Source of the DNA: a virus
Virus record (IMG/VR): IMGVR_UViG_3300006188_000003
Strand: one strand, 5' to 3'
Length of the DNA stretch: 56,778 bases
Part shown: positions 1 through 56,778 of the stretch, one piece after another
Numbering within the stretch: the first letter of the stretch is position 1
How the letters are laid out: the number at the start of each line of letters is the position of its first letter
Translations under genes and position numbers: made by a program
The notes under the pieces: generated by a model
Database searches by the model: none
What the model was told of the DNA's origin: nothing
What the model saw: the letters and a program-made list of their open reading frames with translations, nothing else

Positions 1-27
1 GCGGAGAGAGAGGGATTCGAACCCCCG
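1..27 (-). repeat. att core, integrase-distal copy (displaced 3' end of tRNA)
   Basis: GCGGAGAGAGAGGGATTCGAACCCCCG is identical to 56752..56778. Its reverse complement carries a T-arm and the acceptor 3' strand, but no matching 5' tRNA half follows at 28..90. Confidence 0.85.
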
Positions 28-99
28 CAACTTAATTTTATCTTTCGTTTGACTAACAAGACTTTACAGAACCGTCAATTTATAATATGTGCCTTTCCG

Positions 100-128
100 T
101 TTGAGTTTATTTGAGTTTTTATTTGAGG
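100..128 (+). repeat. Three direct copies of ATTTGAG(T/G)T, putative integrase arm-type sites
   Basis: TTTGAGTT at 100 and 110 and TTTGAGG at 122, spaced 10-12 bp apart, about 73 bp inside the att core. The same motif in the same orientation recurs at 56678..56698. Confidence 0.5.
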
Positions 129-156
129 TTTTCGATGGAGGTAATCCTCCGCTTTC

Positions 157-729
157 TCACCATTCTTTTTTGGTTTCAAAAGAGGCCCGCACCTGAGTTA
201 GAAAAGTTTCGAAGAAGGCTTCCAGATCTCTTTTAGCTCTCTCAGATTTTAGCTTCCTGTGAGAATTCCAGATTCCCAAGTAACTGCCATCTAATGTGTT
301 GTTCGATACTAGCTCAAGGTATTGCAGATGCCCTGTCGACGTACACGTCAGCTTAAATGAGGGTGCCTGAATCCTTATCTTTTCATCTTTAAATTCAAAA
401 TTGATGGTATAGTCGATATTAAAAAGATGCAGGGCATTTCTCCCAATTGCATCTACGGCAAATCCATTTAGCGTAACGGATTCATCCTGGACTTCGCTAA
501 TGACATTCTTAGGGTTTACAAACTTCTTTTGGGCATACAGCAAGACTGATTTATATAGGTCGGCCTTTTTCTGTCCAGGAATAGAAATAATTAGATAGTC
601 ATTTGAACTGTCAGATGCATCCCTGAAGCCTGAAGGAGTGAGAACAAAGGAGGGCGTTGTTCGAGGCGTGGTCTGCCCAGGGGCCGAAGCTACAAGACAG
701 AAGGTCGATATAAATAACAAAACCTTCAT
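157..729 (-). CDS. Secreted protein of unknown function (lysogeny-side cargo; weak resemblance to DUF4468-type Bacteroidota proteins)
   Basis: Start moved to ATG 729. MKVLLFISTFCLVASAPG/QTT is a Sec signal peptide with Gln at +1. AT-rich by eye. It is the last gene before att and is co-oriented with the repressor. Confidence 0.7.
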   Translation of the reverse strand: MKVLLFISTFCLVASAPGQTTPRTTPSFVLTPSGFRDASDSSNDYLIISIPGQKKADLYKSVLLYAQKKFVNPKNVISEVQDESVTLNGFAVDAIGRNALHLFNIDYTINFEFKDEKIRIQAPSFKLTCTSTGHLQYLELVSNNTLDGSYLGIWNSHRKLKSERAKRDLEAFFETFLTQVRASFETKKEW

Positions 730-793
730 GTTCTTTAATCGGAGGTTTTTAAAAGTCATTTGCATGATAAATTTCATATATAGGTATAAATAC

Positions 794-1006
794 CTATTTT
801 TTATATCGCGTATTGCCTGTACTTCCGAATTTATTAATTTGCTCATCCCTTCTACCTCTTCCATGAAAATCACCCACTTCTAGTTTTACTCCTGTTGCAC
901 TAATCATCATTGTTTCACCCTTAAACCACACTTCATCGGTATGGATACTCCCTGCCTGACCTGTACTAATCGATGCATTGCGTTTCAGAGACTCGGATCC
1001 TTTCAT
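794..1006 (-). CDS. Small hypothetical protein (70 aa) immediately downstream of the repressor
   Basis: ATG at 1006 abuts the repressor stop at 1008 on the same strand. No recognisable domain. Confidence 0.3.
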   Translation of the reverse strand: MKGSESLKRNASISTGQAGSIHTDEVWFKGETMMISATGVKLEVGDFHGRGRRDEQINKFGSTGNTRYKK

Positions 1007-1007
1007 C

Positions 1008-1511
1008 CTATTTATTGTCGTCATCCCCAGAAGAACCGTTTCTTCCAGCTGTTAGCAGCGCCAGATCGGCCATTATTTTCTCAGAGTCTACTGATAAAGT
1101 TTCTATCCCCGCCAATGCCTCGTTTAAATTAGTTTCGATCTTGGCCTGGCTCTCCTGCCGGGCCATATTTTTTTCGATGTTTTTTAAGATTTCGGTCTGT
1201 GCAGCAAAAGCCTTTGCTTGATCGCGGTAAGCCTCTGCCATCAATGTGAGGACCTTCTTCAACTCACTATTTCCGACTCCCTCATCATCAGTATCATTTT
1301 GTTCTATTCCCTCGTACGCAGCTAACAAATCCTTTCGACTAATTCCAAGGATTGCGCCCAACTCCTGCAACCTCGGCCACTTTGGGATTCTCCTTCCATC
1401 CTCATAAAATGCATAGGCTCTTTGAGTTATACCCAATTTGTCGCCCACGTCTTGTTGAGACATTTTCTTTTCTAATCGGGCCCTTTTCAATATTTCAGAA
1501 ACTTGATTCAA
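1008..1511 (-). CDS. XRE-family HTH repressor (CI-like), without an S24 peptidase domain
   Basis: HTH_3 motif LKRARLEKKMSQQDVGDKLGITQRAYAFYEDGRRIP with a coiled-coil C-terminus. The only start that keeps helix 1 is TTG at 1511. Divergent from the early operon. Confidence 0.8.
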   Translation of the reverse strand: MNQVSEILKRARLEKKMSQQDVGDKLGITQRAYAFYEDGRRIPKWPRLQELGAILGISRKDLLAAYEGIEQNDTDDEGVGNSELKKVLTLMAEAYRDQAKAFAAQTEILKNIEKNMARQESQAKIETNLNEALAGIETLSVDSEKIMADLALLTAGRNGSSGDDDNK

Positions 1512-1539
1512 ATCAATAAAGTTCTAAACAAGAAATAAA

Positions 1540-1578
1540 TGCTACTAAAAGTTTGGATGTTAGAAGCGTTTGCTACTA
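1540..1578 (+). promoter_or_regulatory. Two direct TGCTACTA boxes, candidate operators in the repressor/Cro intergenic region
   Basis: TGCTACTA at 1540..1547 and 1571..1578, 31 bp apart. The second box overlaps the -7 element of the rightward promoter. Confidence 0.4.
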
Positions 1579-1584
1579 TATTTG
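1552..1584 (+). promoter_or_regulatory. Rightward early promoter, Bacteroidota sigma-A type
   Basis: TTTG (1552..1555), a 21-nt spacer, then TATATTTG (1577..1584). This matches the TTTG / TAnnTTTG consensus exactly and lies about 33 bp upstream of ATG 1617. Confidence 0.6.
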
Positions 1585-1616
1585 TTTCATAATCGTTACA
1601 CGAAACGAATATACAA

Positions 1617-1847
1617 ATGAAAGTTAAGCAAAAGATATTGGACGTCATAGATAACCCGATTATTCGGACTTCAATTGCTGGCGAACTGCGTGTTGGCGAA
1701 CAGACTGTCGCTATTCATATGCGCCGCAATGCTTCCAATGGACGAATGACAAAAATGGATTTTTTACAGGCTATCAGTAGGGTGGCTAGTGTAGGAGTGG
1801 ATGAGATCTTAGAAGAAGAGGGTGAAACGACCATTGAAGGTATTTAA
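1617..1847 (+). CDS. Cro-like small DNA-binding protein
   Basis: First gene of the operon divergent from the repressor. Candidate HTH is RTSIAGELRVGEQTVAIHMRRN. Confidence 0.55.
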   Translation: MKVKQKILDVIDNPIIRTSIAGELRVGEQTVAIHMRRNASNGRMTKMDFLQAISRVASVGVDEILEEEGETTIEGI

Positions 1848-1924
1848 ACCCCCAAAGGGCACAAAGATAGGGGAGTGCCAGATTCCACCCAAATACAACT
1901 ATTGCATATAACCGATTTTAACTG

Positions 1925-2137
1925 ATGGATAGCAAACAAGAGTTTCGACGTCTCCGCAACGTCCTCCAGAAGGGTCTCCAGCAGCTGGATGTTCTCGAAA
2001 AAGCATACGAGGAACGGACAGCGCTGGCCCCTAAAGGAAAGAAGAGAAAGTTTTCCCTGCGGCAGGAGCTGGAGCACAATGCGGAATTGGGGATATGGCG
2101 CAAACCCACAGGTCTCATAAAATCTAAACATAAGTAA
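1925..2137 (+). CDS. Hypothetical early protein
   Basis: ATG ORF of 70 aa, basic and helical, tightly followed by the next ORF. Confidence 0.55.
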   Translation: MDSKQEFRRLRNVLQKGLQQLDVLEKAYEERTALAPKGKKRKFSLRQELEHNAELGIWRKPTGLIKSKHK

Positions 2138-2138
2138 G

Positions 2139-2414
2139 ATGTACAACGAACTATCTACTGCCGAAACGATCACCCACCACTTTGTGGATGATGCTGTGCC
2201 TGCTTACGAGGCAATGGAGAGCTTTCGCCGGCACTTTCCCCTGACGAATCCCCAAGTTTCAAACGACGGTCGATCGATGACCTATCAGGCGACAGCCACC
2301 CGGGATTCGCGGTTGTGTACAGCACATGCCATGGAACTGATCGACACCCTTCAGCTGCCACTTCAACCGATCATCCTGGACAACAAGGTCTGGATCCTAT
2401 ATACCGGCAAGTAG
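2139..2414 (+). CDS. Hypothetical early protein
   Basis: ATG ORF of 91 aa. Its stop TAG at 2412..2414 abuts hammerhead stem I. Confidence 0.6.
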   Translation: MYNELSTAETITHHFVDDAVPAYEAMESFRRHFPLTNPQVSNDGRSMTYQATATRDSRLCTAHAMELIDTLQLPLQPIILDNKVWILYTGK

Positions 2415-2492
2415 GTTAACTGATGAGCCCTCTATGGGCGAAACCGGGCGCGGAATAAAATAGTACCTGCTGAATGCGCTCAGGTCTTAACC
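2414..2492 (+). ncRNA. Type I hammerhead self-cleaving ribozyme (predicted cleavage between 2486 and 2487)
   Basis: Stem I is GGTTAA 2414-2419 paired with TTAACC 2487-2492. Core is CTGATGA 2420-2426. Stem II is GCCC/GGGC with loop TCTAT. GAA is at 2440-2442. Stem III starts with A2443-T2485, and the cleavage triplet is GTC 2484-2486. All invariant core positions are present. Confidence 0.8.
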
Positions 2493-2500
2493 AACGAGTA

Positions 2501-2656
2501 ATGAGCAACGACCGCATATACACCGATGTTCCGAACTGTGCCTTCCACAAGATCCTCCGGCAGTATGCCATTGAGATCGGCCGGCCCATTCTGACGATTC
2601 AGCAGCAGCGGATCATGCTTATCAATTATTCCTTTTTCGCTATAACCTTAAACTAA
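2501..2656 (+). CDS. Hypothetical small protein (51 aa)
   Basis: Start placed at ATG 2501, because the upstream ATG 2474 lies inside hammerhead stem III and upstream of the cleavage site. Confidence 0.45.
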   Translation: MSNDRIYTDVPNCAFHKILRQYAIEIGRPILTIQQQRIMLINYSFFAITLN

Positions 2657-2657
2657 A

Positions 2658-2849
2658 ATGAAGAAACTCATGAAAATCGCTCGAATTGGCACCTGGTTCT
2701 GTGCCGCCCTTTTTTGCAGCGCGATCTGGGGATGGGTAATTTCCCGGCAGATGAGGTTCGCCTTCTTGGCAGGTGCGGCTGTAGCAGGTGCATGGCTCTT
2801 TTCCTATTGTTTTAAACAATTCAAACGCATCGCCAATGGACCCCTTTAA
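2658..2849 (+). CDS. Small membrane protein (2 predicted TM helices)
   Basis: Hydrophobic segments IARIGTWFCAALFCSAIWGWVI and FAFLAGAAVAGAWLFSYCF. Confidence 0.6.
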   Translation: MKKLMKIARIGTWFCAALFCSAIWGWVISRQMRFAFLAGAAVAGAWLFSYCFKQFKRIANGPL

Positions 2850-2994
2850 ACTCATTTTGAGCATCCTGGTTTTTGTTGCCCTTTACGTTGGGTATCAGTG
2901 GGGCAAGACCCGTGATGAGCGTCGCCGAGCCCGTGAGAGGAGGATGTTCTGGGAGCGGGAGGAGGCGAAACTGCCGAAGGCAAATAGAAAATAG
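2836..2994 (+). CDS. Small single-pass membrane protein (52 aa)
   Basis: ATG 2836: MDPFKLILSILVFVALYVGYQW followed by an Arg/Glu-rich tail. Confidence 0.5.
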   Translation: MDPFKLILSILVFVALYVGYQWGKTRDERRRARERRMFWEREEAKLPKANRK

Positions 2995-3381
2995 AAAATC
3001 TTTTGATATAAAACATATCGCAAGGTTACTCGTGACGGTCTTTTGTGGCGTGGCTTTCCTGATGGTCATCAACCTTATGACCGGTTGCCGGAAGGAGCTG
3101 CCCGTAGAGTCGCCGGCAACGCCGACGCCGAAGCAGAAATGCAGCTGCCGGCCGATGCCCCAGGTAGATACTACGCATGCATCCACGTTAGACCCAGGAA
3201 CCTGATTAGCGTCCTTGGACGCTTCTGGGGTTGATTCGCACCCTCTCACCTGGCGGCTGGAGATGGGAAGCGGTCCCCACCTCTTTAATCTGTCCGGGCA
3301 GTCTCCCGAAGAGTTCTTTACAATCTTCCGTCTTTGACGGAAAAATCTCAAACAGGGCCGGCTCCATACTGCCGGCCAAAT

Positions 3382-3449
3382 GGGGAAGTAGTTCAGCGGT
3401 AGAACAGGCTCGCAACGCCTAGTCGGTGGTTCGAATCCATCCTTCTCCA
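3382..3449 (+). tRNA. tRNA-like gene (68 nt) with canonical acceptor, D and T arms but only a 3-4 bp anticodon stem
   Basis: GGGGAAG-TA-GTTC-AGCGGTA-GAAC-A-GGC-TCGCAAC-GCC-TAGTC-GGTGG-TTCGAAT-CCATC-CTTCTCC-A. The 5' half closely resembles bacterial tRNA-Gly. The loop would read GCA with C at position 33. CCA is not encoded. Confidence 0.5.
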
Positions 3450-3582
3450 CGCTCTTAGGCGGGATATAAGCAGACCAGCGCAGCGGTGGCGAGGCTGGCA
3501 TACCGCGGAAGACCACCCCAGCCGATGGCAGGCTGACGATCGGGAAAGACCGGGTGACTCTTAGGAATACCAGCTAAGTGAA

Positions 3583-3650
3583 AGGGATGCGCGCTATCAG
3601 ACCCGCGCGGGCAGGGTAGCAACGAAAAGGGTTCGACTCCCGGCATCCCT
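3583..3650 (+). ncRNA. 68-nt stem-closed element carrying a T-loop-like motif
   Basis: AGGGATGC 3583-3590 pairs with GCATCCCT 3643-3650. Internally there is GGG-TTCGACT-CCC and a GCTA..TAGC arm enclosing CCC-GCGC-GGG. It does not fold as a cloverleaf. Confidence 0.3.
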
Positions 3651-3691
3651 CAAGTAGAATTATTCTACAGTTTAGGGTTTAGGGGTTATTG

Positions 3692-3720
3692 GCGGGATGT
3701 TTCTACGTCCCGCACCTTTT
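3692..3720 (+). terminator. Terminator-like hairpin inside the non-coding locus
   Basis: GCGGGA (3692-3697) pairs with TCCCGC (3708-3713) across a 10-nt loop, followed by ACCTTTT. Confidence 0.4.
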
Positions 3721-3743
3721 AATAGTTCTTTGAATCAACATAA

Positions 3744-3870
3744 TTGCGGGTGGCGGAATAAGACGCTAACCAGGTGGGCTAACAGGTAACAGACGACAAA
3801 GCGCGACAAGTCCGGAAACTAACCACCATGCAGGTATGAGACAATCCTGCCCCGCAAACATATTTTTTTT
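3744..3870 (+). ncRNA. Candidate structured small RNA closed by a long-range stem and ending in a T-run
   Basis: TTGCGGG 3744-3750 pairs with CCCGCAA 3851-3857, nested GGTGG 3750-3754 pairs with CCACC 3824-3828, and GCTAAC(C)AGGT occurs twice. T8 at 3863-3870. No ORF. Confidence 0.25.
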
Positions 3871-3873
3871 GAT

Positions 3874-4233
3874 ATGTCAACTGATGCCCTACGACCTGAT
3901 CCCAGGCAGGGGGCCATTCTCAGGTCCATAATAGGATATTGGATTTTAGCACCCTCCGGCTGGTCTCAGCTGGAGGACCATTTTAAAAAATTTTTTATGA
4001 ATACTTACAGAGAACGTGTACAGGCTCTTATTGAAACCCTTCAGGCTTGCTATGACGAGGCAGGGGTGTTAAGGGATTACTCAGACGGGGAATCTATGAA
4101 AGCGCCTTTTAATAATGCCAGGCGTTTGCTGGTGGACGTGTGGAGTCCTCTCCAATCACTAGATAACCGCCTGCCTGACGATGTAGCTGCAATGAACACG
4201 AAGGGCTGCGGTTTGGTCAAGGAATCTAAGTAA
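3874..4233 (+). CDS. Hypothetical protein (start uncertain; alternative ATG at 3997)
   Basis: ATG ORF of 119 aa. The C-terminal two thirds look protein-like and helical. Confidence 0.5.
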   Translation: MSTDALRPDPRQGAILRSIIGYWILAPSGWSQLEDHFKKFFMNTYRERVQALIETLQACYDEAGVLRDYSDGESMKAPFNNARRLLVDVWSPLQSLDNRLPDDVAAMNTKGCGLVKESK

Positions 4234-4266
4234 ACCTGCCGGGAGGAATAGCCCGGTTCTATATAT

Positions 4267-4392
4267 ATGCGTGATATTTTCGGCGACGAACGTGACCAAC
4301 TGGAACGCGACAACTGGGCCGCTGCCTTACAAGGCTGTGGTCCCGGCGATGAAGAAGACGACGAGACGGAAGACGTAGTAGACGAAGCGTAG
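4267..4392 (+). CDS. Very acidic micro-protein (41 aa)
   Basis: MRDIFGDERDQLERDNWAAALQGCGPGDEEDDETEDVVDEA. Below the ORF-track cutoff. Followed by a GC-rich hairpin. Confidence 0.3.
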   Translation: MRDIFGDERDQLERDNWAAALQGCGPGDEEDDETEDVVDEA

Positions 4393-4418
4393 CATCCAAT
4401 GGGTTATGAGAAGTAAAA

Positions 4419-4446
4419 GGGCCGGGTGTTGAGCCCCGGCCCCTTT
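4419..4446 (+). terminator. GC-rich hairpin, probable intrinsic terminator or attenuator upstream of recT
   Basis: GGGCCGGG 4419-4426 pairs with CCCGGCCC 4435-4442 across an 8-nt loop, followed by CTTTG. Confidence 0.45.
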
Positions 4447-4471
4447 GTAAAACAATTCAATCACAAACGAT

Positions 4472-5434
4472 ATGAGCACAAATGTAATGAATTCGCAAAA
4501 CAGTATCATGCAGGTTCTCAAAGACACGGCGCCGGCTGCCATTGCAGAGCTGGACTTCGTGCGTGACCGGTATGTCCAGAACTATAACGCCTGCCACCGG
4601 GAAAAGGTGGGCGAGTTGATGTATCACCGCAACGTGATCCACTTTAAGCAGATCCTCGCCGGCAGCGACAAGCTGCGGGCATGCGATCCTTTCAGCCTAT
4701 ACGCTGTATTTGCAACAGCTGCTGTCAACGGGTACAGCCTGGATCCGCAGGACGACGAAGTATACATTGTTCCAAGAGACGGTAAGGCGGTCCTCCAGCG
4801 TCAGGCAGGAGCCTATGTCCGCAAGCTGAAACGCTCCGGGCAGATCCTCGATGCCAACAAGCCCGTCCTGGTCTATCAGGGGGATACCTACCAGGTGCAG
4901 AACGGCAGGGTCATTCTCCATGTCGAGAACTTCCAGAGTGACATAATTGTCGCCGGTTATATCAGGTTCGAGCTGGACAGCACCGGTCGCGACTTATATG
5001 CTACCTATCGCAGGTCTGACTGGGAGAGCTGGCGCGAGAAGTCGCAGATGAAGGATGGCCCGAATTGGAACCACCGGGGCGCTGGCCAACCGCAGCCCGA
5101 GTTCCTGAAGACAAAGATCACGTTACATGCATGTAAGGCGAAGCATTGGGCTATCGGCACTACTCCTGCCAATGTAGAACAGTTTACCGACATAGAGGTG
5201 GATGTCGACGACAGCCAACCGGTGGATCGCGCACATGCCTTACAGGCCCACCCCATCGGGCAGGCGACGCGGCCTTTCCAGACGGCCCAACAGATTCCGA
5301 GCACTTCTAATCCACAGGTAGGTCCTTCGCCAGGAGGAGTAGCTGCAGGAGCATCTGCCAACGGCTTCGCACAAGAATCCCAGAGCAGCGGCAAAGGCTC
5401 CGTATCATTCGAAGACCCTGAAGTATCATTTTAA
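4472..5434 (+). CDS. recT: RecT-family single-strand annealing recombinase
   Basis: SLYAVFATAAVNGYSLDPQDDEVYIVPRDGKAVLQRQAGAYVRKLKRSGQI fits the RecT core pattern. A PD-(D/E)XK exonuclease lies downstream. Confidence 0.7.
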   Translation: MSTNVMNSQNSIMQVLKDTAPAAIAELDFVRDRYVQNYNACHREKVGELMYHRNVIHFKQILAGSDKLRACDPFSLYAVFATAAVNGYSLDPQDDEVYIVPRDGKAVLQRQAGAYVRKLKRSGQILDANKPVLVYQGDTYQVQNGRVILHVENFQSDIIVAGYIRFELDSTGRDLYATYRRSDWESWREKSQMKDGPNWNHRGAGQPQPEFLKTKITLHACKAKHWAIGTTPANVEQFTDIEVDVDDSQPVDRAHALQAHPIGQATRPFQTAQQIPSTSNPQVGPSPGGVAAGASANGFAQESQSSGKGSVSFEDPEVSF

Positions 5435-5449
5435 TCACCCGTTAAATAC

Positions 5450-6976
5450 ATGAATTTGGAACCGAACAATACCATGACGCCGGCAGCGCAGACGGAAGAC
5501 AGAGACGCGATCGTCTTCCAGGAGAGCCTGACCATCTTCCAGGAAGCTCCCGGTATCTTGAAGGCGAACAAACTGTCCGTATCTAATGCCAAGGCCTATG
5601 CGCAGCGGCTGTTAGATGAATATACAGCTGGCGGTAACCAGTGGTCCGCCGAACTGGATGACAAGGCAAAGAATTTCCTTATCAAGGTGGGCACGACCGT
5701 CAAGTCGATGTATGAGAAGCGTTCGCCCTTCACCCAGCTCGCCACCGCCCTCTCGAAGCAGTTCACCTCACTGGAAGCAGAGCTCGACGTTGCCGCAAAA
5801 ACTCCCAATGTCTTCAACCAGATCCAGGGATTACGCAATGGGTGGGCGAAATGGCTGATTGAAGAGGCGGAGCGTAAGCGTGTGGAGGCGGAGAAGCTGG
5901 CAGCCATCGAGAAAGAGAGGGCTCAGTTGACCGGGTGGATTCTCCAGAAGATCGGGGAACTACTGACCGACTACCTTTTCAAGAAGAAGCAGGCATGGAC
6001 CAACAACTTCAATTCCATCATCCTGGAGGGATTCGAGCAGAGTGCTATGAATCTAAGAAACGCCCCGGTCGCCTTTGACCGTTCCAAACTCGGTGCTATA
6101 CTTCGGTATGAGATGCCATACTATCCACTTACGGAGGAGCAGCGCAATACCACCAGGATCAAGGCTCATGACGACTATGATTTCGGCGCCTGGATCGCCC
6201 GGCACGACCAGGAGATGGAAGAGCTGAAGCAGAGCCTTATCGACCGGCTGCCGGCGAAGAAGCAAGAACTGGAGGAGGCAGCAGCCCGGGAAAGGGAGCG
6301 TCTGGCGGAGGCGGAGCGCCAGCGGATCGCCGAAGAGAAGCGGCAGGAAGAGGACCGAATAGCGCGTGAGGCAGAGCAGGCCAGGCAGGCGGAGATAGCC
6401 AAAGCCAATGCAGAGGAAAAAAAGCGTCTGGAGGAAGAAGCTCGCATCGCCCGCGAGGCGGAGCAGGCCAGACAGGCGGAGGCTGAGCGGCAGCGGCAGG
6501 AGGAAAAGGCCCGTCTCCAGCAGTTGGAGCAGGAACGCCAGCGCCAAGAACAGGAGCGTCTGCAGCAGGAGAAGGAAGCGGCTGATCGCATCCAGCAGGA
6601 GAAGGAAGCGGCTGATCGCAAGAGCCGTGAGGCAGCTGAACTGGCGACTTCCGCAATGACTGCTAAGACCCTGTTTGATCAGGCCGCGTCCGCCTCTATG
6701 TTCGAATCGGCGCCGGACGCACGGCAGGGATACGAGATCATTGTCACCAACCCCGCCGGATGGGTGGAGATCTTCCAGTTCTGGTACCAGCGTAAAGGCG
6801 TGAAGATGGCGGTCGACAAGATGGGGTCGGTGAAGCTGGATTCAATGAAAACCTTCGCCGAGGCCGCCACAAAGGATACTCCCAAACAGAAGGGCGAGCG
6901 GATTGACAGCAAGTTCCTGCGGTACGATCTGGACGTCCGGGCAATCAATAAGAAAGACAAAAAGGAGGGCGAGTAA
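5450..6976 (+). CDS. Large coiled-coil protein with an E/R/Q/A-rich repetitive centre, function unknown
   Basis: 508 aa. The centre (about residues 270-400) is built of IAREAEQARQAE and QQEKEAADR repeats. Sits between recT and the exonuclease. Confidence 0.75.
   Translation: MNLEPNNTMTPAAQTEDRDAIVFQESLTIFQEAPGILKANKLSVSNAKAYAQRLLDEYTAGGNQWSAELDDKAKNFLIKVGTTVKSMYEKRSPFTQLATALSKQFTSLEAELDVAAKTPNVFNQIQGLRNGWAKWLIEEAERKRVEAEKLAAIEKERAQLTGWILQKIGELLTDYLFKKKQAWTNNFNSIILEGFEQSAMNLRNAPVAFDRSKLGAILRYEMPYYPLTEEQRNTTRIKAHDDYDFGAWIARHDQEMEELKQSLIDRLPAKKQELEEAAARERERLAEAERQRIAEEKRQEEDRIAREAEQARQAEIAKANAEEKKRLEEEARIAREAEQARQAEAERQRQEEKARLQQLEQERQRQEQERLQQEKEAADRIQQEKEAADRKSREAAELATSAMTAKTLFDQAASASMFESAPDARQGYEIIVTNPAGWVEIFQFWYQRKGVKMAVDKMGSVKLDSMKTFAEAATKDTPKQKGERIDSKFLRYDLDVRAINKKDKKEGE
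6563..6620 (+). repeat. Near-perfect 30-bp tandem duplication inside the CDS
   Basis: CAGCAGGAGAAGGAAGCGGCTGATCGCA occurs at 6563-6590 and again at 6593-6620. Confidence 0.9.
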
Positions 6977-7224
6977 TGGCAAAGATCTCCGATGCGCAAT
7001 TCGAACTGCCGGCAGACTACTTGACGAAAAATCTCCGCAAGGGAATCAGGGTCACTACCTGCGAACAGATGCTTGAACTGGCAAAGAAAGGAGAGTCCGT
7101 ATGGGTATCCATCTGGAGAAGTACAAAGCCTTCAGCTTTTATGGTCAAATGGCAAGCCGACATCCTAGTCACATTTCTGCGTAAAAATGAGGTATATACC
7201 GTCATAAAGCATGATCATGAGTGA
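6976..7224 (+). CDS. Hypothetical protein
   Basis: 82-aa ATG ORF whose start overlaps the upstream stop (TAATG). Confidence 0.6.
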   Translation: MAKISDAQFELPADYLTKNLRKGIRVTTCEQMLELAKKGESVWVSIWRSTKPSAFMVKWQADILVTFLRKNEVYTVIKHDHE

Positions 7225-7879
7225 GTTCAAAGACCCCTACTACGGCCGGCCGGAGATCAGCAACAGCGATCTCAGTGAGCTCAAACGGTTCTGGGAGCCG
7301 GAGGTCCTGCGCCACGACAAGGAGGCTGCCTACCGGTTCGGTACCCTAATCGACTGCATGATCACCGAGCCGGAGAAGATCAACTTCTTCAAGTTCACCT
7401 GCGCGGGCAACCAATACACCCGGGATGAATTCGAGAGGGCGGAGGAGATGAAGAAGGCATTCTATCGGGTTCCCTTCTGCAAGCTCCTGGCCCAGCATTC
7501 CGAATTTCAGAAGGTCAGTATCCGCCATGGCTTTATGATCACTTTTGGAGGTGTCAGATTCCGCCTCAATGTCCGATGTAAATGGGACCTCTTCGCCATG
7601 CCAAAGCTGGGTCTGAGCGGCGATATCAAGAGCACGACCGCGGAGACGCAGAAGCAGTTCGAAGAGGCCTGCCACTATTTCGAGTATTTCCGGCAACGGG
7701 CCTGGTACATGGACATCGAAGACGTGAACAATGACATGCTCATCGGGATCAGCAAGAAGAACTATCGCGTTTTCCAGGTGCCGATCACCCGGGGAGATGC
7801 CAGATATAGAGAGGGGAGAGCGCAGTACGAGGATCTATCTTTTAAATACGCCTATATGTTCGGCCACCTCGCGGCTTAA
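7211..7879 (+). CDS. PD-(D/E)XK family exonuclease (RecE/Cas4-like), partner of RecT
   Basis: GTLIDCMITEP ... KWDLF ... GDIKST ... QRAWYMD matches the D...(D/E)xK...QxxxY arrangement. Confidence 0.65.
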   Translation: MIMSEFKDPYYGRPEISNSDLSELKRFWEPEVLRHDKEAAYRFGTLIDCMITEPEKINFFKFTCAGNQYTRDEFERAEEMKKAFYRVPFCKLLAQHSEFQKVSIRHGFMITFGGVRFRLNVRCKWDLFAMPKLGLSGDIKSTTAETQKQFEEACHYFEYFRQRAWYMDIEDVNNDMLIGISKKNYRVFQVPITRGDARYREGRAQYEDLSFKYAYMFGHLAA

Positions 7880-7905
7880 CCTATGGCAACAAAAACGGAT
7901 TAATT

Positions 7906-8223
7906 ATGGCCTATCTGACAAAAGACATTTACAGCCACTGCAATCCGGGCAAACGATACGGATATCAGGGACAAGAAGTCAATGTGATCAGCGATCATGG
8001 AGGCATTTTCATTGTTAGACCCTTGGACGGATCCACTGGGTTCCACGTCATGCGCGATGAACTTACCGACATGCCATTTAAAAAAGGGGATTCGCAGCCG
8101 GCTTCTGTTGATCAGATTGCAACGGAGCAGAAGCAGGCTGCACCCATCCGCCCGTCGGCGCGGGGCAAGGCCGGTCCCAGCCCGGTTCTTCCATCAAACA
8201 CAGCACAAGGATCGCTCTTTTGA
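7906..8223 (+). CDS. Hypothetical protein
   Basis: 105-aa ATG ORF in the early operon. Confidence 0.6.
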   Translation: MAYLTKDIYSHCNPGKRYGYQGQEVNVISDHGGIFIVRPLDGSTGFHVMRDELTDMPFKKGDSQPASVDQIATEQKQAAPIRPSARGKAGPSPVLPSNTAQGSLF

Positions 8224-8244
8224 CACAATTACCAATATACCAGT

Positions 8245-8574
8245 ATGACCTATAACCAAAAATTGATCGTCTCAAAACTTTTCGAAGGTTGCACCATAGC
8301 GGCAATGGGTCCCGGGCAAATAAGGCTACGGGATCCGCAGGGGGCTCCAGTCCTCAAAATCACCGACCGTACTTTCTACTGGTTGAACCGCAACCTTCTC
8401 CGTCAACATAAAGGACTCTTCCTTTTAAACAAAAGCAAAATGCGGCAGTTCCATGGGAACAGTTTCGTGAAAAGGCTATACAAAGGGCTGGCCGCCGTGT
8501 CGGGCGCGGAAAATCCGCTTCCTCGGTTAAAACTCAGTAGATCCTCTTCCACCAATATGCCAACCCTCTTCTAA
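8245..8574 (+). CDS. Hypothetical protein
   Basis: 109-aa ATG ORF in the early operon. Confidence 0.6.
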   Translation: MTYNQKLIVSKLFEGCTIAAMGPGQIRLRDPQGAPVLKITDRTFYWLNRNLLRQHKGLFLLNKSKMRQFHGNSFVKRLYKGLAAVSGAENPLPRLKLSRSSSTNMPTLF

Positions 8575-8584
8575 CCCATTAAAA

Positions 8585-10627
8585 ATGAGCTACGCCGATT
8601 ATGGTCTCGACACCGTTTCGAAATCCAAGGATGCTGACGAGAGGGTTCGTTCCTGGTGCTGCCTATGGTGCAACCGGGAAGTTAGGGGCGGGTTTAGTAT
8701 GTGCTTTTCAAACTGGGTCATCTGTCACTTATGCGTCGCATCTGCCCATGATCCGGCAAATGCAGATCGCTGGATGCAAGCCGATGAATGTTTCATGTGC
8801 CGAAGAAAGGCCGTCTCAAGCCTGCGAAACCACTCCAGCTGGGCAACTGATATGTATATCTGCCAAGGTTGCCTGCAGTGGGCCAACGATGTTTTATCAC
8901 CTAAAAAATCAAATACTTCCATGCTAAAGGATCTCCCGCTCGATGACATCGAGCAGCTAAAGAATTATCGGGACACGGAGCCCGTTACGGAAACCGACCC
9001 GGACGTTATCGAACTATCCGAAAATATTAAAAAGTTCGAGGTATTACAGCCTATCCTCGTCCGGCCTAAAAGGGGGCAGGCAGGTAAATACCAGCTGATC
9101 TTCGGCCATCGCCGGCATGTTGCTGCGAAGCTTGCCGGCCTGATGGTGATCCCCTGCAATATCAAGGATGTACCGGATGAAGATATCCTGGAGATCCAGG
9201 TAACGGAAAACCTGCAGCGCAAGGACTGTCACCCCATGGATGAGGCGATCGCCTTCCGGGCCCTAATGAAGGAAAAGGCATACAGCATTGAAGGTATTGC
9301 CAACAGGTTTGCCAAAAAGGGCGATTACGTGGCCCTTCGCCTCAAGCTAAATGATCTCATCCAAGACCTGCAGGCGCGGTTTAAAAAGAACGAAATGCCG
9401 CTGTCGCATGCGTTTATCCTTTGCCGTCTCAGACAAGAGGATCAGAAGGAGGTCGCTACTAAAAATTGGGCCATGCGGTCAGTCAGCGATCTTCAACAAT
9501 ACATCAATGGCAATATTATTCGACAGCTATCGTCCGCTCCTTTTAAAAGGGATGATGATACCCTCCATCCGACAGCTGGCCCATGCACGACCTGTAAAAA
9601 AAGGTCCGGCTGTAACCAGCTGCTCTTCGCTGACATCAAGGAGGATGATCGCTGTTTCGATAAGGCCTGTTACCAGGTGAAGCTCGATGTATTCTTCCTT
9701 CGTCAGCTGAGGGACATAATAGAGACCAAGCCCAACGTTCACTTAGTGCAGGCGGGTTCGGAAAAACTATCGAAAGAGGTCAGCACACTCCTTCGACAAA
9801 TGAATGTCCCCATTCTGGACAATGGTAAATACCAGCGGTCTGCTGGTTACGGGAAATTTAAGAAGCAGGCAAAGGGTTTTTTCTTGGATGGGCCGCTGAG
9901 GGGGAAGGTAGAGACCATCTATGTCCAGGGATCCGAGAAGAAGATCGTCAAGGACGGCAAGCCGGCGCAGCGCACTTTGAAGGAGGTGGAAGCGGAGATT
10001 GACGGCATAGAGCAGCGCCAGCAACGTGCCCTTGAGCTGGATGCACAAAAAACCTGGCAGGAAGTATCTGACCTCCTTGAGGATCTTGGCAACATGCCCG
10101 ATATCCCCTGGGAAAATCCTCTTACCCAAGAGGAGCTCAACGCTTGCGCAGCAGCGCTATTGGAATCGCTGACTTCTTCAGACTATGAGGAGGAGGCTTT
10201 TAAGACGGTGGGTATTACAGACTATTTCTTCCTGGATCTGGAGGAGGCAGAGCGCATACCAAAAGTAACCATGCCCCAGCTGCTGCGGTTGCTCAGGCTC
10301 TTTATGCTTTCAAAGCTGAATGCTGGGATGTCTGCCATGGTGTCTACTGGTCCATTCATGCTTATGCCGGTCCTGAAATCTCCCAAATATCTCAAGGAAA
10401 AGGTCGAGCAGATCGAGGCCGTCCAAAACGAAGAAGTTGCTGGCAGGATCGCCCGGGCGCAGAAGCGCCTGGTCAAACTGCGGGAAGAAAAGAAGGAGCT
10501 GGAGGCGAAGGCGCCCCTAAAAAAGAGTCAGCCGAAGAAACGCGGGCATAGCAAAGCCAAGCCGGGAAATGGTCTCGCTCAGCTGCTGGATGACACGGAA
10601 GAAGGGGACACGGATGATGATGAATAA
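8585..10627 (+). CDS. ParB/Srx-domain protein with N-terminal duplicated Cys-rich zinc-ribbon modules
   Basis: ILVRPKRGQAGKYQLIFGHRRHVAAKLAG and VTENLQRKDCHPMDEA form the ParB N-domain. The N-terminus has CCLWCN..CHLC and CFMC..CQGC. The C-terminal tail is acidic and basic. Confidence 0.75.
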   Translation: MSYADYGLDTVSKSKDADERVRSWCCLWCNREVRGGFSMCFSNWVICHLCVASAHDPANADRWMQADECFMCRRKAVSSLRNHSSWATDMYICQGCLQWANDVLSPKKSNTSMLKDLPLDDIEQLKNYRDTEPVTETDPDVIELSENIKKFEVLQPILVRPKRGQAGKYQLIFGHRRHVAAKLAGLMVIPCNIKDVPDEDILEIQVTENLQRKDCHPMDEAIAFRALMKEKAYSIEGIANRFAKKGDYVALRLKLNDLIQDLQARFKKNEMPLSHAFILCRLRQEDQKEVATKNWAMRSVSDLQQYINGNIIRQLSSAPFKRDDDTLHPTAGPCTTCKKRSGCNQLLFADIKEDDRCFDKACYQVKLDVFFLRQLRDIIETKPNVHLVQAGSEKLSKEVSTLLRQMNVPILDNGKYQRSAGYGKFKKQAKGFFLDGPLRGKVETIYVQGSEKKIVKDGKPAQRTLKEVEAEIDGIEQRQQRALELDAQKTWQEVSDLLEDLGNMPDIPWENPLTQEELNACAAALLESLTSSDYEEEAFKTVGITDYFFLDLEEAERIPKVTMPQLLRLLRLFMLSKLNAGMSAMVSTGPFMLMPVLKSPKYLKEKVEQIEAVQNEEVAGRIARAQKRLVKLREEKKELEAKAPLKKSQPKKRGHSKAKPGNGLAQLLDDTEEGDTDDDE

Positions 10628-10686
10628 TTGACCTTTTACGTCAACAAATAGGAGTCCGACGCTAATATCTTAACCTTAAATGCTAT

Positions 10687-11502
10687 ATGCCAAAAGCGAT
10701 CTTAACAAAGAGGAACCAGGCCTTTATTAGGGCGAACTGCCTCACTTTGAGCTGCAGGGAGCTGGCGGACCACATTGGCTGCAGCAGGACTCCCGTTAGC
10801 CGATACCTGAAGAAGGAAGGGCTGACACCTCCGCCGGGTGTTATTGAGCAATTTCGTGTCCGCGGTCTCACGGGCAGGACAACGTCGGACTCGAGGACTG
10901 ACAAGGTCCTCCTGCGGAACTATCTTGCTATCCCCCCGCAGCGACTGGCCGAAATGGTAGGGCGCAGTGAAACCTTTGTAAAAACCCGTCTCCGCCAGCT
11001 GGGGCTGGTGATCCCCGCGGAAATTGTTGAAAAGCGTAAGGCGGAGTCCAGGATCCAGGTAGGCCAGCAGCCATTCAATAAGGGGCGCCGGCAGTCCGAA
11101 TACATGAGTAAGAAGGCTATCGCGAAGACGAAGAAGACGCGGTTTAAAAAAGGCCACCTGCCGAAGAACACCAAAGCGGATGGCGTCATTACCCTCCGTA
11201 CGGACAATAGGGGAGTCCAATACAAATGGATCCGGGTCTCTCTCGGTATCTGGATTCCCCTTCATCGGCACGTATGGGAGACCACTAATGGCCCCATTCC
11301 AAAAGCTAAGAAACTTGTATTCAAGGACGGGGACACGATGAACTGCGCATTATCCAATTTGGAGCTCCTTAGTGCGGGAGATCTCATGAAGCGAAACAGC
11401 ATCCATAACTATCCGGAGCCGATCGCCAAGGCTGTACAGCTCCGCGGTGCACTGAACCGGCAAATTAATAAACATCTCAAACGACTGAAAAATGAAAAAT
11501 AA
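10687..11502 (+). CDS. HNH endonuclease (HNH_3-like) with N-terminal HTH repeats
   Basis: WIPLHRHVWETTNGPIPKAKKLVFKDGDTMNCALSNLELL. Repeated HTH-like segments are CRELADHIGCSRTPVSRYL and RLAEMVGRSETFVKTRL. Confidence 0.7.
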   Translation: MPKAILTKRNQAFIRANCLTLSCRELADHIGCSRTPVSRYLKKEGLTPPPGVIEQFRVRGLTGRTTSDSRTDKVLLRNYLAIPPQRLAEMVGRSETFVKTRLRQLGLVIPAEIVEKRKAESRIQVGQQPFNKGRRQSEYMSKKAIAKTKKTRFKKGHLPKNTKADGVITLRTDNRGVQYKWIRVSLGIWIPLHRHVWETTNGPIPKAKKLVFKDGDTMNCALSNLELLSAGDLMKRNSIHNYPEPIAKAVQLRGALNRQINKHLKRLKNEK

Positions 11503-11797
11503 GATCAGTGATCTGCGCGACCATATGTTCGCCCAGCTGGAGAGGCTGGGAGATGAGGACCTGTCTGAGGAGGATCTGAAAAAAGAGATATCCAGGGCCC
11601 AGGCAATTTCTGAGGTGGGTAAAGTAATCGTGGAATCCGCCAAGACGGAGGTATTGTATGCCAAGCTAACGGGTAAACGGCGTGACGAGGCTACAAAGTT
11701 CCTGGAAGAAGGCGAAGAAAAAAGGCCCTCCATTGTCCGGCCCGCAGCTGCATACAGCAACAAGTCTAACGCGCTGCCTGACTCAGGCGAAGAGTAA
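11492..11797 (+). CDS. Hypothetical protein
   Basis: 101-aa ATG ORF, acidic and helical. Confidence 0.6.
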   Translation: MKNKISDLRDHMFAQLERLGDEDLSEEDLKKEISRAQAISEVGKVIVESAKTEVLYAKLTGKRRDEATKFLEEGEEKRPSIVRPAAAYSNKSNALPDSGEE

Positions 11798-11842
11798 GGT
11801 CTTCCATTAAGTAACCCATTATTCACAATAAAAGCTACGACA

Positions 11843-12241
11843 ATGAAACTGACGTACTTCTCACAACAGACGCTGCCCAAAGAAGCAGCTGGCAGTAAGA
11901 GACTGCCCAAAGTCTCCTTTGCAAAGTCCGGCGTGATCACCTTCAACAAAGAGGCCGTGAAATTGCTTGGCCTGAAGCCTGGAGACAAGGTGACCCTCGC
12001 ACAGGATCCCGACGAACCGATTAACTGGTATTTCTTTAAGGACCTGCAGCACGGCTTTGACCTTCGGTCAGCCTATAAAAACTTGGGCGTACAATTCAAC
12101 CACATCGAGCTTACGCGCACGTTCCTGGATGCGATTGGTAAGGAGATCGGTGTCACCCACAAGTTCAAGATCGGAGGGGAGCCTACCATCATGAAGGGCG
12201 ACAAATCACAAACAAAGTATTGGGGCATCCTGGTCAATTAA
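11843..12241 (+). CDS. Hypothetical protein
   Basis: 132-aa ATG ORF ending immediately before the SNF2 gene. Confidence 0.6.
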   Translation: MKLTYFSQQTLPKEAAGSKRLPKVSFAKSGVITFNKEAVKLLGLKPGDKVTLAQDPDEPINWYFFKDLQHGFDLRSAYKNLGVQFNHIELTRTFLDAIGKEIGVTHKFKIGGEPTIMKGDKSQTKYWGILVN

Positions 12242-12243
12242 GC

Positions 12244-13941
12244 ATGGATATGACGATCAACGAATCAAAGTTAGGCTTTGAAGTTTCCTTCCCATTCGAT
12301 ACCCGGAAGAATGACGCTGTTAGGGAAATACACGGCTCCTGGTGGAATGAAACGAAGAAGTGCTGGGTTGTACCCCGCCGGAAGCAGGGGGAGCTTAAAC
12401 GCCTGCAGGCCCGGTTTAATAAAGGGCATAAAGACGTCGGGCTGCTCCCATCTCAGGTGGGCTTTGAAGTGGAAGCATGCGTGGCCGATAAGACCCTTCC
12501 AAAGCTCAGCATCGAGATCCCGCTGAAGAGAGCTCTCCGGGAATATCAGGCAGATGGGGTGGCCTATGGCATTGAAAAGAAGCGCACCCTCATCGGCGAT
12601 CAGCAGGGGCTTGGAAAGACGATCCAGGCAATCGCCATGGTTGTCGCCCAGAAGGCCTTTCCCTGCCTGGTGATCTGCAAAAGCTCCCTCGTACTGAACT
12701 GGGAAAAGGAGATCAAGGACTGGACGCACGAGAAGCCCATGGTTTTCCGAGACAGTGTAAAACGCAGCTGGCCGGTATTCTTCCAGTCCCATTTCTGCCA
12801 GTTTGGTATCGTGTCGTACGACTCCCTTAAAAAGTACTTCGTTACTGGCTTTAAGGAGCCGGGCGAGGACGAGGTATTCATGGTGAAGCACATCATGTAC
12901 CGTTCGGAGATCAGCCTCTTTAAGTCCGTGATCGTGGATGAAAGCCACTACATCAAAGACGAGAAGGTCCTGCGTACCAAGCTGACCGTAGGCCTTTGCC
13001 TGCGCCGGCAGAGTGTGTATCTCTTGTCCGGGACCCCTGTTCTTAATGCTCCGGAAGAGCTGTATCCTCAGCTGGTCGCCCTGGGTATCGCCAATCACTT
13101 TGGTTCCAAGGCTAATTTCAAAGCGCTATACGGCAAGAACAATCCCCGGCAGAAGGAGGCACTCCCTTACCTCAACTACCTGCTGCACAGGCATGGTTAT
13201 TACCGCCGGCTCAAGAGCGAGGTGGCCACCGATATACCGCCGAAGACCCGGCAGGTGATCTTATGTGAGATCGACAATCGGGAGGAGTACGACTTGGCTG
13301 AGAAGAACTTCAGGAAGTTTCTTGAAGAGCGGCTGATGATGACCGGGGGGCAGATCGACCGGGCGCTACGTGCGGAGGCCCTGGTACAAATGATGCGTCT
13401 GCGGGAGATCTCCGCCCGGGGCAAGCTGAAGGACGCTTATCAGTGGATTGATGATCTCCTTGAGCAGGGCGAGAAGGTGGTCATCTTCGGCCACCATAAG
13501 GAGATCACCCGGGCCTTGGCGCAATATCGTCCTGATACTACCGTACGCCTGTGCGGATCCGCTGATAAGGAGACGCTGGACAGGCGCAAGCAAAAGTTCC
13601 AGACCGATCCCGCGATCCAGGCCTGTGTATGTTCCCTTCTGGCGGACTCTGAAGGTCATACCCTCACCGCGGCAAGCAACATCGGCCTTCTGGAGTTCCC
13701 CTGGCACTTCGGTAAAGCCGAGCAGGCTGAGGATCGCGTACATCGGATCGGCACCGTATACCCCGTCACTGCCTCCTACTTCCTGGGCTCCCGGACCATC
13801 GATCGGAAGATTTACAAGCTCATCATGTCCAAGAAAGATATCCATGACCTGGTCACCGGCACCGAGGAGGATGTTGAGAACCGCGTGGTCGATAACCTGA
13901 TCAATTTATTTAACCAAAAAGATGAGGAGGACGAAGAATGA
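12244..13941 (+). CDS. SNF2-family (SF2) helicase / DNA translocase
   Basis: LREYQADGVAYG, GDQQGLGKTIQAI (motif I), VIVDESHYIKD (motif II) and a helicase-C region QAEDRVHRIG. ATG 12244 is preferred over TTG 12220. Confidence 0.8.
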   Translation: MDMTINESKLGFEVSFPFDTRKNDAVREIHGSWWNETKKCWVVPRRKQGELKRLQARFNKGHKDVGLLPSQVGFEVEACVADKTLPKLSIEIPLKRALREYQADGVAYGIEKKRTLIGDQQGLGKTIQAIAMVVAQKAFPCLVICKSSLVLNWEKEIKDWTHEKPMVFRDSVKRSWPVFFQSHFCQFGIVSYDSLKKYFVTGFKEPGEDEVFMVKHIMYRSEISLFKSVIVDESHYIKDEKVLRTKLTVGLCLRRQSVYLLSGTPVLNAPEELYPQLVALGIANHFGSKANFKALYGKNNPRQKEALPYLNYLLHRHGYYRRLKSEVATDIPPKTRQVILCEIDNREEYDLAEKNFRKFLEERLMMTGGQIDRALRAEALVQMMRLREISARGKLKDAYQWIDDLLEQGEKVVIFGHHKEITRALAQYRPDTTVRLCGSADKETLDRRKQKFQTDPAIQACVCSLLADSEGHTLTAASNIGLLEFPWHFGKAEQAEDRVHRIGTVYPVTASYFLGSRTIDRKIYKLIMSKKDIHDLVTGTEEDVENRVVDNLINLFNQKDEEDEE

Positions 13942-14141
13942 CGCCTGATTATCTTCTGGGGCTGCTCGTCAAGAGCAACCGGGCCTTCCTGAAGGCTCAG
14001 CGGGAATATGCAGCCTGCCAAGGCGATCCGAAGCGGGATTTGCTGAAGCAAAGTCATCAGCAGGAAGTCCGCCGGCGCCGGGAGGACCTGGTTCGCCTGT
14101 TGGCGGTCATCCAGCGGATATTTCCAGTACCTGACGATTAA
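13938..14141 (+). CDS. Hypothetical protein
   Basis: 67-aa ORF whose start overlaps the SNF2 stop (ATGA). Confidence 0.55.
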   Translation: MTPDYLLGLLVKSNRAFLKAQREYAACQGDPKRDLLKQSHQQEVRRRREDLVRLLAVIQRIFPVPDD

Positions 14142-14193
14142 AGCCCCTGGCTTTCCGTCCATACTAACCACCCATTAAAAGCTAAATTCTCTC

Positions 14194-15345
14194 ATGGCAG
14201 GTCGCAATATCAAAGAAGGACTCGATTATTTTAGGCTCGACGTAAATTATGGAACAGAGGATGCCGTGGAGCTGATAGACAGCGAATTCGGTCCCCCAGG
14301 TTTTAGGATCATTACAAAGCTCTTGCAGCGCATCTATGCAAAGAAGGGCTACTATATAGAATGGAATGAAAAGAGACGCATCCTGTTTGCCAGTGCGGTC
14401 AAAGAAAAGGCTTCGCTGGTCGACGAGGTAGTCGCCAGGTCTGTTAAATGGGGTCTCTTCAATGAGGCTGTATTTAACAAGTTTGGGATTCTCACGAGCG
14501 CGGACATTCAAATTAACTACTTAGATGCTGCGAAGCGGCGCGACAGGGTTGATATCATCCGTGAAATTTCACTCAGTAGCATTGCTGCATACGAAAATGC
14601 AAATTATGTCACCATCAATTCAATTTGTGTCAACATAAATGCACAGAGTAGAGTAGAGGAGAGTAAAGAAGAGAATAGTAGAGAAGAGGAAAGGAGTAAT
14701 GGGGCGCCGCTGGCGCCAAGCGAGCCAAAAAAAAGGAATAAAGTCGAACGAAAGCCCTTTATTGCACCTACCGTCGCTGAAGTCAGGCAGTATTTCCTTT
14801 CCACCATCGGCCAGCCAGATCATCCTCGCCACTGGCCAGAGGACAAATGCCGCAACGAAGCCGATACTTTCTTCGATCATTATAAAACAAATGGCTGGGT
14901 ACAGGGCAGAGGCAAGCCTATCAAGGACTGGCAGGCCGCCGTCCGTAACTGGATCCGGAATGGCATCAAGGGTGTTTTTGAAAAAGCTGGGCCGGCGAAA
15001 AAAGACGGTGCTCCTGTGTCGCACTCTCGACCTGCCGAGGCACCACCGGCCCTTAATGAACTGCAGACGGAATTGAACTACCTGTTTGAGCGGTGGACAG
15101 AAGATCCTGCCCAGGTCACGGTGATCAGCATCAAAGCCGACCATTACAACCTCCTGAAAAGCGCACACATGATCGCATTCAGCGAAGCAGAGGTCGGGAA
15201 GATTCGCGGACTGACGCAATCACACATGCTGCAGCACGGTCTGGAGGGGCCGATCGCAGAAACCCGGCTGATGAAGGCTTACGGGGTAATGGAATTTTTC
15301 AAACAACTTAAGGGACAAGAAAAGGAGGCTGTTTTCATACCATGA
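14194..15345 (+). CDS. DUF4373-type phage replication initiation / replisome-organiser-like protein
   Basis: The N-terminus GLDYFRLDVNYGTEDAVELIDSEFGPPGFRIITKLLQRIYAKKGYYIEW is typical of the Lin1244/Lin1753-like N-domain. The C-terminal part carries a DnaD-like DWQAAVRNWIRNG motif. Confidence 0.6.
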   Translation: MAGRNIKEGLDYFRLDVNYGTEDAVELIDSEFGPPGFRIITKLLQRIYAKKGYYIEWNEKRRILFASAVKEKASLVDEVVARSVKWGLFNEAVFNKFGILTSADIQINYLDAAKRRDRVDIIREISLSSIAAYENANYVTINSICVNINAQSRVEESKEENSREEERSNGAPLAPSEPKKRNKVERKPFIAPTVAEVRQYFLSTIGQPDHPRHWPEDKCRNEADTFFDHYKTNGWVQGRGKPIKDWQAAVRNWIRNGIKGVFEKAGPAKKDGAPVSHSRPAEAPPALNELQTELNYLFERWTEDPAQVTVISIKADHYNLLKSAHMIAFSEAEVGKIRGLTQSHMLQHGLEGPIAETRLMKAYGVMEFFKQLKGQEKEAVFIP

Positions 15346-15776
15346 AAAGATACGAATACTACATAGGTATTGATACGGGCGTGGTGACCGGCTATGCGGA
15401 ATGGCATAAACCCTCTCGCTCTTTGCTACGGGTTGAGGCAACCATGATCCACCGCGCCATGGAGCGAGTCAAACACCTGAAGGATTCCGGATTCGACTTC
15501 TTTGTGCGCCTGGAGGACGCCCGATTGCGGAAGTGGATCCCCCGTATGGAGACTGATTCGCGGGAGCGGGGTCGCCGCGAGGGTGCTGGTAGCGTCAAGC
15601 GTGACGCCAGTATCTGGGAAGATTACCTCACCGATCTGGGCATCCCTTTCGAGCTGGTTGCCCCCAAGTATAACAGGACAAAGGTGACGCATGACTATTT
15701 TGTCCGCCTCACCCGGTGGAACAAACCCACAAACGAACACGGCAGGGACGCAGCGACGCTCGTCTTCGGCCTTTAA
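15342..15776 (+). CDS. RuvC-like Holliday junction resolvase
   Basis: YYIGIDTGVVTGYA (catalytic Asp), RLEDAR and NEHGRDAATLVFG at the C-terminus. Confidence 0.65.
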   Translation: MKRYEYYIGIDTGVVTGYAEWHKPSRSLLRVEATMIHRAMERVKHLKDSGFDFFVRLEDARLRKWIPRMETDSRERGRREGAGSVKRDASIWEDYLTDLGIPFELVAPKYNRTKVTHDYFVRLTRWNKPTNEHGRDAATLVFGL

Positions 15777-15786
15777 AATCAATTTA

Positions 15787-16104
15787 ATGAGCAAACACGA
15801 ACCACTTGCCGAGATTAGAATATTCGCCCACCTGCGGGAGTACGGGACGTTTATCGCCCGGCATAAGTCTACAAAGAAGTCTTGTGACTCTCTGGTAGAG
15901 AAGGGCAAGGCTATCGCCGGCGACATGCGATTACAGAGGTGGGAGTACCTGTTGCCAGAAGAGTGGAAAAAGTCTGAGAAAAAAGCCCCTTACCTCCGCG
16001 CGGTCCAGCCTGATCCTCCCGAGGAGAAGATCAACCGTCCGCCCGCCTTGTACAGCAACCGCTCCCACGAGGAGCTTATTGACTACATTTTAAAAAGTTA
16101 CTGA
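15787..16104 (+). CDS. Hypothetical protein
   Basis: ATG 15787 chosen (MSKHEPLAEIRIF...). The upstream part of the track ORF overlaps the resolvase. Confidence 0.55.
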   Translation: MSKHEPLAEIRIFAHLREYGTFIARHKSTKKSCDSLVEKGKAIAGDMRLQRWEYLLPEEWKKSEKKAPYLRAVQPDPPEEKINRPPALYSNRSHEELIDYILKSY

Positions 16105-17312
16105 TGATGGAGCTAACAGCCAGGCAGAAGGACTTTTTGGCGGCCGTCCACGCCCGAGAGAATATCTTTCTTACGGGGAAGGCCGGTACCGGCAAATCCT
16201 TCATTGTCCGGCAAGTCATCGATGACCTGAAGGAGGCGGGCCGTAAGGTCGTGGCAGTTGCCCCGACTGGGATCGCCGCCAACAACATTGACGGCCAGAC
16301 GATCCACTCCATGTTCAGCGTTCCGCCGTTCGGCGTGATGGACTACAAGTGCTGCAATTTCTTAAAGCCCGGCATGCGGGAGGTCCTGCAGAAGGCGGAC
16401 ACTTTCGTGATTGACGAGGTGAGCATGCTGCGCCCGGATCTGCTGGATGCGATGAACTGGACTCTGGCCAAGAACGGGCTCCTGCGCCTCACGGATCGCC
16501 AGGTGATCTTCGTAGGTGACCTCAAGCAGCTGCCTCCTATTCTCAATGACAATACCCGCTCCGTCCTCTATCAGACGTATAACGGCCACACGTTCACCTA
16601 CGCCCAGATCTACGAGCGGCTCAATGTCCGGACGATCGAGCTAGACGAAGTTCGCCGGCAGGATGATCCCGATTTCATCGAGGCCCTGAATGTTATCCGC
16701 GATGGCGGCAAGCATCCTTACTTCCGACAATTTGTCCACCATGAGCCCAAAGGAGTCGTTCTGGCGCCGCATAACGCTACGGCACAGGAATACAACGATG
16801 CCGGTCTCGAGGCCCAGGAAGGGAAGCTCTTGACCTTTTGTGCTACGATCTCAGGATCTGCCAAGCCCCAGGACTTCACCCTGGAGCAGGAGATCCGGAT
16901 CAAGCATGGCTGCAAAGTCATGTACCTGGTGAACAGCGAGAACAACCCGCTGCGCAACGGCACCCTTGGTACGTTTGTCGTTCGTGATGACAATTTTTTC
17001 ATCAAGGTCGGCGGCGTCGACTATGAGATGGAGAAGGTCACCCAGACCAAAAAGGAATATGTCTACAACAAGGAGAGTGATACGCTGGAGCTGGAGGAGC
17101 TGGGCAGCATTACACAATACCCGATCAAGCTCGCCTACGCCCTGAGCATCCATAAATCCCAGGGCCTGACCTTCGATGAGGTTACGTTAGATCTCCGGCG
17201 CCCCTGCTTCCAAAAAGAGCAATTGTACGTGGCTCTCAGTAGGGTAAGGACGCCAGAAGGTCTAAGGATCATTACTTCCTCTACTTCCTCAGCAAGTGGT
17301 AGATCAGGATAA
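16104..17312 (+). CDS. Pif1/RecD-like SF1 DNA helicase
   Basis: Walker A LTGKAGTGKSF, VIDEVSMLRPD, and C-terminal YALSIHKSQGLTFDEV and LYVALSRVR. Confidence 0.8.
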   Translation: MMELTARQKDFLAAVHARENIFLTGKAGTGKSFIVRQVIDDLKEAGRKVVAVAPTGIAANNIDGQTIHSMFSVPPFGVMDYKCCNFLKPGMREVLQKADTFVIDEVSMLRPDLLDAMNWTLAKNGLLRLTDRQVIFVGDLKQLPPILNDNTRSVLYQTYNGHTFTYAQIYERLNVRTIELDEVRRQDDPDFIEALNVIRDGGKHPYFRQFVHHEPKGVVLAPHNATAQEYNDAGLEAQEGKLLTFCATISGSAKPQDFTLEQEIRIKHGCKVMYLVNSENNPLRNGTLGTFVVRDDNFFIKVGGVDYEMEKVTQTKKEYVYNKESDTLELEELGSITQYPIKLAYALSIHKSQGLTFDEVTLDLRRPCFQKEQLYVALSRVRTPEGLRIITSSTSSASGRSG

Positions 17313-17440
17313 GGATTTCAGCGATCAGCTTCCAATTGGTACTAAAAAACTTTTTCATTTTTAAAAAGGGGTGTTTATAAGGCCCCGTATTCTTAAATAT
17401 TGAGGTCGAATAGGGAAAATCGATTTTTTACCCGATTCTC

Positions 17441-17899
17441 ATGAAAAATATTTTCAAAATGGCCATCAACATCAAAAACTACACAACCGAGGTCGCGGCC
17501 TCTAAGAGCATCGAGGCAATCGAGAGGCTCCTGGTCGAATTCGGCGCTACGAACATCATGAAGGAATACGGCCCAGGCGGTCGGGTGATTCAGATATCCT
17601 TTATTATCGTCGTGGAGAACATGAGGCTCCCATTCCGCCTTCCCGCCAAGGTGAAGGAGGTTTACGTCTGGCTTAAAAAGAAGTTCCCCCAGCGCAAGGA
17701 CGCGACGCTCCTGGAGCAGGCTGAGCGGGTGGTCTGGAAACAGCTATGGGACTGGGTGCATATTACCCTTTCAGGGATCCAGCTGGAGCAGCTGGAGACG
17801 CTGGAAGCTCTTTTTCCGTATTTATATGAGATCGAAAAGAATCAGACGTACTACCAGCGGATAAAGCAGACAAAATTCAAGGCCCTATTGCCTGGGTGA
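17441..17899 (+). CDS. Hypothetical protein
   Basis: 152-aa ATG ORF, the last gene of the rightward early block. Confidence 0.6.
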   Translation: MKNIFKMAINIKNYTTEVAASKSIEAIERLLVEFGATNIMKEYGPGGRVIQISFIIVVENMRLPFRLPAKVKEVYVWLKKKFPQRKDATLLEQAERVVWKQLWDWVHITLSGIQLEQLETLEALFPYLYEIEKNQTYYQRIKQTKFKALLPG

Positions 17900-17901
17900 G
17901 A

Positions 17902-18603
17902 TTATGCTTCGGCTTCTGGCCCCATTACGTACTCGTAAGTATTGTTAAATGTAATCAAGAGAGTTCCAGCTATGACGAATATAACGAAGAGTGACCTCGC
18001 TAATGAGCTCCTGGACTTCAATTTCTTTATTCTCCGATATGCCAAAGTAATAACCTTATCGTGGTTATCTGAAATCCAATTCTTCTCCCTAATGAGGAGT
18101 TGCTGGATTTGGGAGTCATCTTTTTTGTCGTCGAGGACCTTCAGGTTCTTTGTAGCGGTCCGGTACTGGTCTTCGGCATCTTCGACACTTACATCGCCGA
18201 TAAGCATCCTGGCAGTAGTAAGATGAAGAGAGTAAATACTTGACAGTTCTTGAGAGGCAGCCACCCGCTGTTTGTCTTTTAGTAGATTAGTATCGCTTGC
18301 TTGGACGCTGGTGAAATATGCGAATGTCAGCCGCCAGTCATTATCCACACCGAGTTCCCTTATCCTCATAAATTCAGTCACATTGCTATTCAGTTCATCA
18401 ATTTCATCCTTGTTATTTTCGACTATGAACGTCTGGGTCCACCAGCTCCCTGCGATCAGTATAGATCCTATAATAATTAGGGATTTCTTCCGAGCGCTGA
18501 TCTTGAGCCTTCTCTGTAAGGAGGGATGCCTGGGTTGGGGTTGCTGTTTTGCGGATGCAGGTTGATGACGTTGACCCTTCCCGGGGTTGTAGGCTTTAGC
18601 CAT
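17902..18603 (-). CDS. Reverse-oriented membrane protein with N- and C-terminal TM helices (moron; candidate exclusion/abortive-infection factor)
   Basis: LIIIGSILIAGSWWTQTFIV and SLFVIFVIAGTLLITF flank a domain of about 150 aa. Visibly AT-rich compared with its neighbours. It is the only minus-strand gene in the central 25 kb. Confidence 0.7.
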   Translation of the reverse strand: MAKAYNPGKGQRHQPASAKQQPQPRHPSLQRRLKISARKKSLIIIGSILIAGSWWTQTFIVENNKDEIDELNSNVTEFMRIRELGVDNDWRLTFAYFTSVQASDTNLLKDKQRVAASQELSSIYSLHLTTARMLIGDVSVEDAEDQYRTATKNLKVLDDKKDDSQIQQLLIREKNWISDNHDKVITLAYRRIKKLKSRSSLARSLFVIFVIAGTLLITFNNTYEYVMGPEAEA

Positions 18604-18676
18604 AGAACAGTGTTTAAGGTTAATGAATTGGGGTTCATGAAAGTATGCAAAAAATTACACCCGTTAAAATCTAAAT

Positions 18677-18892
18677 ATGAACTACTTCAGCAAGAACATC
18701 ACCCATCTGAGAAACAAGAAAAATAGGACCCAGCAAGAGATCGCTGATGCTCTCGGCGTGAAATTGAAACGTTACCAGGCCTGGGAGGAAGGAAGAGCGC
18801 TCCCGCGACTGCCGCTGCTCCTTAAGCTGTGTGAACTACACGGTAAATTCGACCTTGCTCAGCTGACCAAGGCCGACCTAACGGTCTCGTAA
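18677..18892 (+). CDS. XRE-family HTH protein
   Basis: ITHLRNKKNRTQQEIADALGVKLKRYQAWEEGRALP. Divergent from 17902..18603. Confidence 0.75.
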   Translation: MNYFSKNITHLRNKKNRTQQEIADALGVKLKRYQAWEEGRALPRLPLLLKLCELHGKFDLAQLTKADLTVS

Positions 18893-18961
18893 AGCCTAAT
18901 CTATTTAGGTTTATTTGCAGCATCATGAAAAGAGAGGTTATTTTACAATAATCTTCTTTTC

Positions 18962-19450
18962 ATGCTCGCTGTACACAGCAATAAAGATCTTGCTCTTTTA
19001 GGTCGCCTTCTGCTGGATAGACATCCCCAGGTGGCGCAGGATCTGCTGTCTGACTTTCGCGCATCCACGGTCGATCCCCTTGAAACGGACCTTTCCCTTA
19101 TTCCCATCTATTTCGCGCAGTTCTGCTATTTGCGTGAGACACCCTCCACTCTTGTTCAGCAGGCAAAGTATAACCGGGACCTGAACCACGCTAAGCGGCT
19201 GTTCATTGGTGCCGTGCTGTCTATTTACTTTCCCTCCGCCTTAAAAAGTCCGGATCGCCTTAGCAGAACCCATACCGGGATCATTGACAGGCTCTCCGAT
19301 GTCTTAAGGATCACCAACGGAAGTGTGAGCAGGCTGGTACATGCAGCCATCTTCAACTACAAGGTGTACGATAGCTTCCGCCTGGAAGTAGTCGACCTCA
19401 CCGATAAACTGCACTCATATGGCAAAGATTCGAAATCGCAAATTAACTGA
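18962..19450 (+). CDS. Hypothetical protein
   Basis: 162-aa ATG ORF. Confidence 0.6.
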   Translation: MLAVHSNKDLALLGRLLLDRHPQVAQDLLSDFRASTVDPLETDLSLIPIYFAQFCYLRETPSTLVQQAKYNRDLNHAKRLFIGAVLSIYFPSALKSPDRLSRTHTGIIDRLSDVLRITNGSVSRLVHAAIFNYKVYDSFRLEVVDLTDKLHSYGKDSKSQIN

Positions 19451-20009
19451 CCTGCATTTTGACAATGCGAATATCAACAAAGGCACTCCGTTCGGTATGG
19501 GGCTACTCGAACGATCCGTACAGGAAGTGGGCCTTGCCCGTAGCGTGGTCACCGACAAGCACGATGTTCTCATTGCTGGCAATAAGACTACCCAAATCGC
19601 TGGCCAGCTGGGCGTGGAAAAGGTCGTCGAGGTAGAAACAGACGGTACGGAGCTCATCGTCGTCAAACGGAAGGACCTGGACATCAACAGTCCGATGGGC
19701 GCCAAGGCGAAGATCCTGGACAACACCGTATCGCGTCACAACTACGTAGAGGATGCCCAGCTGGTCGCAGCTGTCTGCGAAACTGCTGAGATCATGAACA
19801 TTCACACGTATGGTTTGGGTGAACGGCCTGACCGCCCCGATGAGGATCCCGAGCCCGAGCGCGTATCTTTTTCGGCCAGCACCAAGGCGGTAATAAAGGT
19901 AGAGCTGCCCTCCCGGGATGATCTCGCCGATGCCGAACGCGATATCAACTACTTGATGAAGCAGAAATACCCTGGCGCCACCGTCACGGTGAAAGGGGGT
20001 AAGTCATGA
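19419..20009 (+). CDS. ParB-like nuclease-domain protein upstream of terminase
   Basis: VVTDKHDVLIAGNKTTQIAGQLGVEKV resembles the ParB N-domain core. This is the usual position upstream of terS. Confidence 0.5.
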   Translation: MAKIRNRKLTDLHFDNANINKGTPFGMGLLERSVQEVGLARSVVTDKHDVLIAGNKTTQIAGQLGVEKVVEVETDGTELIVVKRKDLDINSPMGAKAKILDNTVSRHNYVEDAQLVAAVCETAEIMNIHTYGLGERPDRPDEDPEPERVSFSASTKAVIKVELPSRDDLADAERDINYLMKQKYPGATVTVKGGKS

Positions 20010-20572
20010 CACCGGACAAGCCAACAAAGCCGCTCACACTGAGACATCAACGCTTCATCAAATTAATGATAGAAGTGGTTGATTTACAAGGGCAGATTAA
20101 AGCCTATCAAAAGTGTTTTCCCAATTGCAAGAAGAGAGCAGCCGCAGAGACAGCGAGTTATAGGTTGCTAAAGAATGTTCAGATTCGGGAAGCGATCGAT
20201 GCCGGTAAGCGTGAGAAGGAGGAAACGATCCGCGAAGCCAAGCGTCAGGAACGCATCCGACTGGCGCAAGAGCAGGTCGCTCACGAGTTCGAGCTGGATG
20301 CGATCCTGTCGTCTATAGCCACCGGTACAAGGACCCGCAAGAAGAAGGCTGCTATCTGGAACCCAGAGAACAAAAAGTTCGAGATTATCGTGATCGAGGA
20401 GGAGCCTACGGAGACCGACATCATCTCAGCCGCGGACAAACTTTACAAACGCAAGGGGTCGTATGCGCCCACTACCCTGAAGCATGAAGGCGGCGATGCC
20501 TTCCTCCAGTACATGAAAGAGGTGGCTGCACTTAAAAAGGAAGCGAATGTTCAGCAAGGAAGCCCTGCATAA
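20006..20572 (+). CDS. terS: Terminase small subunit
   Basis: LTLRHQRFIKLMI...AYQKCFPNCKKRAAAETASYRLLKNVQIREAI fits the Terminase_2 pattern. Overlaps terL. Confidence 0.7.
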   Translation: MTPDKPTKPLTLRHQRFIKLMIEVVDLQGQIKAYQKCFPNCKKRAAAETASYRLLKNVQIREAIDAGKREKEETIREAKRQERIRLAQEQVAHEFELDAILSSIATGTRTRKKKAAIWNPENKKFEIIVIEEEPTETDIISAADKLYKRKGSYAPTTLKHEGGDAFLQYMKEVAALKKEANVQQGSPA

Positions 20573-22142
20573 ATGGATCGACTACCAGGAGGACTGGAAC
20601 TACTTCTGTTCAGATTACCTAAAGATTAGGCTGGACCAGGAGCAGCAGGACGCCCTGCACGGGATCCAGCACAACCACAAGACGGCGATTGCTTCCGGAA
20701 CCAGCCGCGGCAAAGACTACCTGATGGCAGCAGCTGCCATCTGCTTCCTATACCTGACACCTGAATTCGACGATAGGACCGGCAAGCTGATAGGGAATAC
20801 GAAGGTAATCCTGACGGGCCCCACCCAGCGCCAGGTGGAGAAGATCATCATGCCGGAGATCAGCCGCATTTTCCGCAACAGCATATACCTGCCAGGCGCG
20901 CTCACTGGGCAGAACATTCGGACCCCTTTTGAAGAATGGTTCCTGACGGCATTTAAAGCGGATGACAAGAACGTGGAAAGCTGGACGGGCTTCCATGCCG
21001 TTAATATGTTCATCGGCGTCACGGAGGCGACAGGCCTGGCACAATTAATTTTCGACTCCATCGAAGGCAACCTGCAGGGCAATAGCCGGCTGGTGCTTGT
21101 GTTCAATAGGAATACCAATACCGGGTACGCTGCCAACGCCATGAAGTCACCCGCATTCAAGAAGTTCCGGCTGAATTCCCTCAATGCCCCCAATGTCGTC
21201 GCCAAAAAGGTTATCTACCCTGGCCAAGTGGACTATCATTGGATAAACGAAATGGTGAACGAATGGTGTGTGGTTATCGATAAAAAGGATATGAGCGCCT
21301 TGGAGGGTGACTTCGAATGGGAAGGCGCCTGCTATCGCCCCAATGATCTGTTCCGCTCCAAGATCCTCGCCCTTGCCCCCCGGATCAGCGAGGGTGTCCT
21401 GGTGCCGATGGAGTGGATCGAGTTAGCCAATGCCCGATGGGAGGACTTTAACAGGAAGCGTAAACCGATCGAGAAACCTTTGCGCCTCGGCTCCGACGTG
21501 GCCGGCATGGGCAGGGACAATTCCTGTAACTGCTTCCGTTATGGAAATTATGTGCAGAAGTTCGAGCTGAAGGAGAGCGGAGGCACCGCGAACCACATGG
21601 AGGTGACAGGCGGCATTGTAAGCGTTATGCGTGCCGGCCTTGACAAATACCACGGAAAATATCCACAGGCCTTTATCGATACGATAGGCGAAGGGGCGGG
21701 CTGTTATAGCCGTCTGGTGGAACTACCAGCGGAGAAAAAGGACAATGAGTTCCTGAAGGATCGGGTCCACAGTGCGAAGTTCTCTAATGCTGCGAAAGAT
21801 GCCACTGGCAATCCCATGAAGGACTTCACCCTTCAATATGAATTCCTCAACATGCGGGCCTGGCTGTATTGGTCAGTCCGTGACTGGTTGGATCCCAACA
21901 AAGGATCGGAAGCTATGCTGCCACCCGACGACTACCTTGCGCAGGAGCTGTCGGAAACGATGTGGAAGTTTCGCTCCAACGGTCATATACAGATTGAGGA
22001 GAAGGAAGAAATCAAAAAGCGCCTGAAGCGGTCGCCCGATCGGGCGGACAGCCTGGCGCTGACCTTCTGGCCTGTCCCCGACGTGGATCCGCGGCCAGAG
22101 AAGCGGATGTCAGCGGCGCAATATTTAGGAGGATTACCTTAA
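20547..22142 (+). CDS. terL: Terminase large subunit
   Basis: 531 aa. Walker-A-like SGTSRGKD and Walker-B-like MFIGVTEA. Positioned between terS and the portal. Confidence 0.75.
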   Translation: MFSKEALHKWIDYQEDWNYFCSDYLKIRLDQEQQDALHGIQHNHKTAIASGTSRGKDYLMAAAAICFLYLTPEFDDRTGKLIGNTKVILTGPTQRQVEKIIMPEISRIFRNSIYLPGALTGQNIRTPFEEWFLTAFKADDKNVESWTGFHAVNMFIGVTEATGLAQLIFDSIEGNLQGNSRLVLVFNRNTNTGYAANAMKSPAFKKFRLNSLNAPNVVAKKVIYPGQVDYHWINEMVNEWCVVIDKKDMSALEGDFEWEGACYRPNDLFRSKILALAPRISEGVLVPMEWIELANARWEDFNRKRKPIEKPLRLGSDVAGMGRDNSCNCFRYGNYVQKFELKESGGTANHMEVTGGIVSVMRAGLDKYHGKYPQAFIDTIGEGAGCYSRLVELPAEKKDNEFLKDRVHSAKFSNAAKDATGNPMKDFTLQYEFLNMRAWLYWSVRDWLDPNKGSEAMLPPDDYLAQELSETMWKFRSNGHIQIEEKEEIKKRLKRSPDRADSLALTFWPVPDVDPRPEKRMSAAQYLGGLP

Positions 22143-22153
22143 AAATTTATTAT

Positions 22154-22621
22154 ATGGCAAAAAAGACTGAACGAAACAAATCCGAGGTGGAAGTCAAATT
22201 GCTTACGCCACCACTGCCAGGGAGCAAGCGGCAGCAGTCCAAAGGTCCGACGTGGCCAGAAATGGTGAAAGAGCAGACGGATACGCAGCACCTCAATTCT
22301 CCAGTCGGTTTCCAACCTGAACAACCCGCAGAAGCCCCAATGTTACTGACGCTGCCCCCACTTCCTGCACCCACGGAGCTGATCCAGGAGCCCTCCCGTT
22401 ACTTTATTCATGCGACCATCACCTTTTTTGAGGCGGGTTATCAGGAAATTTCTGTTGCCGGGGTTCGCACGCTGAGCGACGAGGATCTGGATCGTATCGA
22501 TGAACGCATTCATGGCCTTTTCGAGACGCAGATCAGTGCGGCGCTCAAGAAGTTCAAGGCCAGCTGGATGGGTCTGCCTGACGACTCCGGCCTTTTCATC
22601 AACACTATTAACCGGCTGTAA
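22154..22621 (+). CDS. Hypothetical protein
   Basis: 155-aa ATG ORF between terL and the portal. Confidence 0.6.
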   Translation: MAKKTERNKSEVEVKLLTPPLPGSKRQQSKGPTWPEMVKEQTDTQHLNSPVGFQPEQPAEAPMLLTLPPLPAPTELIQEPSRYFIHATITFFEAGYQEISVAGVRTLSDEDLDRIDERIHGLFETQISAALKKFKASWMGLPDDSGLFINTINRL

Positions 22622-22641
22622 GGCCACAAATACTTTCAACT

Positions 22642-24027
22642 ATGGAAATCGAAGAAATAACCACCCTTCTACCGGATTATAAAAAGCTGATGGATGCGAT
22701 CGTCAAGCAAACGCCGGAGATCGATCATACCTTGTATGCCAAACAGTACGACAGCGAGCAGCACGAAATTGTCACCCGCCCCGACAAGACGGTGACGACA
22801 GATGAGGGCACATCACAGGTGATTGTCACGAAGGTGAGCATCAACGACCAGCAGCGAATCGTCAATTCCGCCGTAGCCTTTCTTTGTGGCAAGCCTATAC
22901 GACTTTCCGCTAACCCGAAGGAGCAGGTGGAAAAGGATCTTCTGCAGGTCCTACAGAAAACCTGGGACGATAACAAACTGGATTATGCCAACCAGGAGCT
23001 GGCAAGGCTGATGATGTCAGAGACGGAGTGTGCTGAGATTTGGTATAGCGTACCCTGCAGTCCGGATTACTGGGCCGGAACGCCAATGGAGGGCGCCAGG
23101 GCTCGCTTTCGCATGAAGATCCTCGCCTATTCGAAGGGTGATACCCTTTGCCCGGTATTCAATAAATACGGGGATATGGTGGCTTTTGGCAGAGGGTACA
23201 AGTTGAAAGTAGGAGATAAGCTAGAGGAGCACTTCGATATTTACACGGAGGCGAAGACGTACTTGGGCGTGAATCAGGCGAATACCTGGGTGGCCACAGA
23301 AGAGGCGGTACCTGCCGGCAAAATAGGAGTGATGTATTATTGGCAGGCCAGGCCCGAATGGTGGCCTTCTCAGCGGGCAATTGATCGCCGGGAGCTCGTC
23401 ATCAGCAAACACGGTGACAGCAACGATTACTTCGGGAGCCCGATGATCATTGTCAAAGGCAAGATCGTCTCCTTCTCCAAAAAAGGAGAAGACGGGAAAG
23501 TGATGGAAATTGAACCCGGCGGGGATGTTTCTTCGCTTGCGTGGCCTCAGGCCCCGGAATCGCTGAAGCTGGAGTATGAAAACCTGAAGTCACTCATTAA
23601 CGACCAGACCGATACCCCGGACATTGGGTTCGATACCATGAAAGGACTGGGTGCTGTAGCCAGCGGCACGGCTCTGAAGTTCTTCTTCATGAAGCCGCAT
23701 ATGAAGGCTGCCAGGAATGAGCAGACGCATGGCGAGATCGTCCAACGCCGGATCAACTACCTAAAAACTGCTCTTATCAAGCTCAGCCCGAAACTAGAAA
23801 AGGCAGCAACCTTGTCTATCAAGCCTCTTTATGAGTATTACCTGCCCAAGAACGACCAGGAGATCGTCACGAACCTGTCAACCGCCACCGGTGGCCAGCC
23901 GACCATGAGCCAGGAAACAGCGATAAAGATGAATCCATATGTCCAGGATCCTGAAACTGAACTAGCGAAGATTAAGGACGAGGCCCAGACCTCCGTCTTG
24001 AACCAGCCACCTCCCGGAACCAATTAA
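22642..24027 (+). CDS. Portal protein (SPP1 gp6-like by size and position)
   Basis: 461 aa, directly downstream of the terminase and upstream of the Mu-F-like head protein. Confidence 0.7.
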   Translation: MEIEEITTLLPDYKKLMDAIVKQTPEIDHTLYAKQYDSEQHEIVTRPDKTVTTDEGTSQVIVTKVSINDQQRIVNSAVAFLCGKPIRLSANPKEQVEKDLLQVLQKTWDDNKLDYANQELARLMMSETECAEIWYSVPCSPDYWAGTPMEGARARFRMKILAYSKGDTLCPVFNKYGDMVAFGRGYKLKVGDKLEEHFDIYTEAKTYLGVNQANTWVATEEAVPAGKIGVMYYWQARPEWWPSQRAIDRRELVISKHGDSNDYFGSPMIIVKGKIVSFSKKGEDGKVMEIEPGGDVSSLAWPQAPESLKLEYENLKSLINDQTDTPDIGFDTMKGLGAVASGTALKFFFMKPHMKAARNEQTHGEIVQRRINYLKTALIKLSPKLEKAATLSIKPLYEYYLPKNDQEIVTNLSTATGGQPTMSQETAIKMNPYVQDPETELAKIKDEAQTSVLNQPPPGTN

Positions 24028-24047
24028 ATCACCCAAAACTCTCCACT

Positions 24048-24545
24048 ATGCTCGCAGCTGACTTCCCCGAACGCAATGCCATCTTGGGCAAACCTGATGG
24101 TATGACCGACGAACAGTGCTATGGCCTACCGATCCACCGATACACGAACGAACAAGGCCTGGAATGCGTCCTCAGTAGATGGCGTCCCACCAAGGAAGAC
24201 CTCGCAGAGATGGTCAGGACTGGTGATATTTGGCATCACTCAATCGGGGCAACCGTGTACCCGTTCTGTCTCCTCGCAGATAATCCTTTCTTGCCAGCCA
24301 CCGCTCGATACTGGGAGCCAGGCGTCGGATGCAGCTACGAGCAGGCCTGTGAGGCTGCGATCCTGCTGGCTACGGGTGAAGGGATCGCAGTTGACTTTCC
24401 TTTCAATGGCGTGATGACACGGGTCTATCCTGACAATCGGGCTCCCATTTCCGCATACGTCGAGCTGTACAAGGCAAAGACAATCGTCAACCATTACACG
24501 GACCTCATCAACCACGCCAATGCCAACACTCGACCAGCAGTATGA
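24048..24545 (+). CDS. Hypothetical protein
   Basis: 165-aa ATG ORF. Confidence 0.6.
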   Translation: MLAADFPERNAILGKPDGMTDEQCYGLPIHRYTNEQGLECVLSRWRPTKEDLAEMVRTGDIWHHSIGATVYPFCLLADNPFLPATARYWEPGVGCSYEQACEAAILLATGEGIAVDFPFNGVMTRVYPDNRAPISAYVELYKAKTIVNHYTDLINHANANTRPAV

Positions 24546-25584
24546 GGCCCGCCACTTGCGCAACATTGCCAGCTTCAATCGGCGGATCCGCGCGATATAC
24601 GAAGGTGCCATCAACCAGCTGGTGCTGATCGCAGCTACACTGCCATATAACGGCCAGACAATTGCCCTCACGGATTACCCCGCCTTAAAAAACCGGATCG
24701 ATAAGGTTATCCAGGACATGCACGCCAGTATCTATTCCACTGTTGTCAACGGAATCGAGACCGGCTGGTCGCTGGCCAACGAAAAGAACGATATCCTTGT
24801 CGACCGTCGCCTGGCAGGAAGGAAGCCAACGGAAACAGCAAAGCAGATCCTTTACGACCCTAACGCGGATGGGTTGAAGCAGTTCATCGAGCGGAAGGAG
24901 CGGGGGCTGAACCTTTCTCAGCGAGTCTACAACACGCTTGATCTTTTCGGTCCAGAGCTGGAGCGGGGACTGCTACTTGGCATCGCAGATGGGGACAGTG
25001 CCTCGACAATGGCCACAGAAATGAAGTCTTTCCTCAAATACCCGGATAAGCTCTTCCGCAGGGTGCGGGATGCAGAAGGCAAGCTCCGGCTATCCAGGCC
25101 CGCTCGAAACTTCCACCCTGGCCAGGGAGTATATAGATCCAGCTACAAGAATGCCCTACGGCTGACCGGTACTGAGACAAATATCGCATACCGTAGGTCT
25201 GACAGCACCCGGTGGGGACAGCTACCTTTTGTCGTGGGTATTGATATCCATACGTCCGCCAACCATCCGAAGTACGATATGTGCGACGAGTTGAGGGGAG
25301 CTTACCCCAAGGACTTCGTCTTTACCGGCTGGCACCCACAATGCATATGCTACCAGACACCAAGGATGCTTACAGATGCAGAGTATAGTAGGTACGAGGA
25401 CCAGATACTGGGTATAGGTAGTTTCCTTGGTGGTGGTGTCAACCAGATAGAGGAAGTACCGAAGGGATTTACTGATTTTCTGGAGAAGAATGCGAAGCGA
25501 ATTTCGGGCTGGAAGTCTACTCCCTACTGGATTGCGGATAATTACGCATACACGTCACGCTTTTTTGAAGGGCCGCAAATATAG
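24520..25584 (+). CDS. Minor head / head-morphogenesis protein (Mu F / SPP1 gp7-like)
   Basis: Sits after the portal. The C-terminal GWHPQCICYQ resembles the conserved HPNCRC motif of this family. Confidence 0.6.
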   Translation: MPTLDQQYEARHLRNIASFNRRIRAIYEGAINQLVLIAATLPYNGQTIALTDYPALKNRIDKVIQDMHASIYSTVVNGIETGWSLANEKNDILVDRRLAGRKPTETAKQILYDPNADGLKQFIERKERGLNLSQRVYNTLDLFGPELERGLLLGIADGDSASTMATEMKSFLKYPDKLFRRVRDAEGKLRLSRPARNFHPGQGVYRSSYKNALRLTGTETNIAYRRSDSTRWGQLPFVVGIDIHTSANHPKYDMCDELRGAYPKDFVFTGWHPQCICYQTPRMLTDAEYSRYEDQILGIGSFLGGGVNQIEEVPKGFTDFLEKNAKRISGWKSTPYWIADNYAYTSRFFEGPQI

Positions 25585-25974
25585 GTGTATAACTGCTAAA
25601 AAAAAATTAGTATTTCCCCTGTCAAATTTGGAATTTTTCTTTGATGAGATAATGAAAAGACGGTATCTTGCACCATAGCTCTTTTACACGAGAAACCCCC
25701 AGCTGCTAACTGAGGGCTTAATGACCTTTGGTCAAGGCGATTGATTTCACGCACAAGATAAGGTGCCACGTCCTTCCAACCAAAGATTATTTTCTCACAC
25801 TGATTATCGAGTAGTTTCCGAAGGATTTGCCGACCGTAAAAATACGGTGCGACAAATCACAAGGATTCTATATATTTGCAACGACATTGCCAAGATTGCA
25901 GTACTAGCTGATCCCCTGATTCATGTGGTTAAATTAGTGAAAACAGAAAGGAACTAGCAAGGTACTAAATGAAT

Positions 25975-26001
25975 AAAGCCCGGGTTGCAAACCGGGCTTT
26001 T
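25975..26001 (+). terminator. Intrinsic terminator (bidirectional type)
   Basis: AAAGCCCGG 25975-25983 pairs with CCGGGCTTT 25992-26000 across an 8-nt loop, followed by T-rich sequence. Confidence 0.7.
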
Positions 26002-26083
26002 AGTTTGTGTATTATCACAAGCGGGTTAAGAGCAGCGACCTTAAAGTGCTGATCAAAAATCGGTTAGTATGATTTTTTGCGCA

Positions 26084-26236
26084 ATGTCAAAAGCAAAATC
26101 TAACCCTGAACCTCCTTGCCGTTGCACAGACGGCATAGTGTATACCCCCTGGATCACCAGGAATGGGAAAAGGGTATACAAGAAGGGAGGAGGCGTATTC
26201 GCCTTCCGCTGCACGAGATGCAGCAACAACATCTAA
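26084..26236 (+). CDS. Zinc-ribbon micro-protein (50 aa)
   Basis: MSKAKSNPEPPCRCTDGIVYTPWITRNGKRVYKKGGGVFAFRCTRCSNNI has a CxC...CxxC pattern. Below the track cutoff. Followed by a strong terminator. Confidence 0.4.
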   Translation: MSKAKSNPEPPCRCTDGIVYTPWITRNGKRVYKKGGGVFAFRCTRCSNNI

Positions 26237-26336
26237 GCTGGTCTGATTCATAGCATTCAGAAAATTCGGACCGCTAAGTCCAATTGATGACCTTCTAAAG
26301 GTCATTTCCCCGGCCCTTGTTGCCGGAAGTTCAAAC

Positions 26337-26370
26337 GACCAGGTGGGGCGGAATCCCATCTGGTCTTTTT
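26337..26370 (+). terminator. Strong intrinsic terminator
   Basis: 11-bp stem GACCAGGTGGG / CCCATCTGGTC with a 7-nt loop, followed by TTTTT (26366-26370). Confidence 0.8.
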
Positions 26371-26531
26371 ATTGAACGAAAAACTTTCGCGTTTCGTAAA
26401 ATGTTTCGAACAAATATGCGGAAAAATTCTCACATTGATAGAAATTTTGGCTGATTTGACCTAAAGTTGACCTGTTGTGAGCATCTTATTTCGAGCAATT
26501 GCATTCTAAATTCTAATATAAATAGTTAATT

Positions 26532-26738
26532 ATGAGCAAGATACTTTCTTACGAACTTATTGATACGCCAAGCTTGGGTGAATTGAACCAGTTTGTCCAA
26601 AAAAGACTGAATGAAGGTTTGCAGCCTATCGGCAATCCCTCTGCATATTTCATCCCTGACGTAATGGATAAAGATGGAAACATCATCAGGCCTGGGACTA
26701 CAAGATATGTCCAAGCAATCGGCAAGTATCAAGACTAG
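26532..26738 (+). CDS. Small protein, DUF1737-like
   Basis: 68 aa. SLGELNQFVQKRLNEGLQPIGNP resembles the DUF1737 core (weak, from memory). Confidence 0.55.
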   Translation: MSKILSYELIDTPSLGELNQFVQKRLNEGLQPIGNPSAYFIPDVMDKDGNIIRPGTTRYVQAIGKYQD

Positions 26739-27007
26739 CCAGCTTTTGACGATAATATTTCTGTGAACACCCACTGCTCTGCCAGCCAGGTGAACACCAC
26801 GAAGAATACTTTTCCTCCCAGGTCACCATCCCGGTAAGGTACTTCGCAGATAGAATCTTCCTTCCTGCCGCGCCACGGCAGGTAAGTTCTGCATGCCTCG
26901 ACGAGCTCCTCCTCGTTAAACGGCCCCTTTCTTACCAGCATAAGTGAAACAATTGAAGATGTTGCAAATATAGCCCGGATGGGTTTGATGCAGCCTTCTA
27001 ATTTCAT
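26735..27007 (-). CDS. Hypothetical protein (90 aa), antisense to the head operon
   Basis: ATG 27007. Fills a stretch of about 240 bp with no plus-strand ORF. Convergent with 26532..26738. Confidence 0.45.
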   Translation of the reverse strand: MKLEGCIKPIRAIFATSSIVSLMLVRKGPFNEEELVEACRTYLPWRGRKEDSICEVPYRDGDLGGKVFFVVFTWLAEQWVFTEILSSKAG

Positions 27008-27041
27008 GCTTCGAAACATTTTATCACAATCCCGACACGAC

Positions 27042-27695
27042 ATGCGCGACAAGATTCTGGCACAACTTATTACCAAATATCCAGGGGTGCCAAAGAAAAT
27101 TTTGGGGCTGGTGGCCGACAAGTTGGCTACAACAGCAACGGAAGAATCGCAGATCCAGGGGGCTATCGCCGGACTGGACAATCTGCCCATCACTATCACC
27201 GAATTTGCTCATATCCTCCAGCAGGATGGCGATGCCAGGGTAACCGAGGCGCTCAAGAAGGCCAAAACCAAGAAAGAGCCCACCGGGGACAATGACACCG
27301 ATTCTGATGAGGAGCCGGCTAAGGACGGTAATGCTGCCCTCGCTAAACAAATAGCTGATCTAACCAAATTGGTCCAGACCGTTGTCCATAAAGACACACA
27401 AAAGACCCTGACAGATCAGCTGCATGCAAAGCTCTCCGAGAAGAAGATCCCTTTACACATGGCCAAAGGCCGTGTTATCGAAAAAGCTGAGGATCTGGAC
27501 TCGGTTGTAACTGACATCGAGACAAATTTCAACGAGCTGAAACAGGAATTGGCTAACCAAGGATTCACCAGCACGTCAACGCCAACTGGCGGGGGGCCAG
27601 CTGAGCAGAAAGGGGGGGCCAAAGCTGTAGACGCCGACATTGAGGGATGGGCGAAAGGCGGAAAGCCGCAGGCAGCGGCGGGAGCAACCACTTAA
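27042..27695 (+). CDS. Scaffolding protein
   Basis: ATG 27042 (MRDKILAQL...). Helical, charged and low-complexity (KKAKTKKEPTGDNDTDSDEE). Upstream of the capsid gene. Confidence 0.6.
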   Translation: MRDKILAQLITKYPGVPKKILGLVADKLATTATEESQIQGAIAGLDNLPITITEFAHILQQDGDARVTEALKKAKTKKEPTGDNDTDSDEEPAKDGNAALAKQIADLTKLVQTVVHKDTQKTLTDQLHAKLSEKKIPLHMAKGRVIEKAEDLDSVVTDIETNFNELKQELANQGFTSTSTPTGGGPAEQKGGAKAVDADIEGWAKGGKPQAAAGATT

Positions 27696-27713
27696 CATCA
27701 AAATTTTTTCACT

Positions 27714-28295
27714 ATGATTGGACCTAAGAAAGTCTCAGCCAGTGCACCTATACCTATCTGGCAGCGCGTCCACGAGAACGCGCAGGGAGGCTTTACCCTC
27801 GATAAAACCGGCCTGGTCGACGGTCAGCTGATCCCAGGCGGTTCGCCCTTCGGTTACAATGAAGCCACCCGACTCGCCCGGGTGATCAAACAGGCGACGA
27901 TGGCTCAGGATGCTGGCGCCGCCGACCTTGACTACTATGTCAAAAAAGACCATAATCTTGCTGTTGGCGAAATTTACTCTCCTGCCATCGGGGGGAAGGC
28001 ATACGCCATCACGGCAATCGACACAAGCGACCCTGCAAAAGATAAGATCTCCTTTGGGACAACCTTGGGGGCGGTTCTTGCGGGCGCCGTTATCTTCCAG
28101 TCATCCGCAACCGGTGCCACAGCTGGCGCATTCATTGTTACCCCCCGTGGTCTGCTTTACGCAGATGTCTACGTGGAGACGAACAAAGAGGTGACTATAA
28201 CCATCCGCGGTACAGTGTATGAGCGCCGCATTCCTGGCACCCATGGATCTATAAAGGCCGCCATTCCCAACATCATTTATTCACAATCTTACTAA
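27714..28295 (+). CDS. Capsid-associated protein (possible decoration or auxiliary head protein)
   Basis: 193 aa, between the scaffold and the major capsid protein, analogous to the lambda D-E order. Confidence 0.4.
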   Translation: MIGPKKVSASAPIPIWQRVHENAQGGFTLDKTGLVDGQLIPGGSPFGYNEATRLARVIKQATMAQDAGAADLDYYVKKDHNLAVGEIYSPAIGGKAYAITAIDTSDPAKDKISFGTTLGAVLAGAVIFQSSATGATAGAFIVTPRGLLYADVYVETNKEVTITIRGTVYERRIPGTHGSIKAAIPNIIYSQSY

Positions 28296-28319
28296 AACCC
28301 CGAATAAGGAGGAATTACT

Positions 28320-29408
28320 ATGGCAACCATTAAATCTATTTTCGGGGTTTATGCGGAGCGTCTCCAACTGGTCATTGATCGAAGCCTGGATACGTTTGCC
28401 CCTGTTAACTTCACCAGCTTTATGGACTGGGGCACACCCTCGCCTAATCTCACTTTCGAGAGTGCGATTGGGAGAAGCCGCATTGAGGCAGCCGCCTCCA
28501 TCGCCGACAGGAGCTCTCCCGCGCCCCTGCGTAGCCGGCAAGCGCTGGACAAATTGAGCGGGCAGGTACCGGCCATCAAAGAGAAAATTGCGATGGACGA
28601 AACCTCTTTCCGCAATTACCTGACTGTCCAGCAAATGCAGGTATCCGATGAGGTGAAGAAAAAGCAGCTCCTGGATCTTCTCTTTGGCGATGTTCAGCTC
28701 GTCGGCAATTCGGCCATGAAAAGGCTCGACTTCATGTTCATGCAAGGTCTTTCCACAGGAAAGATCAGCATCTCAGTTACCAACAACCCGGATGCACTGG
28801 TAGCATCCTCTGATATCGACCTGCTCCTGAGCGACAGTAACCGGCAAAATTCCAGCGTAACATGGGATGCGGCCGATAAGACCACTACGAAGCCGATAAC
28901 GGATATCGCTGCTGTCGTGGAAGATGCTGCCAACAGGGGGATTGTCTTCGACAAGATCCTAATGACGCGCGTCACCTGGTTGAACTTCATCAAGTCCAAG
29001 GAGGTGATCGACAGCCTGAACGGGTTCCAGCGCGTAGCAAAGGGCACTATCACCCCGACGCTTGCCCAGGTGAATGATTTCCTGGCCAGCAACCTGTATC
29101 CCACCATCCAGATCGTCAGCCAGAACAAGATCGGTATTGAGAAGGACGGCAAGATCAATATTCAGCAGCCCTTTATCGATGCGTCGGCTGTGTTCATCCC
29201 TGCCGGCAAGCTCGGCGAGATCAAACTGGCCATGGCGATCGAGGAAATGAAGCCCGTACCGCAGCTGTCGTACGCGAAGTACAACAATGCCCTGATCAGC
29301 AAGTGGGCGAACAACGATCCCTGGATGGAGTTCACAGCTGTAGAGCTGAACGCCTTCCCGTCGTTCGACGCCATCGATCAGATCTATATCCTGACGGTGA
29401 ACCATTAA
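28320..29408 (+). CDS. Major capsid protein (lambda gpE-like)
   Basis: 362 aa. Called from position, size and the N-terminal pattern MATIKSIFGVYAERLQLVIDRSLDTFAPVNF. Confidence 0.7.
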   Translation: MATIKSIFGVYAERLQLVIDRSLDTFAPVNFTSFMDWGTPSPNLTFESAIGRSRIEAAASIADRSSPAPLRSRQALDKLSGQVPAIKEKIAMDETSFRNYLTVQQMQVSDEVKKKQLLDLLFGDVQLVGNSAMKRLDFMFMQGLSTGKISISVTNNPDALVASSDIDLLLSDSNRQNSSVTWDAADKTTTKPITDIAAVVEDAANRGIVFDKILMTRVTWLNFIKSKEVIDSLNGFQRVAKGTITPTLAQVNDFLASNLYPTIQIVSQNKIGIEKDGKINIQQPFIDASAVFIPAGKLGEIKLAMAIEEMKPVPQLSYAKYNNALISKWANNDPWMEFTAVELNAFPSFDAIDQIYILTVNH

Positions 29409-29419
29409 AAGTTCTTTGA

Positions 29420-29734
29420 GTGACTAAGAAAGAAGCTCTTATAGCCACCTGTCAAGCGTCCGTTCCGGACGGTTCCCTGGAGCTCTCCCTGATCAACCGG
29501 GGGCTGACCGGGACGGACGCTTATTCGGCAGCAGATCAGCAAGCCGTCGAGCTATGTGCTATCGATGTGCTGAATGGCCTGCTGTCAACCCCGGATATAT
29601 CAGAAGGCGGCTATTCAATACGCTTTGACCGTGCAGCTGTCCAAAAGCGGGTGCTCTTCCTGGCCCAGCGTAACAATGTTAGGGCCATCACTGATGCACA
29701 GATGCCGAAGGTAAGGGGGGCCAGTCCATGGTAA
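29420..29734 (+). CDS. Head-tail connector / head completion protein
   Basis: 104-aa ORF with a GTG start, directly after the capsid gene. Confidence 0.5.
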   Translation: MTKKEALIATCQASVPDGSLELSLINRGLTGTDAYSAADQQAVELCAIDVLNGLLSTPDISEGGYSIRFDRAAVQKRVLFLAQRNNVRAITDAQMPKVRGASPW

Positions 29735-30297
29735 GGCAGGTTACCATCATTATCACGCCTGACATGGTTGATCTTACCCAAATCAACCTTTCTCAGTTCT
29801 CGGGTTACGATATTGATGTGGCCAGGTCCGGGTTTCCCCTGGCTGAAGCTATAGAGTACCAAAATCTTCCTTCCGGTGGATTCAAGCTCATAAACGGCTC
29901 CAAGTTCATCCTGAACGAACGGTACACCGTTACTCCGCTACCAAAACAGATCGCGCAGGACCCGACGTCTACCTATCCGATATCCCAGTATCCTCATACG
30001 CTGACGCTGACCTCCATCAGTGACTCCGTGCAGGATGGGAACGGGAATTGGATGCAGGGCGCGGTCACCGTGAGCGAACGAGCATGCCGAGCCGAACCAT
30101 CAAGTAGTGGCCGGTACCTGGTGGGCAGCGATGGTGATAAGATCTACTATGATTTCGTCATCTACATGCCCCTGCCAGCTGGAACGATTGGTGCGGGAAC
30201 GAAGGCGGAGATAACGAACCAGGATCTGGAATTCCTTGCAAAAGGGACCATTAAACGGTTCAATCGAGGACAGCTAAACGCACGGGCATGGCTTTGA
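29728..30297 (+). CDS. Head-tail joining protein, hypothetical
   Basis: 189 aa, in overlapping gene chain with its neighbours. Confidence 0.5.
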   Translation: MVRQVTIIITPDMVDLTQINLSQFSGYDIDVARSGFPLAEAIEYQNLPSGGFKLINGSKFILNERYTVTPLPKQIAQDPTSTYPISQYPHTLTLTSISDSVQDGNGNWMQGAVTVSERACRAEPSSSGRYLVGSDGDKIYYDFVIYMPLPAGTIGAGTKAEITNQDLEFLAKGTIKRFNRGQLNARAWL

Positions 30298-30827
30298 GCA
30301 TCACACCGAAGTTCACGCGAGAGCAGCTTAGAGAGATTATTAAGACCAGGATGGACAAGATCGAAATGGCCGCTATCTCCCGGCTCCAATTCGTGGGTGA
30401 GAAGTTCGTCACGAATGCCCGCAACAACGGAGCCTATAAGGATCGAACGGGCAACCTCCGTAGCTCTGTAGGTTACGTGATCATGAAAGACGGGGTACAG
30501 ATTGCGGCAAACTGGAAGGTTTTCCCAGCCGTTGACCAAAAGGCGAAGAATGCTGGTATCGGTGTAGAGAAGGGACAGGAGGCAATTGACGAGATCGCCA
30601 AAGAGCTGACGGCAAAGTACCCCAAAGGCCTGATCTTAATTGGCGTGGCTGGCATGGACTATGCCGCAGCGGTGGAAGCGGGCAATTACCGGGCTGGTTA
30701 TGAAGGTGGCACCTATGTAGTGGATGGACCTGGTCGGGACGTGATCACTGCCTCCAGTATTCAGGCAGCCGCCGACCTGAAGAAAGGCTTCGAAGAGTTA
30801 CAATCCAAAATTGCCCAAATGAAATGA
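30288..30827 (+). CDS. HK97 gp10-like tail-head adaptor
   Basis: NNGAYKDRTGNLRSSVGY resembles the DxTGxLRxSI signature of the HK97 gp10 family. Confidence 0.55.
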   Translation: MALSITPKFTREQLREIIKTRMDKIEMAAISRLQFVGEKFVTNARNNGAYKDRTGNLRSSVGYVIMKDGVQIAANWKVFPAVDQKAKNAGIGVEKGQEAIDEIAKELTAKYPKGLILIGVAGMDYAAAVEAGNYRAGYEGGTYVVDGPGRDVITASSIQAAADLKKGFEELQSKIAQMK

Positions 30828-31231
30828 GGACAACACTCGACCTGGTAGACATTATTTGGCAGACACTGACCGGCTCTCCTGTTAGGGATACCATCACGGG
30901 CGCCATCTATAAACATATACGTCCTGTGAATAGCAGCAAGGAGGATGTAGTCATCAGCTCCCTCCCAATTGTGAACCTGGATCTATCGCAGGCGGTGGCA
31001 ATGGTCAATGTCTTTGTGCCGAATAAGACGCAAAACTTAAATGGCGCCCAGGACAATTCTCAGCCGGATGGGGCTCGCCTGAAAACGCTTACGGATCTGG
31101 CTATATCAGCACTCAGAGATCAATGGGGAGAGGACTACAATTTCGATGTACAACAATCGGTACTTATCCGGGATGAAATAACCGCGAGCTGGTACTACAA
31201 CATACGTTTAAATTTTTATTCGCTCACTTAA
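30824..31231 (+). CDS. Tail completion / tail terminator-like protein
   Basis: 135 aa, with an ATGA overlap upstream, immediately before the tail tube gene. Confidence 0.5.
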   Translation: MRTTLDLVDIIWQTLTGSPVRDTITGAIYKHIRPVNSSKEDVVISSLPIVNLDLSQAVAMVNVFVPNKTQNLNGAQDNSQPDGARLKTLTDLAISALRDQWGEDYNFDVQQSVLIRDEITASWYYNIRLNFYSLT

Positions 31232-31243
31232 AAATAATTTCTC

Positions 31244-31768
31244 ATGTCAACGAAATACGGCCTTGGCCTGGTTTCAATCGAATTTGCTGCCGTTGCTGGC
31301 GACGGTGGTCCCGGTAATGCCTTTACGGCCCTGGGAAATACTGTAAAGGGCTCTGCCCAGCTCACCACAGCGGATGGTACTACCACTGACTTTAATATCG
31401 AGGAGCAGGATGATCCTGTCGAAACGGTGCAGTCTACGAAAGGAAAGACTACCTTGGCCTTCTCCTGCTATGATGTGCAGGGACCCACGCTGGTAAAGTT
31501 CTTTGGCGGTACTTACACACCATACGCTGCGGGTCCTCCCGTTGTCCCTGAAAGCTATTCGCCGCCTGCCACCGTTCCAACAATTGAGAAGACGGTCCGG
31601 GTGACGGATAAAAAGGGCAACATCCTCACCATCTGTCGGGGGAGCGTAAAGGCGAAATTTAGCTGGTCCTTCACGGGTGACAAACTCGCCCAGGTGGATG
31701 TGACCGTGGATATCCTGACGCCTACAAAAGCCAATACGCCGGCCTATACCATTGTGTACCCTCAATAA
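31244..31768 (+). CDS. Major tail (tube) protein
   Basis: 174 aa, beta-rich, positioned before the chaperone and tape measure. Confidence 0.6.
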   Translation: MSTKYGLGLVSIEFAAVAGDGGPGNAFTALGNTVKGSAQLTTADGTTTDFNIEEQDDPVETVQSTKGKTTLAFSCYDVQGPTLVKFFGGTYTPYAAGPPVVPESYSPPATVPTIEKTVRVTDKKGNILTICRGSVKAKFSWSFTGDKLAQVDVTVDILTPTKANTPAYTIVYPQ

Positions 31769-31822
31769 CCATCTAACCTGTTCTATTCACCGGGCCCGTA
31801 ACAGGGCCCTTTTTGTATAAGT

Positions 31823-32341
31823 ATGAACAATTCCGAAAAAGATCTGCTGCACAACGTTGGGAAAACCCTGCTGCAGGAGCCAGTGATCCTGGAGGTGGGT
31901 GTTCATCCACGACATATGGTACACAGAGTGCTGCAAAAATGTATGCTGGCGCCAACAAAACGGTGTCTTCCGATCCGGCCCATCACCCTGGGCAACCTGG
32001 TGCGGATCTCCCGCCTGCTGCTCGAAATGGGGGCGCCCACTATCGACAAAGACAATCTGCTGGAGGGTAATTACCAGCTGATAGCCGACAATGGGATGCG
32101 GGTGGCCAGGATCATAGCCATTGCGGTGCACAATCAGCGCAGTGAGCCGTCTGACCGCCTGGTGCACTTTATTCGTGATCATTTCACCAGCCGTGAGCTG
32201 GCACTGGCGGGCGGCCTGGTACTGAAACAGATGGATCTACAGTCTTTCATGAATACTATCATCTCTGTCAAGAAGATGACGGTGATGAGCCCGAGAGATC
32301 AGGGGAGTTCAATAGCCTCTGGGCAACCGTTGGAGGAGTGA
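31823..32341 (+). CDS. Tail assembly chaperone (gpG-like)
   Basis: 172 aa, directly upstream of the tape measure. Confidence 0.55.
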   Translation: MNNSEKDLLHNVGKTLLQEPVILEVGVHPRHMVHRVLQKCMLAPTKRCLPIRPITLGNLVRISRLLLEMGAPTIDKDNLLEGNYQLIADNGMRVARIIAIAVHNQRSEPSDRLVHFIRDHFTSRELALAGGLVLKQMDLQSFMNTIISVKKMTVMSPRDQGSSIASGQPLEE

Positions 32342-32361
32342 TCAAGTACTTCCGGTTTACC

Positions 32362-32505
32362 ATGGAGTTCGCCCTCTGGGAGATCAGCCATGCGAACCTG
32401 ATCATGCTGATGGCCGCCATTCCTAAATACAAGAAGAAGGGGGAAGAGAAGAAGGAGCTGGACGGTCTCGACGAAATGGACGACATCCTTAAAAACATAC
32501 TGTAA
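32362..32505 (+). CDS. Small ORF in the -1 frame (gpT-like extension or independent 47-aa protein)
   Basis: The -1 frame is open from 32197 to the TAA at 32503-32505, which overlaps the tape-measure ATG. Confidence 0.35.
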   Translation: MEFALWEISHANLIMLMAAIPKYKKKGEEKKELDGLDEMDDILKNIL

Positions 32506-35500
32506 TGTCAGTAAATGTCTTAGGCGGAAGCCTCGAATTTGATGCCATATTGACCACGGATGGCCTGGGTGCTGCAATGGCCAGCATTGAAGCGGATCTC
32601 TTGAAGATAATTGAAAGGTTTGAAAAGGTGGGCAATGTCGGTACTGCTTCACTTGACGATCTTAAAAAAAGATTTGCGGAGCTGGTGGCGCAGGAAAAGG
32701 CCCTCACCGAGGCCTCCGCCAATGCCACCGATCCGGCAAAAGTCAAAGAATACAACGACAAGATCGGGGAGACGATCGCAAAGATGAAAGATCTCTCCTC
32801 TGAGCTGAATAAGGTTCAGCAGTCCAGTTCCTCCGTCGTAATTCCCACCCAGCCTGGCGCCGCTATTCCTGTGGTGCCGGTGAATGCAGGGCAGAGGCTG
32901 GAAGAGCTGAGGGCAAAAATGGTCGAGCTGGAAAAGGAGGAGATTAGGCTCCAGACCGCTCTTGAGCGTACACTCAACCCGGAGCTGATAAGGCAATATA
33001 ACGCCGCCATCGATGTGACCATCGCAAAGATGACCGCCCTGGGTAAGGAAATACAGGCAGCCCAGGCAGCATCTCCGTCGGAATCCGTCGCATCTGCGGT
33101 ATCGCCGACTACTCCTGCAACACCCACACCCACGGAAGATCCTGTCGAGCCGATTAAGAAGCAGATACTGGCGTATCAGCAGCTGCAGAACCTGCGTAAT
33201 AAGCTCGCGTCCATGGACAAGAACGATCCCCTGTTCAAGGCTACGTTCGACGAGGCTTTACGGCTCCAAGGCAAAATAAATGAGGTTAACAGGTCCTTAC
33301 AGTTATTCAGTCGCGGAACGGCAGGCTTGCAAGCCTTGACGGGCGCAGTCAGGGGAGTGGTTGGTGGCTTTGAGGTTTGGAATGGCGTTCTGGGTATTAC
33401 TGCCGATCAGAACGATGAGGTGCAGAAGGCGGTTACCCGGGCGGTGAGCGCCATGAGTGTCCTGAATGGGATCCAAGAGGTCGTCGCACTGTTCGATAAG
33501 CAAAACGCCACCAATCTATACCTTACGAATCTTCTCCGAAAGGAGAGCGCTGTGGCGACGGAGCAGCAGGTCGTCGCAGAGGAGGCGCTGGCCGTTGCTG
33601 AAGGTGAGCAGGCAGTCGCTGCAGAGGCCGCGACGGTTGCCCAGGTGGAGCTCAATACGGCCATGGAGGCCAATCCTGCCGGTATCCTGCTGCTGGCCCT
33701 TACGGGGATCGTCGTCGCATTACAAGCCTTTGCTTCTTCGCAAAAGGATGTGACGGAACAGCAGACAAAAGCCAATGAGGCGGCTGCGGAAGGGGCTGAC
33801 ATTCTCAATAAGCTGGTGGAGCTTCAGCGGGAGGTATACGATGAGCGGGCTCGTGATGCTTCCAATGCCGTCAACCTGGCGCAGGCCCAAGGCAAGTCCG
33901 ATCAGCAGGTCCTTGACCTTAAACTTAAAGCCCTTGAGGCCCAGAAGCAGGCCAATCTTTTTGCCCTGGCTGGTCTGGGCTACAGCAAAGAAGATCTCGG
34001 TATCTTAAAAGCCTCCATTGAAAACGTGCTGGAGCGGCAGCATGCCATCAACGCTGCCCGGGATGCTGACGGAGAATTGACGAAAGAGCAGCAGAAGCAG
34101 CTCGACCTCCTGAATGCCCAGCTGAAGAATTACGAGGCGCAATATGGTCCCCTTCTGCGGCTTGTCGATGGCAATAAGCAGCTGACTACCCAGATTGCGG
34201 AGAACAGGGCCGAGAGCGACAGGAAAATCAACGAGGCGGGGTTGCGATCGTTCCAAGCAGTGGCTGACACCCAGCTGCAGATCGCCAAAAAGAATACCAA
34301 GGAAGAGCTGGACGCCAAGATCGAGGCCATCAGACGACAGGAAGCTGTCCAGCTGAACAATGCCAACCTGACGGCAGCCGAACAGGTGGATATCGCCGCG
34401 AAAGCGAACAGGCAGATTGATGACCTAAACAAGGCTTATCAGCAGACCCTTTTAAAAGATTCTGTCGATGCTGCACAGGCTAGGCTGGCCGCCACACAGA
34501 AAGGATCGGAGCAGGAGCTGGACGCCCAGATCGCCGTCATTCGGGCGACTGCCCAGGAGCAGCTGGCGGAGGATGGCTTATTGGCCGGTGCGCGGGCGAA
34601 GATCCGGGCACAGGAGACGGCCGATATCCAGGAAGTGGAGCGTAAGCGTGCCCTTCTCATCCTGGACAATCAGAAAGAATCCCTTCGGGCTCAGCTGGAC
34701 CGGGTAGAGCAAGGGTCCCAACAGGAGCTGAACCTGAAATTGCAGCTCCTGGACAACCAGGCAAAGGCGGAGATCGTGTCCGCGCAAGGAAATGCCGAAA
34801 AGATCCTGCGGATAAATGCTGACCTGGAGAAGGCACAGGCGGACCTTCGGAGGAAGTATGCCCTGGATGCCTCCCAGGTGGAGGTGGAGACAATTATCTC
34901 CGGCATCAATACAAGGTTGGCAGCCGTAGAGAAAGGCTCGGAGGAGGAGCTCACCTTAAAAAGGAAGCTGGTAGACGAGGAGGCCCGTCTGGATATACTT
35001 CAGGCGGAACAACGGATCACCAATGAACGTCAGCTATGGGCGAAGATTTTGGAGATTAACGCAGAGGCTAATGCCAGAAAAAAGCATTTAGATGATTCTT
35101 ATTATGATCACCTTCTAAAAGTGCAGTTTGATGAAATTGAAAAACAGGACAGGATTCTAAAGGCTCAAAACGACGCAGCAATAAATGATCCCCTGTCTAC
35201 ACCTGCACAGATCTATGCCAGCCAAAGATCGAATATTGAAATTGAAATTGCCAAAACGAAAAAGGAGCTCGCAGCGGTTCAGGACAGCATTACCAAGCAA
35301 CAGGGGAGTGCCAAATTTCTCGATGAGCAGATTACCGCATTAGCTGCAAAGCTGATAGCACTTAAAGGACAAGAGCGCTCGTTAGACAATGGGGAGCAGC
35401 TGAGAAAGCAGCAGCAGCTCCAGAAAAATTTTTCCGATTTCGCTGCATCTTTACAAAACCTCGCCGGAGCTGTTCAGGCAGTGGATCAGAACGCTGCCCA

Positions 35501-36650
35501 CGCAATAGATTCAGTTTCCAAATTTGCCGATTTTGCTTCCAAGGCGCTTAGTTCCTTCGCCGGCTTCTCCTCCGGCAATATTGTTGGAGGCGTTACCTCA
35601 GCGATAGGGGCCATAAGCGACCTTTTCTCTCTGATCAGCAGCAACAACAGCGGCTTAACCAAAGATCAGATCGCCGAACTTCAGAACCAGGTCATCATAG
35701 GTGAGATCGAGGTCACCCGCCAGTATGAACAGCGGCTGCTGGATCAGGCTAAGCTCAACAAGCTCAGGTTGCAGGGCATTGAAGAGGAAACGCGCCTTTT
35801 ACAGCAGCAGGCGAAAACCACCCAACAACAGTTTGACGATCTCCTTGCAAAGATCCAGCAGGAGCAGGGACAGAAATTGATCAACAACCCGGTGGGTGGC
35901 GCCATTGCTGCCCTGATTCCGCAAGTTTTAGCAAACTTCAGTCTCCAGGGCCTCACGTATGATCAGCTCAATGCTCTTTTCCTAAAGGGCGAATTGACCG
36001 ATAAAGCGAAGGGGCTTTTCGAAGAGCTGCAAAAGCTGAAAGAGGCCGGAGTCGATATCGACCGGCAGCTCGCCGATGCTAAAGACCAGATGGAGCAGAT
36101 ATTTACAGGGACAACGGCTAATGATATCGCTTCATCGATCATTGACGGATTTAAGGCCGGAAAGCGTAGCGTAGCGGATTTTGCCGATGACTTCCATGAC
36201 CTGATGCTAAATGCCATGCTGTCCGCTCTGGAATCCCAGACCCTGGCACCTGCCCTGCAGGAGTTTTACGATCAATTTGCAGCCTTCAGTCAGACTGATG
36301 GCCTATTGACGAGTGACGAGATCGAGCAGCTACAGAAGCAGTATAATGATATCCTGAAGAATGCTGCGGACAAGTTTGATCAGCTGCAGCAGATCGCCGG
36401 TGTAAACCTGAGTGGACAGGCATCAGGAGCCAATTCTTTGTCTGGCGCCATCAAGGGCATCACGGCAGACCAAGCGGAGCTGCTGGCTGGGCAGTTCGGG
36501 GGATTACGCCTCACGGCTATGGATCAGCTGAACATGGCCACCAGGCAGTTCCAGGTCCTCCAGGACATCCAGCGGGATACGTCTAACCTGCCGGAGATGA
36601 AGGACATACTTCGGTACATCAAATTAAATGGAGTCAAAATAACCAGTTAA
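32505..36650 (+). CDS. Tape measure protein
   Basis: 1381 aa, extended coiled coil with a hydrophobic/Gly-rich middle segment, after the chaperone. Confidence 0.85.
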   Translation: MSVNVLGGSLEFDAILTTDGLGAAMASIEADLLKIIERFEKVGNVGTASLDDLKKRFAELVAQEKALTEASANATDPAKVKEYNDKIGETIAKMKDLSSELNKVQQSSSSVVIPTQPGAAIPVVPVNAGQRLEELRAKMVELEKEEIRLQTALERTLNPELIRQYNAAIDVTIAKMTALGKEIQAAQAASPSESVASAVSPTTPATPTPTEDPVEPIKKQILAYQQLQNLRNKLASMDKNDPLFKATFDEALRLQGKINEVNRSLQLFSRGTAGLQALTGAVRGVVGGFEVWNGVLGITADQNDEVQKAVTRAVSAMSVLNGIQEVVALFDKQNATNLYLTNLLRKESAVATEQQVVAEEALAVAEGEQAVAAEAATVAQVELNTAMEANPAGILLLALTGIVVALQAFASSQKDVTEQQTKANEAAAEGADILNKLVELQREVYDERARDASNAVNLAQAQGKSDQQVLDLKLKALEAQKQANLFALAGLGYSKEDLGILKASIENVLERQHAINAARDADGELTKEQQKQLDLLNAQLKNYEAQYGPLLRLVDGNKQLTTQIAENRAESDRKINEAGLRSFQAVADTQLQIAKKNTKEELDAKIEAIRRQEAVQLNNANLTAAEQVDIAAKANRQIDDLNKAYQQTLLKDSVDAAQARLAATQKGSEQELDAQIAVIRATAQEQLAEDGLLAGARAKIRAQETADIQEVERKRALLILDNQKESLRAQLDRVEQGSQQELNLKLQLLDNQAKAEIVSAQGNAEKILRINADLEKAQADLRRKYALDASQVEVETIISGINTRLAAVEKGSEEELTLKRKLVDEEARLDILQAEQRITNERQLWAKILEINAEANARKKHLDDSYYDHLLKVQFDEIEKQDRILKAQNDAAINDPLSTPAQIYASQRSNIEIEIAKTKKELAAVQDSITKQQGSAKFLDEQITALAAKLIALKGQERSLDNGEQLRKQQQLQKNFSDFAASLQNLAGAVQAVDQNAAHAIDSVSKFADFASKALSSFAGFSSGNIVGGVTSAIGAISDLFSLISSNNSGLTKDQIAELQNQVIIGEIEVTRQYEQRLLDQAKLNKLRLQGIEEETRLLQQQAKTTQQQFDDLLAKIQQEQGQKLINNPVGGAIAALIPQVLANFSLQGLTYDQLNALFLKGELTDKAKGLFEELQKLKEAGVDIDRQLADAKDQMEQIFTGTTANDIASSIIDGFKAGKRSVADFADDFHDLMLNAMLSALESQTLAPALQEFYDQFAAFSQTDGLLTSDEIEQLQKQYNDILKNAADKFDQLQQIAGVNLSGQASGANSLSGAIKGITADQAELLAGQFGGLRLTAMDQLNMATRQFQVLQDIQRDTSNLPEMKDILRYIKLNGVKITS

Positions 36651-36660
36651 ACTTTTTACC

Positions 36661-37143
36661 ATGGCAGACAGATTAGGGCGCCATTTCCTCGATGGCATGG
36701 ATTTATGGACCTCTTTCGGCATTTTCGTAGAGTCAGGATCCGATGACTTCCTGAAATTCCCCGACCGCAAGGATAGTATCTCCCACGACTGGCAAGACAG
36801 CAATGGGCTGGATGTAGATCTATCCCGCGTATTCTTCCGGGATAGGGATATTACTCTCAAGATGGCCATCGTTGTGGGCAGTGAGGATGAGTTTTGGACG
36901 AAAAGAAAAGCCTTCCTGGCCCAGTGGGCCCAGCCGGGGACGCACCGGCTAACTGTGGGAGAATTCCAGCAAACCTTTTACGTGTATTATAAGGGCTGTG
37001 GGTCCTTCTCCCGATTCACCAGGATCATGAACACCACGAAGATCATGTGTAAGTTCACGATCATAGTGAGCGAGCCGGCGCCCACGTTCGATAACAACGA
37101 TGTGTTCATCGTCGATGAGGATGGCAGGTTCCTGGTGTCCTGA
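36661..37143 (+). CDS. Distal tail protein (Dit-like)
   Basis: 160 aa, immediately after the tape measure. Confidence 0.5.
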   Translation: MADRLGRHFLDGMDLWTSFGIFVESGSDDFLKFPDRKDSISHDWQDSNGLDVDLSRVFFRDRDITLKMAIVVGSEDEFWTKRKAFLAQWAQPGTHRLTVGEFQQTFYVYYKGCGSFSRFTRIMNTTKIMCKFTIIVSEPAPTFDNNDVFIVDEDGRFLVS

Positions 37144-37219
37144 TCGAGCCTATTACACAGAAACTGCCCCAGAATATTCACATAAAGTTGTAAAAAATAT
37201 TCCGCAAAAGTTGTAGACC

Positions 37220-38785
37220 ATGGATACCCTCGACATATACCGCGCCGGCAGCCTATTCGTAACCATCAAGCCGGACGACAGTTCCACCCAGACGAAAAAG
37301 GTCATGGGCGACAACACCCTACAGCTTACGTTTAAGGACTCCCGTAACATACAGTTCATGGTGAACGACTATTGTACGGTCTTCGGGGAGAAGTACCTGC
37401 TGAACAGCAGGCCGGTGGTCAAGAAGGATTCTTCCTACTATTGGGAATATTCCCTCAACATGGATGCGGACAGCCTGGAGCTGTCTAAGGCTCAGTTTCT
37501 TTTCCTGGGAGCGGACAATACGCTGAGAGAGTCGGATTTCTCACTGATGGGTACAGCCGATACCTTCATGGATCTACTGATCCAGAATGCCAATAGGGTA
37601 GGAGGCAGTTGGATAAAGGGTAATGTCGTCGGTACCGGGTACCACCACATGACATTCTCCGGTCAGAACTGTTACGAGGCGCTGGGCAAGTTGGCCACCG
37701 AATTCGATACTGAGTTCTGGATAGACGGTAGGACGGTGCATCTTTTTGACCGGGCCAGGGATACGGGCTATAGCTTCAGGCAGGGGAGAAATAAGGGGCT
37801 TTATGATATCACGCGCCTTCCCACGGATAACACCAGTATTGTTACCCGCCTGTATGCCTTTGGAGCAAATAAGAATTTGCCGGCATCTTACCGCAATTCC
37901 ACACCGCGGCTGCTGATGACCGAAGGCACCTACTACCTGGAGAAAAATGTTGACAAGTATGGCGTTATCGAGGCTACGCAGATCTTCGACGATATTTTCC
38001 CGACCCGGACGGGGAAGGTGACCGCTGTGGATGCGGCAAACGTCTTTCATTTCATTGACGCCACGATGGATTTTAACCTCAACGACTACCTGCTGCCGGG
38101 CCTCACGGCGAAAGTTACTTTCAACACCGGTCAGCTGGCCGGTTATACGTTCGAGATATCCGCCTATGACAATACCACAAAACAATTCACCATCCTGCAG
38201 AACAAGGACGAGACGGCCATTGCGGTCCCTTCTGCTGAGCTTAATCCGGGGATTGGGGATCAATACGTCCTGGTCGATATCACCCTGCCACAGATCTATA
38301 TCGACGCAGCAGAGGTGGCATTGAAAGCGAAGGCACAAGCAACGCTTGACCTCAATGCTGAACCGCAGGAGACCTATAAGATCACCTTCGACCCAGTATT
38401 CCTGAAGAAAAGGAACATTATTCCGGTCATCGGTGACCTGGTGTGGTTGTGGGACGGCGACCTGGACGTCGATCGAAAGATCCGCGTAACCGCGACGACC
38501 CGTGGCATCGTCAACGAGTGGGATCTGCAGGTGGATCTCTCCGACAAAGTAAGTCCAGGTATTATTAGCCGGATCACACAAGGGGTGGCCGACAATGCAG
38601 ATGGAATAGCTGCCGTGAACAATACTCTTCAGAACACGGCCATCCTCAACCGTCGGATCATCGGTGATCTCCGTATCGATCAGGGCACCATCATCCTTTT
38701 GACACTTCCCAGCACGGCCTCGATGGTGGGATTCACGGAGGTGGTCGTCGAAAATGCGACAGGCAGAGTATATAAGAAGATTTGA
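37220..38785 (+). CDS. Tail-associated / baseplate hub protein (Tal-like, prophage tail family)
   Basis: 521 aa. Called from position after Dit and the N-terminal pattern typical of siphovirus Tal proteins. Confidence 0.6.
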   Translation: MDTLDIYRAGSLFVTIKPDDSSTQTKKVMGDNTLQLTFKDSRNIQFMVNDYCTVFGEKYLLNSRPVVKKDSSYYWEYSLNMDADSLELSKAQFLFLGADNTLRESDFSLMGTADTFMDLLIQNANRVGGSWIKGNVVGTGYHHMTFSGQNCYEALGKLATEFDTEFWIDGRTVHLFDRARDTGYSFRQGRNKGLYDITRLPTDNTSIVTRLYAFGANKNLPASYRNSTPRLLMTEGTYYLEKNVDKYGVIEATQIFDDIFPTRTGKVTAVDAANVFHFIDATMDFNLNDYLLPGLTAKVTFNTGQLAGYTFEISAYDNTTKQFTILQNKDETAIAVPSAELNPGIGDQYVLVDITLPQIYIDAAEVALKAKAQATLDLNAEPQETYKITFDPVFLKKRNIIPVIGDLVWLWDGDLDVDRKIRVTATTRGIVNEWDLQVDLSDKVSPGIISRITQGVADNADGIAAVNNTLQNTAILNRRIIGDLRIDQGTIILLTLPSTASMVGFTEVVVENATGRVYKKI

Positions 38786-38864
38786 TTGCAACATCTCGCA
38801 TAGTTCCAACTTTAGCGCCAACAAGGGGAATGCATCTTTATAGTTTCGGCCTGTAAATAAAAGC

Positions 38865-40220
38865 ATGGCCGATCTTGTAACAGTGCGCATCCATGATTTC
38901 CTGGAGAAATCAACAGACTTCAAGCCTGATGACGAATTCCTGTTATGGGACTCCGACATCGACAAGACCCGTAAGGCCAAATTTTCAAGCCTCAGATCCT
39001 TTATACTAAGTGACGGCGGTTCAACGATCGTACCAACCCAGTCAGGCGCCACAGTTATTTACGTGGTGGGGGCCGCAGATGCCGGCGGCAAAGTCGCCAG
39101 CATTCCCTCCCTTGCTGGACAGTTTTTCTCCCTCCGCCGGGGTGGCCAACCCATGATACCAGAGACTGATCCGGAAGCAGGTCCGGACGATCCTGGCTAT
39201 GGTGAGTTTGCCATCCTGGTCGGCGGAGGGTTCAAGCTCAAGGGAGCCGACGATGAGCTATACTTAAAGGAACGCTTTGAACTGACATTGGCTTCTGCGA
39301 CCGGTGGATCCTCTGGTGGCGGCAGTGGAGGCGGTGGAGCATCCTCCTTTATCAAAGGGGTAAAGCCGATATCCACCAATTTCACCCTTACCGTAGACCA
39401 TATCAATCTACTCATCCAGATCCGGTTGGGTGCTGTGGCGGCGGCACTGACCCTGCCCGATGTCACCAGTGTGCCGGGTGCCGTTATACCAGTCGAGGCG
39501 CTAATCAACAATAACACCAGCTGCAAAATCCTGACGCAAGGCGGTCAATACATCTATTTCCGGAATACCTCCATCAACAATGCATCTACCGTCGGCCTTT
39601 ACATCCTACCCGGTGAGCAAATCTGGTTCTATGCCGGGGAGGATGGCTGGTATGTGATCAATCCGCAAGGCAACTGGGGCCAAATAGGAAGACCATACGC
39701 CGCCTTTGACGTGGGGCTAAATGAAATATCACCTATCGGGCAGATTGTCCCGCGGACCGGCCTTTATGCGCGTCTTTGGGAGTTTGCAAATTCCCTGCCT
39801 TACAGCCTGGTCGATGATGCCGTCTGGCAGACAGCCAGTGTTGACTTGGGAGGCGGCAAAATCGTTTCTCGTCCATATCGCGGCTGCTTCTCCCGGGGAA
39901 CCGCTCCGGACAACTTCAGGCTCCCTGATTTTTCGGAGATGACGATAAAGGGCCTGGCCTCTGGTCCCGACCCTCTCCGCTATTTCAACCATCCAGGTGG
40001 GTTTCAAAAAGATATGGTGGGTTCATTCACTGCAGGTATCACCGGGAAAGGCGCCGGCGTGGCAGGAGGTAATGGCGGGACTACGAATGTGGTCGGACTG
40101 ACTTCTACCGTAGCGGGTCAGGCCAACCCTTCGGTACCTGTAGGTAATCTACAGGTCGATACGGGCAATACAAAGACGACGATCGAAAATCTTGGAATGT
40201 TTTGGGTTCTAAAATTATAA
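38865..40220 (+). CDS. Tail fibre protein with Gly-rich linker and C-terminal tail-collar-like domain
   Basis: GGSSGGGSGGGGASS linker. LYARLWEFANSL...FRLPDFSEMTIKG resembles the phage tail collar motif (YxxLF...FxLPDLRG). Confidence 0.65.
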   Translation: MADLVTVRIHDFLEKSTDFKPDDEFLLWDSDIDKTRKAKFSSLRSFILSDGGSTIVPTQSGATVIYVVGAADAGGKVASIPSLAGQFFSLRRGGQPMIPETDPEAGPDDPGYGEFAILVGGGFKLKGADDELYLKERFELTLASATGGSSGGGSGGGGASSFIKGVKPISTNFTLTVDHINLLIQIRLGAVAAALTLPDVTSVPGAVIPVEALINNNTSCKILTQGGQYIYFRNTSINNASTVGLYILPGEQIWFYAGEDGWYVINPQGNWGQIGRPYAAFDVGLNEISPIGQIVPRTGLYARLWEFANSLPYSLVDDAVWQTASVDLGGGKIVSRPYRGCFSRGTAPDNFRLPDFSEMTIKGLASGPDPLRYFNHPGGFQKDMVGSFTAGITGKGAGVAGGNGGTTNVVGLTSTVAGQANPSVPVGNLQVDTGNTKTTIENLGMFWVLKL

Positions 40221-40221
40221 T

Positions 40222-43200
40222 ATGAAACCTATTCAAAAAATACTTCTCCTTTTGTCCTGCTTTATTGCCGGGAGAGCGGCAGCGCAGGCGCCTCAAAACT
40301 GGCCTACCACCAACTATACGCCTACGGCCTATGATAAAACGAAGGCCCTGCGCATACTCGTGATTCCCACAGACACATTGATGCTGAATATTGCGGACAG
40401 CGGCGCCATTGCATATAAGAATGGGAACCAGTATGTCTGGACCGGCCACCTGTGGAAATTGAGTAGCGGGGGCGGCGGGTCCGCCGATAGCGGAATTTTA
40501 GCTACTAACTTCCGAGTGGATACCGCAAAAGCGGCCATTCGTGCCTCTGTAAAAGACATCAGCGATCAATTGGGAGGTTATTTCCCCTTCCCCGCCGGCA
40601 CGTCGGCGCAGTACGTGAAGGGTGATGGCAACCTCGCTACTATGGATACTACTGTGATCCCATCGTTTTCTTTCAAAGTCAGGTCTTTGATTCGCCAGAT
40701 CGATATCACGAATGCCCTTACCTATACGCCTTTGCGGCCCCTGGATACCGCCAACCTGAAGTATCGCATCGATACAATAGGTTCAAAGAGCTTTCGGTTT
40801 GCCAACGCGACGGTGGGGACCAAATTGCTGCGGAGTATCGATGACTCCACGGCACAGGTCAAAACCATTCAGCTTACACGGGGAACGGTCACGGACCGGG
40901 ATAGTACCATCGTCCTGGATATTCCTACGGGGACTTCCAACGTGCCAGCGGTGCAGATGCGCAATGAGAAGAAGGTAAAACTGTCCCTTCCCATTCGATA
41001 TGAAGGAAACAGTATCACGGCGTCTGCCGGTGCGACAGATACGGTACATGGTTACCCGGCATTATTATATGCACAGTACGGGGTGAGTTACGTCAACACT
41101 GCTGTCAGTAATTCCTCCGTCCGCGATGTCATTTCCCGGCAATTCAGCAACGCAGCAGCCACCAAGGTGAGTACGTCTTTGTCGATAATGATGGGTACCA
41201 ACAACCTGCGCCAGGATCCCCTGGGTACCAAACAACCAGCCGTCCGTGAGGCCCTGCGCGTTATCATCGCCAACCAGTTTGTCGACAGCATCTGGGCGAT
41301 CAGTAATGCGAAGTTTACGAAGAACGGATCCTGGTCCAATTTCACGGCATCGAACCTGACATCCAAAAGCGTGGCAAAGAGCTTGGGAAACCCCATGAAG
41401 AGCTCTACAGCGGGTAATACCCTGACATTCCTATGGACAGATGACAATATGATCATCGGAACGTACGCCTGGCAGGGATACCATAACCTCGGCAGGTTCT
41501 CGGTGACTGTCGACGGGATTAATAAGGGAACGTATTCAGGACGGGACCTTTGTTCTGACCATCAGAGCAACATCGGCACGTATGACTACCGTCAGCCTAT
41601 AGTCTTTATATTCACGGGGCTGGGGGCGGGGACGCACGCTGTTACCATCACGCTACTGGACAACGCGGAGACGGACTTTGATTATGTCGCTAAGTTCATG
41701 ACTGTGGATAACTGCTCGTCAGCCCTCGTTGCCCATATTACCAAATGTACCCCGGCTGGATATGTGGCCTATGGTGATACCAATTCCAGCGATGCTGTCA
41801 CCGATACGGCCAATGCCAACATCGATACGGTGGTGAACTATTTCCGCACCCTGGGCTTTCCTGTGGCCACCGTTCCAACAGAAAATTTTCTCAATATTAC
41901 CACTTCTGGTACGGGCGACGGGCTGCATCCCGGCAACGTGGGCTATGCGCAGCTGGCCAAAGCTTGGGCCTCTGTGATCGATTTCCCGAATAGCGGCGGC
42001 GCCTCACAGCTGGCGGCGCTGACCGACGTGGCCATTTCAACGCCACAGGAAAATGATATACTCACCCGAAATGGTACTGGTAAATGGGGGAACACACCGG
42101 GGCTGGTGGCCAACCTCTCTGCCCCAGAAGATGGGGACATCCTGGTCCGGGACGCCGGAATCTTTGTTAACAGGCCGGCTCTGATCGCCAACATTACGTC
42201 TCCAGCCGATGGAGATTTGCTTATAAAATTGGGTGCTGCCTGGGTAAATAAGCCCAGTGTCAATATCGACCTGACAGGCATAGCTGTCAACGATATCCCC
42301 ATTTGGAATGGGAGCAAGTTTGTGAAGTATACGCCGACATGGGGCGGAGGCGGTGGAAGTTATACATTCCCCAATAGCGTAAGGCAGGTCGCCGGTGTAG
42401 TCGACCTGATCGGTGATAGTTCTTCGCTGGTCGATTACAGAGTCTATGCATCCCAGAATGGTGTCCGCACATGGTATAAGGCTACAAAAATGAGTCTGAC
42501 GTCTCCAACTGATGGAGACATACTCTTTTATAGAGCTTCCGACACGACGTGGGTGAATCATCCTATCACAGGAGACTTCACCATCAGCACAGCTGGAGTC
42601 GGGGCCATAGGGTCTGGAAAAGTAACCAACGGGATGCTGGCCGGTAGCATCGCCGCTTCTAAACTGGTCGGTACCGACATTACCGCAGTAGGCACTATTA
42701 CAACTGGGACCTGGAATGCGACGGCAATAAGCACAAGCAAGGGCGGAGTGCCTACCGGGGGCACGGCAGGCCAGGTCCTGACGAAGAACACGAGCTCGAA
42801 CTACGACTACGCATGGGCGCCCCCTTCATCGGGCTTTGCCGATCCTATGACAACCATCGGTGATATTATTATCCGGAATGCCAGCAATGTGACCGCCCGG
42901 CTGGCTGGAAACACATCAACGGCCCTCCAGGTCCTGTCCTCCATAGGCTCCGGATCTGCAGCCACTGCTCCAACCTGGAGAGCCATAACTAAGAGTGATC
43001 TGAACCTTGGCAACGTCGAAAATACAGCTCTATCCACCTGGCCCGGTTCAGCCAATATTGTCACTGTCGGAACAATTGCTACAGGATCATGGAATGCAAC
43101 TGCGATTCCCATCTCCAAAGGCGGCACCGGGCTCACCGCTGTATTGAATGGAATGGTGAAAGGCAATGGTATGAACTACAGCGCGGCGACAGCCGGTACG

Positions 43201-43881
43201 GATTATTATGCGCCAGGCAGCACAGATGTGGCCGTAGGCGACGGTGGGACAGGCATTTCGTCCTATACCCTGGGAGACCTCCTATATGCATCCGGGACGA
43301 CGGCATTGTCAAAACTGGCCGGCAATACGACCACGACGAAGAAGTTCCTCAATCAGGCGGGTACCGGTTCCGTATCTGCAGCGCCTGCCTGGGCGGCCAT
43401 CACAGACGCCGATGTGGCCTTTTCGGATGTTACCACCGGCAATGCAAGCACGTCCGCACACGGGTACATGAAAAAGCTGCCTGGAGATGCCACGCTTGTG
43501 TATGGAGGAGATGGCAATTTTTCGACCGTCGTTACCTCGAGTACCTATACTCCTACTATTTCCAATCTAACGAACTGTACTGCCAGCGGCAATTTATCCC
43601 ATTGGCTTAGGATAGGCAATGAAGTAACTGTATGGGGAACAATCAACCCTTTGGCTACATCAATTGGCGAATGTTATCTGGAAATCAGTCTGCCGGTCGC
43701 ATCCAACCTGACAAACTCACTAGACTGCGTAGGTGGCTCGAATATCGAAAATAATGGGCCTTTTACGGGAGGCGGAATAACTGCAAATAACACGACAGAC
43801 ATGGCACGGCTACACTTTACCGCGCCCAGCACAACATCATCGACCACTCTTAACTACTCTTTTACCTACACAATAAAATAA
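40222..43881 (+). CDS. Signal-peptide-bearing fibre-like protein with an SGNH/GDSL hydrolase domain
   Basis: MKPIQKILLLLSCFIAGRAAA/QAP signal. SGNH blocks GNSIT (about 41005), GTNN and DGLHP (about 41915). Downstream are DGD(I/L)L and TG(T/S)WNATAI..SKGG fibre repeats. Confidence 0.75.
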   Translation: MKPIQKILLLLSCFIAGRAAAQAPQNWPTTNYTPTAYDKTKALRILVIPTDTLMLNIADSGAIAYKNGNQYVWTGHLWKLSSGGGGSADSGILATNFRVDTAKAAIRASVKDISDQLGGYFPFPAGTSAQYVKGDGNLATMDTTVIPSFSFKVRSLIRQIDITNALTYTPLRPLDTANLKYRIDTIGSKSFRFANATVGTKLLRSIDDSTAQVKTIQLTRGTVTDRDSTIVLDIPTGTSNVPAVQMRNEKKVKLSLPIRYEGNSITASAGATDTVHGYPALLYAQYGVSYVNTAVSNSSVRDVISRQFSNAAATKVSTSLSIMMGTNNLRQDPLGTKQPAVREALRVIIANQFVDSIWAISNAKFTKNGSWSNFTASNLTSKSVAKSLGNPMKSSTAGNTLTFLWTDDNMIIGTYAWQGYHNLGRFSVTVDGINKGTYSGRDLCSDHQSNIGTYDYRQPIVFIFTGLGAGTHAVTITLLDNAETDFDYVAKFMTVDNCSSALVAHITKCTPAGYVAYGDTNSSDAVTDTANANIDTVVNYFRTLGFPVATVPTENFLNITTSGTGDGLHPGNVGYAQLAKAWASVIDFPNSGGASQLAALTDVAISTPQENDILTRNGTGKWGNTPGLVANLSAPEDGDILVRDAGIFVNRPALIANITSPADGDLLIKLGAAWVNKPSVNIDLTGIAVNDIPIWNGSKFVKYTPTWGGGGGSYTFPNSVRQVAGVVDLIGDSSSLVDYRVYASQNGVRTWYKATKMSLTSPTDGDILFYRASDTTWVNHPITGDFTISTAGVGAIGSGKVTNGMLAGSIAASKLVGTDITAVGTITTGTWNATAISTSKGGVPTGGTAGQVLTKNTSSNYDYAWAPPSSGFADPMTTIGDIIIRNASNVTARLAGNTSTALQVLSSIGSGSAATAPTWRAITKSDLNLGNVENTALSTWPGSANIVTVGTIATGSWNATAIPISKGGTGLTAVLNGMVKGNGMNYSAATAGTDYYAPGSTDVAVGDGGTGISSYTLGDLLYASGTTALSKLAGNTTTTKKFLNQAGTGSVSAAPAWAAITDADVAFSDVTTGNASTSAHGYMKKLPGDATLVYGGDGNFSTVVTSSTYTPTISNLTNCTASGNLSHWLRIGNEVTVWGTINPLATSIGECYLEISLPVASNLTNSLDCVGGSNIENNGPFTGGGITANNTTDMARLHFTAPSTTSSTTLNYSFTYTIK

Positions 43882-43886
43882 GGTTC

Positions 43887-44888
43887 ATGAAAAGACATCT
43901 TTTAATTATAGCCCTCCTTTTGCCCTGCTTCCTGCAGGCCCAGACCTATGTATTCGGAGTGAATATTGGAAGCACCGGTGGGACAGGACCAACGATTACC
44001 CGCACTCCATCCACACTGTCAGGATTTTCCACAACGCTGGGTACTGCAAGCACCGGCCAATCATCGAGCATTTCAGGTACCAACCTCACGGCGGACATTG
44101 TTTGTAATGCTACGACGAACTATGAGGTATCCCTTTCCTTGGCCAGCGGATATACTTCGAGCGTAACCTTGACACAGTCCGGCGGTACCGTCTCTCCGAC
44201 AAACGTCTATTGGCGTTTAAAGTCATCCGCTACTGCGGGGCACCATAATGAAGTTGCCAACCTTACGAGCACAGGTGCGACAACAAAGACAGTCACTCTG
44301 GACGGGGACGTTCTCACCACACCGGATACGGTTCGCATTCAGATGGATACAACTGTCGCCTTTGACGTATCGCCTTTCCTTGTACTGAGGGGAGACCCCG
44401 GCAAGCATACCATAACTGCATCGCTTTCAGGCACGACCATTTCAGCCACCACAGGTCCGACGTCGAACTGGACGTTCTTCGCCGGCGCGTGTATCGGTCC
44501 ATCCAATGGCATAACGAACGCCACCATACCGACGGGCTACACAGGTGTCATGCGAGAAGGGTTTGTCCAGGGAGCCACCTATCAGACAACCAATCCACAG
44601 ATAACGTTGAACGGGCTGCTTCCCAATACCAGCTATACAGTCAAGCTTTCAGGCACGACCCAGTATAACGTCGCTGCCAAAGGGAACTATAACGTTAAGG
44701 GTACCACTTTGCAAACCGTTCAGACCCTTGCAAACTACAACGGATCGCCCAACACATCTACCGAGCTGAGTTTCCCTGGTGTGGTGTCGGATTCCAATGG
44801 CACTATTGTAATCTATGTTGGTAAAACCAACACAACTGGCGGAACGGACTGCGCCCTCATTTCTTACGCAATCTTCATAAAAGAATAA
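43887..44888 (+). CDS. Secreted protein, Ser/Thr-rich, unknown function
   Basis: MKRHLLIIALLLPCFLQA/QTY signal peptide with Gln at +1. 333 aa. Confidence 0.7.
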   Translation: MKRHLLIIALLLPCFLQAQTYVFGVNIGSTGGTGPTITRTPSTLSGFSTTLGTASTGQSSSISGTNLTADIVCNATTNYEVSLSLASGYTSSVTLTQSGGTVSPTNVYWRLKSSATAGHHNEVANLTSTGATTKTVTLDGDVLTTPDTVRIQMDTTVAFDVSPFLVLRGDPGKHTITASLSGTTISATTGPTSNWTFFAGACIGPSNGITNATIPTGYTGVMREGFVQGATYQTTNPQITLNGLLPNTSYTVKLSGTTQYNVAAKGNYNVKGTTLQTVQTLANYNGSPNTSTELSFPGVVSDSNGTIVIYVGKTNTTGGTDCALISYAIFIKE

Positions 44889-47671
44889 TGAGAAAGTTAT
44901 TTACCATTCTCGCCCTGCTGCCGCTCTTAGCAGTCGGACAATCAGAGACCCACAACTTCGTCACCTACGACACTGTTATTAATTTCACAACCGGGCCATT
45001 TTCTGCCGATCACTGGAATGTTAGAATCTCTCGACCAGCTAAGATGTTTGTAACCAATGATCCGGACACTGCTTCCAGACCTGCCATTATTATGATGCCT
45101 GGACAAGGGGAGCAAGGTACATCGGATACCAATAAATTAGTGGCATATGGGCCCCATTACTGGTTAAACCACGGGTGGGACGGCGGGTTGCAATTGGGCA
45201 ATGGTAAACACTATCCCATTCTTATTACGGCGGCCTATATCAACAATGTCTCTCCCACAGCCCCTCAGTATTACACGTTGCTTACCTACCTGTTAAATAC
45301 CTATCACATCAAACGTAACGCGGTACATTTTACGGGTCTATCTCAGGGGGCCATGACGACGGGGGAGCTTATCAAATTTGAAATGACGGCAGGGGCTGAA
45401 ACGGGTATGAAGCTGGTAACTTCCTTTGCTGCTCTGGAGGGTACACCAGGGGCATTGCCTTCTCCATATAACGGGTGGGATAGAGACACTGTTGCGTACA
45501 AGGTTTGGGCAAAGAAATATGGCGGCAAGTACTTCTACCTGGAAGGCAGCGGGTCTGACAATTTCCGCGACGGCTGGCACTACTCAGTAGCAATGAATGA
45601 CACCCTGCCAGGCTGCGCCTATTTTAGTTATGAGAATCTGGGCGGGGGAGCACACTGCTGCTGGAATAGTATGTATGATCCGAACGCAACCAACTGGACC
45701 TGCGTAGGCACGTTAGGGCCAAACAATGCGCCCTCGCAGGTGGGGAAAAATACGATGGGTACGTATTTCGCCCAATCCAGCATCTTTCAATGGATGCTAC
45801 GGCAGGGGGATACCAGTTTAGTAGGTGTCGCAACGCCTTCTCCCCGGGTTGTAAAAAAGGTCGTGGTATCAGAATACAGGACTTGGTATTATTTGTCTGA
45901 CAGCACGATATGGGGTTATAATAATTCCAGCGCTTATCCGGTGCAGTACGCTCCGCCGTCTGGGCGGAAATGGTGCTTTGTATTTGGTGGCTTTAACATC
46001 TTCAATGCACTTGATGATCTGGGTTATGTCTGGCAAACAAAGGCTTTTAATTTCGACATCACCACCAACACCTACAGGGTCGACACAGACACAACTGGAG
46101 GGGCATTCAGCGGTAACATTTACGTCGACGGGTACAGCAATGCCATTTTAACAATCCGATCGGATTCATCAATCTGGTATGGCGGGAAAGACGTCTATAG
46201 CCTGTTTTATCCTGGCGGCTCAACTGTGACCAGTGTGGGCCAGGTCATGAAGTTCACCCAACTTTCCCCGGCTGGATTGAAATTTAAGAAGGTGGTATGC
46301 GGCGGTCCTGGCATCCTGGCTCTGACGACGGACGGTAAGGTATACAAATGGTCGAACGGTGGGAGTAAGACCCCAACCTTATACTCTACACCCAGGCCAG
46401 CCATTGATATTTTTATCTCCGCCCTCAACCTACAAGGCTGCATTATTCCCGATGTCTTCGGTTCACAGACAATGGGTTACCCATATGTTTGGGGTGGTAC
46501 CACCAGCATGTATGGCGGAGGTCCGGCATATTCACAGCCAACTTCAATTAAGGCCCTTTGGAACATCACAGTTCCCATAAAGGAGATCTCGGTGGATTGG
46601 AATACCATTCACTATATAGATAGTCTTGGCAGAATGTGGGGTTGCGGCTTTAACTCTTTTGGGGAAGTAGGCAACGGGCAGGAGTTCGTTAATAAATACT
46701 ATTATCCTGGCTATCCGGGATATGGCTGGTCGCTTATCAATTACGAGAATCCGTCTGGTATACCCGTGCAGATAAAGCCAGGTACGCTGTTTAAGCATAT
46801 TTGGTCTACCACCTGGTTCGGCCTGTACAAGTATGCGCAGGATCTCAACGACAGTATCTATTCATGGGGGCGCAACAAAGCCTTGGCGCTGGGTAACGGG
46901 TATGGAAGTACCAGCGAAACAGATCAGTATCATCCGAATACGCTTGATGTTTTGGTCCCAAAGAGGGTAACACCTCTGACAGCCCGATTTACTACCTATA
47001 ACTTTACGGCTCCCACTCTCTCGGCTGGGGCGAATAAGACGATAACATCTACCTCAACAACATTGACAGCTACGGGCAATCCTGCCCTTGTAATATCACA
47101 GATACGCCCAGCTCCAAACGGTGTAGATACGGTCGGTTATTGGTGGATATCCTATGCCTGGACTAAGGTCAGCGGGCCGAACAATCCGACAATCGTCTCG
47201 CCTTCCTCTAAGAGCACGTCTGTCACGGGGATGGTTAATGGCACATATGTCTTCCAGGTCCTGGCTACGGATAACAATACCGGCCAGGATACTTCCCAAG
47301 TGCAGGTCATTGTCAACCAGGCAGGCGTACCGCCAACCGTTTATGCCGGCATTAACCAGTCAACGACCCTCCCTAAAGACTCAGCCACGCTTACCGGGAC
47401 GGCTTCCGGTAATAGCGGCGCCACGATCACGTCCACCAGCTGGAGCCAGGTGAGCGGCCCGAACACCGCCACGATCCGGACACCCAGCTCCTTGTCCACG
47501 GTAGTGGCCGGCCTGATCGCCGGTACCTATACCTTCAAGCTGACGGCGACGGATAGCAACAGCCAAACAGCCAACGATACGGTCACGGTCACAGTGTCCC
47601 AGCCGCAACCGACCGTTATCGAGGTGCACATACGCAAGGGGACCAATGTCCTCATCATCACCGACAATTGA
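44888..47671 (+). CDS. Secreted multidomain protein: alpha/beta-hydrolase (esterase-like), RCC1-like repeats and two PKD/Ig-like domains
   Basis: MRKLFTILALLPLLAVG/QSE signal. GxSxG elbow FTGLSQGAM. RCC1-like GFNSFGEVGNGQ and WGRNKALALGNGYG. Two VSGPN...GTY.F.L.ATD modules. Confidence 0.75.
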   Translation: MRKLFTILALLPLLAVGQSETHNFVTYDTVINFTTGPFSADHWNVRISRPAKMFVTNDPDTASRPAIIMMPGQGEQGTSDTNKLVAYGPHYWLNHGWDGGLQLGNGKHYPILITAAYINNVSPTAPQYYTLLTYLLNTYHIKRNAVHFTGLSQGAMTTGELIKFEMTAGAETGMKLVTSFAALEGTPGALPSPYNGWDRDTVAYKVWAKKYGGKYFYLEGSGSDNFRDGWHYSVAMNDTLPGCAYFSYENLGGGAHCCWNSMYDPNATNWTCVGTLGPNNAPSQVGKNTMGTYFAQSSIFQWMLRQGDTSLVGVATPSPRVVKKVVVSEYRTWYYLSDSTIWGYNNSSAYPVQYAPPSGRKWCFVFGGFNIFNALDDLGYVWQTKAFNFDITTNTYRVDTDTTGGAFSGNIYVDGYSNAILTIRSDSSIWYGGKDVYSLFYPGGSTVTSVGQVMKFTQLSPAGLKFKKVVCGGPGILALTTDGKVYKWSNGGSKTPTLYSTPRPAIDIFISALNLQGCIIPDVFGSQTMGYPYVWGGTTSMYGGGPAYSQPTSIKALWNITVPIKEISVDWNTIHYIDSLGRMWGCGFNSFGEVGNGQEFVNKYYYPGYPGYGWSLINYENPSGIPVQIKPGTLFKHIWSTTWFGLYKYAQDLNDSIYSWGRNKALALGNGYGSTSETDQYHPNTLDVLVPKRVTPLTARFTTYNFTAPTLSAGANKTITSTSTTLTATGNPALVISQIRPAPNGVDTVGYWWISYAWTKVSGPNNPTIVSPSSKSTSVTGMVNGTYVFQVLATDNNTGQDTSQVQVIVNQAGVPPTVYAGINQSTTLPKDSATLTGTASGNSGATITSTSWSQVSGPNTATIRTPSSLSTVVAGLIAGTYTFKLTATDSNSQTANDTVTVTVSQPQPTVIEVHIRKGTNVLIITDN

Positions 47672-47696
47672 TTTTTTAACCAATACACACTACAAA

Positions 47697-48008
47697 ATGA
47701 AAAAAACAAAACTGCTCATCATCGCCCTGCTGGCCACCATGGCCTCCTATGCTCAAGCAAAAAGGGACTCCGCGGAGAAACGCCTTATCCTGAACCTGTC
47801 CGAGCTGGAGGTTGCGCAGCTGCAGGCGCAGCTCGACAATGCGAAGTATTTGACCGACAATTCGAACCTGGCCCATCAAAAGGCCAAAGCTATCATGGAT
47901 ATATGCGATGAGCTCCAGGCAAAGATCGAAGCTACGAAGCGACAGCAATGGCCCCTCGACCTTCCGAAAAACAAGGCCGATACCTCCAAAGCAACACCCA
48001 AAAAATAA
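47697..48008 (+). CDS. Small secreted coiled-coil protein
   Basis: ATG 47697: MKKTKLLIIALLATMASYA/QAK signal with Gln at +1. Confidence 0.6.
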   Translation: MKKTKLLIIALLATMASYAQAKRDSAEKRLILNLSELEVAQLQAQLDNAKYLTDNSNLAHQKAKAIMDICDELQAKIEATKRQQWPLDLPKNKADTSKATPKK

Positions 48009-48018
48009 GCAATTACCC

Positions 48019-48309
48019 ATGCCTGAAAGCACTGATATCCAGCAGCTCAAAGAGCAAGTCCGCGACTTAACCGACAAGGTATGCGATGTTCACTATGCGC
48101 TTATTGGCAATAGTCTCGCCAAGGATGGCGGCCTCATCCAGCGTGTAATAGACTGCGAGAAAGAAGCAGAGACGCTACACGAAAGGATCGATCGAATCGA
48201 GCGTAAGAACATCAAGGCAGAGCTGTACATCAAATGGATATGGGGACTAGGCGGCACAGTGGTAATGGCCATATTCCTGGAAATTCTTCATTACGCATTT
48301 AAAAAATAG
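48019..48309 (+). CDS. Coiled-coil protein with a C-terminal TM anchor (lysis-cassette component)
   Basis: ATG 48019. C-terminal segment WIWGLGGTVVMAIFLEILHYAF. Confidence 0.55.
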   Translation: MPESTDIQQLKEQVRDLTDKVCDVHYALIGNSLAKDGGLIQRVIDCEKEAETLHERIDRIERKNIKAELYIKWIWGLGGTVVMAIFLEILHYAFKK

Positions 48310-48316
48310 TCATTAT

Positions 48317-48652
48317 ATGGAACTCCTCGACTTCTTCAAAGACAAATTCAACATCGACCTAGTTATTGTCCTGTTGGTACTGGGTGCGGGTTTTTTCCAA
48401 AAGAGGTATCTATATACCCCCTGGAATAGGACAAGTAAATCACATGATTCAGCGATCAAGACCTTGGCGCTCTCATCCATTGCAAGCACGATCTATGTGC
48501 TTCTCCTGCACTTACAGGATAAGACAGCGCCTATTGCGTGGGTGCAGTCCTTCGTAAGCTACTTCTTCGCTACCAGCTTCTATGAATTGCTGCTACAACC
48601 AGTTTTGAAGTGGTGGACCAGGATGGCCGGCAACAAAGATCCTCAATCATAA
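48317..48652 (+). CDS. Multi-pass small membrane protein, holin candidate
   Basis: 111 aa with about three hydrophobic helices and a charged C-terminus. Confidence 0.55.
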   Translation: MELLDFFKDKFNIDLVIVLLVLGAGFFQKRYLYTPWNRTSKSHDSAIKTLALSSIASTIYVLLLHLQDKTAPIAWVQSFVSYFFATSFYELLLQPVLKWWTRMAGNKDPQS

Positions 48653-48662
48653 CCCATTCATC

Positions 48663-49355
48663 ATGAAACTACTCATCCCCCTCATTTTCTTACTGGCCAG
48701 CTGCGGCGCCTCGCATAAGCTCAAACAAAGTCAGCAGAGGACGGCAGATAGTACGGCAACTGTCAGCCGGGACACGGATCATGTCACCAGGGAGGTGAAT
48801 CATAGCAGCAATATCGAGGTGCAGGACGTGCATGTAAAGATCAGCTACAAGCCGCTCGATTCGGCAATGGCGGCTTATATCCGGAGCCTGTATACCCAAT
48901 GGCCGGTTTCCAGTGGCGACAGTGAACAGACATCGTCAGCAGGTAGCATTGCCCGAGAGCAAAATATCGCTGGGAAAGCAAGTCCGGGCACAAAAACAAC
49001 GACAGCGCCGGCATCAGCAATTACCGACATCGCTCGTGCCGTACAGAAAGCAATCTCCGCTACCAGCCTACCAGGTCAAATCCCTGCGGAAGTCGAGATT
49101 GATATTGGGAGAATAAACAGCGGCACAACATTCAACGAGAAGGTGGATAGCACAGCAGGCCACGACGCCGCTCAAACGGATCTACACACGACGGAGGAGT
49201 CGAAGAGCAAGGAGGTCGCCCATGAGGGAATGCCTGGTTTGGTCCAGATGAGTCTTTGGCTCCTGCTTATTCTCGCCATCATCGGGATTATTTGCACCTG
49301 GTTAAAGAAACCGGTGATCATAAAAAACATTATTAAAAAACTTTTAAATATCTGA
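48663..49355 (+). CDS. Lipoprotein with a C-terminal TM helix (unimolecular-spanin-like topology)
   Basis: Lipobox LLASC at the N-terminus. C-terminal LVQMSLWLLLILAIIGIICTWL. Lies in the lysis cassette. Confidence 0.6.
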   Translation: MKLLIPLIFLLASCGASHKLKQSQQRTADSTATVSRDTDHVTREVNHSSNIEVQDVHVKISYKPLDSAMAAYIRSLYTQWPVSSGDSEQTSSAGSIAREQNIAGKASPGTKTTTAPASAITDIARAVQKAISATSLPGQIPAEVEIDIGRINSGTTFNEKVDSTAGHDAAQTDLHTTEESKSKEVAHEGMPGLVQMSLWLLLILAIIGIICTWLKKPVIIKNIIKKLLNI

Positions 49356-49357
49356 TT

Positions 49358-49894
49358 ATGAAAATTTTCAAGTCCAGATGGGGCTTGATGCTCATCGTCG
49401 CGATTCTTTTCACCGCCTGTGGGCAGCACTATAACACAGAGCCGGATGGGAGGTATCCCGAGCTACGCGGCAAATTTAGGCCGGTCACGGATAGCTTGCT
49501 ACAATTGGAGCGTGCTGGATACACCCACATTGACCGCACTGTTGATGGCAATCCCCTTATCCAGGATTATTGGCTGCGTTTCGAGGCTACCTGGTGGCAG
49601 GCAAAGGAATGGGCTGAGGAGGACCACACATACAAATGGTTCTGGCTACTGGCGTTCCTGGGACCCGCAGCGGGCATAGGTGCGGGTAAAGCGGTAACGA
49701 TGAAGCGACCCGCTCAATGGTGGATGCCTTTATTGGTATTTATTGTATGGGCGGTCATTTGGGTTGGCGCCTATTGTGTCCTGGATAGTAAACGATGGCG
49801 GACCCACCTGGAGGTCAAACAGATCACCTTTGACAGTGTCATGAAAGCAGATCAAACTCCGGCTGTTCTCTGGAAAAATGTCGTACCGTTATGA
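49358..49894 (+). CDS. Lipoprotein-signal membrane protein
   Basis: MKIFKSRWGLMLIVAILFTAC lipobox plus two internal hydrophobic helices. Confidence 0.6.
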   Translation: MKIFKSRWGLMLIVAILFTACGQHYNTEPDGRYPELRGKFRPVTDSLLQLERAGYTHIDRTVDGNPLIQDYWLRFEATWWQAKEWAEEDHTYKWFWLLAFLGPAAGIGAGKAVTMKRPAQWWMPLLVFIVWAVIWVGAYCVLDSKRWRTHLEVKQITFDSVMKADQTPAVLWKNVVPL

Positions 49895-50325
49895 TCTACG
49901 TCTTCCAGGCATATTATATCATCTGCACGCTTGTCCTGGCAGGCAAGGACGCTGATAGCTACCAGCTGAAGGATAAGAATGACAATGCGCTGTCTGCCGT
50001 GCGCGTAAGACGCTGGCACCGCGATGGTCTGATCCTGGCTGTGCTCTTTTTGTTGCCCTTGCTGAAGATGCAGCCAATATTTAACCTGCAGCCTGCTGCC
50101 TGGTGGAAAACTTGTCTTGCCTGCGGATTGATCCGGCTGGTGTTCTTCGATATTCCCTTCAACCATTGGTCTTCCTTGTCCATCTACTACCTGGGTGGGA
50201 CGGCATGGGTAGACCGGCAGCTCGTAAAGCTCTTCGGCCAGCAGGGGGCCATCAGGAAGACGATCATCTTCTTCCTTATTCTTATTGCTTCTAACCTATT
50301 AAATCAGTTTTATGGCAGATTTTGA
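49891..50325 (+). CDS. Multi-pass membrane protein (holin-like) immediately upstream of the endolysin
   Basis: 144 aa with four hydrophobic segments. Overlaps both neighbours. Confidence 0.55.
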   Translation: MIYVFQAYYIICTLVLAGKDADSYQLKDKNDNALSAVRVRRWHRDGLILAVLFLLPLLKMQPIFNLQPAAWWKTCLACGLIRLVFFDIPFNHWSSLSIYYLGGTAWVDRQLVKLFGQQGAIRKTIIFFLILIASNLLNQFYGRF

Positions 50326-50890
50326 AATAGCTTATAAAGCCACCATCCGCGTAGAACGAGGATATGCTAATAATCCCAACGACACTGGAGGAGAGACATA
50401 TGGCGGCGTTTCTCGCAACAACTGGCCACAATGGAGTGGCTGGAAGATCATTGACGAATTGAAAGGCAAGCCCGGCTTTGGGGCTGCACTTCAGGCCAAC
50501 AAGGACCTCCAGGCTGCAATGAGGGGCTTCTACCAGGTCAACTTCTGGGATGTTCTCAGGCTCAACCAGGTGCAGGACCAGCCGATAGCGAACGAGCTGT
50601 TCGACCTTGCTGTTAACTGCAGCTCCAAGATCGCTGCGCTGTTTCTTCAACGCTCTCTCAACGTGCTCAACAAGCAGGGGAAATTCTATCCTGATATTGT
50701 TGTCGATGGTGTTGTCGGTGCTGGGACGCTGAATGCCCTGGCTAAGGCAAATCAAAAGGACGTGCTCAAATGTATCGTCGCCCTGCAGGGCGCTCGGTAT
50801 ATAGGAATAGCGGAGAACAGGGCGAGCCAGGAAGAGTTCATGGCCGGCTGGATCCGCAGGGCATTTGGACAATTTTCTTTAACCGCATAG
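50312..50890 (+). CDS. Endolysin, GH108 lysozyme domain with a PG_binding_3 domain
   Basis: VERGYANNPNDTGGETYGGV matches the GH108 EGGYxNDPxDxGGxT signature. C-terminal DGVVGAGTLNAL...FMAGWIRR. Confidence 0.8.
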   Translation: MADFEIAYKATIRVERGYANNPNDTGGETYGGVSRNNWPQWSGWKIIDELKGKPGFGAALQANKDLQAAMRGFYQVNFWDVLRLNQVQDQPIANELFDLAVNCSSKIAALFLQRSLNVLNKQGKFYPDIVVDGVVGAGTLNALAKANQKDVLKCIVALQGARYIGIAENRASQEEFMAGWIRRAFGQFSLTA

Positions 50891-50893
50891 CCT

Positions 50894-51403
50894 ATGATTG
50901 CTATTCTTATCCTCGTGGTTGGCATCGGTTTTTACCTCCAGGTGATCCAGGACCGCCGGATATCGACGGGGCCGCGTCAACGCCTCACATTCACCCTTTT
51001 TGTTAACTATATAACTTTTGACGGAATGAAAAAACAAGTTTTGAAAAGCCAGTTTGTCGATGACGGCAATGGCAATTTAGTAGTGACTGGAAAGATCAGT
51101 CCAGTTAATGCCAAGGGAGCGCCGGTGGACCTGGATACAACAGGAACGCTCAGCTATTCTTCCTCCGACGAAAACGTAGCCATGATCGGGCTTACCAGTT
51201 TTAGGACGTTCGCGATCAAATGGGTCGGACCTGGCTCTGTTATACTCACGGGCAACGGCAAATCCCTTTCCGGAAAAGATGTACCAGGTATTCTGCAGCT
51301 GGTATTGGTCGATGACTCTAATGCAGGCGGAGGCGATGTCGATACAGAGGCCGTAGATCTCGGCATGCAGCTGGACGTAGCTACTACCGATGTAGCGGAA
51401 TAA
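50894..51403 (+). CDS. Membrane-anchored protein with an Ig-like (Big_2-like) domain; start uncertain
   Basis: N-terminal TM MIAILILVVGIGFYL. An alternative internal start is MKKQVLKS. Confidence 0.5.
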   Translation: MIAILILVVGIGFYLQVIQDRRISTGPRQRLTFTLFVNYITFDGMKKQVLKSQFVDDGNGNLVVTGKISPVNAKGAPVDLDTTGTLSYSSSDENVAMIGLTSFRTFAIKWVGPGSVILTGNGKSLSGKDVPGILQLVLVDDSNAGGGDVDTEAVDLGMQLDVATTDVAE

Positions 51404-51469
51404 TCAGCAAATTTATAGGACCCTGTCCTTGGCAGGGCTCCTTCCTCTTCATCATTTTAATTTTACTTC

Positions 51470-51784
51470 ATGGAAAGACAACCGAAAGTAGGCGAGCCGG
51501 TACTTTATTATCCGGCAAAACCAACACCATCGACACCGGATCCTGCCAACCCCTTTGCTAAAAAGGTCGAAAGCCCGGATGCGGATGTAACCACCAATGA
51601 TAATGCTGAAGGGCCGATTGCAGCTGTGATCACCCGGCAGTGGGGTGGGAGCGACCGTCGGGTAATTCCGATGGTAAACCTTACCGTTTTCCCTGACGGA
51701 GCGGCACCCGTCTGCAAATCCAGTGTGCCCCACGAGTCAAACAAATCCGATGGCCAGGCCCACTGGAAGTATCCCGAAGAATAA
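51470..51784 (+). CDS. Hypothetical protein
   Basis: 104-aa ATG ORF followed by a terminator hairpin. Confidence 0.55.
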   Translation: MERQPKVGEPVLYYPAKPTPSTPDPANPFAKKVESPDADVTTNDNAEGPIAAVITRQWGGSDRRVIPMVNLTVFPDGAAPVCKSSVPHESNKSDGQAHWKYPEE

Positions 51785-51831
51785 CTTTTTCCGCACAGTC
51801 GCGGAGTTTTCTCATAAGCAGTTAGTTTTGG

Positions 51832-51865
51832 GCCCGGGGTGTGTCTACACCCGGGGCTTTTATTT
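51832..51865 (+). terminator. Intrinsic terminator
   Basis: GC-rich bulged hairpin GCCCGGGGTGT / ACACCCGGGGC with a 4-nt loop, followed by TTTTATTTG. Confidence 0.6.
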
Positions 51866-51908
51866 GAGGGAACAAGCAATATATCTTTCAAATAAAATAG
51901 CCAAGACC

Positions 51909-52709
51909 ATGTCCATTATTCGAATGAGGCCGCCACTCACGTACTACGGCGGCAAACAGCGCCTGGCTGGAGAGATCGTCTCCCGGATCCCAGCCGACCA
52001 CATTTGTTATGGTTCAGTTTTTGCCGGCGGCGCCGCCGAATTTTTCGCGAAAGGGCCGTCCGAGATAGAGATCTTAAACGACACCAACAAAGAGATCATG
52101 AATTTTTACCAGATCGTCAAAGCAAAGTTCCTCGACCTGGAGAAGATGATCAATATCAGCCTGCACTCCCGCTCCATGCACCAGGATGCCGCTGTCATCT
52201 ACAACAATCCTCATCTATTTTCTGATATCAAGCGGGCCTGGGCCGTCTGGATACTGGCCACCCAGAGCTTCTCCAGTATGCTGGATGGAACCTGGGGATA
52301 TGATAAAAAGAGGAACCAGACAACGAAGAAGGTAGATAGCAAGAAGGTATCATTCACGGAAGAGTATGCCATCCGTCTGCAGAATGTCCAGCTGGAATGT
52401 GCGGATGCACTCTATATTATCCAGTCACGGGACACCAAGGATAGTTTTTTTTATTGCGATCCTCCCTACTTTAACTCCGATTGTGGCCATTACGGCGGGT
52501 ACACCAAGGAAGACTTTGTCCGGCTTCTGCAAACACTGTCCAGGATCAAAGGAAGGTTTCTTCTTTCGAGCTACCCTTCTCAGGAGCTGCAGGAGTACAC
52601 TCGTGCGAATGGGTGGATGACGGTATCCTTTGAGCAGCCTATTTCGGTAAATAAAGGATCGACGGGGAGAAAGAAAATTGAGGTAATGACCGCAAATTAT
52701 GCTATATAA
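51909..52709 (+). CDS. dam: Orphan N6-adenine DNA methyltransferase (Dam / D12 class)
   Basis: ATG 51909. PPLTYYGGKQRLAGEIV, FAGGAAEFF and the catalytic FFYCDPPYF motif. No adjacent restriction endonuclease gene. Confidence 0.8.
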   Translation: MSIIRMRPPLTYYGGKQRLAGEIVSRIPADHICYGSVFAGGAAEFFAKGPSEIEILNDTNKEIMNFYQIVKAKFLDLEKMINISLHSRSMHQDAAVIYNNPHLFSDIKRAWAVWILATQSFSSMLDGTWGYDKKRNQTTKKVDSKKVSFTEEYAIRLQNVQLECADALYIIQSRDTKDSFFYCDPPYFNSDCGHYGGYTKEDFVRLLQTLSRIKGRFLLSSYPSQELQEYTRANGWMTVSFEQPISVNKGSTGRKKIEVMTANYAI

Positions 52710-52720
52710 CATCCCTATGT

Positions 52721-52738
52721 CCCCGGGCTTTTCCGGGG
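52721..52738. terminator. Hairpin between convergent genes (bidirectional terminator candidate)
   Basis: CCCCGG-GCTTTT-CCGGGG between the dam stop (52709) and the minus-strand stop (52743). Confidence 0.5.
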
Positions 52739-52742
52739 GCAT

Positions 52743-52976
52743 TTATCCTTGAGGATAGTAATGGTCAACCCACCCTCCCAAAATTTGAATATCGTCTGCC
52801 TGCAGATCGCTGTTTGGGTTAAGGTGGCCTATCCATTTGCCATCTCTCTTAGTGATGGTTCCATGATAATAATGGTCAATTAGCACCTGCCAATGGCTTC
52901 CATTTGGATGGGGGTCGGTGAGAAACACCTTTAACTTCTCGCCAGCTAGGTTCCCGGTGAATTCAATCTTCCTCAT
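52743..52976 (-). CDS. Hypothetical small protein (77 aa), His/Tyr-rich
   Basis: ATG ORF. Overlaps the upstream partner by 14 nt, suggesting translational coupling. Confidence 0.6.
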   Translation of the reverse strand: MRKIEFTGNLAGEKLKVFLTDPHPNGSHWQVLIDHYYHGTITKRDGKWIGHLNPNSDLQADDIQILGGWVDHYYPQG

Positions 52977-53304
52977 ATGCGCCTTCTATATAATATCGCC
53001 AGGCGGCGTCCAGAATAGCCTCATATTTGGAGCGTTCTTCATCCGGGATATGCTCGGGACGGAATATCCATAGTGTATATTTCCAAATCGATGGGTAATC
53101 CTCGGCTCTTTCATCTTCTGGGATAACCTGCTCATACTTCTTTACTACGCCGACAGGCTCTTTCCAATCGGGACCGCCTTTACCTTCAAGAACAATTCTG
53201 ATAAGGCATAAGGGGTAATGTAAATGGACGATGAGCGTATTATAGCCATCGACATCAACGGTTGGATCACCGGGATCCAGAAACTTATTTTTAAACCATT
53301 CCAT
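52963..53304 (-). CDS. Hypothetical protein (113 aa)
   Basis: ATG 53304 (MEWFKNKF...) is preferred over GTG 53322. First gene of a 2-gene minus-strand operon. Confidence 0.6.
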   Translation of the reverse strand: MEWFKNKFLDPGDPTVDVDGYNTLIVHLHYPLCLIRIVLEGKGGPDWKEPVGVVKKYEQVIPEDERAEDYPSIWKYTLWIFRPEHIPDEERSKYEAILDAAWRYYIEGAYEED

Positions 53305-53411
53305 AATATTGATTTTTAACACAAAACTAATATAGTTAGCATTAGTAAACTAAATTATTTGGCAAATCTGACCGCAGTTCCTTATTTTTGATGTGAGAAA
53401 ACCGATTTTAT

Positions 53412-53801
53412 ATGGCTACCATTCGAGATACAGCAGGAACTGACCCTCGTTATAAGGACGTAGAATTCTTCTTAAAATCTGGTCGCATAAAGACTTTCCT
53501 TGACATCTTTCGGACAATTCCGCGAACAGTGGTAGCCACCGATTTAGGGATGAAAACTGATAGATTCGCAGATGCGCTTAATGATGAGAGTGTATTCTCG
53601 CTCTGGCATTACAGGCTGATGGCTAAGTGGATGCAAATTGAAATCGAAGAATTCATGGCCCTTGTCTTTGACCATTATTTAATGATAGAGCTTGGGGGAA
53701 AGGTTGATGTAAAAAAATTGACCCTATATGACGCAAAGCATCGAGGTTCGATAGATTATTTTCAACATGAGCCTGGCAAGAAAGATCAGGTTAAGAGATA
53801 G
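53412..53801 (+). CDS. Hypothetical protein
   Basis: 129-aa ATG ORF, AT-rich. Confidence 0.6.
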   Translation: MATIRDTAGTDPRYKDVEFFLKSGRIKTFLDIFRTIPRTVVATDLGMKTDRFADALNDESVFSLWHYRLMAKWMQIEIEEFMALVFDHYLMIELGGKVDVKKLTLYDAKHRGSIDYFQHEPGKKDQVKR

Positions 53802-53814
53802 GTAGCGCTTGGAA

Positions 53815-54105
53815 TTACTTTAAGGACGGATCCAATTCCTCACAATAGAAACACCCATCCCGGTAAGAAATAAGCAGTCTACTACTTGTCAATAATCGAG
53901 CAAGCCGCTCAGGGGGTAAATCGAGTCCAATGTCACCATATCCAATAATTTTCTCGCAGGGTCCATTGAAAGGGGACTCGTATTGAACCTTTGCGCCATA
54001 GTGATGAGCGATTTCTTCCATTACCTGGCGGGCAGTCCTATCATGGCAATGGACGAAGGGGCCCCATTTATGCCCAAACATCAGAAGGAAGAGAAGGTAT
54101 TTCAT
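53815..54105 (-). CDS. Hypothetical protein (96 aa)
   Basis: ATG 54105 (MKYLLFLLMFGHKWGPFVHCHD...). Divergent from the XRE gene at 54274. Confidence 0.5.
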   Translation of the reverse strand: MKYLLFLLMFGHKWGPFVHCHDRTARQVMEEIAHHYGAKVQYESPFNGPCEKIIGYGDIGLDLPPERLARLLTSSRLLISYRDGCFYCEELDPSLK

Positions 54106-54273
54106 TTGAGTGTCTTGAAAATGAACCCTCTTAGAAAAGAAGGGGCCCAAACGTTCGTCATCCCTGTTAGGAAGATGACGAGTTTATTGCTTCATGCTAA
54201 TATACAAAGTTTTTTTAATTACTGTCCTCTATAGTAGTACAAAAATTATGAGCCATTATTTGACCTTTCGCGG

Positions 54274-54537
54274 ATGGATACAGGCAGGGACAAAAAACTC
54301 TTACTTCACTTCGGCAAGGTCTTAAAACGGCTGCGCAAGGAGCGGGAGTGGAGTTTAAGGAACCTGGCGGCAGAAGCAGGACTGGAACCGAGCTACATAG
54401 ATAAGCTGGAAAAGGCCCAATCGAACCCGTCTTTCCTGGCAATAATCCTCCTCGCTGAAGCCTTCGATATCAGCCCCATTGAATTTTTCCCGCCGGACCT
54501 TCACCCTCCAAAAGAAAACCCCACCAAAAAAAGGTGA
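54274..54537 (+). CDS. XRE-family HTH protein
   Basis: FGKVLKRLRKEREWSLRNLAAEAGLEPSYIDKLEKAQSNPS. Confidence 0.75.
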   Translation: MDTGRDKKLLLHFGKVLKRLRKEREWSLRNLAAEAGLEPSYIDKLEKAQSNPSFLAIILLAEAFDISPIEFFPPDLHPPKENPTKKR

Positions 54538-54587
54538 GGTTTCCGCCGTTAGCTATAACGGATGATTGAGAGAACAAGCCTCGTTCA

Positions 54588-54827
54588 TTATTTTTTCCCT
54601 CTGAATGGCGCCAGCATTTCGGCAGGATCAACTTCAAGAGCATTGGCAAGGGTTATTATCATGGTAAGCATCGGATTCGCAATACCTTTCTCTATTCGGT
54701 GAATGGTGCTATGATCAATGTCGGCTATATGTGCGAGGTCACGAAGGCTCAAACCTTTCGCCATTCGAATTTTTTCCAAGTTTTCGCCAAATTGTTGAAT
54801 AATTTGCTGGGAATCTGCACCTTCCAT
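54588..54827 (-). CDS. XRE-family HTH protein
   Basis: FGENLEKIRMAKGLSLRDLAHIADIDHSTIHRIEKGIANP. Convergent with 54274..54537. Confidence 0.75.
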   Translation of the reverse strand: MEGADSQQIIQQFGENLEKIRMAKGLSLRDLAHIADIDHSTIHRIEKGIANPMLTMIITLANALEVDPAEMLAPFRGKK

Positions 54828-54860
54828 TACGGCAAGATGAACGAAACCATAGAAAATTTT

Positions 54861-54878
54861 GTATGCGTATACGCCTAC
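54861..54878. promoter_or_regulatory. 18-bp near-perfect palindrome, candidate operator upstream of the XRE gene at 54588..54827
   Basis: GTAtGCGTATACGCcTAC with a perfect 10-bp core GCGTATACGC (54865-54874), 34 bp upstream of the minus-strand ATG at 54827. Confidence 0.45.
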
Positions 54879-55003
54879 ATGGTATAAATAAATTACTTAT
54901 CTTCACATCCAAGGATAAGGTTTAAAGGCTAAGGGAACTCTGATTATAGCACTCCTACAGGCGCAGGAGCCAAGGTAAGTGCCAAGAATGCAAAACGTGG
55001 AAT

Positions 55004-55030
55004 AAGCCGCTCTCACAGGGGCGGCTTTTT
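55004..55030 (+). terminator. Intrinsic terminator with no plus-strand CDS upstream of it
   Basis: AAGCCGC 55004-55010 pairs with GCGGCTT 55021-55027, followed by a T-run to 55030. Confidence 0.65.
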
Positions 55031-55041
55031 AATCTATCAAA

Positions 55042-55260
55042 ATGGTGGTGGATCCCCTGCAATACTTAATTCTTCGTGAAATGTCGGGTACCATTTCAAA
55101 GGCAGAATTGGATGAACTGGAAGCCTTGAAAATGTTATACCCGGGGCTCTCTTCTCAAATTTATAACACGGTAGATCCAATCTATCTTCTCGATAGGCCA
55201 GGTGATTCGCAGGCTGTAGAGAAACTGAAGGCGATAATAAAAAAGATACGACAGTTTTGA
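55042..55260 (+). CDS. Hypothetical small helical protein (72 aa)
   Basis: Plausible composition, whereas the overlapping minus-strand ORF looks like junk. LILREMSGTISKAELDELEALK loosely resembles FecR-type N-termini. Confidence 0.4.
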   Translation: MVVDPLQYLILREMSGTISKAELDELEALKMLYPGLSSQIYNTVDPIYLLDRPGDSQAVEKLKAIIKKIRQF

Positions 55261-55364
55261 CGCTATATTTGTGATATACTCCTCTTTCCCAAAACCTAAT
55301 TTTTGGTAAGGTTCTCGTAGCCACCTTTCCAGGTGAGTGGCCCTGGCCGCAACAGGACAGGGCC

Positions 55365-56657
55365 CTATTTTTCGGCAGCTGGAAGGAAGGAAGGCGAATT
55401 CTCGATAATCCTCTTTTTATACACTTCCTTCACAACTTTGGCATATTTCTCTGTCATGTACTTACTGCCATGACCATACAGTTCTCGCAGCTCATCCAGC
55501 TCCATGCCGGCAAGGATCTTGTCGTCCCCACCAGTACGCTTCATTGCATACTGGTGTTTGTCGATGCCGAGCTTCTCCTTTATCAAACTCTTCCATAGCT
55601 TCGTTACCGTATCACGTTTTATACGGGTCGGGGAGGGGCTAAAGTATTCGGGCCTTGCGGCTCCAATCACGCCACCAGTAGAAGACCCACCTCCTCTATT
55701 ACCCTTGCCGGAAACAAAGGGGCTCCCGAAAACATAATAGTCCTGGGAATATTCCTCCAGGTTCATTTCACGCAGGAAAGGGAGTAAGTGGTTGTTTATT
55801 GGAATGTATCGTATCTTTTTGACCTTCGAGTTTTCTTCTTCCAGGATGGGAATGATTTTGATCTCTGGTTTAGTGAGGTCGATATCGCGGATCTTTAAGG
55901 AAAGGATCTCTTTGGGGCGAATGCCGGTGTGATAGAGTACCATCAGGTATACGAAAAATTTGTAGTGATTAATAACGAGAAATTCGTACAGGTCCTTCTT
56001 TTCCTTTTCGGTCAGTGGGACATACTTTTCCGTCTCAGCCACCGGCAAGGGCTTTATCTTATGCGCTGGGTTATACTCCAGAACTTCCCATTCGATGAGA
56101 TACTCGCATAGGGCATGTAGGTATGTGAGATTTTTATTATGAGCAGCATTTGTCCAGACCTGCCTGCCCTTCGGAATATTTTTCGAGGTAAGACAGCAAT
56201 CCAGCAGGAGCTTGACATGCTGCCGCCGAAAGTCTTTAGCTGTAACATCATGAAGAGACAAGGACCGGGCGGCTCTCTTCAAATCATTCACCGTCGTTCT
56301 GTAAGCTCTGATGGTGGCCGAGGATGCCTTATAGCTCTTAAGGGCAAATTCCAGCGCGCCAATGAAAGACAGCTTCTCCAGAGCGGTGACGGCAGATGAA
56401 GGTGAAGGGTCATCCGTGAGCCCCCAGGGATTCCAGCCGGTTTCAAGTTTCTTGAGCCAGGTTTTGGCAAGGGCCAAGCCTGCCTTTCGCCTCTCGTCTG
56501 TGTCATGATAGTAGTTAATGCCGGAACGAAATTGTTTGGAGATGGTCTGATTTGTGACCGGGTTAGTGATGTCAAAATAGACAAACCAGGGCTTTGTGAC
56601 GTCGCCTTTATAGTCACAAAGCCTGGGTTCCGTGTACGTTACTGCTGGCATATTCAT
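55365..56657 (-). CDS. int: Tyrosine recombinase / phage integrase (Bacteroidota type with an N-terminal arm-binding region)
   Basis: HTGIRPKEILSLKIRDIDL (catalytic Arg), HQYAMKRTGG (HxxR) and GHGSKYMTEKY (Tyr). Adjacent to the att core. Confidence 0.9.
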   Translation of the reverse strand: MNMPAVTYTEPRLCDYKGDVTKPWFVYFDITNPVTNQTISKQFRSGINYYHDTDERRKAGLALAKTWLKKLETGWNPWGLTDDPSPSSAVTALEKLSFIGALEFALKSYKASSATIRAYRTTVNDLKRAARSLSLHDVTAKDFRRQHVKLLLDCCLTSKNIPKGRQVWTNAAHNKNLTYLHALCEYLIEWEVLEYNPAHKIKPLPVAETEKYVPLTEKEKKDLYEFLVINHYKFFVYLMVLYHTGIRPKEILSLKIRDIDLTKPEIKIIPILEEENSKVKKIRYIPINNHLLPFLREMNLEEYSQDYYVFGSPFVSGKGNRGGGSSTGGVIGAARPEYFSPSPTRIKRDTVTKLWKSLIKEKLGIDKHQYAMKRTGGDDKILAGMELDELRELYGHGSKYMTEKYAKVVKEVYKKRIIENSPSFLPAAEK

Positions 56658-56677
56658 CGATGTTTAGCAAAAACTCT

Positions 56678-56698
56678 ATTTGAGTTTTTATTTGAGTT
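56678..56698 (+). repeat. Two direct copies of ATTTGAGTT, putative integrase arm-type sites overlapping the int upstream region
   Basis: ATTTGAGTT at 56678 and 56690, 21-41 bp upstream of the int ATG (56657, minus strand) and about 53 bp from the att core. Confidence 0.5.
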
Positions 56699-56751
56699 TT
56701 ACATCGACGTCTCCGCAATGCCTTGTCAGTACTGTATTTCAATAAAACTGA

Positions 56752-56778
56752 GCGGAGAGAGAGGGATTCGAACCCCCG
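56752..56778 (-). tRNA. 3' end of host tRNA gene (Ser-like acceptor); integrase-proximal att core; gene body continues beyond the window
   Basis: The minus strand reads GGGGG-TTCGAAT-CCCTC then TCTCTCC-G. This is a canonical T-loop with an acceptor strand complementary to GGAGAGA and discriminator G, as in bacterial tRNA-Ser. The anticodon lies outside the window, so the isotype is inference. Confidence 0.65.

What the first reader, a model, noticed from the sequence alone, without database searches (positions are those of the whole stretch)
2414..2492. Complete type I hammerhead ribozyme between two early cistrons
The plus strand between the stop of 2139..2414 and ATG 2501 folds into a full hammerhead.
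- Stem I: GGTTAA 2414-2419 paired with TTAACC 2487-2492.
- Core C3-A9: CTGATGA 2420-2426.
- Stem II: GCCC 2427-2430 paired with GGGC 2436-2439, with canonical G10.1-C11.1 and loop TCTAT.
- G12-A13-A14: 2440-2442.
- Stem III: A2443-T2485 (A15.1-U16.1), C2444-G2484 and C2445-G2483, a bulged A2482, then GGGCGC 2446-2451 paired with GCGCTC 2476-2481.
- Cleavage triplet: GTC 2484-2486.

Every invariant core position is satisfied, which is very unlikely by chance in about 57 kb. Cleavage would cut the early polycistronic mRNA 14 nt upstream of the next ATG. It would also remove the in-frame ATG at 2474, which lies inside stem III. Hammerheads are known in phage contexts, but their role in prophage operons is unresolved.
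Basis: partly seen in the sequence, partly recalled or inferred. Interest (0 to 1): 0.8.

Follow-up and report, generated by a model that had tools for sequence, protein, structure and literature searches.

The report
Self-cleaving hammerhead in prophage early operon
A complete, almost certainly genuine hammerhead self-cleaving RNA sits between two small early genes of a Bacteroidota prophage, where it should cut the early messenger RNA just ahead of the next gene; this kind of phage ribozyme is already known and very common, so it is a sound but fairly ordinary find.

Summary
Window 2414-2492(+) contains every invariant hammerhead core position, three helices and a GUC cleavage triplet in type I topology, and it is the MFE fold of the isolated element. 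Rfam does not detect it (best 17.7 bits against a gathering score of 48.5), but Rfam also misses every compact relative I tested, so this is a coverage gap. Two DNA-pattern scans of viral contigs gave 222 distinct type I hammerheads with the same architecture: a 6-bp stem I, a 4-bp stem II with a U-NNN-U pentaloop, an unpaired A 5' of stem I and AA 3' of it. A covariance model built from 102 of them, without the window, scores the window at 53.8 bits (E about 5e-11), the only hit. In the family the ribozyme fills the intergenic gap: the upstream stop codon abuts or overlaps stem I and the next start lies about 20-30 nt after the cut (14 nt here). Related prophages lack it, and one is a precise empty site that keeps the post-cleavage leader. 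Most likely function, inferred rather than shown: co-transcriptional cutting of the early polycistronic mRNA at 2486/2487. Phage and prophage hammerheads have been known since 2010-2011 and their role is still unresolved. Verdict: real, a new member of a known kind, modest interest.

The parts
2139..2414 (+). Upstream early ORF (91 aa, no family match). Its stop codon UAG 2412-2414 ends on the first base of stem I.
   Evidence: homologues P0001-P0003. The stop/stem I overlap at offset -1 is shared by 29 family members.
2413..2413 (+). Unpaired A immediately 5' of stem I; candidate partner in the stem I / loop II tertiary contact.
   Evidence: A at this position in 188/222 family members and over 90% conserved in A1. 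The tertiary role is inferred from the conserved reverse-Hoogsteen contacts described in PMC6155905.
2414..2419 (+). Stem I, 5' strand (GGUUAA).
   Evidence: Stem I is 6 bp in 176/222 relatives, all 6 pairs covary, and GGUUAA/UUAACC is among the commonest variants.
2420..2426 (+). Catalytic core C3-A9 (CUGAUGA).
   Evidence: invariant columns in A1.
2427..2439 (+). Stem II hairpin: GCCC/GGGC (G10.1-C11.1) with pentaloop UCUAU 2431-2435. The first loop U is near-invariant in the family.
   Evidence: A 13-nt stem II hairpin occurs in 160/222 relatives, T23 is over 90% conserved, and stem II covaries.
2440..2442 (+). Core G12-A13-A14.
   Evidence: invariant in A1.
2443..2485 (+). Stem III hairpin, unusually long at 43 nt: A15.1-U16.1, C-G, C-G, bulged A2482, then 6-7 further pairs and a loop of about 22 nt. 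It contains the in-frame ATG 2474-2476.
   Evidence: Family stem III is typically 14-24 nt, and only about 5 of 222 exceed 40 nt. The model treats 32 nt as an insertion.
2486..2487 (+). C17 and the predicted scissile bond (cleavage 3' of C2486; the downstream product starts at U2487 with a 5'-OH).
   Evidence: Position follows from the hammerhead consensus (GUC triplet). H17 is C in 203/222 relatives. Cleavage itself was not tested.
2487..2492 (+). Stem I, 3' strand (UUAACC).
2493..2494 (+). Conserved unpaired AA 3' of stem I.
   Evidence: A at 92% and 83% in the family, against 40-60% at later leader positions.
2487..2500 (+). 14-nt leader that would remain on the downstream mRNA after cleavage (UUAACCAACGAGUA).
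   Evidence: Conserved 15/17 with the hammerhead-free homologous locus L197. Predicted unpaired probability rises to 0.96 after cleavage.
2501..2656 (+). Downstream small ORF (51 aa) whose start codon follows the cleavage site.
   Evidence: Called by the NCBI annotation of the identical prophage (L201). Its start region is conserved in L197. No family match.

Best explanation
Window 2414-2492(+) is a genuine type I hammerhead self-cleaving ribozyme. It belongs to a very common class of compact hammerheads that fill intergenic gaps in phage and prophage operons. It is transcribed as part of the rightward early transcript of a temperate Bacteroidota (Sphingobacteriales) prophage. Once its 3' stem I strand emerges, it should cleave between C2486 and U2487. 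That cut severs the early polycistronic mRNA into two parts. The upstream part (ORFs 1617-2414) ends in the ribozyme's stem II and stem III hairpins with a 2',3'-cyclic phosphate. The downstream part starts with a 5'-OH and an unstructured 14-nt leader in front of ATG 2501, and continues to tRNA-Cys, RecT and beyond. The likely consequence is that stability and translation of the two halves become uncoupled. Shown here: the sequence and structure match, family membership, covariation in the family, intergenic placement and strand. Inferred: self-cleavage activity, the tertiary contact (A2413/A2493-94 with U2431 of loop II), and the effect on mRNA fate, including its direction.
For: All core positions and helices are present, and this is the MFE fold of the element. 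It is the only such motif in the window, with a chance expectation of 0.004 per window. A core-half pattern that did not impose stems I or III or the GUC found 82 sites in viral contigs, of which 80 complete to full hammerheads. Stems I, II and III covary strongly: 98.7% of cells paired against 32-38% when partners are slid, and 466 cells with double changes. Model R1, built without the window, scores it at 53.8 bits, E 4.8e-11, against 56-70 bits for typical members. The window has offset -1 and 14 nt. The element lies in a + strand run of early ORFs downstream of a divergent HTH repressor, and no terminator-like site occurs between 1617 and 2687. The 5' product retains stems II and III at its 3' end, and leader accessibility rises from 0.33-0.65 to 0.96 on cleavage. 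Literature: prophage hammerheads cleave in vitro and in E. coli and were proposed to process polycistronic phage RNA (PMC3088659; PMC6765202).
Against: Rfam curated models do not reach threshold. No orthologous copy with sequence variation was found: all other copies are identical, and close relatives of the prophage lack the element. Covariation evidence is therefore family-wide, not locus-specific. Stem III is atypically long and bulged. With flanking RNA the hammerhead fold is 0.3-4 kcal/mol above the MFE, with equilibrium probability 0.005-0.2. The cut-to-start distance of 14 nt is at the short tail of the family. The downstream 51-aa ORF is not called by all annotators. The direction of the effect on mRNA stability is unknown, because a 5'-OH can stabilise or, where RNase J is present, destabilise the product (general knowledge, as for the glmS ribozyme).
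Confidence: 0.82

Rival explanations
1. Active ribozyme, but a selfish or neutral passenger. The hammerhead body is a small cassette that is gained and lost at intergenic leaders, possibly by microhomology at the partly palindromic UUAA of stem I. It gives this phage no specific regulatory benefit.
For: Presence is patchy among close relatives: the 82% homologue of the upstream gene has a 33-nt gap and no hammerhead, and the Puia relative has none. L197 is a precise empty site that keeps the post-cleavage leader, with homology starting at C17|UUAACC. TTAAC is a 5-nt direct repeat at both ends of the body (2416-2420 and 2487-2491). Hammerhead-free TTAACCAA leaders exist in the window and in relatives, and 3' remnants occur in L117 and L113.
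Against: The class is very abundant, its core and tertiary-contact positions look to be under purifying selection, and it keeps a tight and consistent position relative to stop and start codons. This argues for a selected role. Type III members occupy the same slot just upstream of a gene start. No mobility machinery or mechanism is known.
Confidence: 0.12
2. Decayed or poorly active relic. The sequence still matches the consensus, but the long bulged stem III and competing folds keep it from cleaving efficiently in vivo.
For: Stem III is 43 nt with a bulge next to the third pair, against a typical 14-24 nt. The R1 score is at the low end of the family (53.8 against 56-70 bits). The hammerhead fold is not the MFE in longer contexts. 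Decayed variants do exist in the family, such as L088 with CCGAUGAG.
Against: All 13 invariant core positions, all closing pairs and the three near-invariant non-core positions are intact. Stem III length is the most variable feature of the family, with well-paired extensions of 31-40 nt in other members. Secondary-structure energies ignore the tertiary contact, co-transcriptional folding and ribosome clearing of the upstream ORF.
Confidence: 0.05
3. Chance occurrence of a hammerhead-like pattern in a non-coding spacer, with no ribozyme function.
For: Short motifs recur by chance when many windows are scanned: lax criteria give 0.042 per window. Rfam is below threshold. The fold z-score is only -1.6.
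Against: E 4.8e-11 with an independently built model. The element also matches class-specific features outside the core that no search pattern imposed. It has the correct strand and the typical intergenic placement, with the stop codon overlapping stem I.
Confidence: 0.01

Closest known systems
Phage/prophage-associated hammerhead ribozymes (Perreault et al. 2011, PMC3088659; De la Pena and Garcia-Robles 2010, as cited in PMC6155905)
   Same: Canonical core, three helices, intergenic location in prophage polycistronic units, and the coding strand. It meets their acceptance criteria: the full core and no mispair next to the core. The proposed role is the same, processing long phage transcripts, and so is the unresolved biology.
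   Different: There is a single copy here, rather than the multi-ribozyme arrangements flanking genes that the paper highlights. Stem III is unusually long and bulged. The host lineage is a Sphingobacteriales prophage. I could not check whether this exact sequence or the 6-bp-stem-I subclass is in their alignments.
Rfam hammerhead families (RF00163 Hammerhead_1, RF00008 Hammerhead_3, RF02275 HH9, RF03152 RAGATH-1-hammerhead; clan CL00010)
   Same: The same catalytic core. HH9 and RAGATH-1 consensus sequences show the same type I layout with a short stem I next to CUGAUGA...GUC.
   Different: Scores are far below gathering: window 17.7 bits (Hammerhead_3, wrong topology); compact relative 23.3 bits (HH9, gathering 52) and 20.7 bits (RAGATH-1, gathering 56.3). 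It lacks the extra 5' hairpin of RAGATH-1.
glmS ribozyme (functional analogy only)
   Same: Self-cleavage within an mRNA yields a 5'-OH downstream product whose fate differs from that of the uncut RNA (general knowledge; mentioned in PMC6765202).
   Different: A different fold. glmS is metabolite-dependent and sits in a 5' UTR, whereas no ligand dependence is indicated here and the site lies between cistrons.
Theta (minimal HDV-like) ribozymes of gut phages (PMC10879173)
   Same: Small self-cleaving ribozymes embedded in Caudoviricetes transcripts with an RNA-processing role (title and abstract).
   Different: A different ribozyme class, and theta ribozymes lie adjacent to tRNAs. Here the tRNA-Cys is about 900 nt downstream, so no tRNA-processing link is supported. 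One family member, L040, does follow a tRNA directly.

Membership tests
Hammerhead ribozyme | Core C3 U4 G5 A6 N7 G8 A9 | tested here: met
   CUGAUGA at 2420-2426; aligned to invariant model columns.
Hammerhead ribozyme | Core G12 A13 A14 followed by the A15.1-U16.1 pair | tested here: met
   GAA 2440-2442; A2443 pairs with U2485.
Hammerhead ribozyme | Cleavage-site nucleotide H17 (not G) 3' of U16.1 | tested here: met
   C2486, GUC triplet 2484-2486.
Hammerhead ribozyme | Three helices around the core with no mispair adjacent to it (Perreault 2011 acceptance criterion, PMC3088659) | tested here: met
   Stem I has 6 bp, stem II has 4 bp with G10.1-C11.1, and stem III has 3 bp, a bulge, then 6-7 bp. 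All core-proximal pairs are Watson-Crick.
Hammerhead ribozyme | Significant score against a hammerhead covariance model | tested here: inconclusive
   Rfam curated models: not met (17.7 bits against 48.5). Rfam also misses the compact relatives.
Hammerhead ribozyme | Elements for the stem I / stem II tertiary contact needed for fast cleavage at physiological Mg2+ | tested here: inconclusive
   The near-invariant non-core positions of the class are present (A2413, U2431, A2493-A2494), and the geometry fits (6-bp stem I, 4-bp stem II plus loop). The contact itself is inferred from PMC6155905, not demonstrated.
Hammerhead ribozyme | Site-specific Mg2+-dependent self-cleavage giving 2',3'-cyclic phosphate and 5'-OH ends | not testable with these tools
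   Needs in vitro transcription and cleavage mapping, or 5'-OH / cyclic-phosphate RNA-seq.
Type I topology | Stem I open, stems II and III closed by loops; order is stem I 5' strand, CUGAUGA, stem II hairpin, GAA, stem III hairpin, H17, stem I 3' strand | tested here: met
Compact phage intergenic type I class (defined here from 222 members) | 6-bp stem I, 13-nt stem II hairpin (4 bp plus U-NNN-U), unpaired A 5' and AA 3' of stem I | tested here: met
   The window has all four. Class frequencies are 176/222, 160/222, 188/222 and about 157/222.
Compact phage intergenic type I class (defined here from 222 members) | Short stem III hairpin (typically 14-24 nt) | tested here: not met
   43 nt with a bulge. 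Only about 5 of 222 exceed 40 nt, although 31-40 nt extensions occur.
Compact phage intergenic type I class (defined here from 222 members) | Coding strand; upstream stop codon abutting or overlapping stem I; next start about 20-40 nt after the cut | tested here: inconclusive
   Strand and stop codon: met (UAG overlaps G2414; offset -1 is shared by 29 members). Start distance is 14 nt, at the short tail, with only 6 members at 13-14 nt.
Conserved element of this prophage lineage | Presence at the syntenic position in related prophages, with compensatory changes | tested here: not met
   Only identical copies were found (L198-L201). The 82% and 53% homologous loci and the Puia RecT relative lack it. 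Pattern scans for variants found nothing.

The most novel reading that the evidence does not exclude
The element is one instance of a modular, translation-coupled processing cassette. The ribozyme body is gained and lost precisely next to a reusable UUAACCAA, A-rich leader. The upstream gene's stop codon is built into or against stem I, so a terminating ribosome unfolds stem I and the core. Self-cleavage, and hence severing of the early transcript, would then be gated by translation of the upstream gene. This would give phage hammerheads a concrete regulatory logic, which the field currently lacks.
Probability: 0.1. Interest if true: 0.6.

Novelty: new member of a known kind. Interest (0 to 1): 0.3.

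Why it matters
In itself this adds one more well-supported hammerhead to the thousands already known in phages. It is a useful test case because it is a single ribozyme in a complete, well-delimited temperate phage. It lies three small genes into the early operon next to the repressor switch, and a natural empty-site allele exists (L197). That makes the long-open question of what phage hammerheads do testable with one point mutation. It also shows that Rfam's curated hammerhead models miss an abundant phage type I class, so annotation pipelines will systematically overlook these elements.

Tried and rejected
1. Rfam at gathering score on the whole window, permissive locally, and permissive on the whole window: no hammerhead above threshold and no other ribozyme class. 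I do not count this as evidence against, because Rfam also misses the relatives.
2. blastn of 1600-3600 against GenBank phages: no match.
3. The search for related loci with the 91-aa ORF in viral contigs: nothing.
4. Synteny with the only related genome found (Puia sp., RecT 71% identity): homology starts only at window 4342, and there is no hammerhead there.
5. Homologues of the upstream ORF: three clusters only. The non-identical ones lack the ribozyme.
6. Scans for close variants with a long stem III in viral contigs and metagenomes: zero hits, so the stem III extension has no comparative support.
7. Thermodynamic support in longer context: neutral to weak.
8. Link to the tRNA-Cys: rejected, because it lies about 900 nt away.
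9. A second hammerhead that would allow excision of a gene or circular RNA: none in the window.
10. The hairpin-GGTGTC|TTAACCAA repeats of L117 and L113 as a possible new ribozyme or as trans-cleavage substrates: no core and no Rfam hit. They match the 3' end of that phage's own hammerhead, so I read them as remnants.
11. MAFFT alignment of the window, L197 and L196 junctions was uninformative. A local pairwise alignment resolved it.

Full report
**1. Observation**

- Stem I is GGTTAA 2414-2419 paired with TTAACC 2487-2492.
- The core CTGATGA is at 2420-2426.
- Stem II is GCCC/GGGC around the loop TCTAT.
- GAA is at 2440-2442.
- Stem III starts with A2443-T2485, C2444-G2484 and C2445-G2483, has a bulged A2482, and continues with GGGCGC 2446-2451 paired to GCGCTC 2476-2481.
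- The cleavage triplet GTC is at 2484-2486.

The upstream ORF 2139-2414 ends with TAG 2412-2414, so its last base is the first base of stem I. ATG 2501 lies 14 nt after the predicted cut. ATG 2474 is in frame with it and sits inside stem III. The isolated 79-nt RNA folds into precisely this three-way junction as its minimum-energy and centroid structure (-22.9 kcal/mol, z = -1.6).

**2. Is it more than chance?**

A purpose-written scan finds this as the only complete type I motif on either strand of the window. In 1500 dinucleotide-preserving shuffles of the window, a motif at least as good is expected 0.004 times per window, and 0.042 times with lax stems. That alone is not decisive if many windows were screened, so I looked for independent evidence.

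**3. Rfam**

No hammerhead reaches the gathering score. With permissive filters the best match is Hammerhead_3 at 17.7 bits (gathering score 48.5), and it uses the core in the wrong topology. A permissive scan of the whole window found no other ribozyme. However, Rfam at gathering score also found nothing in 12 viral loci that each carry a textbook compact type I hammerhead. One of those scores only 23.3 bits on HH9 and 20.7 bits on RAGATH-1-hammerhead. The Rfam negative is therefore a coverage gap for this class and does not count against the element.

**4. The family**

A pattern fixing only CTGATGA, the stem II sequence GCCC...GGGC and GAAACC found 82 sites in 77 viral contigs. Stems I and III, U16.1 and H17 were not imposed, yet 80 of the 82 complete to full hammerheads, about 50 type I and 30 type III. 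It also hit its limit in bacterial genomes, where it appears in many Legionella, several Bacteroidota, Bacillota and others.

Together the viral loci hold 222 distinct type I hammerheads. They share a specific architecture:
- Stem I is exactly 6 bp in 176/222.
- The stem II hairpin is 13 nt (4 bp plus a U-NNN-U pentaloop) in 160/222.
- An unpaired A lies 5' of stem I in 188/222.
- AA follows stem I: A at 92% and 83%, against 40-60% further into the leader.
- H17 is C in 203/222.

The window has all of these: A2413, UCUAU, A2493-A2494 and C2486. Its stem I, GGUUAA/UUAACC, is one of the commonest.

An alignment of 102 non-redundant members without the window shows strong covariation in all three stems. 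98.7% of cells are paired, against 32-38% when partners are slid, and 466 cells have changes on both sides. The members were selected for pairing, so the unbiased test is the 80/82 completion rate. A covariance model built from that alignment scores the window at 53.8 bits, E 4.8e-11, as the only hit. Typical members score 56-70 bits. Membership in the hammerhead family, and in this compact phage class, is well supported.

**5. Where the window's copy is atypical**

Stem III is 43 nt with a bulge, whereas the class typically has 14-24 nt. Only about 5 of 222 exceed 40 nt, although well-paired extensions of 31-40 nt exist. Scans for close variants with a long stem III found nothing in viral contigs or metagenomes, so the extension has no comparative support.

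With flanking RNA included, the hammerhead fold is 0.3-4 kcal/mol above the MFE, with equilibrium probability 0.005-0.2. This is neutral evidence, because tertiary contacts, co-transcriptional folding and ribosomes on the upstream ORF are not modelled.

**6. Genomic context**

The window is a complete prophage.
- It begins and ends with the same 27-nt sequence, the reverse complement of a tRNA 3' end (1-27 and 56752-56778).
- It carries an integrase at 55365-56657(-), an SPP1-type portal, ParB-like and SNF2 proteins and RecT.
- One assembly carries the circular or tandem junction.
- The identical upstream protein is annotated in a Sphingobacteriales MAG, and the nearest relative is in a Puia genome.

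The hammerhead lies in the rightward early operon, three small ORFs downstream of a divergent HTH repressor at 1008-1511(-). No terminator-like site occurs before 2687.

**7. Family-wide placement**

- Type I members lie on the coding strand in 178 cases against 43.
- The upstream ORF's stop is within -10..+5 nt of stem I in 125/213. The preferred offsets are -6 (stem I's own UAA, 35 cases), -1 (UAG whose G starts stem I, as in the window, 29 cases) and 0 (23 cases).
- The next start codon lies 20-40 nt after the cut in 144/213. The window's 14 nt is at the short tail.
- Type III members also sit 0-25 nt upstream of the next start in 25/31 cases. So the common denominator is a cut just ahead of a gene's initiation region, whichever fragment keeps the ribozyme body.

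**8. Gain and loss**

Copies in other assemblies are identical. The locus with an 82% homologue of the upstream gene has a 33-nt gap and no ribozyme. The locus with a 53% homologue (L197) reads TAA-CCAC-TTAACCAAGAGCAATG. Homology with the window begins exactly at C17|TTAACC and covers the leader, the ATG and about eight codons, roughly 32/40 identical. L197 is therefore a precise empty site lacking the 72-nt body.

TTAACCAA also occurs three more times on the window's + strand and never on the - strand. Two of these are hammerhead-free leaders 21 and 28 nt upstream of start codons. In the viral loci, 24 of 48 hammerhead-free TTAACCAA sites lie 15-35 nt upstream of an ORF start, against a mean of 3.3 and a maximum of 14 for composition-matched 8-mers. 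Some phages carry 3' remnants such as GGCGGTGTC|TTAACCAA. The ribozyme body thus appears to come and go next to a reusable leader.

**9. Mechanism (inferred)**

Cleavage at 2486/2487 would leave the upstream RNA with an intact stop codon and the stem II and III hairpins at its 3' end. It would leave the downstream RNA with a 5'-OH and a 14-nt leader. The predicted unpaired probability of that leader rises from 0.33 (hammerhead fold) or about 0.65 (ensemble) to 0.96.

This matches the role proposed in the literature for prophage hammerheads, namely processing polycistronic phage transcripts into units with different stability or translation (PMC3088659; PMC6765202). Reviews still call this role unresolved (PMC6155905). 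The direction of the effect on stability cannot be predicted here.

**10. Verdict**

The element is a new member of a known, abundant kind, not a new kind. Its value is as a clean test case: a single ribozyme, a complete temperate phage and a natural empty-site allele. It also shows that curated models miss this class. Interest is 0.3.

Noticed in passing
window 1-27 and 56752-56778; integrase 55365-56657(-): The window starts and ends with the same 27-nt sequence GCGGAGAGAGAGGGATTCGAACCCCCG, the reverse complement of a tRNA T-arm and acceptor 3' end. The window is therefore a whole prophage from attL to attR, integrated into a tRNA gene. One JGI contig (L200) carries the end-to-start junction, meaning a circular or tandem form.
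   Followed up: partly
L197 1060-1105 (jgi 3300003320 rootH2_10091186) vs window 2412-2524: A precise empty site: a 53% homologue of the upstream gene is followed by TAA-CCAC-TTAACCAAGAGCAATG. It keeps the post-cleavage leader (15/17 identical) and the first codons but lacks the 72-nt ribozyme body.
   Followed up: yes
window 13910-13917 and 47676-47683 (also 35655): TTAACCAA, the stem I 3' strand plus AA, occurs 4 times on the + strand and never on the - strand. Two copies are hammerhead-free leaders, 28 nt and 21 nt upstream of ATG 13938 and ATG 47697. The same enrichment 15-35 nt upstream of starts is seen in viral loci: 24/48 against a control mean of 3.3.
   Followed up: partly
window 3382-3450 (+): Phage-encoded tRNA-Cys (anticodon GCA) in the early region, followed by a terminator-like hairpin at 3692-3713. 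It is too far from the hammerhead (about 900 nt) to be linked to it.
   Followed up: no
window 3726-3860 (+): Sub-threshold Rfam match to manA RNA (20.2 bits against a gathering score of 55.2, E 0.53) in the non-coding stretch between the tRNA and ORF 3874. Probably noise, but the stretch is a long non-coding gap.
   Followed up: no
L117 3150-4010; L113 about 470-560: Repeated units of hairpin plus GGCGGTGTC|TTAACCAA plus a short A/T leader plus ATG, in front of successive small genes, with no hammerhead core. They match the 3' end of that phage's own complete hammerhead (L117 2939-3008), so they look like 3' remnants or copies. No other Rfam ribozyme is detected there.
   Followed up: partly
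L040 11451-11556 (-): A type I hammerhead lies about 10 nt downstream of a tRNA gene on the same strand. This resembles the tRNA-adjacent theta ribozymes of gut phages.
   Followed up: no
L249 (Aliivibrio MAG JAAGZR010000219.1) 538-3877; L063; L007; L081; L084; L092; L094; L140: Dense arrays of hammerheads: six in 3.4 kb in L249, four type I in about 1 kb in L063, and three in several other contigs. This is consistent with the multi-ribozyme arrangements reported in 2011.
   Followed up: no
L088 642-701 (-); L190 (-) 3372 region: Members with core or stem II deviations, for example L088 with CCGAUGAG (U4 to C), still score about 59 bits with R1. These are possible inactive or variant-core copies.
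   Followed up: no
L001-L194 generally; L016 3312-3369: Rfam 15 curated thresholds miss this abundant compact phage type I hammerhead class altogether. The best scores are about 20-25 bits against HH9 and RAGATH-1-hammerhead.
   Followed up: yes

Follow-up and report, generated by a model that had tools for sequence, protein, structure and literature searches.

To our knowledge, the manA RNA has remained an orphan "riboswitch candidate" since 2010, without a ligand or a function. The motif (Rfam RF01745) was described by Weinberg et al. in 2010 (PMC2864571) and typically lies in the 5' untranslated region (UTR) of genes for mannose/fructose, nucleotide synthesis, chaperones, or photosynthesis. 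GOLLD and ROOL resemble the locus studied here in being prophage encoded and adjacent to tRNA genes, but they are single RNAs of about 400 to 800 nt with conserved cores of their own, while this locus is modular. An analogy of context alone is offered by the stable "species 1/2" RNAs (rnaC and rnaD) of the phage T4 tRNA cluster, which we take to be about 120 to 140 nt long, of unknown function, and matured together with the tRNAs.

The window analyzed here is a 56,778-nt stretch of viral DNA (IMG/VR record IMGVR_UViG_3300006188_000003). A preliminary description made from its letters had singled out positions 2995 to 3873 as a protein-free, GC-rich, structured RNA locus, possibly one large RNA. 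Comparison with related phages indicates that this region is probably a mosaic, made up of a lipoprotein gene and separate tRNA-derived RNA genes, among them a conserved structured RNA that we call element X.

Layout of the tRNA slot

The stretch without genes runs from 3206 to 3996 (about 800 nt), an extent that differs from 2995 to 3873, and is the "tRNA slot" in the early operon of a prophage of Chitinophagaceae type (Bacteroidota). Its features and their immediate neighbors are as follows.

3008..3205, plus strand: small lipoprotein gene with signal peptide, lipobox LMTGC, and Pro-rich tail (homology, gene calls)
3209..3224, plus strand: hairpin GCGUCC-UU-GGACGC, directly 3' of the lipoprotein stop codon (direct reading, folding, alignment)
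3226..3320, plus strand: highly conserved noncoding leader block 5' of tRNA-like 1, ending in AGTTCTTTA (alignment, blastn)
3356..3377, plus strand: leader hairpin GGCCGGC-N8-GCCGGCC (folding, alignment)
3382..3450, plus strand: tRNA-like 1, 68 nt, called as tRNA-Cys(GCA) (ARAGORN, Rfam tRNA, cloverleaf minimum free energy fold)
3451..3583, plus strand: spacer confined to the phage lineage of the window, folding z of +0.05, no signal (folding, shuffles, comparison)
3584..3650, plus strand: tRNA-like 2, 67 nt (fold)
3654..3722, plus strand: module boundary (blastn, direct reading)
3724..3743, plus strand: conserved motif AGTTCTTTGAATCAACATAA, immediately 5' of X (comparison of X copies)
3744..3857, plus strand: element X, 114-nt junction RNA, putatively tRNA-Leu derived (homologs, folds, covariance model, pair counts)
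3859..3876, plus strand: small AU hairpin, CAUAU-U-rich loop-AUAUG, with a U8 run (direct reading)
3886..3996, plus strand: conserved 5' leader of a 78-aa gene (alignment fold, four lineages)

The earlier statement that 2995 to 3873 holds no credible protein gene fails for 2995 to 3205, where a conserved lipoprotein gene shares 59% amino acid identity with positions 18 to 212 of the related record L012, and stands for the rest, which is gene free from 3206 to 3996. Lipoprotein homologs P0006 and P0007 match at an E value of about 4e-33, and the gene is also called in L031 and L034. Its ATA at 3008 aligns with the ATG of the homologs; gene callers use a GTG near 3031, which yields 57 aa. Both GC hairpins named in the preliminary description (GCGTCC/GGACGC at 3210 to 3223 and GGCCGGC/GCCGGCC at 3356 to 3377) are present by direct reading. 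The place of the first is taken in L012 and L031 by another hairpin, GCGC-AGCGAT-GCGC. The second stops 4 nt 5' of tRNA-like 1 and has an invariant stem and a variable loop in L012 and L031, and L002 carries a different GC hairpin at equal distance from its own tRNA-like element.

Conservation of the leader block at 3226 to 3320 exceeds that of adjoining coding DNA. By blastn, identity is 78% over 3220 to 3402 versus 72 to 73% over longer matches that take in the adjoining genes, and in the alignment with relatives all reading frames in the block are interrupted by a 1-nt indel. An 18-mer from this leader, used as a search pattern, gave chance matches only. Behind the shared leader, the slot holds a tRNA-Met in L012; in L031 it holds three tRNAs (Met, an Asp-like tRNA at 46 bits, and Trp), and in L007 it holds X and then a tRNA-Gln. 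L012 has no X and carries a 70-aa ORF in place of module 2, and in four records gene callers annotate nothing in the homologous stretch. The window itself carries three modules that read as tRNA derived (3382 to 3450, 3584 to 3650, and X), with hairpin/TTTTAA boundaries between them. A blastn search of 2400 to 4300 against 50,697 phage records found no match, and a survey of RecT-anchored loci in collections of viruses and genomes gave L001 (the same as L002) as the sole relative, at 71% identity, whose DNA shows no similarity over the RNA stretch.

Element X and its resemblance to tRNA-Leu and manA

The roughly 115-nt element that ends the region in the preliminary description proved to be X, a conserved structured RNA of 114 nt that matches no Rfam family at threshold. 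Stem P1 pairs 3744-3750 with 3851-3857 and is followed by a UG linker; P2 pairs 3753-3755 with 3764-3766 around the loop GAAUAAGA; P3 pairs 3773-3777 with 3823-3827; and P5 pairs 3830-3834 with 3846-3850 around the loop UAUGAGACAAU and abuts P1. The middle of the element varies between homologs, whose lengths run from 111 to 140 nt.

Homologs were found with a pattern of both X ends, which thereby forces the invariance of P1 in seven sequences. The metagenome scan gave 44 matches, about 30 of them by chance, and a scan of genome contigs gave 19, all by chance (GC-rich, coding, and without the flank motif). Six further distinct sequences came from metagenome and IMG/VR contigs, with two copies within IMG/VR viral contigs, and the final set comprises seven distinct sequences plus one paralog (L098b); L063, a doubtful copy scoring 15.7 bits against the X model, was excluded. 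In the alignment, which was fitted to the model, 99.2% of cells are paired and two-sided changes affect 7 of 15 pairs; no shuffle among 500 did as well, and slid controls were 35 to 48% paired. All four compensatory pairs of P1 derive from L098b, whose own homology to X we infer. The motif AGTTCTTTGAATCAACATAA, which lies outside the search pattern, precedes most copies and may be a promoter or processing site. Exact-pattern scans using this motif found no matches because it carries a 1-nt indel between lineages. The spacing of AGTTCTTT appears not to fit the Bacteroidetes -7/-33 promoter consensus.

On its helix geometry and D-arm sequence, X is best read as derived from a class II (leucine-type) tRNA whose cloverleaf geometry it retains. 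As in tRNA-Leu (RF00005), a closing stem of 7 bp leads through a UG linker of 2 nt into a stem of 3 to 4 bp whose loop spans 8 to 10 nt; one or two arms make up the variable middle, and the last stem, of 5 bp, stacks directly onto the closing one. Its first 25 nt (5' end UUGCGGGUGGCGGAAU-AAGACGC) are nearly those of the acceptor/D-arm of tRNA-Leu (GCCGAGGUGGCGGAAUGGUAGACGC); the best match of the X model in cyanophage S-CREM1 is the phage's tRNA-Leu; and in the paralog L098b the D loop is canonical and the T loop reads UUCGAAU. Unlike a class II tRNA, X lacks G18G19, the UUCGA T-loop, any conserved anticodon loop, and an encoded CCA, and it gave no tRNA covariance model match at E ≤ 10 and no ARAGORN call. 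In place of the D-loop GG and T-loop UUCGA of the tRNA elbow, X has GAAUAA in one loop and the 11-nt UAUGAnnnAAU in another, both of them manA-like.

Among Rfam families other than tRNA, manA is the best for X in both the window (20.2 bits, E = 0.017) and L064 (22.5 bits, E = 0.067), scores that compare with a gathering score of 55.2 and with 96.6 bits for a true manA control; the remaining variants gave no manA match at E ≤ 10. The two RNAs share a phage setting, a multihelix junction closed by P1, a UG linker followed by a GAAUAA segment, and a final hairpin of 5 bp that abuts the 3' strand of P1 and has UAUnnAnnAAU as its 11-nt loop. The window element reads GCGGG-UG-GCG-GAAUAAGA and GCAGG-UAUGAGACAAU-CCUGC-CCCGC; S-CREM1 manA reads GGAUG-UG-AC-AGAAUAA and GUGAG-UAUGACAGAAU-CUCAC-CAUCC. 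Among the X sequences, the subtype of the window and L064 alone has this junction and terminal loop in full, L098a has them in part, and the 11-nt P5 loop is absent from four of the seven distinct sequences (L058, L068, L047, and L007). X differs from manA further in its length (111 to 140 nt versus about 190 nt), in lacking the P3/P4 core (GGUGGUGC and an ACCA loop) and the upstream P0 hairpin, positions that the model alignment deletes, and in its hosts, being found in Bacteroidota phages whereas manA belongs to cyanophages and marine bacteria. It is also tied to no single downstream gene, in contrast to the 5' UTR location of manA. The X model found no convincing match on cyanophage manA (the best overlap was the P5 hairpin at 5.4 bits), and blastn of S-CREM1 manA against phages returned only itself. 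In S-CREM1, one true copy of manA sits flush between two tRNAs. That manA always lies in tRNA arrays is ruled out by P-SSM2, where a high-scoring manA occupies an mRNA 5' UTR outside such arrays.

The two smaller modules

Both tRNA-like modules of about 68 nt pointed out in the preliminary description were recovered, one at 3382 to 3450 by ARAGORN and Rfam and the other at 3584 to 3650 from its 7-bp acceptor-like stem and GGGUUCGACUCCC. tRNA-like 1 scores 50.8 bits against Rfam tRNA (RF00005), above the gathering score of 29 bits, with a gapped anticodon stem in the model alignment. Its acceptor stem (G1-C72, G2-C71, G3·U70, G4-C69, and A73) is joined to no canonical decoding arm: the anticodon stem has 4 bp, the loop is UCGCAAC, and position 33 is C. 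U73 is an identity element of tRNA-Cys, and G3·U70 with A73 forms the alanine set. tRNA-like 1 has a discriminator A rather than the U73 of tRNA-Cys, and no encoded CCA. The "tRNA-Cys" annotation is probably misleading. The aligned element of L002 (5327 to 5395) keeps G3·U70 and A73, shows covariation at pair 5:68, and has a mere GGC-GCGC-GCC in place of the anticodon arm; every acceptor and T-arm pair is retained in both. A 21-mer from the 5' half of tRNA-like 1 says nothing about origin because it is generic tRNA-Gly/Asn D-arm sequence.

In carrying G3·U70 and A73, and in having an anticodon loop that is degenerate or missing, tRNA-like 1 and the L002 element recall the tRNA-like domain of tmRNA and alanine minihelices, and the L002 element matches the tmRNA model (28.8 bits) by way of its tRNA-like ends. 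Unlike those RNAs, these elements have a D-arm and neither an mRNA-like domain nor a tag ORF. ARAGORN called no tmRNA in the window, and Rfam gave no tmRNA (RF00023) match in 2300 to 4100.

tRNA-like 2 combines the stem GGGAUGC/GCAUCCC with a 6-bp central hairpin and with GGG-UUCGACU-CCC, a hairpin bearing the T-loop; a D-arm and an anticodon loop are both missing, and its T-stem has only three pairs. ARAGORN did not call it, and it had no Rfam tRNA match at E ≤ 10; we argue for a putative tRNA descent from its acceptor and T-loop sequences. Modules 1 and 2 are found in just one or two lineages. Within the spacer between them, a hairpin at 3540 to 3553 (UCGG-GAAAGA-CCGG) is conserved. The module boundary downstream, at 86 to 96% identity to L012 and L031 by blastn, contains in order the palindrome GTAGAATTATTCTAC, the conserved GTTTAGGGTTTAGGGGTTA (3670 to 3688), a terminator-like hairpin at 3692 to 3713, and ACCTTTTAA.

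Alternative readings and a possible role

The preliminary description's noncoding RNA territory adjoining a tRNA is real for most of the stretch, and its roughly 800 gene-free nucleotides, numerous local hairpins, and neighboring tRNA genes, as reported for GOLLD and ROOL, would suit one large ornate RNA or an undescribed ribozyme spanning 2995 to 3873. We regard that reading as largely refuted and very improbable. Relatives exchange the modules independently, and a conserved protein gene occupies the first 210 nt. No match to GOLLD, ROOL, twister, twister-sister, pistol, hatchet, HDV-like, or group I RNAs was found in 2300 to 4100 on either strand even at E ≤ 10, and the whole window gave no GOLLD, ROOL, self-cleaving ribozyme, or group I match at gathering score. 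The region is not remarkable in GC content: its value of 0.536 compares with a window mean of 0.510 (SD, 0.037) and is equaled in 25% of windows of the same size. Dense packing with structure finds no support in the folding energies, which are unexceptional, with z between -0.9 and -1.9 (-0.89 for 3451 to 3873, -1.89 for 3200 to 3385, and -1.04 for the minus strand). The interleaved GGTGG..GGCTGG..CCACC..CCAGCC at 3486 to 3524, within the spacer, is present in the letters, but its pseudoknot-like appearance is at chance level for anyone scanning the region as a whole; shuffled sequences of 133 nt show such interleaving in 4.5% of cases, and those of 879 nt in 42%. The expectation of a new ribozyme near a hammerhead leaned on a type III hammerhead match (RF00008; 2383 to 2449) about 500 bp upstream that falls below its cutoff (17.7 bits, E = 2, versus a gathering score of 48.5); its stems I and III are weak, stem III has nonstandard pairs at three of its seven positions, and the hammerhead does not form in the minimum free energy fold. 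A hidden protein gene is scarcely credible. The minus strand does offer a run of 250 codons without a stop, including a 231-aa ORF at 2821 to 3516, but this ORF lies antisense to two conserved genes and a tRNA, is broken into pieces of at most 80 codons in L031, and loses its frame to a 1-nt indel in the conserved leader. No record has a gene called here, and Pfam and PHROG searches with ten ORFs matched none inside the stretch.

A different kind of alternative makes X a miniature manA-type, riboswitch-like cis-regulatory leader of an ORF starting at ATG 3874 or 3997, acting through the U8 run and the AUG-containing AU hairpin. The subthreshold manA matches favor it, as do the 5' UTR as the typical manA site (PMC2864571; P-SSM2) and the tail ACAUAUUUUUUUUGAUAUG in the window, which resembles the P-SSM2 manA tail AAUAUUUUUUUGAUUAUG that ends at the purL start codon. 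We nevertheless find it quite unlikely. The 3' neighbor of X varies from phage to phage: L007 has a tRNA-Gln there, L058 a tRNA-like region, L098 another tRNA-like, and L064 a terminator with an unrelated small ORF behind it. L012 and L031 possess the 78-aa gene and its conserved leader without X. The 119-aa frame at 3874 is closed by a stop in L007 and carries 1- and 2-nt indels in alignment with relatives; since its homologs are 76 to 78 aa long, comparison identifies it as the 78-aa gene from 3997, with the gene-free stretch running to 3996. The leader of that gene comprises hairpin A (3886 to 3914), the invariant GGGGGCCAUUC and AGGAUAUUGGA, hairpin B (3953 to 3976), and CCAUUUUAAAAAAUUUUUU before ATG 3997, with compensatory changes in four pairs across four lineages, and the AU hairpin has as its L007 counterpart CUACC-GCUUUU-GGUAG. 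Modules 1 and 2 could also be decaying tRNA pseudogenes. Extended possibly to X, that explanation would leave only remnant transcription or processing signals in a resident prophage; it accounts for the intact tRNAs in the slots of relatives, the short anticodon stem and C33 of module 1, the missing D-arm and three T-stem pairs of module 2, and a spacer that is lineage specific and shows no folding signal. As a whole we think it unlikely, as X, with compensatory changes and a conserved motif in front of it, persists in at least six phages that have diverged, and neutral decay should not have spared the acceptor and T-arm pairs, the G3·U70, and the covarying 5:68 pair in module 1 and the L002 element.

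We return to a mosaic of separate RNA genes. Where related phages keep ordinary tRNA genes, the window would carry three tRNA-derived, probably nondecoding RNA genes: one of 68 nt whose acceptor stem is of the alanine type and whose anticodon arm is crippled, one of 67 nt with only an acceptor stem and T-arm, and the 114-nt X. The island would be transcribed with or within the early operon, and its tRNA-shaped modules could be excised by host RNase P and 3' tRNA-processing enzymes (RNase Z). The freed RNAs may then serve as tRNA mimics rather than adaptors, with synthetases, processing or modification enzymes, and tRNA-targeting defense nucleases as putative targets, a function that we propose tentatively as a plausible one. 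More doubtful on balance, X may found an undescribed family of nondecoding, leucine-tRNA-derived RNAs of Bacteroidota phages and link two RNA classes, with manA as an expanded class II tRNA scaffold in which the D-loop/T-loop elbow became the GAAUAA/UAUGAnnnAAU loop pair, and with X and the anticodon-less alanine-type RNA as members of a phage toolkit of tRNA mimics directed at host tRNA-binding enzymes or tRNA-targeting defenses.

As a compact manA relative (111 to 140 nt) of apparent tRNA-Leu ancestry, situated where related phages have tRNAs, X suggests that manA may be a tRNA-derived RNA processed together with tRNAs, and it offers a smaller construct for structural and binding work on manA. 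Arrays of nondecoding, tRNA-shaped RNAs, if real, such as the alanine-type acceptor lacking a usable anticodon and the module of acceptor and T-arm alone, would mean that phages can draw on their tRNA genes to build new RNA functions, which bears on how phages counter tRNA-targeting defenses.

Coding limits of the interval

The window is a prophage of ~56 kb whose minus strand encodes a cI-like repressor (1008-1511) and whose plus strand bears an early operon; an ORF of integrase size lies at its far end. The same DNA, without differences, is found in a "Sphingobacteriales bacterium" MAG as well as several metagenome assemblies, and its RecT has its closest relative in a Puia sp. MAG prophage. 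From these matches, the host is a Chitinophagaceae-type member of the Bacteroidota.

The preliminary description saw no protein gene in 2995-3873. This holds for 3206-3996, which is empty of called genes, but not for the frame ending at 3205, which encodes a lipoprotein (...LLVTVFCGVAFLMVINLMTGC-RKELPVESPATPTP...KCSCRP...TLDPGT) with 59% identity to a protein of the related locus L012. A database search returned P0006, which is 65 aa long with 58% identity, and P0007, which is the window protein itself with a GTG start call. Homologues start with ATG where the window has ATA (3008); the gene may start at GTG ~3031, in which case its signal peptide would lack a charged N-region, or it may be impaired. 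At the other end, the 119-aa ORF at 3874 contains a true gene of 78 aa from 3997: all five homologues are 76 to 78 aa, and the upstream extension has a stop in relative L007 and 1- and 2-nt indels in the relatives' alignment. A 231-aa minus-strand ORF was rejected as a gene, having no family match and a frame broken in relative L031. With lipoprotein coding reaching 3205, the 78-aa gene starting at 3997, and the minus-strand ORF discarded, the gene-free stretch is therefore 3206-3996, left without called genes in four independent records.

Both flanks carry other conserved features. Two small membrane proteins, one of 63 aa with two TM segments and one of 52 aa that has a TM segment at its N terminus and a charged tail, are encoded within 2658-2994, 5' of the lipoprotein gene, and are conserved in L031 and in the Puia relative L002; with the lipoprotein they superficially resemble a holin/spanin or superinfection-exclusion set, yet lie in the early region. 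The conserved leader of the 78-aa gene (3886-3996), itself a candidate for cis regulation, has two hairpins with compensatory changes across four lineages, in which GGGGGCCAUUC and AGGAUAUUGGA are invariant.

Modular anatomy of the gene-free stretch

Hairpins, two tRNA-like modules, and a terminal element all lie where the preliminary description placed them, but its view of the whole as one GC-rich, densely structured RNA or new ribozyme fared less well. GC content is 0.536, the window mean being 0.510 (sd 0.037), and 25% of equal-sized windows are equally GC-rich. MFE z-scores were -0.89 (3451-3873), -1.89 (3200-3385), and -1.04 (minus strand), and dinucleotide shuffling of the 879-nt region reproduces the supposedly pseudoknot-like GGTGG/GGCTGG/CCACC/CCAGCC arrangement in 42% of cases. 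At Rfam gathering thresholds tRNA was the sole match, and GOLLD, ROOL, twister, pistol, hatchet, HDV-like, and group I models had none at E <= 10. The hammerhead thought to lie upstream reached 17.7 bits, below the 48.5 cut-off, and its stems I and III are poor; its core at 2383-2449 (CUGAUGAG, a 4-bp stem II, CGAAAC, and a GUC site) straddles the end of a 91-aa ORF and showed no conservation in alignable relatives. The results support real RNA genes, among them one conserved RNA outside any family, but not a single RNA or ribozyme that is large, ornate, and undescribed. Further lineages (n = 3) were obtained through homologues of the flanking proteins.

RNA features of the window and of the same interval (lipoprotein gene to 78-aa gene) in relatives
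Window 3382-3450: module 1, tRNA-like; 50.8 bits, above the threshold of the tRNA model, the anticodon stem aligning with gaps
Window 3584-3650: module 2, tRNA-like; perfect 7-bp acceptor-like stem, central hairpin, GGG-UUCGACU-CCC
Window 3744-3857: element X, 114-nt RNA
L012: same conserved leader, initiator-like tRNA-Met, 70-aa ORF, boundary motifs; no X
L031: 880 nt, gene-free; tRNA-Met, Asp-like tRNA, tRNA-Trp
L007: X followed by tRNA-Gln and a 125-aa ORF
Window 3540-3553, L002 5777, L031 4709, L058 5099: 12-mer CGGGAAAGACCG, plus strand

Because contents differ among L012, L031, and L007, the stretch is a slot of exchangeable cassettes rather than one RNA, with "hairpin + TTTTAA(AAA)" modules as boundaries. 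A GC hairpin lies 3 to 4 nt 5' of the tRNA start in all lineages, with a different sequence in L002. The 12-mer, a small hairpin (YCGG-GAAAGA-CCGR), occurs once per lineage in four lineages, always inside the islands and, in three of the four, 7 to 30 nt 5' of a tRNA or tRNA-like start; it may serve in processing or in protein binding. The non-coding ~95 nt 5' of the first tRNA-like gene (3226-3320) are more conserved than adjoining coding DNA, yet a 1-nt indel disrupts all frames; no convincing covariation was found there, and a promoter, operator, or leader is a candidate role. At 3670-3688, GTTTAGGGTTTAGGGGTTA places two TTTAGGG units, like those of plant telomeres, within a G-run; L012 and L031 conserve it immediately 5' of a terminator-like hairpin.

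Module 1 has a 4-bp anticodon stem, the loop UCGCAAC with C33, and no encoded CCA. Its acceptor end (G1-C72, G2-C71, G3·U70, G4-C69, A73) is of the alanine set and not the cysteine set by established tRNA identity rules, under which G3·U70 with A73 marks alanine and cysteine requires U73. The equivalent Puia element (L002 5327-5395; 30.9 bits to tRNA, 28.8 bits to tmRNA ends) shares G3·U70 and A73 and has a compensatory change at 5:68, its anticodon arm being replaced by GGC-GCGC-GCC alone. From these two sequences we infer non-decoding, alanine-type tRNA-like RNAs. The tRNA-Met genes in this slot (L012 384-456, L031 4366-4438) look initiator-like, position 1:72 being mismatched (G·A) and three successive anticodon-stem pairs being G-C; the L031 Asp-like tRNA (46 bits) was missed by ARAGORN. 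Module 2 has neither D-arm nor anticodon loop, was undetected by either tRNA tool, and is restricted to the window's own lineage among those seen. Pseudogene decay is a plausible account of modules 1 and 2, but not of X.

Conservation and tRNA descent of element X

Scanning metagenome contigs with both ends of X as the pattern gave 44 matches, ~30 of them chance, since a control genome scan gave 19, all chance. Six further distinct sequences are true homologues (L007, L047, L058, L068, L064, and L098a, the copy in L098), and two copies lie in IMG/VR viral contigs. Most have upstream a motif absent from the search pattern, AGTTCTTT(GAAT)AAACATA, usually preceded by a terminator-like hairpin. 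Every copy folds as one common junction, with a 7-bp P1, a UG linker, a P2 of 3 to 4 bp with an 8- to 9-nt loop, a middle that varies and has one or two arms, and a 5-bp P5 directly abutting the P1 3' strand. Structure is preserved through changes in P2 (GCG/CGC, GUC/GAC, GUG/CAC) and P5 (GCAGG/CCUGC, GCAGC/GCUGC, GUAGG/CCUGC). Covariance model R1 recovers all copies plus a 128-nt paralogue in L098 with canonical D-loop (GAAUGGUAGA) and T-loop (GCAGG-UUCGAAU-CCUGC) and a fully compensated P1. Overall, 99.2% of cells are paired and 7 of 15 pairs change on both sides, a level reached in 0 of 500 shuffles (slid controls, 35 to 48% paired), in an alignment fitted to the model with the L007 P5 misplaced, where P1 invariance in seven sequences is imposed by the search and the L098 paralogue alone supplies all four compensatory pairs of P1.

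In L098 (IMG/VR UViG_3300025297_000125) three unusual tRNA-shaped RNAs stand consecutively at 5413-6040: X, the 128-nt tRNA-like RNA with a 42-nt anticodon-region insert, and an 85-nt "tRNA-Gly(ACC)" of only 20 bits. A pattern scan also hit by chance a tRNA-like gene on the chromosome of Plesiocystis pacifica (L179 661-731), an ARAGORN "tRNA-???" whose anticodon loop has 6 nt.

The geometry of X is that of a cloverleaf: 7 bp, 2 nt, 3 to 4 bp, then 5 bp and 0 nt before the closing strand. In cyanophage S-CREM1 the best match of the X model is tRNA-Leu, and UUGCGGG-UG-GCGGAAU-AAGACGC of X aligns beside GCCGAGG-UG-GCGGAAUGGUAGACGC. In L007 and L098a, the pair of middle arms is consistent with an anticodon arm and the long variable arm typical of class II tRNAs. 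X descends from tRNA but has jointly lost the D-loop GG and T-loop UUCGA, the two elbow partners in tRNA structure.

manA resemblance, proposed processing, and possible regulation

For X of the window (20.2 bits, E 0.017) and of L064 (22.5 bits, E 0.067), the top non-tRNA family is the orphan motif manA (RF01745); the alignment covers P1-UG-GAAUAA and the final hairpin, including the 11-nt loop. A true manA, in S-CREM1, scores 96.6 bits, carries GGAUG-UG-AC-AGAAUAA and GUGAG-UAUGACAGAAU-CUCAC-CAUCC, and lies flush between tRNA-Leu and tRNA-Asn. Because X scores far under 55.2 bits, lacks the manA P3/P4 core and, in four variants, the 11-nt loop, because its model does not recover manA, and because the manA of cyanophage P-SSM2 sits in a 5' UTR, we call X manA-like and place it outside manA membership. 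The tails that follow the last helix are alike: AAUAUUUUUUUGAUUAUG in P-SSM2 (L101 1215-1255), which ends at the start codon of purL, and ACAUAUUUUUUUUGAUAUG following X (3858-3876).

The island would be transcribed with the early operon or from AGTTCTTT-associated sites, and RNase P and 3' processing enzymes would excise the tRNA-shaped modules, releasing tRNA mimics rather than adaptors. That X is instead a classical cis-regulatory leader is kept alive by the U8/AUG tail common to X and the P-SSM2 manA, but X is linked to no particular downstream gene, which argues against it. What is new here is X itself, as a variant of a tRNA-derived, manA-like RNA.

Follow-up and report, generated by a model that had tools for sequence, protein, structure and literature searches.

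The window, by which we mean the whole stretch of 56,778 nucleotides analysed here, is one prophage of a soil-type Bacteroidota host with a genome of 7.9 Mb. An exact 27-nt direct repeat at its two ends (positions 1-27 and 56752-56778) equals the 3' end of a tRNA-Ser(tga) gene, and these repeats are the attachment sites of the prophage. An early operon on the plus strand reaches genes for RecT, an exonuclease, a ParB-like nuclease and an SNF2 helicase. Homologues of RecT at 88% identity were found on ten contigs and the nearest named homologue belongs to a Puia sp. MAG; a search with the RecT protein among 400 genomes of the family returned no relative. The closest relative is a metagenome contig, L046, whose RecT is 89% identical and which aligns with the window from 2996 to approximately 3402, a span that includes a hairpin placed just before the element under study. 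This element, a short tRNA-like gene, sits in an ORF-poor stretch with small membrane and lipoprotein genes upstream and the recombination module downstream, and the small ORFs beside it matched nothing from Pfam or PHROGs. The features of the locus are as follows.

1008-1511, minus strand: cI-like HTH repressor.
3238-3330, plus strand: non-coding block that shares about 90% identity with L046, a higher conservation than that of the ORFs on either side.
3356-3377, plus strand: GC-rich 7-bp hairpin, ending 4 nt before the 5' end of the element and conserved in L046.
3382-3449, plus strand: tRNA-like RNA gene of 68 nt (ARAGORN, Rfam, fold), with C74 at 3450 and CCA not encoded.
3382-3388, plus strand: 5' strand of the acceptor stem, starting G1 G2 G3 G4 and pairing with 3442-3448 at seven of seven positions including G3:U70.
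3391-3405, plus strand: D arm with a 4-bp stem and a 7-nt loop containing G18 and G19 (sequence, fold).
3406-3420, plus strand: shortened anticodon arm, 4 bp including A3406-T3420 and a 7-nt loop (fold, gaps in the Rfam alignment, alignments with tRNAs at the same site).
Between 3420 and 3425, plus strand: variable region of 4 nt (fold).
3425-3441, plus strand: T arm with a 5-bp stem and a canonical 7-nt loop (sequence, fold), the same stem being present in L026, L095, L050 and L073.
3442-3449, plus strand: 3' strand of the acceptor stem with U70 (3442-3448) and discriminator A73 (sequence, fold).
3692-3722, plus strand: intrinsic-terminator-like hairpin with a T run, 240 nt downstream of the element.
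4472-5434, plus strand: RecT, in the early operon.
55365-56657, minus strand: integrase.

A sequence-only reading of this locus had described a 68-nt tRNA-like gene with a 7-bp acceptor stem and canonical D and T arms, and this description is borne out by ARAGORN, Rfam and the predicted fold. ARAGORN, which that reading had proposed as a check, made a single tRNA call in the whole window (3382-3450, plus strand), labelled it tRNA-Cys(gca) and placed its anticodon at position 31, as against positions 33-38 in all 46 other tRNAs of the genome. Against the Rfam tRNA model (RF00005) the element scored 50.8 bits, with a gathering threshold of 29 and an E value of 5.2e-8 for the window; with a score above the curated threshold and acceptor, D and T arms all present, it belongs to this structural family. 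The cloverleaf was both the minimum-energy and the centroid structure in RNAfold (-21.3 kcal/mol, 47% of the ensemble), with a modest z of -1.7 relative to shuffled sequences. The bases of the tertiary contacts, as read from the sequence, are complete (U8, A14, G15/C48, G18, G19, G46, U54, U55, C56 and A58), the base at -1 is U, and the base at 74 is C, as it is in 44 of the 46 host tRNA genes.

The exception to this regularity is the anticodon arm. Its stem had been counted as 3 bp, or 4 bp with A3406-T3420, and the fold agrees with this count, giving three G-C pairs plus the A-T pair, while the spacing from D stem to T stem is 19 nt instead of the 23 nt of a standard tRNA. The Rfam alignment deletes columns in the anticodon stem, two on the 5' strand and one on the 3' strand. 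The arm measures 15 nt and has no free position 26, whereas a standard arm has 17 nt plus position 26. With a 15-nt arm, 3-4 bp and a C at structural position 33, the element departs from a canonical decoding tRNA, and the earlier suspicion that it may not decode gains weight because the arm is physically too short, which makes decoding unlikely.

The sequence just upstream of the element is structured, folding of 3300-3385 giving z = -3.3, and hairpins analogous to 3356-3377 precede the related elements in L024/L072 and L041. This hairpin is a candidate for the protective 3' end of an upstream RNA following cleavage by RNase P, or for part of a 5' leader. The hairpin at 3692-3722 is likely to be the end of the transcript carrying the element. 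A weak, possible promoter-like site lies 36 nt upstream and, given this site and the terminator, the element could form a small separate transcript. No Rfam family matches the block at 3238-3330, and a promoter motif, AGTTCTTT, occurred four times with two expected, which is not significant.

Several other structured modules were observed in this part of the window, all on the plus strand. At 3583-3650 lies a second 68-nt stem-closed module with an 8-bp closing stem devoid of G:U, in which one long hairpin stands in for both the anticodon arm and the D arm, and a T-like arm of 3 bp carries a loop equal to the T loop of host tmRNA and host tRNA-Ala. In a third stem-closed module (3744-3858), the acceptor-like stem measures 7 bp and the T-like hairpin is enlarged; this module resembles the manA RNA motif weakly (20.2 bits, E 0.03), below the gathering score of 55. 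Positions 3669-3722 contain a 15-nt G-rich tandem motif with four copies in the genome (C16, two copies; C21), a terminator-like hairpin follows three of the four, and most genomes of the genus have matches of 26-29 nt at 93-96% identity. At 2383-2449 the conserved boxes of a hammerhead-like core are present, with one closing stem that is weak; the hammerhead invoked by the sequence-only reading found little backing in Rfam, where the type III model gave just 17.7 bits (gathering 48.5, E 4).

The acceptor stem of the element consists of G1-C72, G2-C71, G3:U70, G4-C69, A5-U68, A6-U67 and G7-C66, followed by A73. Its first six pairs and A73 are identical in the host tRNA-Ala(GGC), and the element carries the alanine identity set of G3:U70, A73 and G2:C71. 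The G3:U70 pair is necessary and sufficient for recognition by AlaRS, an enzyme that charges minihelices and tmRNA and ignores the anticodon; the host has one AlaRS, an ordinary one. By these established identity rules, the element is predicted to be a substrate of AlaRS and not a glycine or cysteine substrate. The near identity of its 5' half to tRNA-Gly, which had been remarked upon earlier, proved to be a superficial likeness, with 2:71, 3:70 and base 73 forming the alanine set. A glycine identity was rejected on the grounds that host tRNA-Gly has C2:G71, G3:C70 and U73 where the element has G2:C71, G3:U70 and A73, and that an NCC anticodon is missing. A cysteine identity was likewise rejected, as GCA appears only in the folded register and base 73 is A; the three host genes called tRNA-Cys by ARAGORN have U73 (two genes) or G73 (one gene) and bodies unrelated to the element. 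Few armless elements in phages are alanine-type (7 of 84 among the matches listed), and the G3:U70 pair may have been carried over from a tRNA-Ala ancestor without being used.

Comparison with relatives of the prophage places the element in an evolutionary context. At the homologous site upstream of RecT, L046 encodes a normal 73-nt tRNA(CAT) with a 5-bp anticodon stem. The two genes have a common 5' half with D stems that differ by a compensatory double change, and the loop of the element aligns position for position with the L046 loop, the sole differences being anticodon bases 35-36. In the L046 register the loop reads C32, U33, a CGC (alanine) anticodon, A37 and A38. Relative to the tRNAs at this site, the element is without about 3 nt on the 5' strand of the anticodon stem and 1 nt on the 3' strand. 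On this alignment, the remaining stem re-pairs one position out of register after the loss of about 4 nt, and this re-pairing is the reason for the 'GCA' reported by ARAGORN and for 'C33'. The claim that position 33 is C is accordingly true of the folded register only; the register aligned to the L046 tRNA gives U33, A37 and CGC.

Other relatives also carry tRNA genes here. In L050/L051 and L075, tRNA(CAT) genes lie 1.1-1.4 kb upstream of RecT and have a mismatch at 1:72. Across L046:384-456, L050:2830-2902 and L075:1743-1815 this mismatch is G/A or C/A, and the L075 gene has three G-C pairs at the base of its anticodon stem; the 1:72 mismatch and these three G-C pairs are initiator-like features. 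A Puia prophage, recovered as one sequence under four designations (L024, L030, L040 and L072) and with a RecT that is 71% identical, has at the same site a 66-nt alanine-type mini-element that scores as a bare tmRNA tRNA-like domain. From the tRNA(CAT) genes in three relatives and the alanine-type mini-element in the Puia prophage, it follows that the site upstream of RecT is one that holds interchangeable tRNA or tRNA-like cargo. The alignments show the element to be a derivative of, or replacement for, an ordinary tRNA at this site. The presence of a tRNA in some relatives and of a mimic in others provides a natural comparison that could be exploited in experiments.

More distant homologues were detected by pattern scans. 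Both a Dysgonomonas prophage (L026, identical to L042) and L095 contain sequences that match the element in T stem, variable region and 3' end, and a related element is present in a Sphingobacterium alimentarium prophage (L025, identical to L041). Actinobacterial homologues were set aside, the context of L043 being ordinary metabolism and not phage. Compared with the window, the homologues have compensatory substitutions both in pair 5:68 and within the D stem, where the element differs by a compensatory double change from L026 just as it does from L046, and all T-stem pairs left free by the pattern are formed. The anticodon arms are diverse: 13 nt without stable pairing in L026, a 3-bp stem with a 4-nt loop in L025, and, in L095, a stem extended to 8 bp that carries a 9-nt loop. 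Judged by their predicted structures, none of these three arms could decode. The L042 element lies directly downstream of a cI-like repressor, a setting like that in the window, and the flanking DNA of the homologues is no longer alignable with the window. The body is therefore conserved across phages of three Bacteroidota orders with the anticodon arm free to vary. Comparison across related prophages had been suggested as a means of establishing whether the short stem is conserved; the short stem itself has not emerged as conserved, and the searches returned no orthologue that has this short arm. DNA searches of the phage and E. coli collections were negative, nothing but T-arm-sized matches came from 40 relatives, and 400 genomes of the class yielded no hit to the 69-nt element at E <= 1e-6.

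Two of these prophages have other RNA features near their short elements. On the minus strand of L041 (6050-6950), there is a cluster comprising the alanine-type short tRNA-like gene, at least one further tRNA-like gene, a tRNA-Lys called by ARAGORN and a two-piece permuted tmRNA (RF04321, 61.6 bits). On the plus strand of L042 (5967-7053), a reverse transcriptase is immediately preceded by an RT-17 RNA motif, which scores 43.4 bits (above gathering) and is situated 1.7 kb downstream of the short tRNA-like gene of that phage.

We define here a wider class of phage tRNA look-alikes by a paired 7-bp acceptor, a D arm and a T arm in combination with an anticodon arm that is shortened or absent. 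The window element falls within this class, at the least-truncated end of the range. A scan of IMG/VR for alanine-type members returned 39 distinct, well-paired short elements with G3:U70 (57-70 nt), and in 13 of the 39, measuring 57-61 nt, the anticodon arm is wholly absent. An acceptor-blind pattern, in which the D arm, a short linker and the T loop were fixed and the acceptor was unspecified, detected at least 100 distinct candidates of 57-63 nt without an anticodon arm (loci L183-L298). Among the matches listed, 84 of 100 had at least six of seven acceptor pairs and at least four of five T pairs, compared with a chance rate for acceptor pairing of about 1.3% by our own calculation from random pairing odds; the G3:U70 pair was confined to the seven well-paired armless elements mentioned above. 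The acceptors returned by an earlier scan, aimed at arms 4 nt short, were likewise non-alanine, and a scan meant to free pair 3:70 returned mostly tmRNA ends and initiator tRNAs. Since most of the armless or 4-nt-shortened elements listed are non-alanine, truncation of the anticodon arm is a general phage phenomenon and not an alanine-specific one. All 99 armless copies given to ARAGORN went uncalled, ten armless elements scored 41-56 bits with the Rfam tRNA model, and about a quarter of the armless copies had a normal tRNA within 500 nt. General surveys mention tRNA-like candidates in phages (PMC10690425), and our literature search found no paper on tRNA look-alikes of phages in which the anticodon arm is physically shortened or deleted; the class is common in phages and barely described. 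As tRNA finders mislabel the window gene as tRNA-Cys or overlook its armless cousins, phage tRNA inventories and the codon-supplementation arguments built on them are skewed.

What, then, is the element? The reading that we prefer, with a probability of about 0.55, is that of a non-decoding tRNA-body RNA that would be excised by RNase P and RNase Z and be chargeable with alanine; we infer the processing, the charging and the lack of decoding from its anatomy. Both nucleases recognise the acceptor/T helix and elbow, and for bacterial RNase P the acceptor/T helix alone is sufficient; in the element this helix and the elbow are intact, with U at -1 and C74 after A73. The element would be transcribed either alongside the early rightward operon of this temperate Bacteroidota phage or as part of it, cut by RNase P at 3381/3382 and by an RNase Z-type 3' nuclease after A73/C74, and completed by addition of CCA. 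The product would be a stable L-shaped RNA of 68+3 nt, which AlaRS could load with alanine. Having an arm that is two helical layers short, such an RNA would be too short to bridge the decoding and peptidyl-transferase centres and would stay outside translation, while selection would retain the acceptor, D and T arms that make up the tRNA body. One observation is at odds with this reading: RNase P does not rely on the D arm, yet the D arm has been kept.

Three roles had been put forward for the element, namely a punctuation mark for mRNA processing, a decoy for anticodon nucleases or tRNA-targeting defence systems, and a degenerating phage tRNA. Of these, processing punctuation is the candidate that fits the anatomy best, because 4 nt separate the upstream hairpin from the predicted site of RNase P cleavage; the element would act as a tRNA-shaped processing signal that sets the end of the upstream message at hairpin 3356-3377 and releases a small stable RNA. 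The idea is weakened in that the terminator and promoter-like site allow for a small separate transcript. A processing signal is nevertheless predicted to be the most likely role, with a tRNA-body decoy second. A decoy aimed at anticodon-loop nucleases drew no specific support, the anticodon arm being the sole part that is unconserved among homologues. A duplex scan identified no convincing antisense partner RNA in the window, and k-mer matches were at chance level in nine loci.

Decay is the alternative that deserves most attention. The element might be a pseudogene, a phage tRNA-Ala with a CGC-type loop that has lost about 4 nt of its anticodon stem and that is functionless and not yet erased. 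The ordinary tRNAs at the same site, a loop that by homology is the canonical Ala CGC loop shifted out of register, the absence of a common short arm in any orthologue found, the unconstrained appearance of homologue anticodon arms and the mismatches present in some short tRNA-like copies elsewhere are all consistent with such decay. A relic of this kind is nonetheless hard to reconcile with the perfect pairing of all other stems and the intact tertiary-contact bases, with the clean 4-bp hairpin that the shortened arm still forms, with compensatory changes that have kept the acceptor, D and T arms across Bacteroidota orders while flanking DNA became unalignable, and with the recurrence of the same architecture in very many phages. 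We therefore regard functionless decay as unlikely, though a serious competitor; degeneration describes the probable origin of the element from an ordinary tRNA well but not the maintenance of its body beside a varying arm. The missing nucleotides could also reflect a small indel introduced by sequencing or assembly in a GC-rich repeat of a normal tRNA gene, as there is a single assembly of the locus and the region is GC-rich with short GC repeats. Such an artefact is very improbable, as four nucleotides on two strands would need to be missing and independent assemblies of homologues agree on non-canonical arms (L025/L041, L026/L042 and L030/L040).

Other alternatives grant the element a function but a different one. 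It may be an unusual decoder, an alanine-charged tRNA that reads GCG in the CGC register or Cys codons in the GCA register and that escapes nucleases directed at the anticodon stem. The 7-nt loop and A37 are retained, a short stem in a phage tRNA-Thr resists P2-OLD with decoding restored (PMC12445682), and in bacteria and protists tRNAs whose anticodon stem has 4 bp are able to decode (PMC13092985). These precedents, however, unpair one terminal pair of a 17-nt arm, whereas the element has nucleotides missing, an arm of 15 nt and no free position 26; it also has C at position 33 in the structural register, and homologue arms are wholly unable to decode. There is also no demand in codon usage, GCG being rarer in the phage than in the host and an excess of TGC resting on 117 Cys codons, and codon supplementation was rejected because the codons used by the phage call for neither a decoder of Ala GCG nor one of Cys. 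We consider an unusual decoder improbable. We hold it distinctly improbable that the element is a dedicated carrier handing alanine to an acceptor other than the ribosome, or that it competes with tmRNA by binding SmpB or EF-Tu and disturbing ribosome rescue (the host tmRNA tag is GNTQYAMAA). The alanine identity set, the scoring of related mini-elements in L072 and L031 as tmRNA tRNA-like domains and the proximity of the Sphingobacterium homologue to a permuted tmRNA would suit such a function, but no gene of the aaPGS or FemAB families was found anywhere in the genome, the prophage has no SmpB or AlaRS gene (each is a single host gene located elsewhere), the full D stem of the element is absent from tmRNA and most armless phage tRNA-likes are not alanine-type among the matches listed.

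A broader proposal concerns the class as a whole: tRNA bodies whose anticodon arm has been shortened, replaced or deleted may have been selected as trans-acting tRNA mimics. We advance this tentatively, as a possibility that on balance we doubt. Such mimics could be competitive decoys or product mimics for defence nucleases or toxins that grip the elbow and acceptor and cleave or modify the anticodon arm. If this were true, the alanine-type members would additionally be chargeable and the arm would be a module varying in an arms race and not debris. Returning to the non-decoding tRNA-body RNA that we favour, if these RNAs are processed and stable then phages own a compact, reusable tRNA-shaped module, which could serve in the formation of RNA 3' ends or engage tRNA-binding host factors without touching translation. 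The alanine-type members offer a simple way to test whether, beyond tmRNA, an RNA that is charged but does not decode has a role.

Comparison with known systems indicates where the element is familiar and where it differs. The tRNA-like domain of tmRNA (RF00023) is likewise an alanine-type acceptor/T-arm module without a decoding anticodon, and the sister elements in L072 and L031 score as this bare domain. In tmRNA, the D stem is replaced by a loop that binds SmpB and the tRNA-like domain is joined to an mRNA-like domain; the element differs in having a full D stem and a small anticodon-like hairpin and in lacking an mRNA-like domain or pseudoknots. Identification as a tmRNA tRNA-like domain was rejected on account of the full D stem, the absence of a coding domain and the absence of a tmRNA match among those listed by Rfam for the window. 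At the 3' end of MALAT1, mascRNA is a eukaryotic tRNA-like processing signal with a reduced anticodon arm that is not aminoacylated; it follows directly after a stabilising structure, and cleavage by RNase P yields a protected upstream 3' end and a small stable RNA. The window element is similarly a small tRNA look-alike with a reduced anticodon arm and an adjacent upstream structure, differing in that its cleavage is predicted and that the upstream structure is a simple hairpin.

Shortened anticodon stems have precedents among decoding tRNAs. Phage tRNA-Thr variants resistant to P2-OLD have one base pair unpaired in a full-length arm and are proven to decode (PMC12445682); like the element they are phage-encoded tRNAs with a shortened anticodon stem, there an adaptation in tRNA conflict, and unlike them the element has nucleotides deleted. 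Bacteria widely possess tRNAs with 4-bp anticodon stems in which the terminal pairs of a 17-nt arm are 'unpinned' (PMC13092985), and these match the element in having four anticodon-stem pairs whereas its arm is physically shorter. Because both studies concern unpaired terminal pairs in full-length arms, neither covers the window element. With bacterial tRNA-Ala and the alanine minihelix, the element shares G3:U70, A73, G1-C72, G2-C71 and G4-C69 together with canonical D and T arms and, by homology, a loop equal to the Ala CGC loop; it is set apart from tRNA-Ala by an arm of 15 instead of 17 nt, by the loss of a free position 26 and by a folded triplet that reads GCA after a C.

Follow-up and report, generated by a model that had tools for sequence, protein, structure and literature searches.

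Four consecutive late genes of a Chitinophagaceae prophage, g1 to g4, encode proteins whose N termini look like functional Bacteroidota-type signal peptides, that is, Sec and signal peptidase I (SPase I) substrates predicted to be cleaved before Gln. On balance, we consider the four products to be Sec-exported, periplasm-matured, and lysis-released glycan esterases or binders: receptor-modifying, depolymerase-type proteins. Because the export signals appear genuine and recur in related phages, phages of this group probably use the periplasm, not the cytoplasm, to mature host-surface enzymes.

A run of signal-peptide genes in the late operon

The stretch of DNA analyzed (56,778 nucleotides; hereafter, the window) derives from an integrated prophage, with integrase, of a Chitinophagaceae bacterium and lies within an 884-kb scaffold. 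All features described here are on its plus strand unless stated. The exported block extends from 40222 to 48008 (7787 bp, 13.7% of the window), matching the earlier note's 7.8 kb and ∼14% of the element. The N termini are exactly as quoted there: MKPIQKILLLLSCFIAGRAAA/QAP for g1, MKRHLLIIALLLPCFLQA/QTY for g2, MRKLFTILALLPLLAVG/QSE for g3, and MKKTKLLIIALLATMASYA/QAK for g4. Each begins with an n-region carrying two or three Lys/Arg residues, followed by an uncharged, hydrophobic core 11 to 13 residues long. At the predicted cleavage site, residue −1 is small, as is residue −3 apart from the Leu of g2, and +1 is Gln; the proposed Bacteroidota Q-rule signature therefore holds.

Signal-peptide calls were based on explicit rules, conservation, and a sequon statistic. 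Among window genes, the rule-based caller was positive for g1 (residues 1 to 21, 40222..40284, cleavage AAA/Q), g2 (residues 1 to 18, 43887-43940), g3 (residues 1 to 17, 44888-44938), and g4 (residues 1 to 19, 47697-47753, cleavage SYA/Q), the last only from its start at 47697; elsewhere in the window it flagged only a pair of lipobox proteins in the lysis block and a spurious open reading frame (ORF) on the minus strand. Likewise, only genes in 40222-51403 had a Kyte-Doolittle 10-residue maximum of >2.9 near the N terminus. Two lysis-block lipoproteins aside, g1 to g4 alone among ∼70 genes have Gln+1 signal peptides; by our own arithmetic, four signal-peptide genes among ∼70 would be consecutive by chance with a probability of ∼67/C(70,4), roughly 7e-5.

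The block belongs to the late operon and is not moron-like. From g0, the gene upstream, through the lysis genes, which follow the tape measure gene (TMP) in this operon, spacing is 1 to 25 nt, and gaps between the exported block and the adjoining lysis block (48019..50890; membrane proteins, two lipobox proteins, and a GH108 endolysin) are ≤10 nt, or the genes overlap. GC content of g1 to g4 equals that of neighboring genes; we found no Bacteroidota-type promoter for them, and they have no terminator of their own, the single strong terminator lying at 52717-52742. Nearly all products encoded from 40222 to 51403 are predicted to be exported or membrane bound, the endolysin excepted.

The block is placed where receptor-binding proteins are expected. 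Immediately upstream lies g0 (38865..40220; 451 amino acids [aa]), a fiber/receptor-binding candidate outside the exported block. Its sole phage match by tblastn comes from Pseudanabaena phage Pan5, with the annotation "receptor-binding domain of short tail fiber protein," and a homolog, L011_338, occupies the equivalent position in phage locus L011. The rule-based caller and hydropathy analysis revealed neither a signal peptide nor a hydrophobic N terminus in g0. Pfam detected no Collar domain in it.

Predicted functions of the exported proteins

g1 (40222..43881; 1219 aa) is a predicted SGNH O-acyl esterase on a true tail-fiber shaft. Directly after the cleavage site, alignment delimits a domain of ∼90 aa (40285..40560) with invariant D-T and W; a profile built from 15 such N-domains matched only residues ∼20 to 115 of signal-peptide proteins. 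The SGNH/GDSL esterase domain follows (residues ∼255 to 585, 40984..41976; Pfam Lipase_GDSL_2, E=2e-8), and across 17 homologs its catalytic residues Ser264, Asn327, and Asp566-x-x-His569 never vary, with Gly325 almost as constant (≥90%). Repeats read in the sequence define the shaft (residues ∼590 to 1100, 41989..43521), of which residues ∼750 to 1100 are homologous by phmmer to repeats of many signal-peptide-less tail fibers, with matches in phage contigs spanning GC 39 to 65%. The C-terminal domain of ∼120 aa (43522..43881) matched neither the NCBIfam models nor our custom profile for the C-terminal domain (CTD) of type IX secretion system (T9SS) cargo. Signal peptides are also present on g1 homologs P0001, P0002, and about 15 others; among the SGNH-matching relatives, all but one carry such a peptide.

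g2 (43887..44888; 333 aa) has an Ig-like domain (residues 33 to 143) modeled confidently by AF2, the remainder being modeled poorly; Foldseek matches, with low TM scores, were to Ig plus carbohydrate-binding module (CBM) arrangements of glycosidases. Homologs of g2 stand upstream of g3 in loci L001, L009, and L011, and one, P0100, is fused to a g3 esterase domain. We propose that g2 is a carbohydrate-binding-like partner translationally coupled to g3.

g3 (44888..47671; 927 aa) is a predicted α/β-hydrolase esterase with conserved catalytic residues and a confidently modeled esterase fold (residues 18 to 315, 44939..45832; AF2 pLDDT 92), whose Foldseek matches are carboxylesterases and ferulic acid esterases. 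G150-L151-S152 (of the GxSxG motif) and H256 are invariant and D238 is nearly so; a vicinal cysteine pair, C257-C258, occurs in 42-43 of 49 sequences. Next come an RCC1-like β-propeller (residues ∼325 to 705, 45860..47002; Pfam WD40_RLD/RCC1, PDB sequence matches UVR8 and HERC2) and two K319L-like PKD domains (residues ∼725 to 903, 47060..47596; Pfam E=1.3e-33, PDB KIAA0319L). In place of a T9SS CTD, g3 ends in a short basic tail (47597..47671) that the CTD profile did not match. The C-terminal pattern h-x-h-[PR]-[RK]-G-x-[RK]-h-x-h recurs in phage-type g3 homologs, and their basic tail could be a sorting or docking signal of a new kind.

For g4 (47697..48008), a small helical protein, translation likely starts at the internal ATG at 47697 (103 aa) and not at 47646, where the ORF opens; the former start is also used in public gene annotations of this sequence. 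g4 had no family match and no homolog in the other loci.

The same arrangement in other phages

Comparison with related phages, proposed in the earlier note, revealed at least eight further phage loci (L001, L004, L005, L007, L008, L009, L011, and L012, plus L065) in which consecutive signal-peptide/Gln+1 proteins are likewise encoded between the tail-tip and lysis genes, so the exported block appears to be a property of a phage group beyond this element. These loci include sipho-, myo-, and podo-like morphotypes and share 30 to 46% protein identity. The signal-peptide genes are always the last structural genes ahead of the holin-like genes, and in all morphotypes the first signal-peptide protein takes the tail-fiber slot behind baseplate/tail-tip genes. 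The n-h-c layout, small −3/−1 residues, and Gln+1 are found in roughly 20 phage proteins; signal peptides change faster than mature parts (for example, g3 versus P0004, overall identity 76%), yet layout and Gln are kept. The central domains are exchanged from phage to phage (SGNH, β-helix "Phage_tail_beta," and endosialidase-N-like). Related Bacteroidota siphophages sharing the Tal protein have long Tal-receptor-binding protein fusions and no signal-peptide genes.

Relationship to host secreted proteins

Both g2 and g3 have chromosomal Chitinophagaceae homologs that are T9SS cargo. In named genomes, 42 of 42 loci of the g3 family are of Chitinophagaceae type (Puia, Flavitalea, Chitinophaga, Flavisolibacter, or Terrimonas, or unnamed Chitinophagaceae/Chitinophagales/Bacteroidetes metagenome-assembled genomes [MAGs]). 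About 34 of the 42 have a callable g3 homolog, most with signal peptide and T9SS CTD, and none of these ∼34 has phage neighbors. Cargo of esterase-RCC1 propeller-PKD(-CBM6)-CTD architecture (e.g., P0007 and P0009; Puia, Flavitalea) is 55 to 56% identical to g3 over 97% of its length and shares its signal-peptide junction, esterase triad, propeller, and PKD domains; the junction, G/Q-SETHxFxTYDT, is conserved in about 100 homologs. Whereas such cargo is chromosomal and ends in a Por_Secre_tail CTD, as do bacterial g2 homologs in having a T9SS CTD, the phage copies lie in late operons, keep the signal peptide, and lack the CTD: no NCBIfam CTD model matched them, nor did our custom profile (1e-12 on a control) match any phage C terminus. 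A lipobox is absent from g1 to g4. Apparent descent of g2 and g3 from host T9SS cargo families supports export. It also qualifies the earlier description of the exported proteins as fiber-like, which fits g1, with its fiber-homologous shaft, but not g2 and g3, CTD-less kin of host secreted carbohydrate-active proteins.

O-glycosylation sequons

The Bacteroidota general O-glycosylation motif, D-S/T-A/I/L/V/M/T, is used on noncytoplasmic proteins only (PMC12871550, PMC8550257). Signal-peptide proteins, totaling 16,722 aa, contain 203 D-[ST]-[AILMTV] sequons, or 2.8x shuffle expectation, whereas phage proteins lacking a signal peptide, totaling 35,075 aa, contain 102, or 0.95x (Fisher p=1.4e-34, with counts from homologous proteins, so that events are not independent). 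Five control motifs occur at 0.7 to 1.2x expectation. g1 has 12 sequons versus 6.7 expected, and g0 has 0 versus 1.5; enrichment is likewise absent from Tal, TMP, and capsid proteins. Several sequon positions are conserved across homologs. The phage exported proteins carry the motif more than do host exported proteins (1.65x). We found no report of a phage protein as a Bacteroidota O-glycosylation substrate, and an O-glycosylation review does not mention phages. Virion glycosylation in mycobacteriophages uses phage-encoded cytoplasmic glycosyltransferases.

Possible roles of the exported block

Export is backed by three independent lines of sequence evidence: conserved loci, T9SS-cargo descent of g2 and g3, and sequon enrichment. 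We propose that g1 to g4, late products of the operon that also holds the tail and lysis genes, would pass in unfolded form into the periplasm of an infected Chitinophagaceae host, where the signal peptide would be removed before Gln, Gln would become pyroglutamate according to the Q-rule, and the host general glycosylation system may O-glycosylate D-S/T-hydrophobic sequons. Because they lack a T9SS CTD and a lipobox, the known sorting signals, the proteins would be retained in the periplasm until the downstream holin-endolysin-spanin block bursts the cell and frees them along with virions. Outside, g1 and g3, with their partner g2, may act on host surface glycans; such action would make them receptor-modifying, depolymerase-type proteins matured in a secretory compartment, not the cytoplasm. 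After lysis, g1 might dock on the tail tip via its post-signal-peptide N-domain or work as a free enzyme; we know of no tailed phage that adds fibers made in another compartment. Periplasmic maturation (pyroglutamate and O-glycans) is a likely reason for export.

It is possible, though rather doubtful, that the proteins are exported but never virion borne and have no extracellular action, with the esterases removing O-acyl substituents from peptidoglycan or nascent surface polysaccharide in the periplasm; the dying cell and its debris would then stop adsorbing phage (receptor destruction or superinfection exclusion), or the GH108 muramidase and spanins would be aided. The shared operon with the adjoining lysis cassette, the run of almost exclusively exported or membrane-bound products, and the periplasm as default location fit this role; moreover, g2 and g3 derive from host enzymes and have no recognizable virion-docking domain, and with g0 as a signal-peptide-less receptor-binding candidate, the virion is not obviously in need of g1 to g3. 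T5 Llp shields progeny from receptor on debris. In the periplasm, peptidoglycan is de-O-acetylated by SGNH esterases such as Ape1, and a lysis-accessory role would fit that activity. The envelope remodeling at lysis suggested in the earlier note is a possible role as well. However, about 500 aa of genuine fiber shaft plus a distal knob would be pointless in a periplasmic g1, the first signal-peptide protein holds the fiber slot in all morphotypes, domain swapping is expected of host-range determinants, and a sequon density exceeding the one in host exported proteins is suggestive of a long extracellular life.

That the hydrophobic N termini are not cleaved export signals, but a helix for assembly or anchoring of proteins folded in the cytoplasm, or that export fails late in infection, is very improbable. 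Tailed phages as a rule assemble in the cytoplasm, and the position and homology of g1 match ordinary tail fibers; even so, another function for these N termini is unlikely because of the Q+1 and sequon signatures, the former in canonical n-h-c context in roughly 20 phage proteins and the latter specific to signal-peptide proteins. Identical junctions occur in bacterial T9SS cargo, which must use Sec, and Sec is required at the same time by the spanin lipoproteins that this operon encodes. It is also improbable that lysogenic-conversion enzymes, expressed from the prophage and sent to the surface to alter lysogen glycans, are encoded here. The element is an integrated prophage with integrase, and exported proteins encoded near phage tail genes have precedents (lambda Lom/Bor). 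Q-rule signal-peptide genes of Porphyromonas gingivalis prophages have been read likewise, as modifiers of the host outer membrane and a sign of adaptation to host secretion (PMC10367356). Nevertheless, this was the least supported of the three readings in the earlier note: tight late-operon packing, uniform GC, and lack of promoter and terminator argue against it, as do the missing CTD and lipobox, with no other known outer-membrane route, protein size and fiber architecture atypical of morons, and occurrence of the block in contigs without integrase in the fetched stretch and in podo-/myo-like genomes.

Relationship to known systems

We found no published description of such an exported fiber/esterase block in phages. 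Tailed phages have SGNH-esterase tailspikes and fibers, e.g., gp63.1 of phage G7C, an O-antigen deacetylase. Like these, g1 has an esterase embedded in a fiber-like protein encoded after baseplate/tail-tip genes; unlike g1 and nearly all its SGNH relatives, those known to us lack a signal peptide and are assembled cytoplasmically. Exported phage proteins in or near tail or lysis modules include lambda Lom/Bor, T5 Llp, spanins, and SAR endolysins, which also use host Sec (and Lol), some late in infection. To our knowledge, they are small membrane proteins, lipoproteins, or lysis enzymes, whereas g1 and g3 are 900- to 1200-aa proteins of fiber/depolymerase type.

In the Bacteroidota SPase I substrates that follow the Q-rule, a glutaminyl cyclase facing the periplasm cyclizes the Gln at +1 (Bochtler et al. 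2018, PMC5837995; PMC10653852); g1 to g4 resemble these substrates in signal-peptide layout, and differ in being phage late genes at the tail-fiber position with processing predicted from sequence. The P. gingivalis "Nixviridae" prophages also encode predicted SPase I substrates with Gln+1, reportedly scattered and of unknown function (Matrishin et al. 2023, PMC10367356). In phage005b, the one P. gingivalis phage inspected, no gene between Tal and holin encodes a signal peptide. Here, in contrast, the genes form a contiguous 7.8-kb block encoding large, sequon-enriched enzyme/fiber proteins, conserved across morphotypes.

Signal peptides of g1-g4

Four consecutive genes, g1 (40222-43881; 1,219 aa), g2 (43887-44888; 333 aa), g3 (44888-47671; 927 aa), and g4 (47697-48008; 103 aa), encode proteins with predicted Sec signal peptides. 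The four N-termini that the earlier note quoted as signal peptides with Gln at +1, in the position expected of receptor-binding proteins (RBPs), are present exactly as written there; the g4 start is probably the ATG at 47697, which matches public gene calls. All four have a positively charged n-region, an uncharged hydrophobic h-region within the usual ∼8 to 15 residues, and small residues at −3 and −1 (the g2 −3 residue is Leu, tolerated if less common). Gln occupies +1 in all four, and in ∼22 of ∼25 signal-peptide proteins over nine phage loci as identified by a rule-based caller (charged n-region, uncharged hydrophobic core of at least 8 residues, small −3/−1 residues, lipobox) that itself favors Gln at this position; the four window cleavage sites were read directly from the sequence.

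Among the ∼70 genes of the window, strongly hydrophobic N-termini are confined to 40222-51403. Caller positives were g1 to g3, g4 at an internal start, two lysis-block lipobox proteins, and one spurious antisense ORF; the probability of four such genes being adjacent by chance is ∼7e-5. No lipobox Cys stands at +1 of g1-g4, and the only lipoboxes are those of 48663-49355 and 49358-49894. Conservation, ancestry, and the glycosylation-motif signature described below suggest that the signal peptides of g1-g4 are functional, with cleavage and N-terminal pyroglutamate (pyroGlu) formation (at Q22, Q19, and Q18 of g1, g2, and g3) as predicted consequences.

Prophage organization and the late operon

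The window is a siphovirus-type prophage; an identical sequence lies within an 884-kb metagenome scaffold and in many other assemblies, with more than 20 public assemblies containing the prophage. Genes for the large terminase (20547), portal (22642; followed by scaffold), major head protein (28320), tape measure protein (TMP; 32505-36650), distal tail protein (Dit; 36661), and a short Tal-type tail-tip protein (37220-38785) are followed by g0 (38865-40220), which encodes a 451-aa fibre or receptor-binding candidate without a signal peptide. The late gene order is TMP-Dit-Tal-g0-g1, then g2-g4, a lysis block, and a D12 methyltransferase gene; a tyrosine integrase is encoded on the minus strand (55365-56657).

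Nearly all products of the lysis block (48019-51403) are membrane bound or exported: a tail-anchored XhlA/'hemolysin'-like protein (48019-48309; 96 aa), a holin candidate with multiple transmembrane (TM) segments (48317-48652; 111 aa), a 230-aa unimolecular-spanin-like protein with a lipobox (LLAS/C) and a C-terminal TM helix (48663-49355), a 178-aa lipoprotein with TM segments (49358-49894), a 144-aa TM protein (49891-50325), an endolysin (GH108 plus PG_binding_3; 50312-50890), and a 169-aa protein with an N-terminal TM helix (50894-51403).

Intergenic distances between g0 and the lysis genes range from −14 to 25 nt, and the GC content of the exported block (0.51 to 0.53) is that of its neighbors. 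We found no Bacteroidota-type promoter motif (TTG-N17-23-TAnnTTTG) in 30-53 kb, and terminator-like hairpins there were at shuffle level, the only strong one (11-bp stem) being at 52717-52742. Because the gaps are tight, no promoter or terminator of its own is evident, and GC content is uniform, the exported block belongs to the late operon and is not a moron with its own regulatory signals and deviating composition.

The D12-class N6-adenine DNA methyltransferase gene (51723-52742), with that terminator behind it, ends the late operon; a homologue occupies the same place in L011, a related phage contig. A tRNA-Cys (GCA) gene lies near the left end (3382-3450); a search for an att site detected no repeat of this gene or its flank on the far side of the integrase, at the right end. 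GC content is 0.41 to 0.45 at both ends (1-2000 and 52000-56778) versus 0.49 to 0.55 in the phage core, and the right-hand low-GC part includes the genes for HTH regulators and the integrase. The head-morphogenesis (SPP1 gp7-like) protein (24520-25584) also matches the PHROG family 'Bxa ADP-ribosyl transferase' over residues 196-343 (E=1.7e-68), probably because the two have a gp7-like region in common and not because of a toxin domain. A stretch of ∼1.3 kb (25600-26950) that separates the head-morphogenesis gene from the scaffold gene lacks a long plus-strand ORF; Rfam gave only the tRNA in the window and nothing in this interval.

The exported block in other phages

Only two word-index homologues of g1 (P0001 and P0002) were found among 5.8 billion proteins. 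P0002 is encoded on a 56-kb phage contig (L001), where it and the proteins of the following genes begin with MKK...A/Q signal peptides and where the signal-peptide genes include homologues of g2 (32% identical) and g3 (38%, full length). P0001 was first read without a signal peptide, but its true start lies 25 codons upstream and encodes MYRPLKAHLLLVLTILLCAGATA/QS. Further contigs were reached via phage-type g3 homologues: L004 has myovirus-like baseplate genes, L005 has an SU10-type capsid and is podovirus-like, and L008 to L012 come from IMG/VR. In each of these, the last three to five structural genes before the holin-like genes encode signal peptides with Gln+1, and the baseplate, tail, and head genes upstream of the exported block encode none. 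g1 occupies the slot behind the baseplate or tail tip in the late operon, the same slot as in the myo- and podo-like loci; the signal-peptide sequences diverge with their properties kept (for example, g3 versus P0004). The comparison with related phages that the earlier note proposed thus revealed the same exported arrangement in sipho-, myo-, and podo-like loci.

In contrast, cultured siphophages of Bacteroidota with the same Tal protein, including P. gingivalis phage005b and Elizabethkingia TCUEAP3, have Tal fused to an RBP in one long protein, and none of the genes downstream encodes a signal peptide; the exported block therefore marks a particular phage group. Neither g1 nor g3 had a tblastn match in INPHARED (50,697 phage records), a search for isolated relatives with P0146 gave trivial matches only, and an IMG/VR scan with an alignment of the SGNH-type fibres returned a single locus already in our set. 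L001 also encodes, just upstream of its tail-tip genes, a 5,299-aa giant tape-measure-like or polyvalent protein (1-7806).

Domains of the exported proteins

g1 consists of a signal peptide, a ∼90-aa domain, an SGNH esterase (Pfam PF13472, above cutoff), ∼500 aa of tail-fibre repeats, and a terminal knob. The SGNH/GDSL blocks I, II, III, and V are represented: across 17 homologues, S264, N327, and D566-x-x-H569 are invariant, and G325 is nearly so (at least 90%). In an exhaustive phmmer search the repeats proved common to thousands of proteins, many of them classic tail fibres without signal peptides on phage contigs of 39 to 65% GC, with the fibre-module match covering g1 residues ∼750-1100; relatives that match in the SGNH domain nearly all have a signal peptide and Gln+1. 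Tail fibres are expected to be made and assembled in the cytoplasm without an export signal, whereas all four of g1-g4 carry predicted signal peptides.

The ∼90-aa domain behind the signal peptide (40285-40560), which contains an invariant Asp-Thr, mostly within a glycosylation motif, and an invariant Trp, recurs across sipho-, myo-, and podo-like genomes, where each phage has it in the signal-peptide protein that is encoded first and is the largest (residues ∼20-115 in L001_1221, L005_816, L008_941, L009_1400, P0155, P0170, P0281, and others). Its profile matched directly behind signal peptides only and in no protein lacking one; an earlier g1 N-domain profile was built from three sequences whose alignment was too poor for use. 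We dropped the idea that either of two signal-peptide-less proteins, P0169 and L001_165, shares this domain and could serve as a Rosetta stone: the BLAST link was weak and the domain profile negative. We also looked for a common docking partner encoded immediately before the first signal-peptide protein, but the genes at that position fall into at least three unrelated families and so lend no support to a specific partner.

The N-terminal domain of g3 was modeled by AF2 as an alpha/beta-hydrolase (pLDDT 92), nearest to carboxyl- and feruloyl-esterases (Foldseek probability 1.0). The predicted fold, a conserved G150-x-S152-x-G154 elbow (GLS(152)xG), and a conserved His256 are those of a putative carboxylesterase whose acid residue has no certain assignment; vicinal Cys257-Cys258 are also conserved, and comparison with viral structures gave generic alpha/beta-hydrolases only. 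Behind this domain come an RCC1-like propeller and two PKD domains of the K319L type. In the full-length g2 model, only an Ig-like domain is confident; the rest is a poorly modeled beta-sandwich resembling carbohydrate-binding modules (CBMs), and Foldseek matches were generic Ig and CBM. g2 overlaps the g3 start by one base (44888), and a natural fusion of a g3-type esterase domain to a g2-type C-terminal domain (P0100; 567 aa) supports a functional link between the two. g4 is predicted to be a small helical exported protein and has no detectable relatives. None of g2 to g4 matched PHROG or tail-fibre families.

Relation to host T9SS cargo

Homologues of g3 number in the hundreds, nearly all of which start with a signal peptide that leads into the conserved junction G/Q-SETHxFxTYDT, and they form two classes. 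The first comprises long chromosomal Chitinophagaceae proteins ending in a type A C-terminal sorting domain (CTD) of type IX secretion (T9SS); one of these, P0007 (56% identity, covering 97% of g3), is encoded next to cytochrome, two-component, and other T9SS cargo genes. The second comprises proteins of ∼800 to 1,000 aa, encoded on phage contigs, that lack a CTD. A scan of one genome per species yielded 42 g3 loci, all in Puia, Flavitalea, Chitinophaga, Flavisolibacter, Terrimonas, or unnamed Chitinophagaceae/Chitinophagales/Bacteroidetes MAGs; ∼34 of the 42 have a callable homologue, most with signal peptide and CTD, and no phage neighbors were found at these chromosomal loci. g2 also has bacterial homologues bearing a CTD.

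Like T9SS cargo, g1-g3 have an N-terminal Sec signal peptide, but we rejected their identity as cargo because neither a type A (Por_Secre_tail/TIGR04183) nor a type B CTD was detected with NCBIfam, Pfam, or a custom profile. The latter, built from 54 CTDs, detected a positive control at 1e-12 but matched the C-terminus of none of g1-g3 and none of the phage-type homologues. As judged from these searches, the phage proteins keep the signal for entry to the periplasm and have consistently lost that for exit across the outer membrane. Where the chromosomal paralogues have the CTD, phage-type g3 ends in a short, basic, hairpin-like tail (47597-47671), whose pattern, h-x-h-[PR]-[RK]-G-x-[RK]-h-x-h, recurs in P0027, P0047, P0057, P0068, L011_965, and others; the tail may serve as a docking strand or as a signal for sorting.

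O-glycosylation sequons

Bacteroidota O-glycosylate noncytoplasmic proteins at D-S/T-(A/I/L/V/M/T) sequons; transfer is periplasmic, and engineered motifs are used (PMC12871550, PMC8550257). g3 has 11 sequons versus 3 expected from its composition (P<0.0005), and g1 has 12 versus 6.7; the 16 cytoplasmic head and tail proteins of the window have 17 in 5,605 aa, and g0 has none. Over the nine phage loci, proteins with a signal peptide and Gln+1 contain 203 sequons in 16,722 residues, 2.8 times the shuffle expectation, whereas those without a signal peptide contain 102 in 35,075 residues (0.95 times); the two sets differ at P=1.4e-34 (Fisher test), although homologues within a set do not count as independent. 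Five control motifs (Glu or Asn for Asp, a non-hydrophobic third residue, the reversed motif, and Ala/Gly for Ser/Thr) occurred at 0.7 to 1.2 times expectation in both sets. Not only the g3 family but also unrelated fibre-type proteins show the excess, several positions are conserved between homologues, and exported proteins of the host show a 1.65-fold excess. Being predicted to leave the cytoplasm and carrying sequons, these proteins are candidate O-glycoproteins with putative sites such as D28-T29, D60-T61, and D238-T239 of g3. Despite the non-independence, such specificity is hard to explain unless the proteins meet the periplasmic glycosylation machinery.

Possible roles

Lysogenic conversion, one of three explanations offered in the earlier note, is unlikely because the block belongs to the late operon and its proteins lack any known route to the cell surface. 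In the mechanism that we propose, g1-g4 would be exported by Sec late in infection, simultaneously with the spanin-type lipoproteins of the same operon, cleaved before Gln, cyclized, and glycosylated; they would then be stored in the periplasm and released by lysis, whereupon the esterase and glycan-binding domains could act on acylated glycans of the host surface. Plausibly, the periplasmic detour arose because the modules were derived from, or exchanged with, the host secretome; it may also confer pyroGlu and glycan protection for extracellular life.

Whether g1 then joins the virion is a question on which the evidence divides. Its fibre slot in three morphotypes, fibre homology, conserved N-domain, and RBP-like domain shuffling favor docking on the tail tip; the compartment mismatch, the presence of g0 as an RBP candidate without a signal peptide, and the lack of a conserved upstream partner fit a free enzyme, as which g1 may work instead. 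On balance we consider docking less likely than not. We are similarly hesitant about a broader proposal, of which we are more doubtful than convinced: that a group of Chitinophagaceae phages has two-compartment virions, with heads and tails made in the cytoplasm and distal fibre or depolymerase proteins that are exported by Sec, pyroGlu capped, O-glycosylated by the host in the periplasm, and attached to the tail tip, via the conserved domain behind the signal peptide, only at lysis. Such assembly, if true, would give host-glycosylated RBPs.

Tailed-phage morphogenesis is taught as wholly cytoplasmic, and signal peptides commonly serve to separate bacterial surface proteins from phage structural proteins. 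If g1-g4 are processed as predicted, this would be, to our knowledge, the first phage use of host periplasmic maturation (SPase I, glutaminyl cyclase, and general O-glycosylation) for host-recognition enzymes. It would raise the question of whether fibres join the virion after lysis, and document exchange between phages and the T9SS cargo of their hosts in which the sorting domain is consistently lost. Signal peptide, Gln+1, and sequon excess would then form a simple signature for finding such proteins, which pipelines that discard signal-peptide proteins from RBP or depolymerase searches would miss in Bacteroidota phages; a DGR study, for example, separates bacterial surface from phage structural proteins by signal peptides (PMC6199706). 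The Q-rule is already known (PMC5837995), and Q-rule signal-peptide genes of unknown function have been noted in P. gingivalis prophages (PMC10367356). In the literature, we found no report of tail-fibre homologues bearing signal peptides, of an exported block conserved at the RBP position, or of O-glycosylation sequon enrichment in phage proteins. Here a whole set of phages, whose bacterial family is one of soil and wastewater, has canonical, host-adapted export signals on fibre- and depolymerase-type proteins that are also enriched in the host glycosylation motif.

Fibre-repeat proteins with a signal peptide and Gln+1 are also encoded on two other IMG/VR contigs of GC 0.53 to 0.56 (L065, 502-5217; L069, 7206-9209), where they adjoin small lipoproteins and membrane proteins; given these, the exported-fibre trait may extend beyond the loci studied here.
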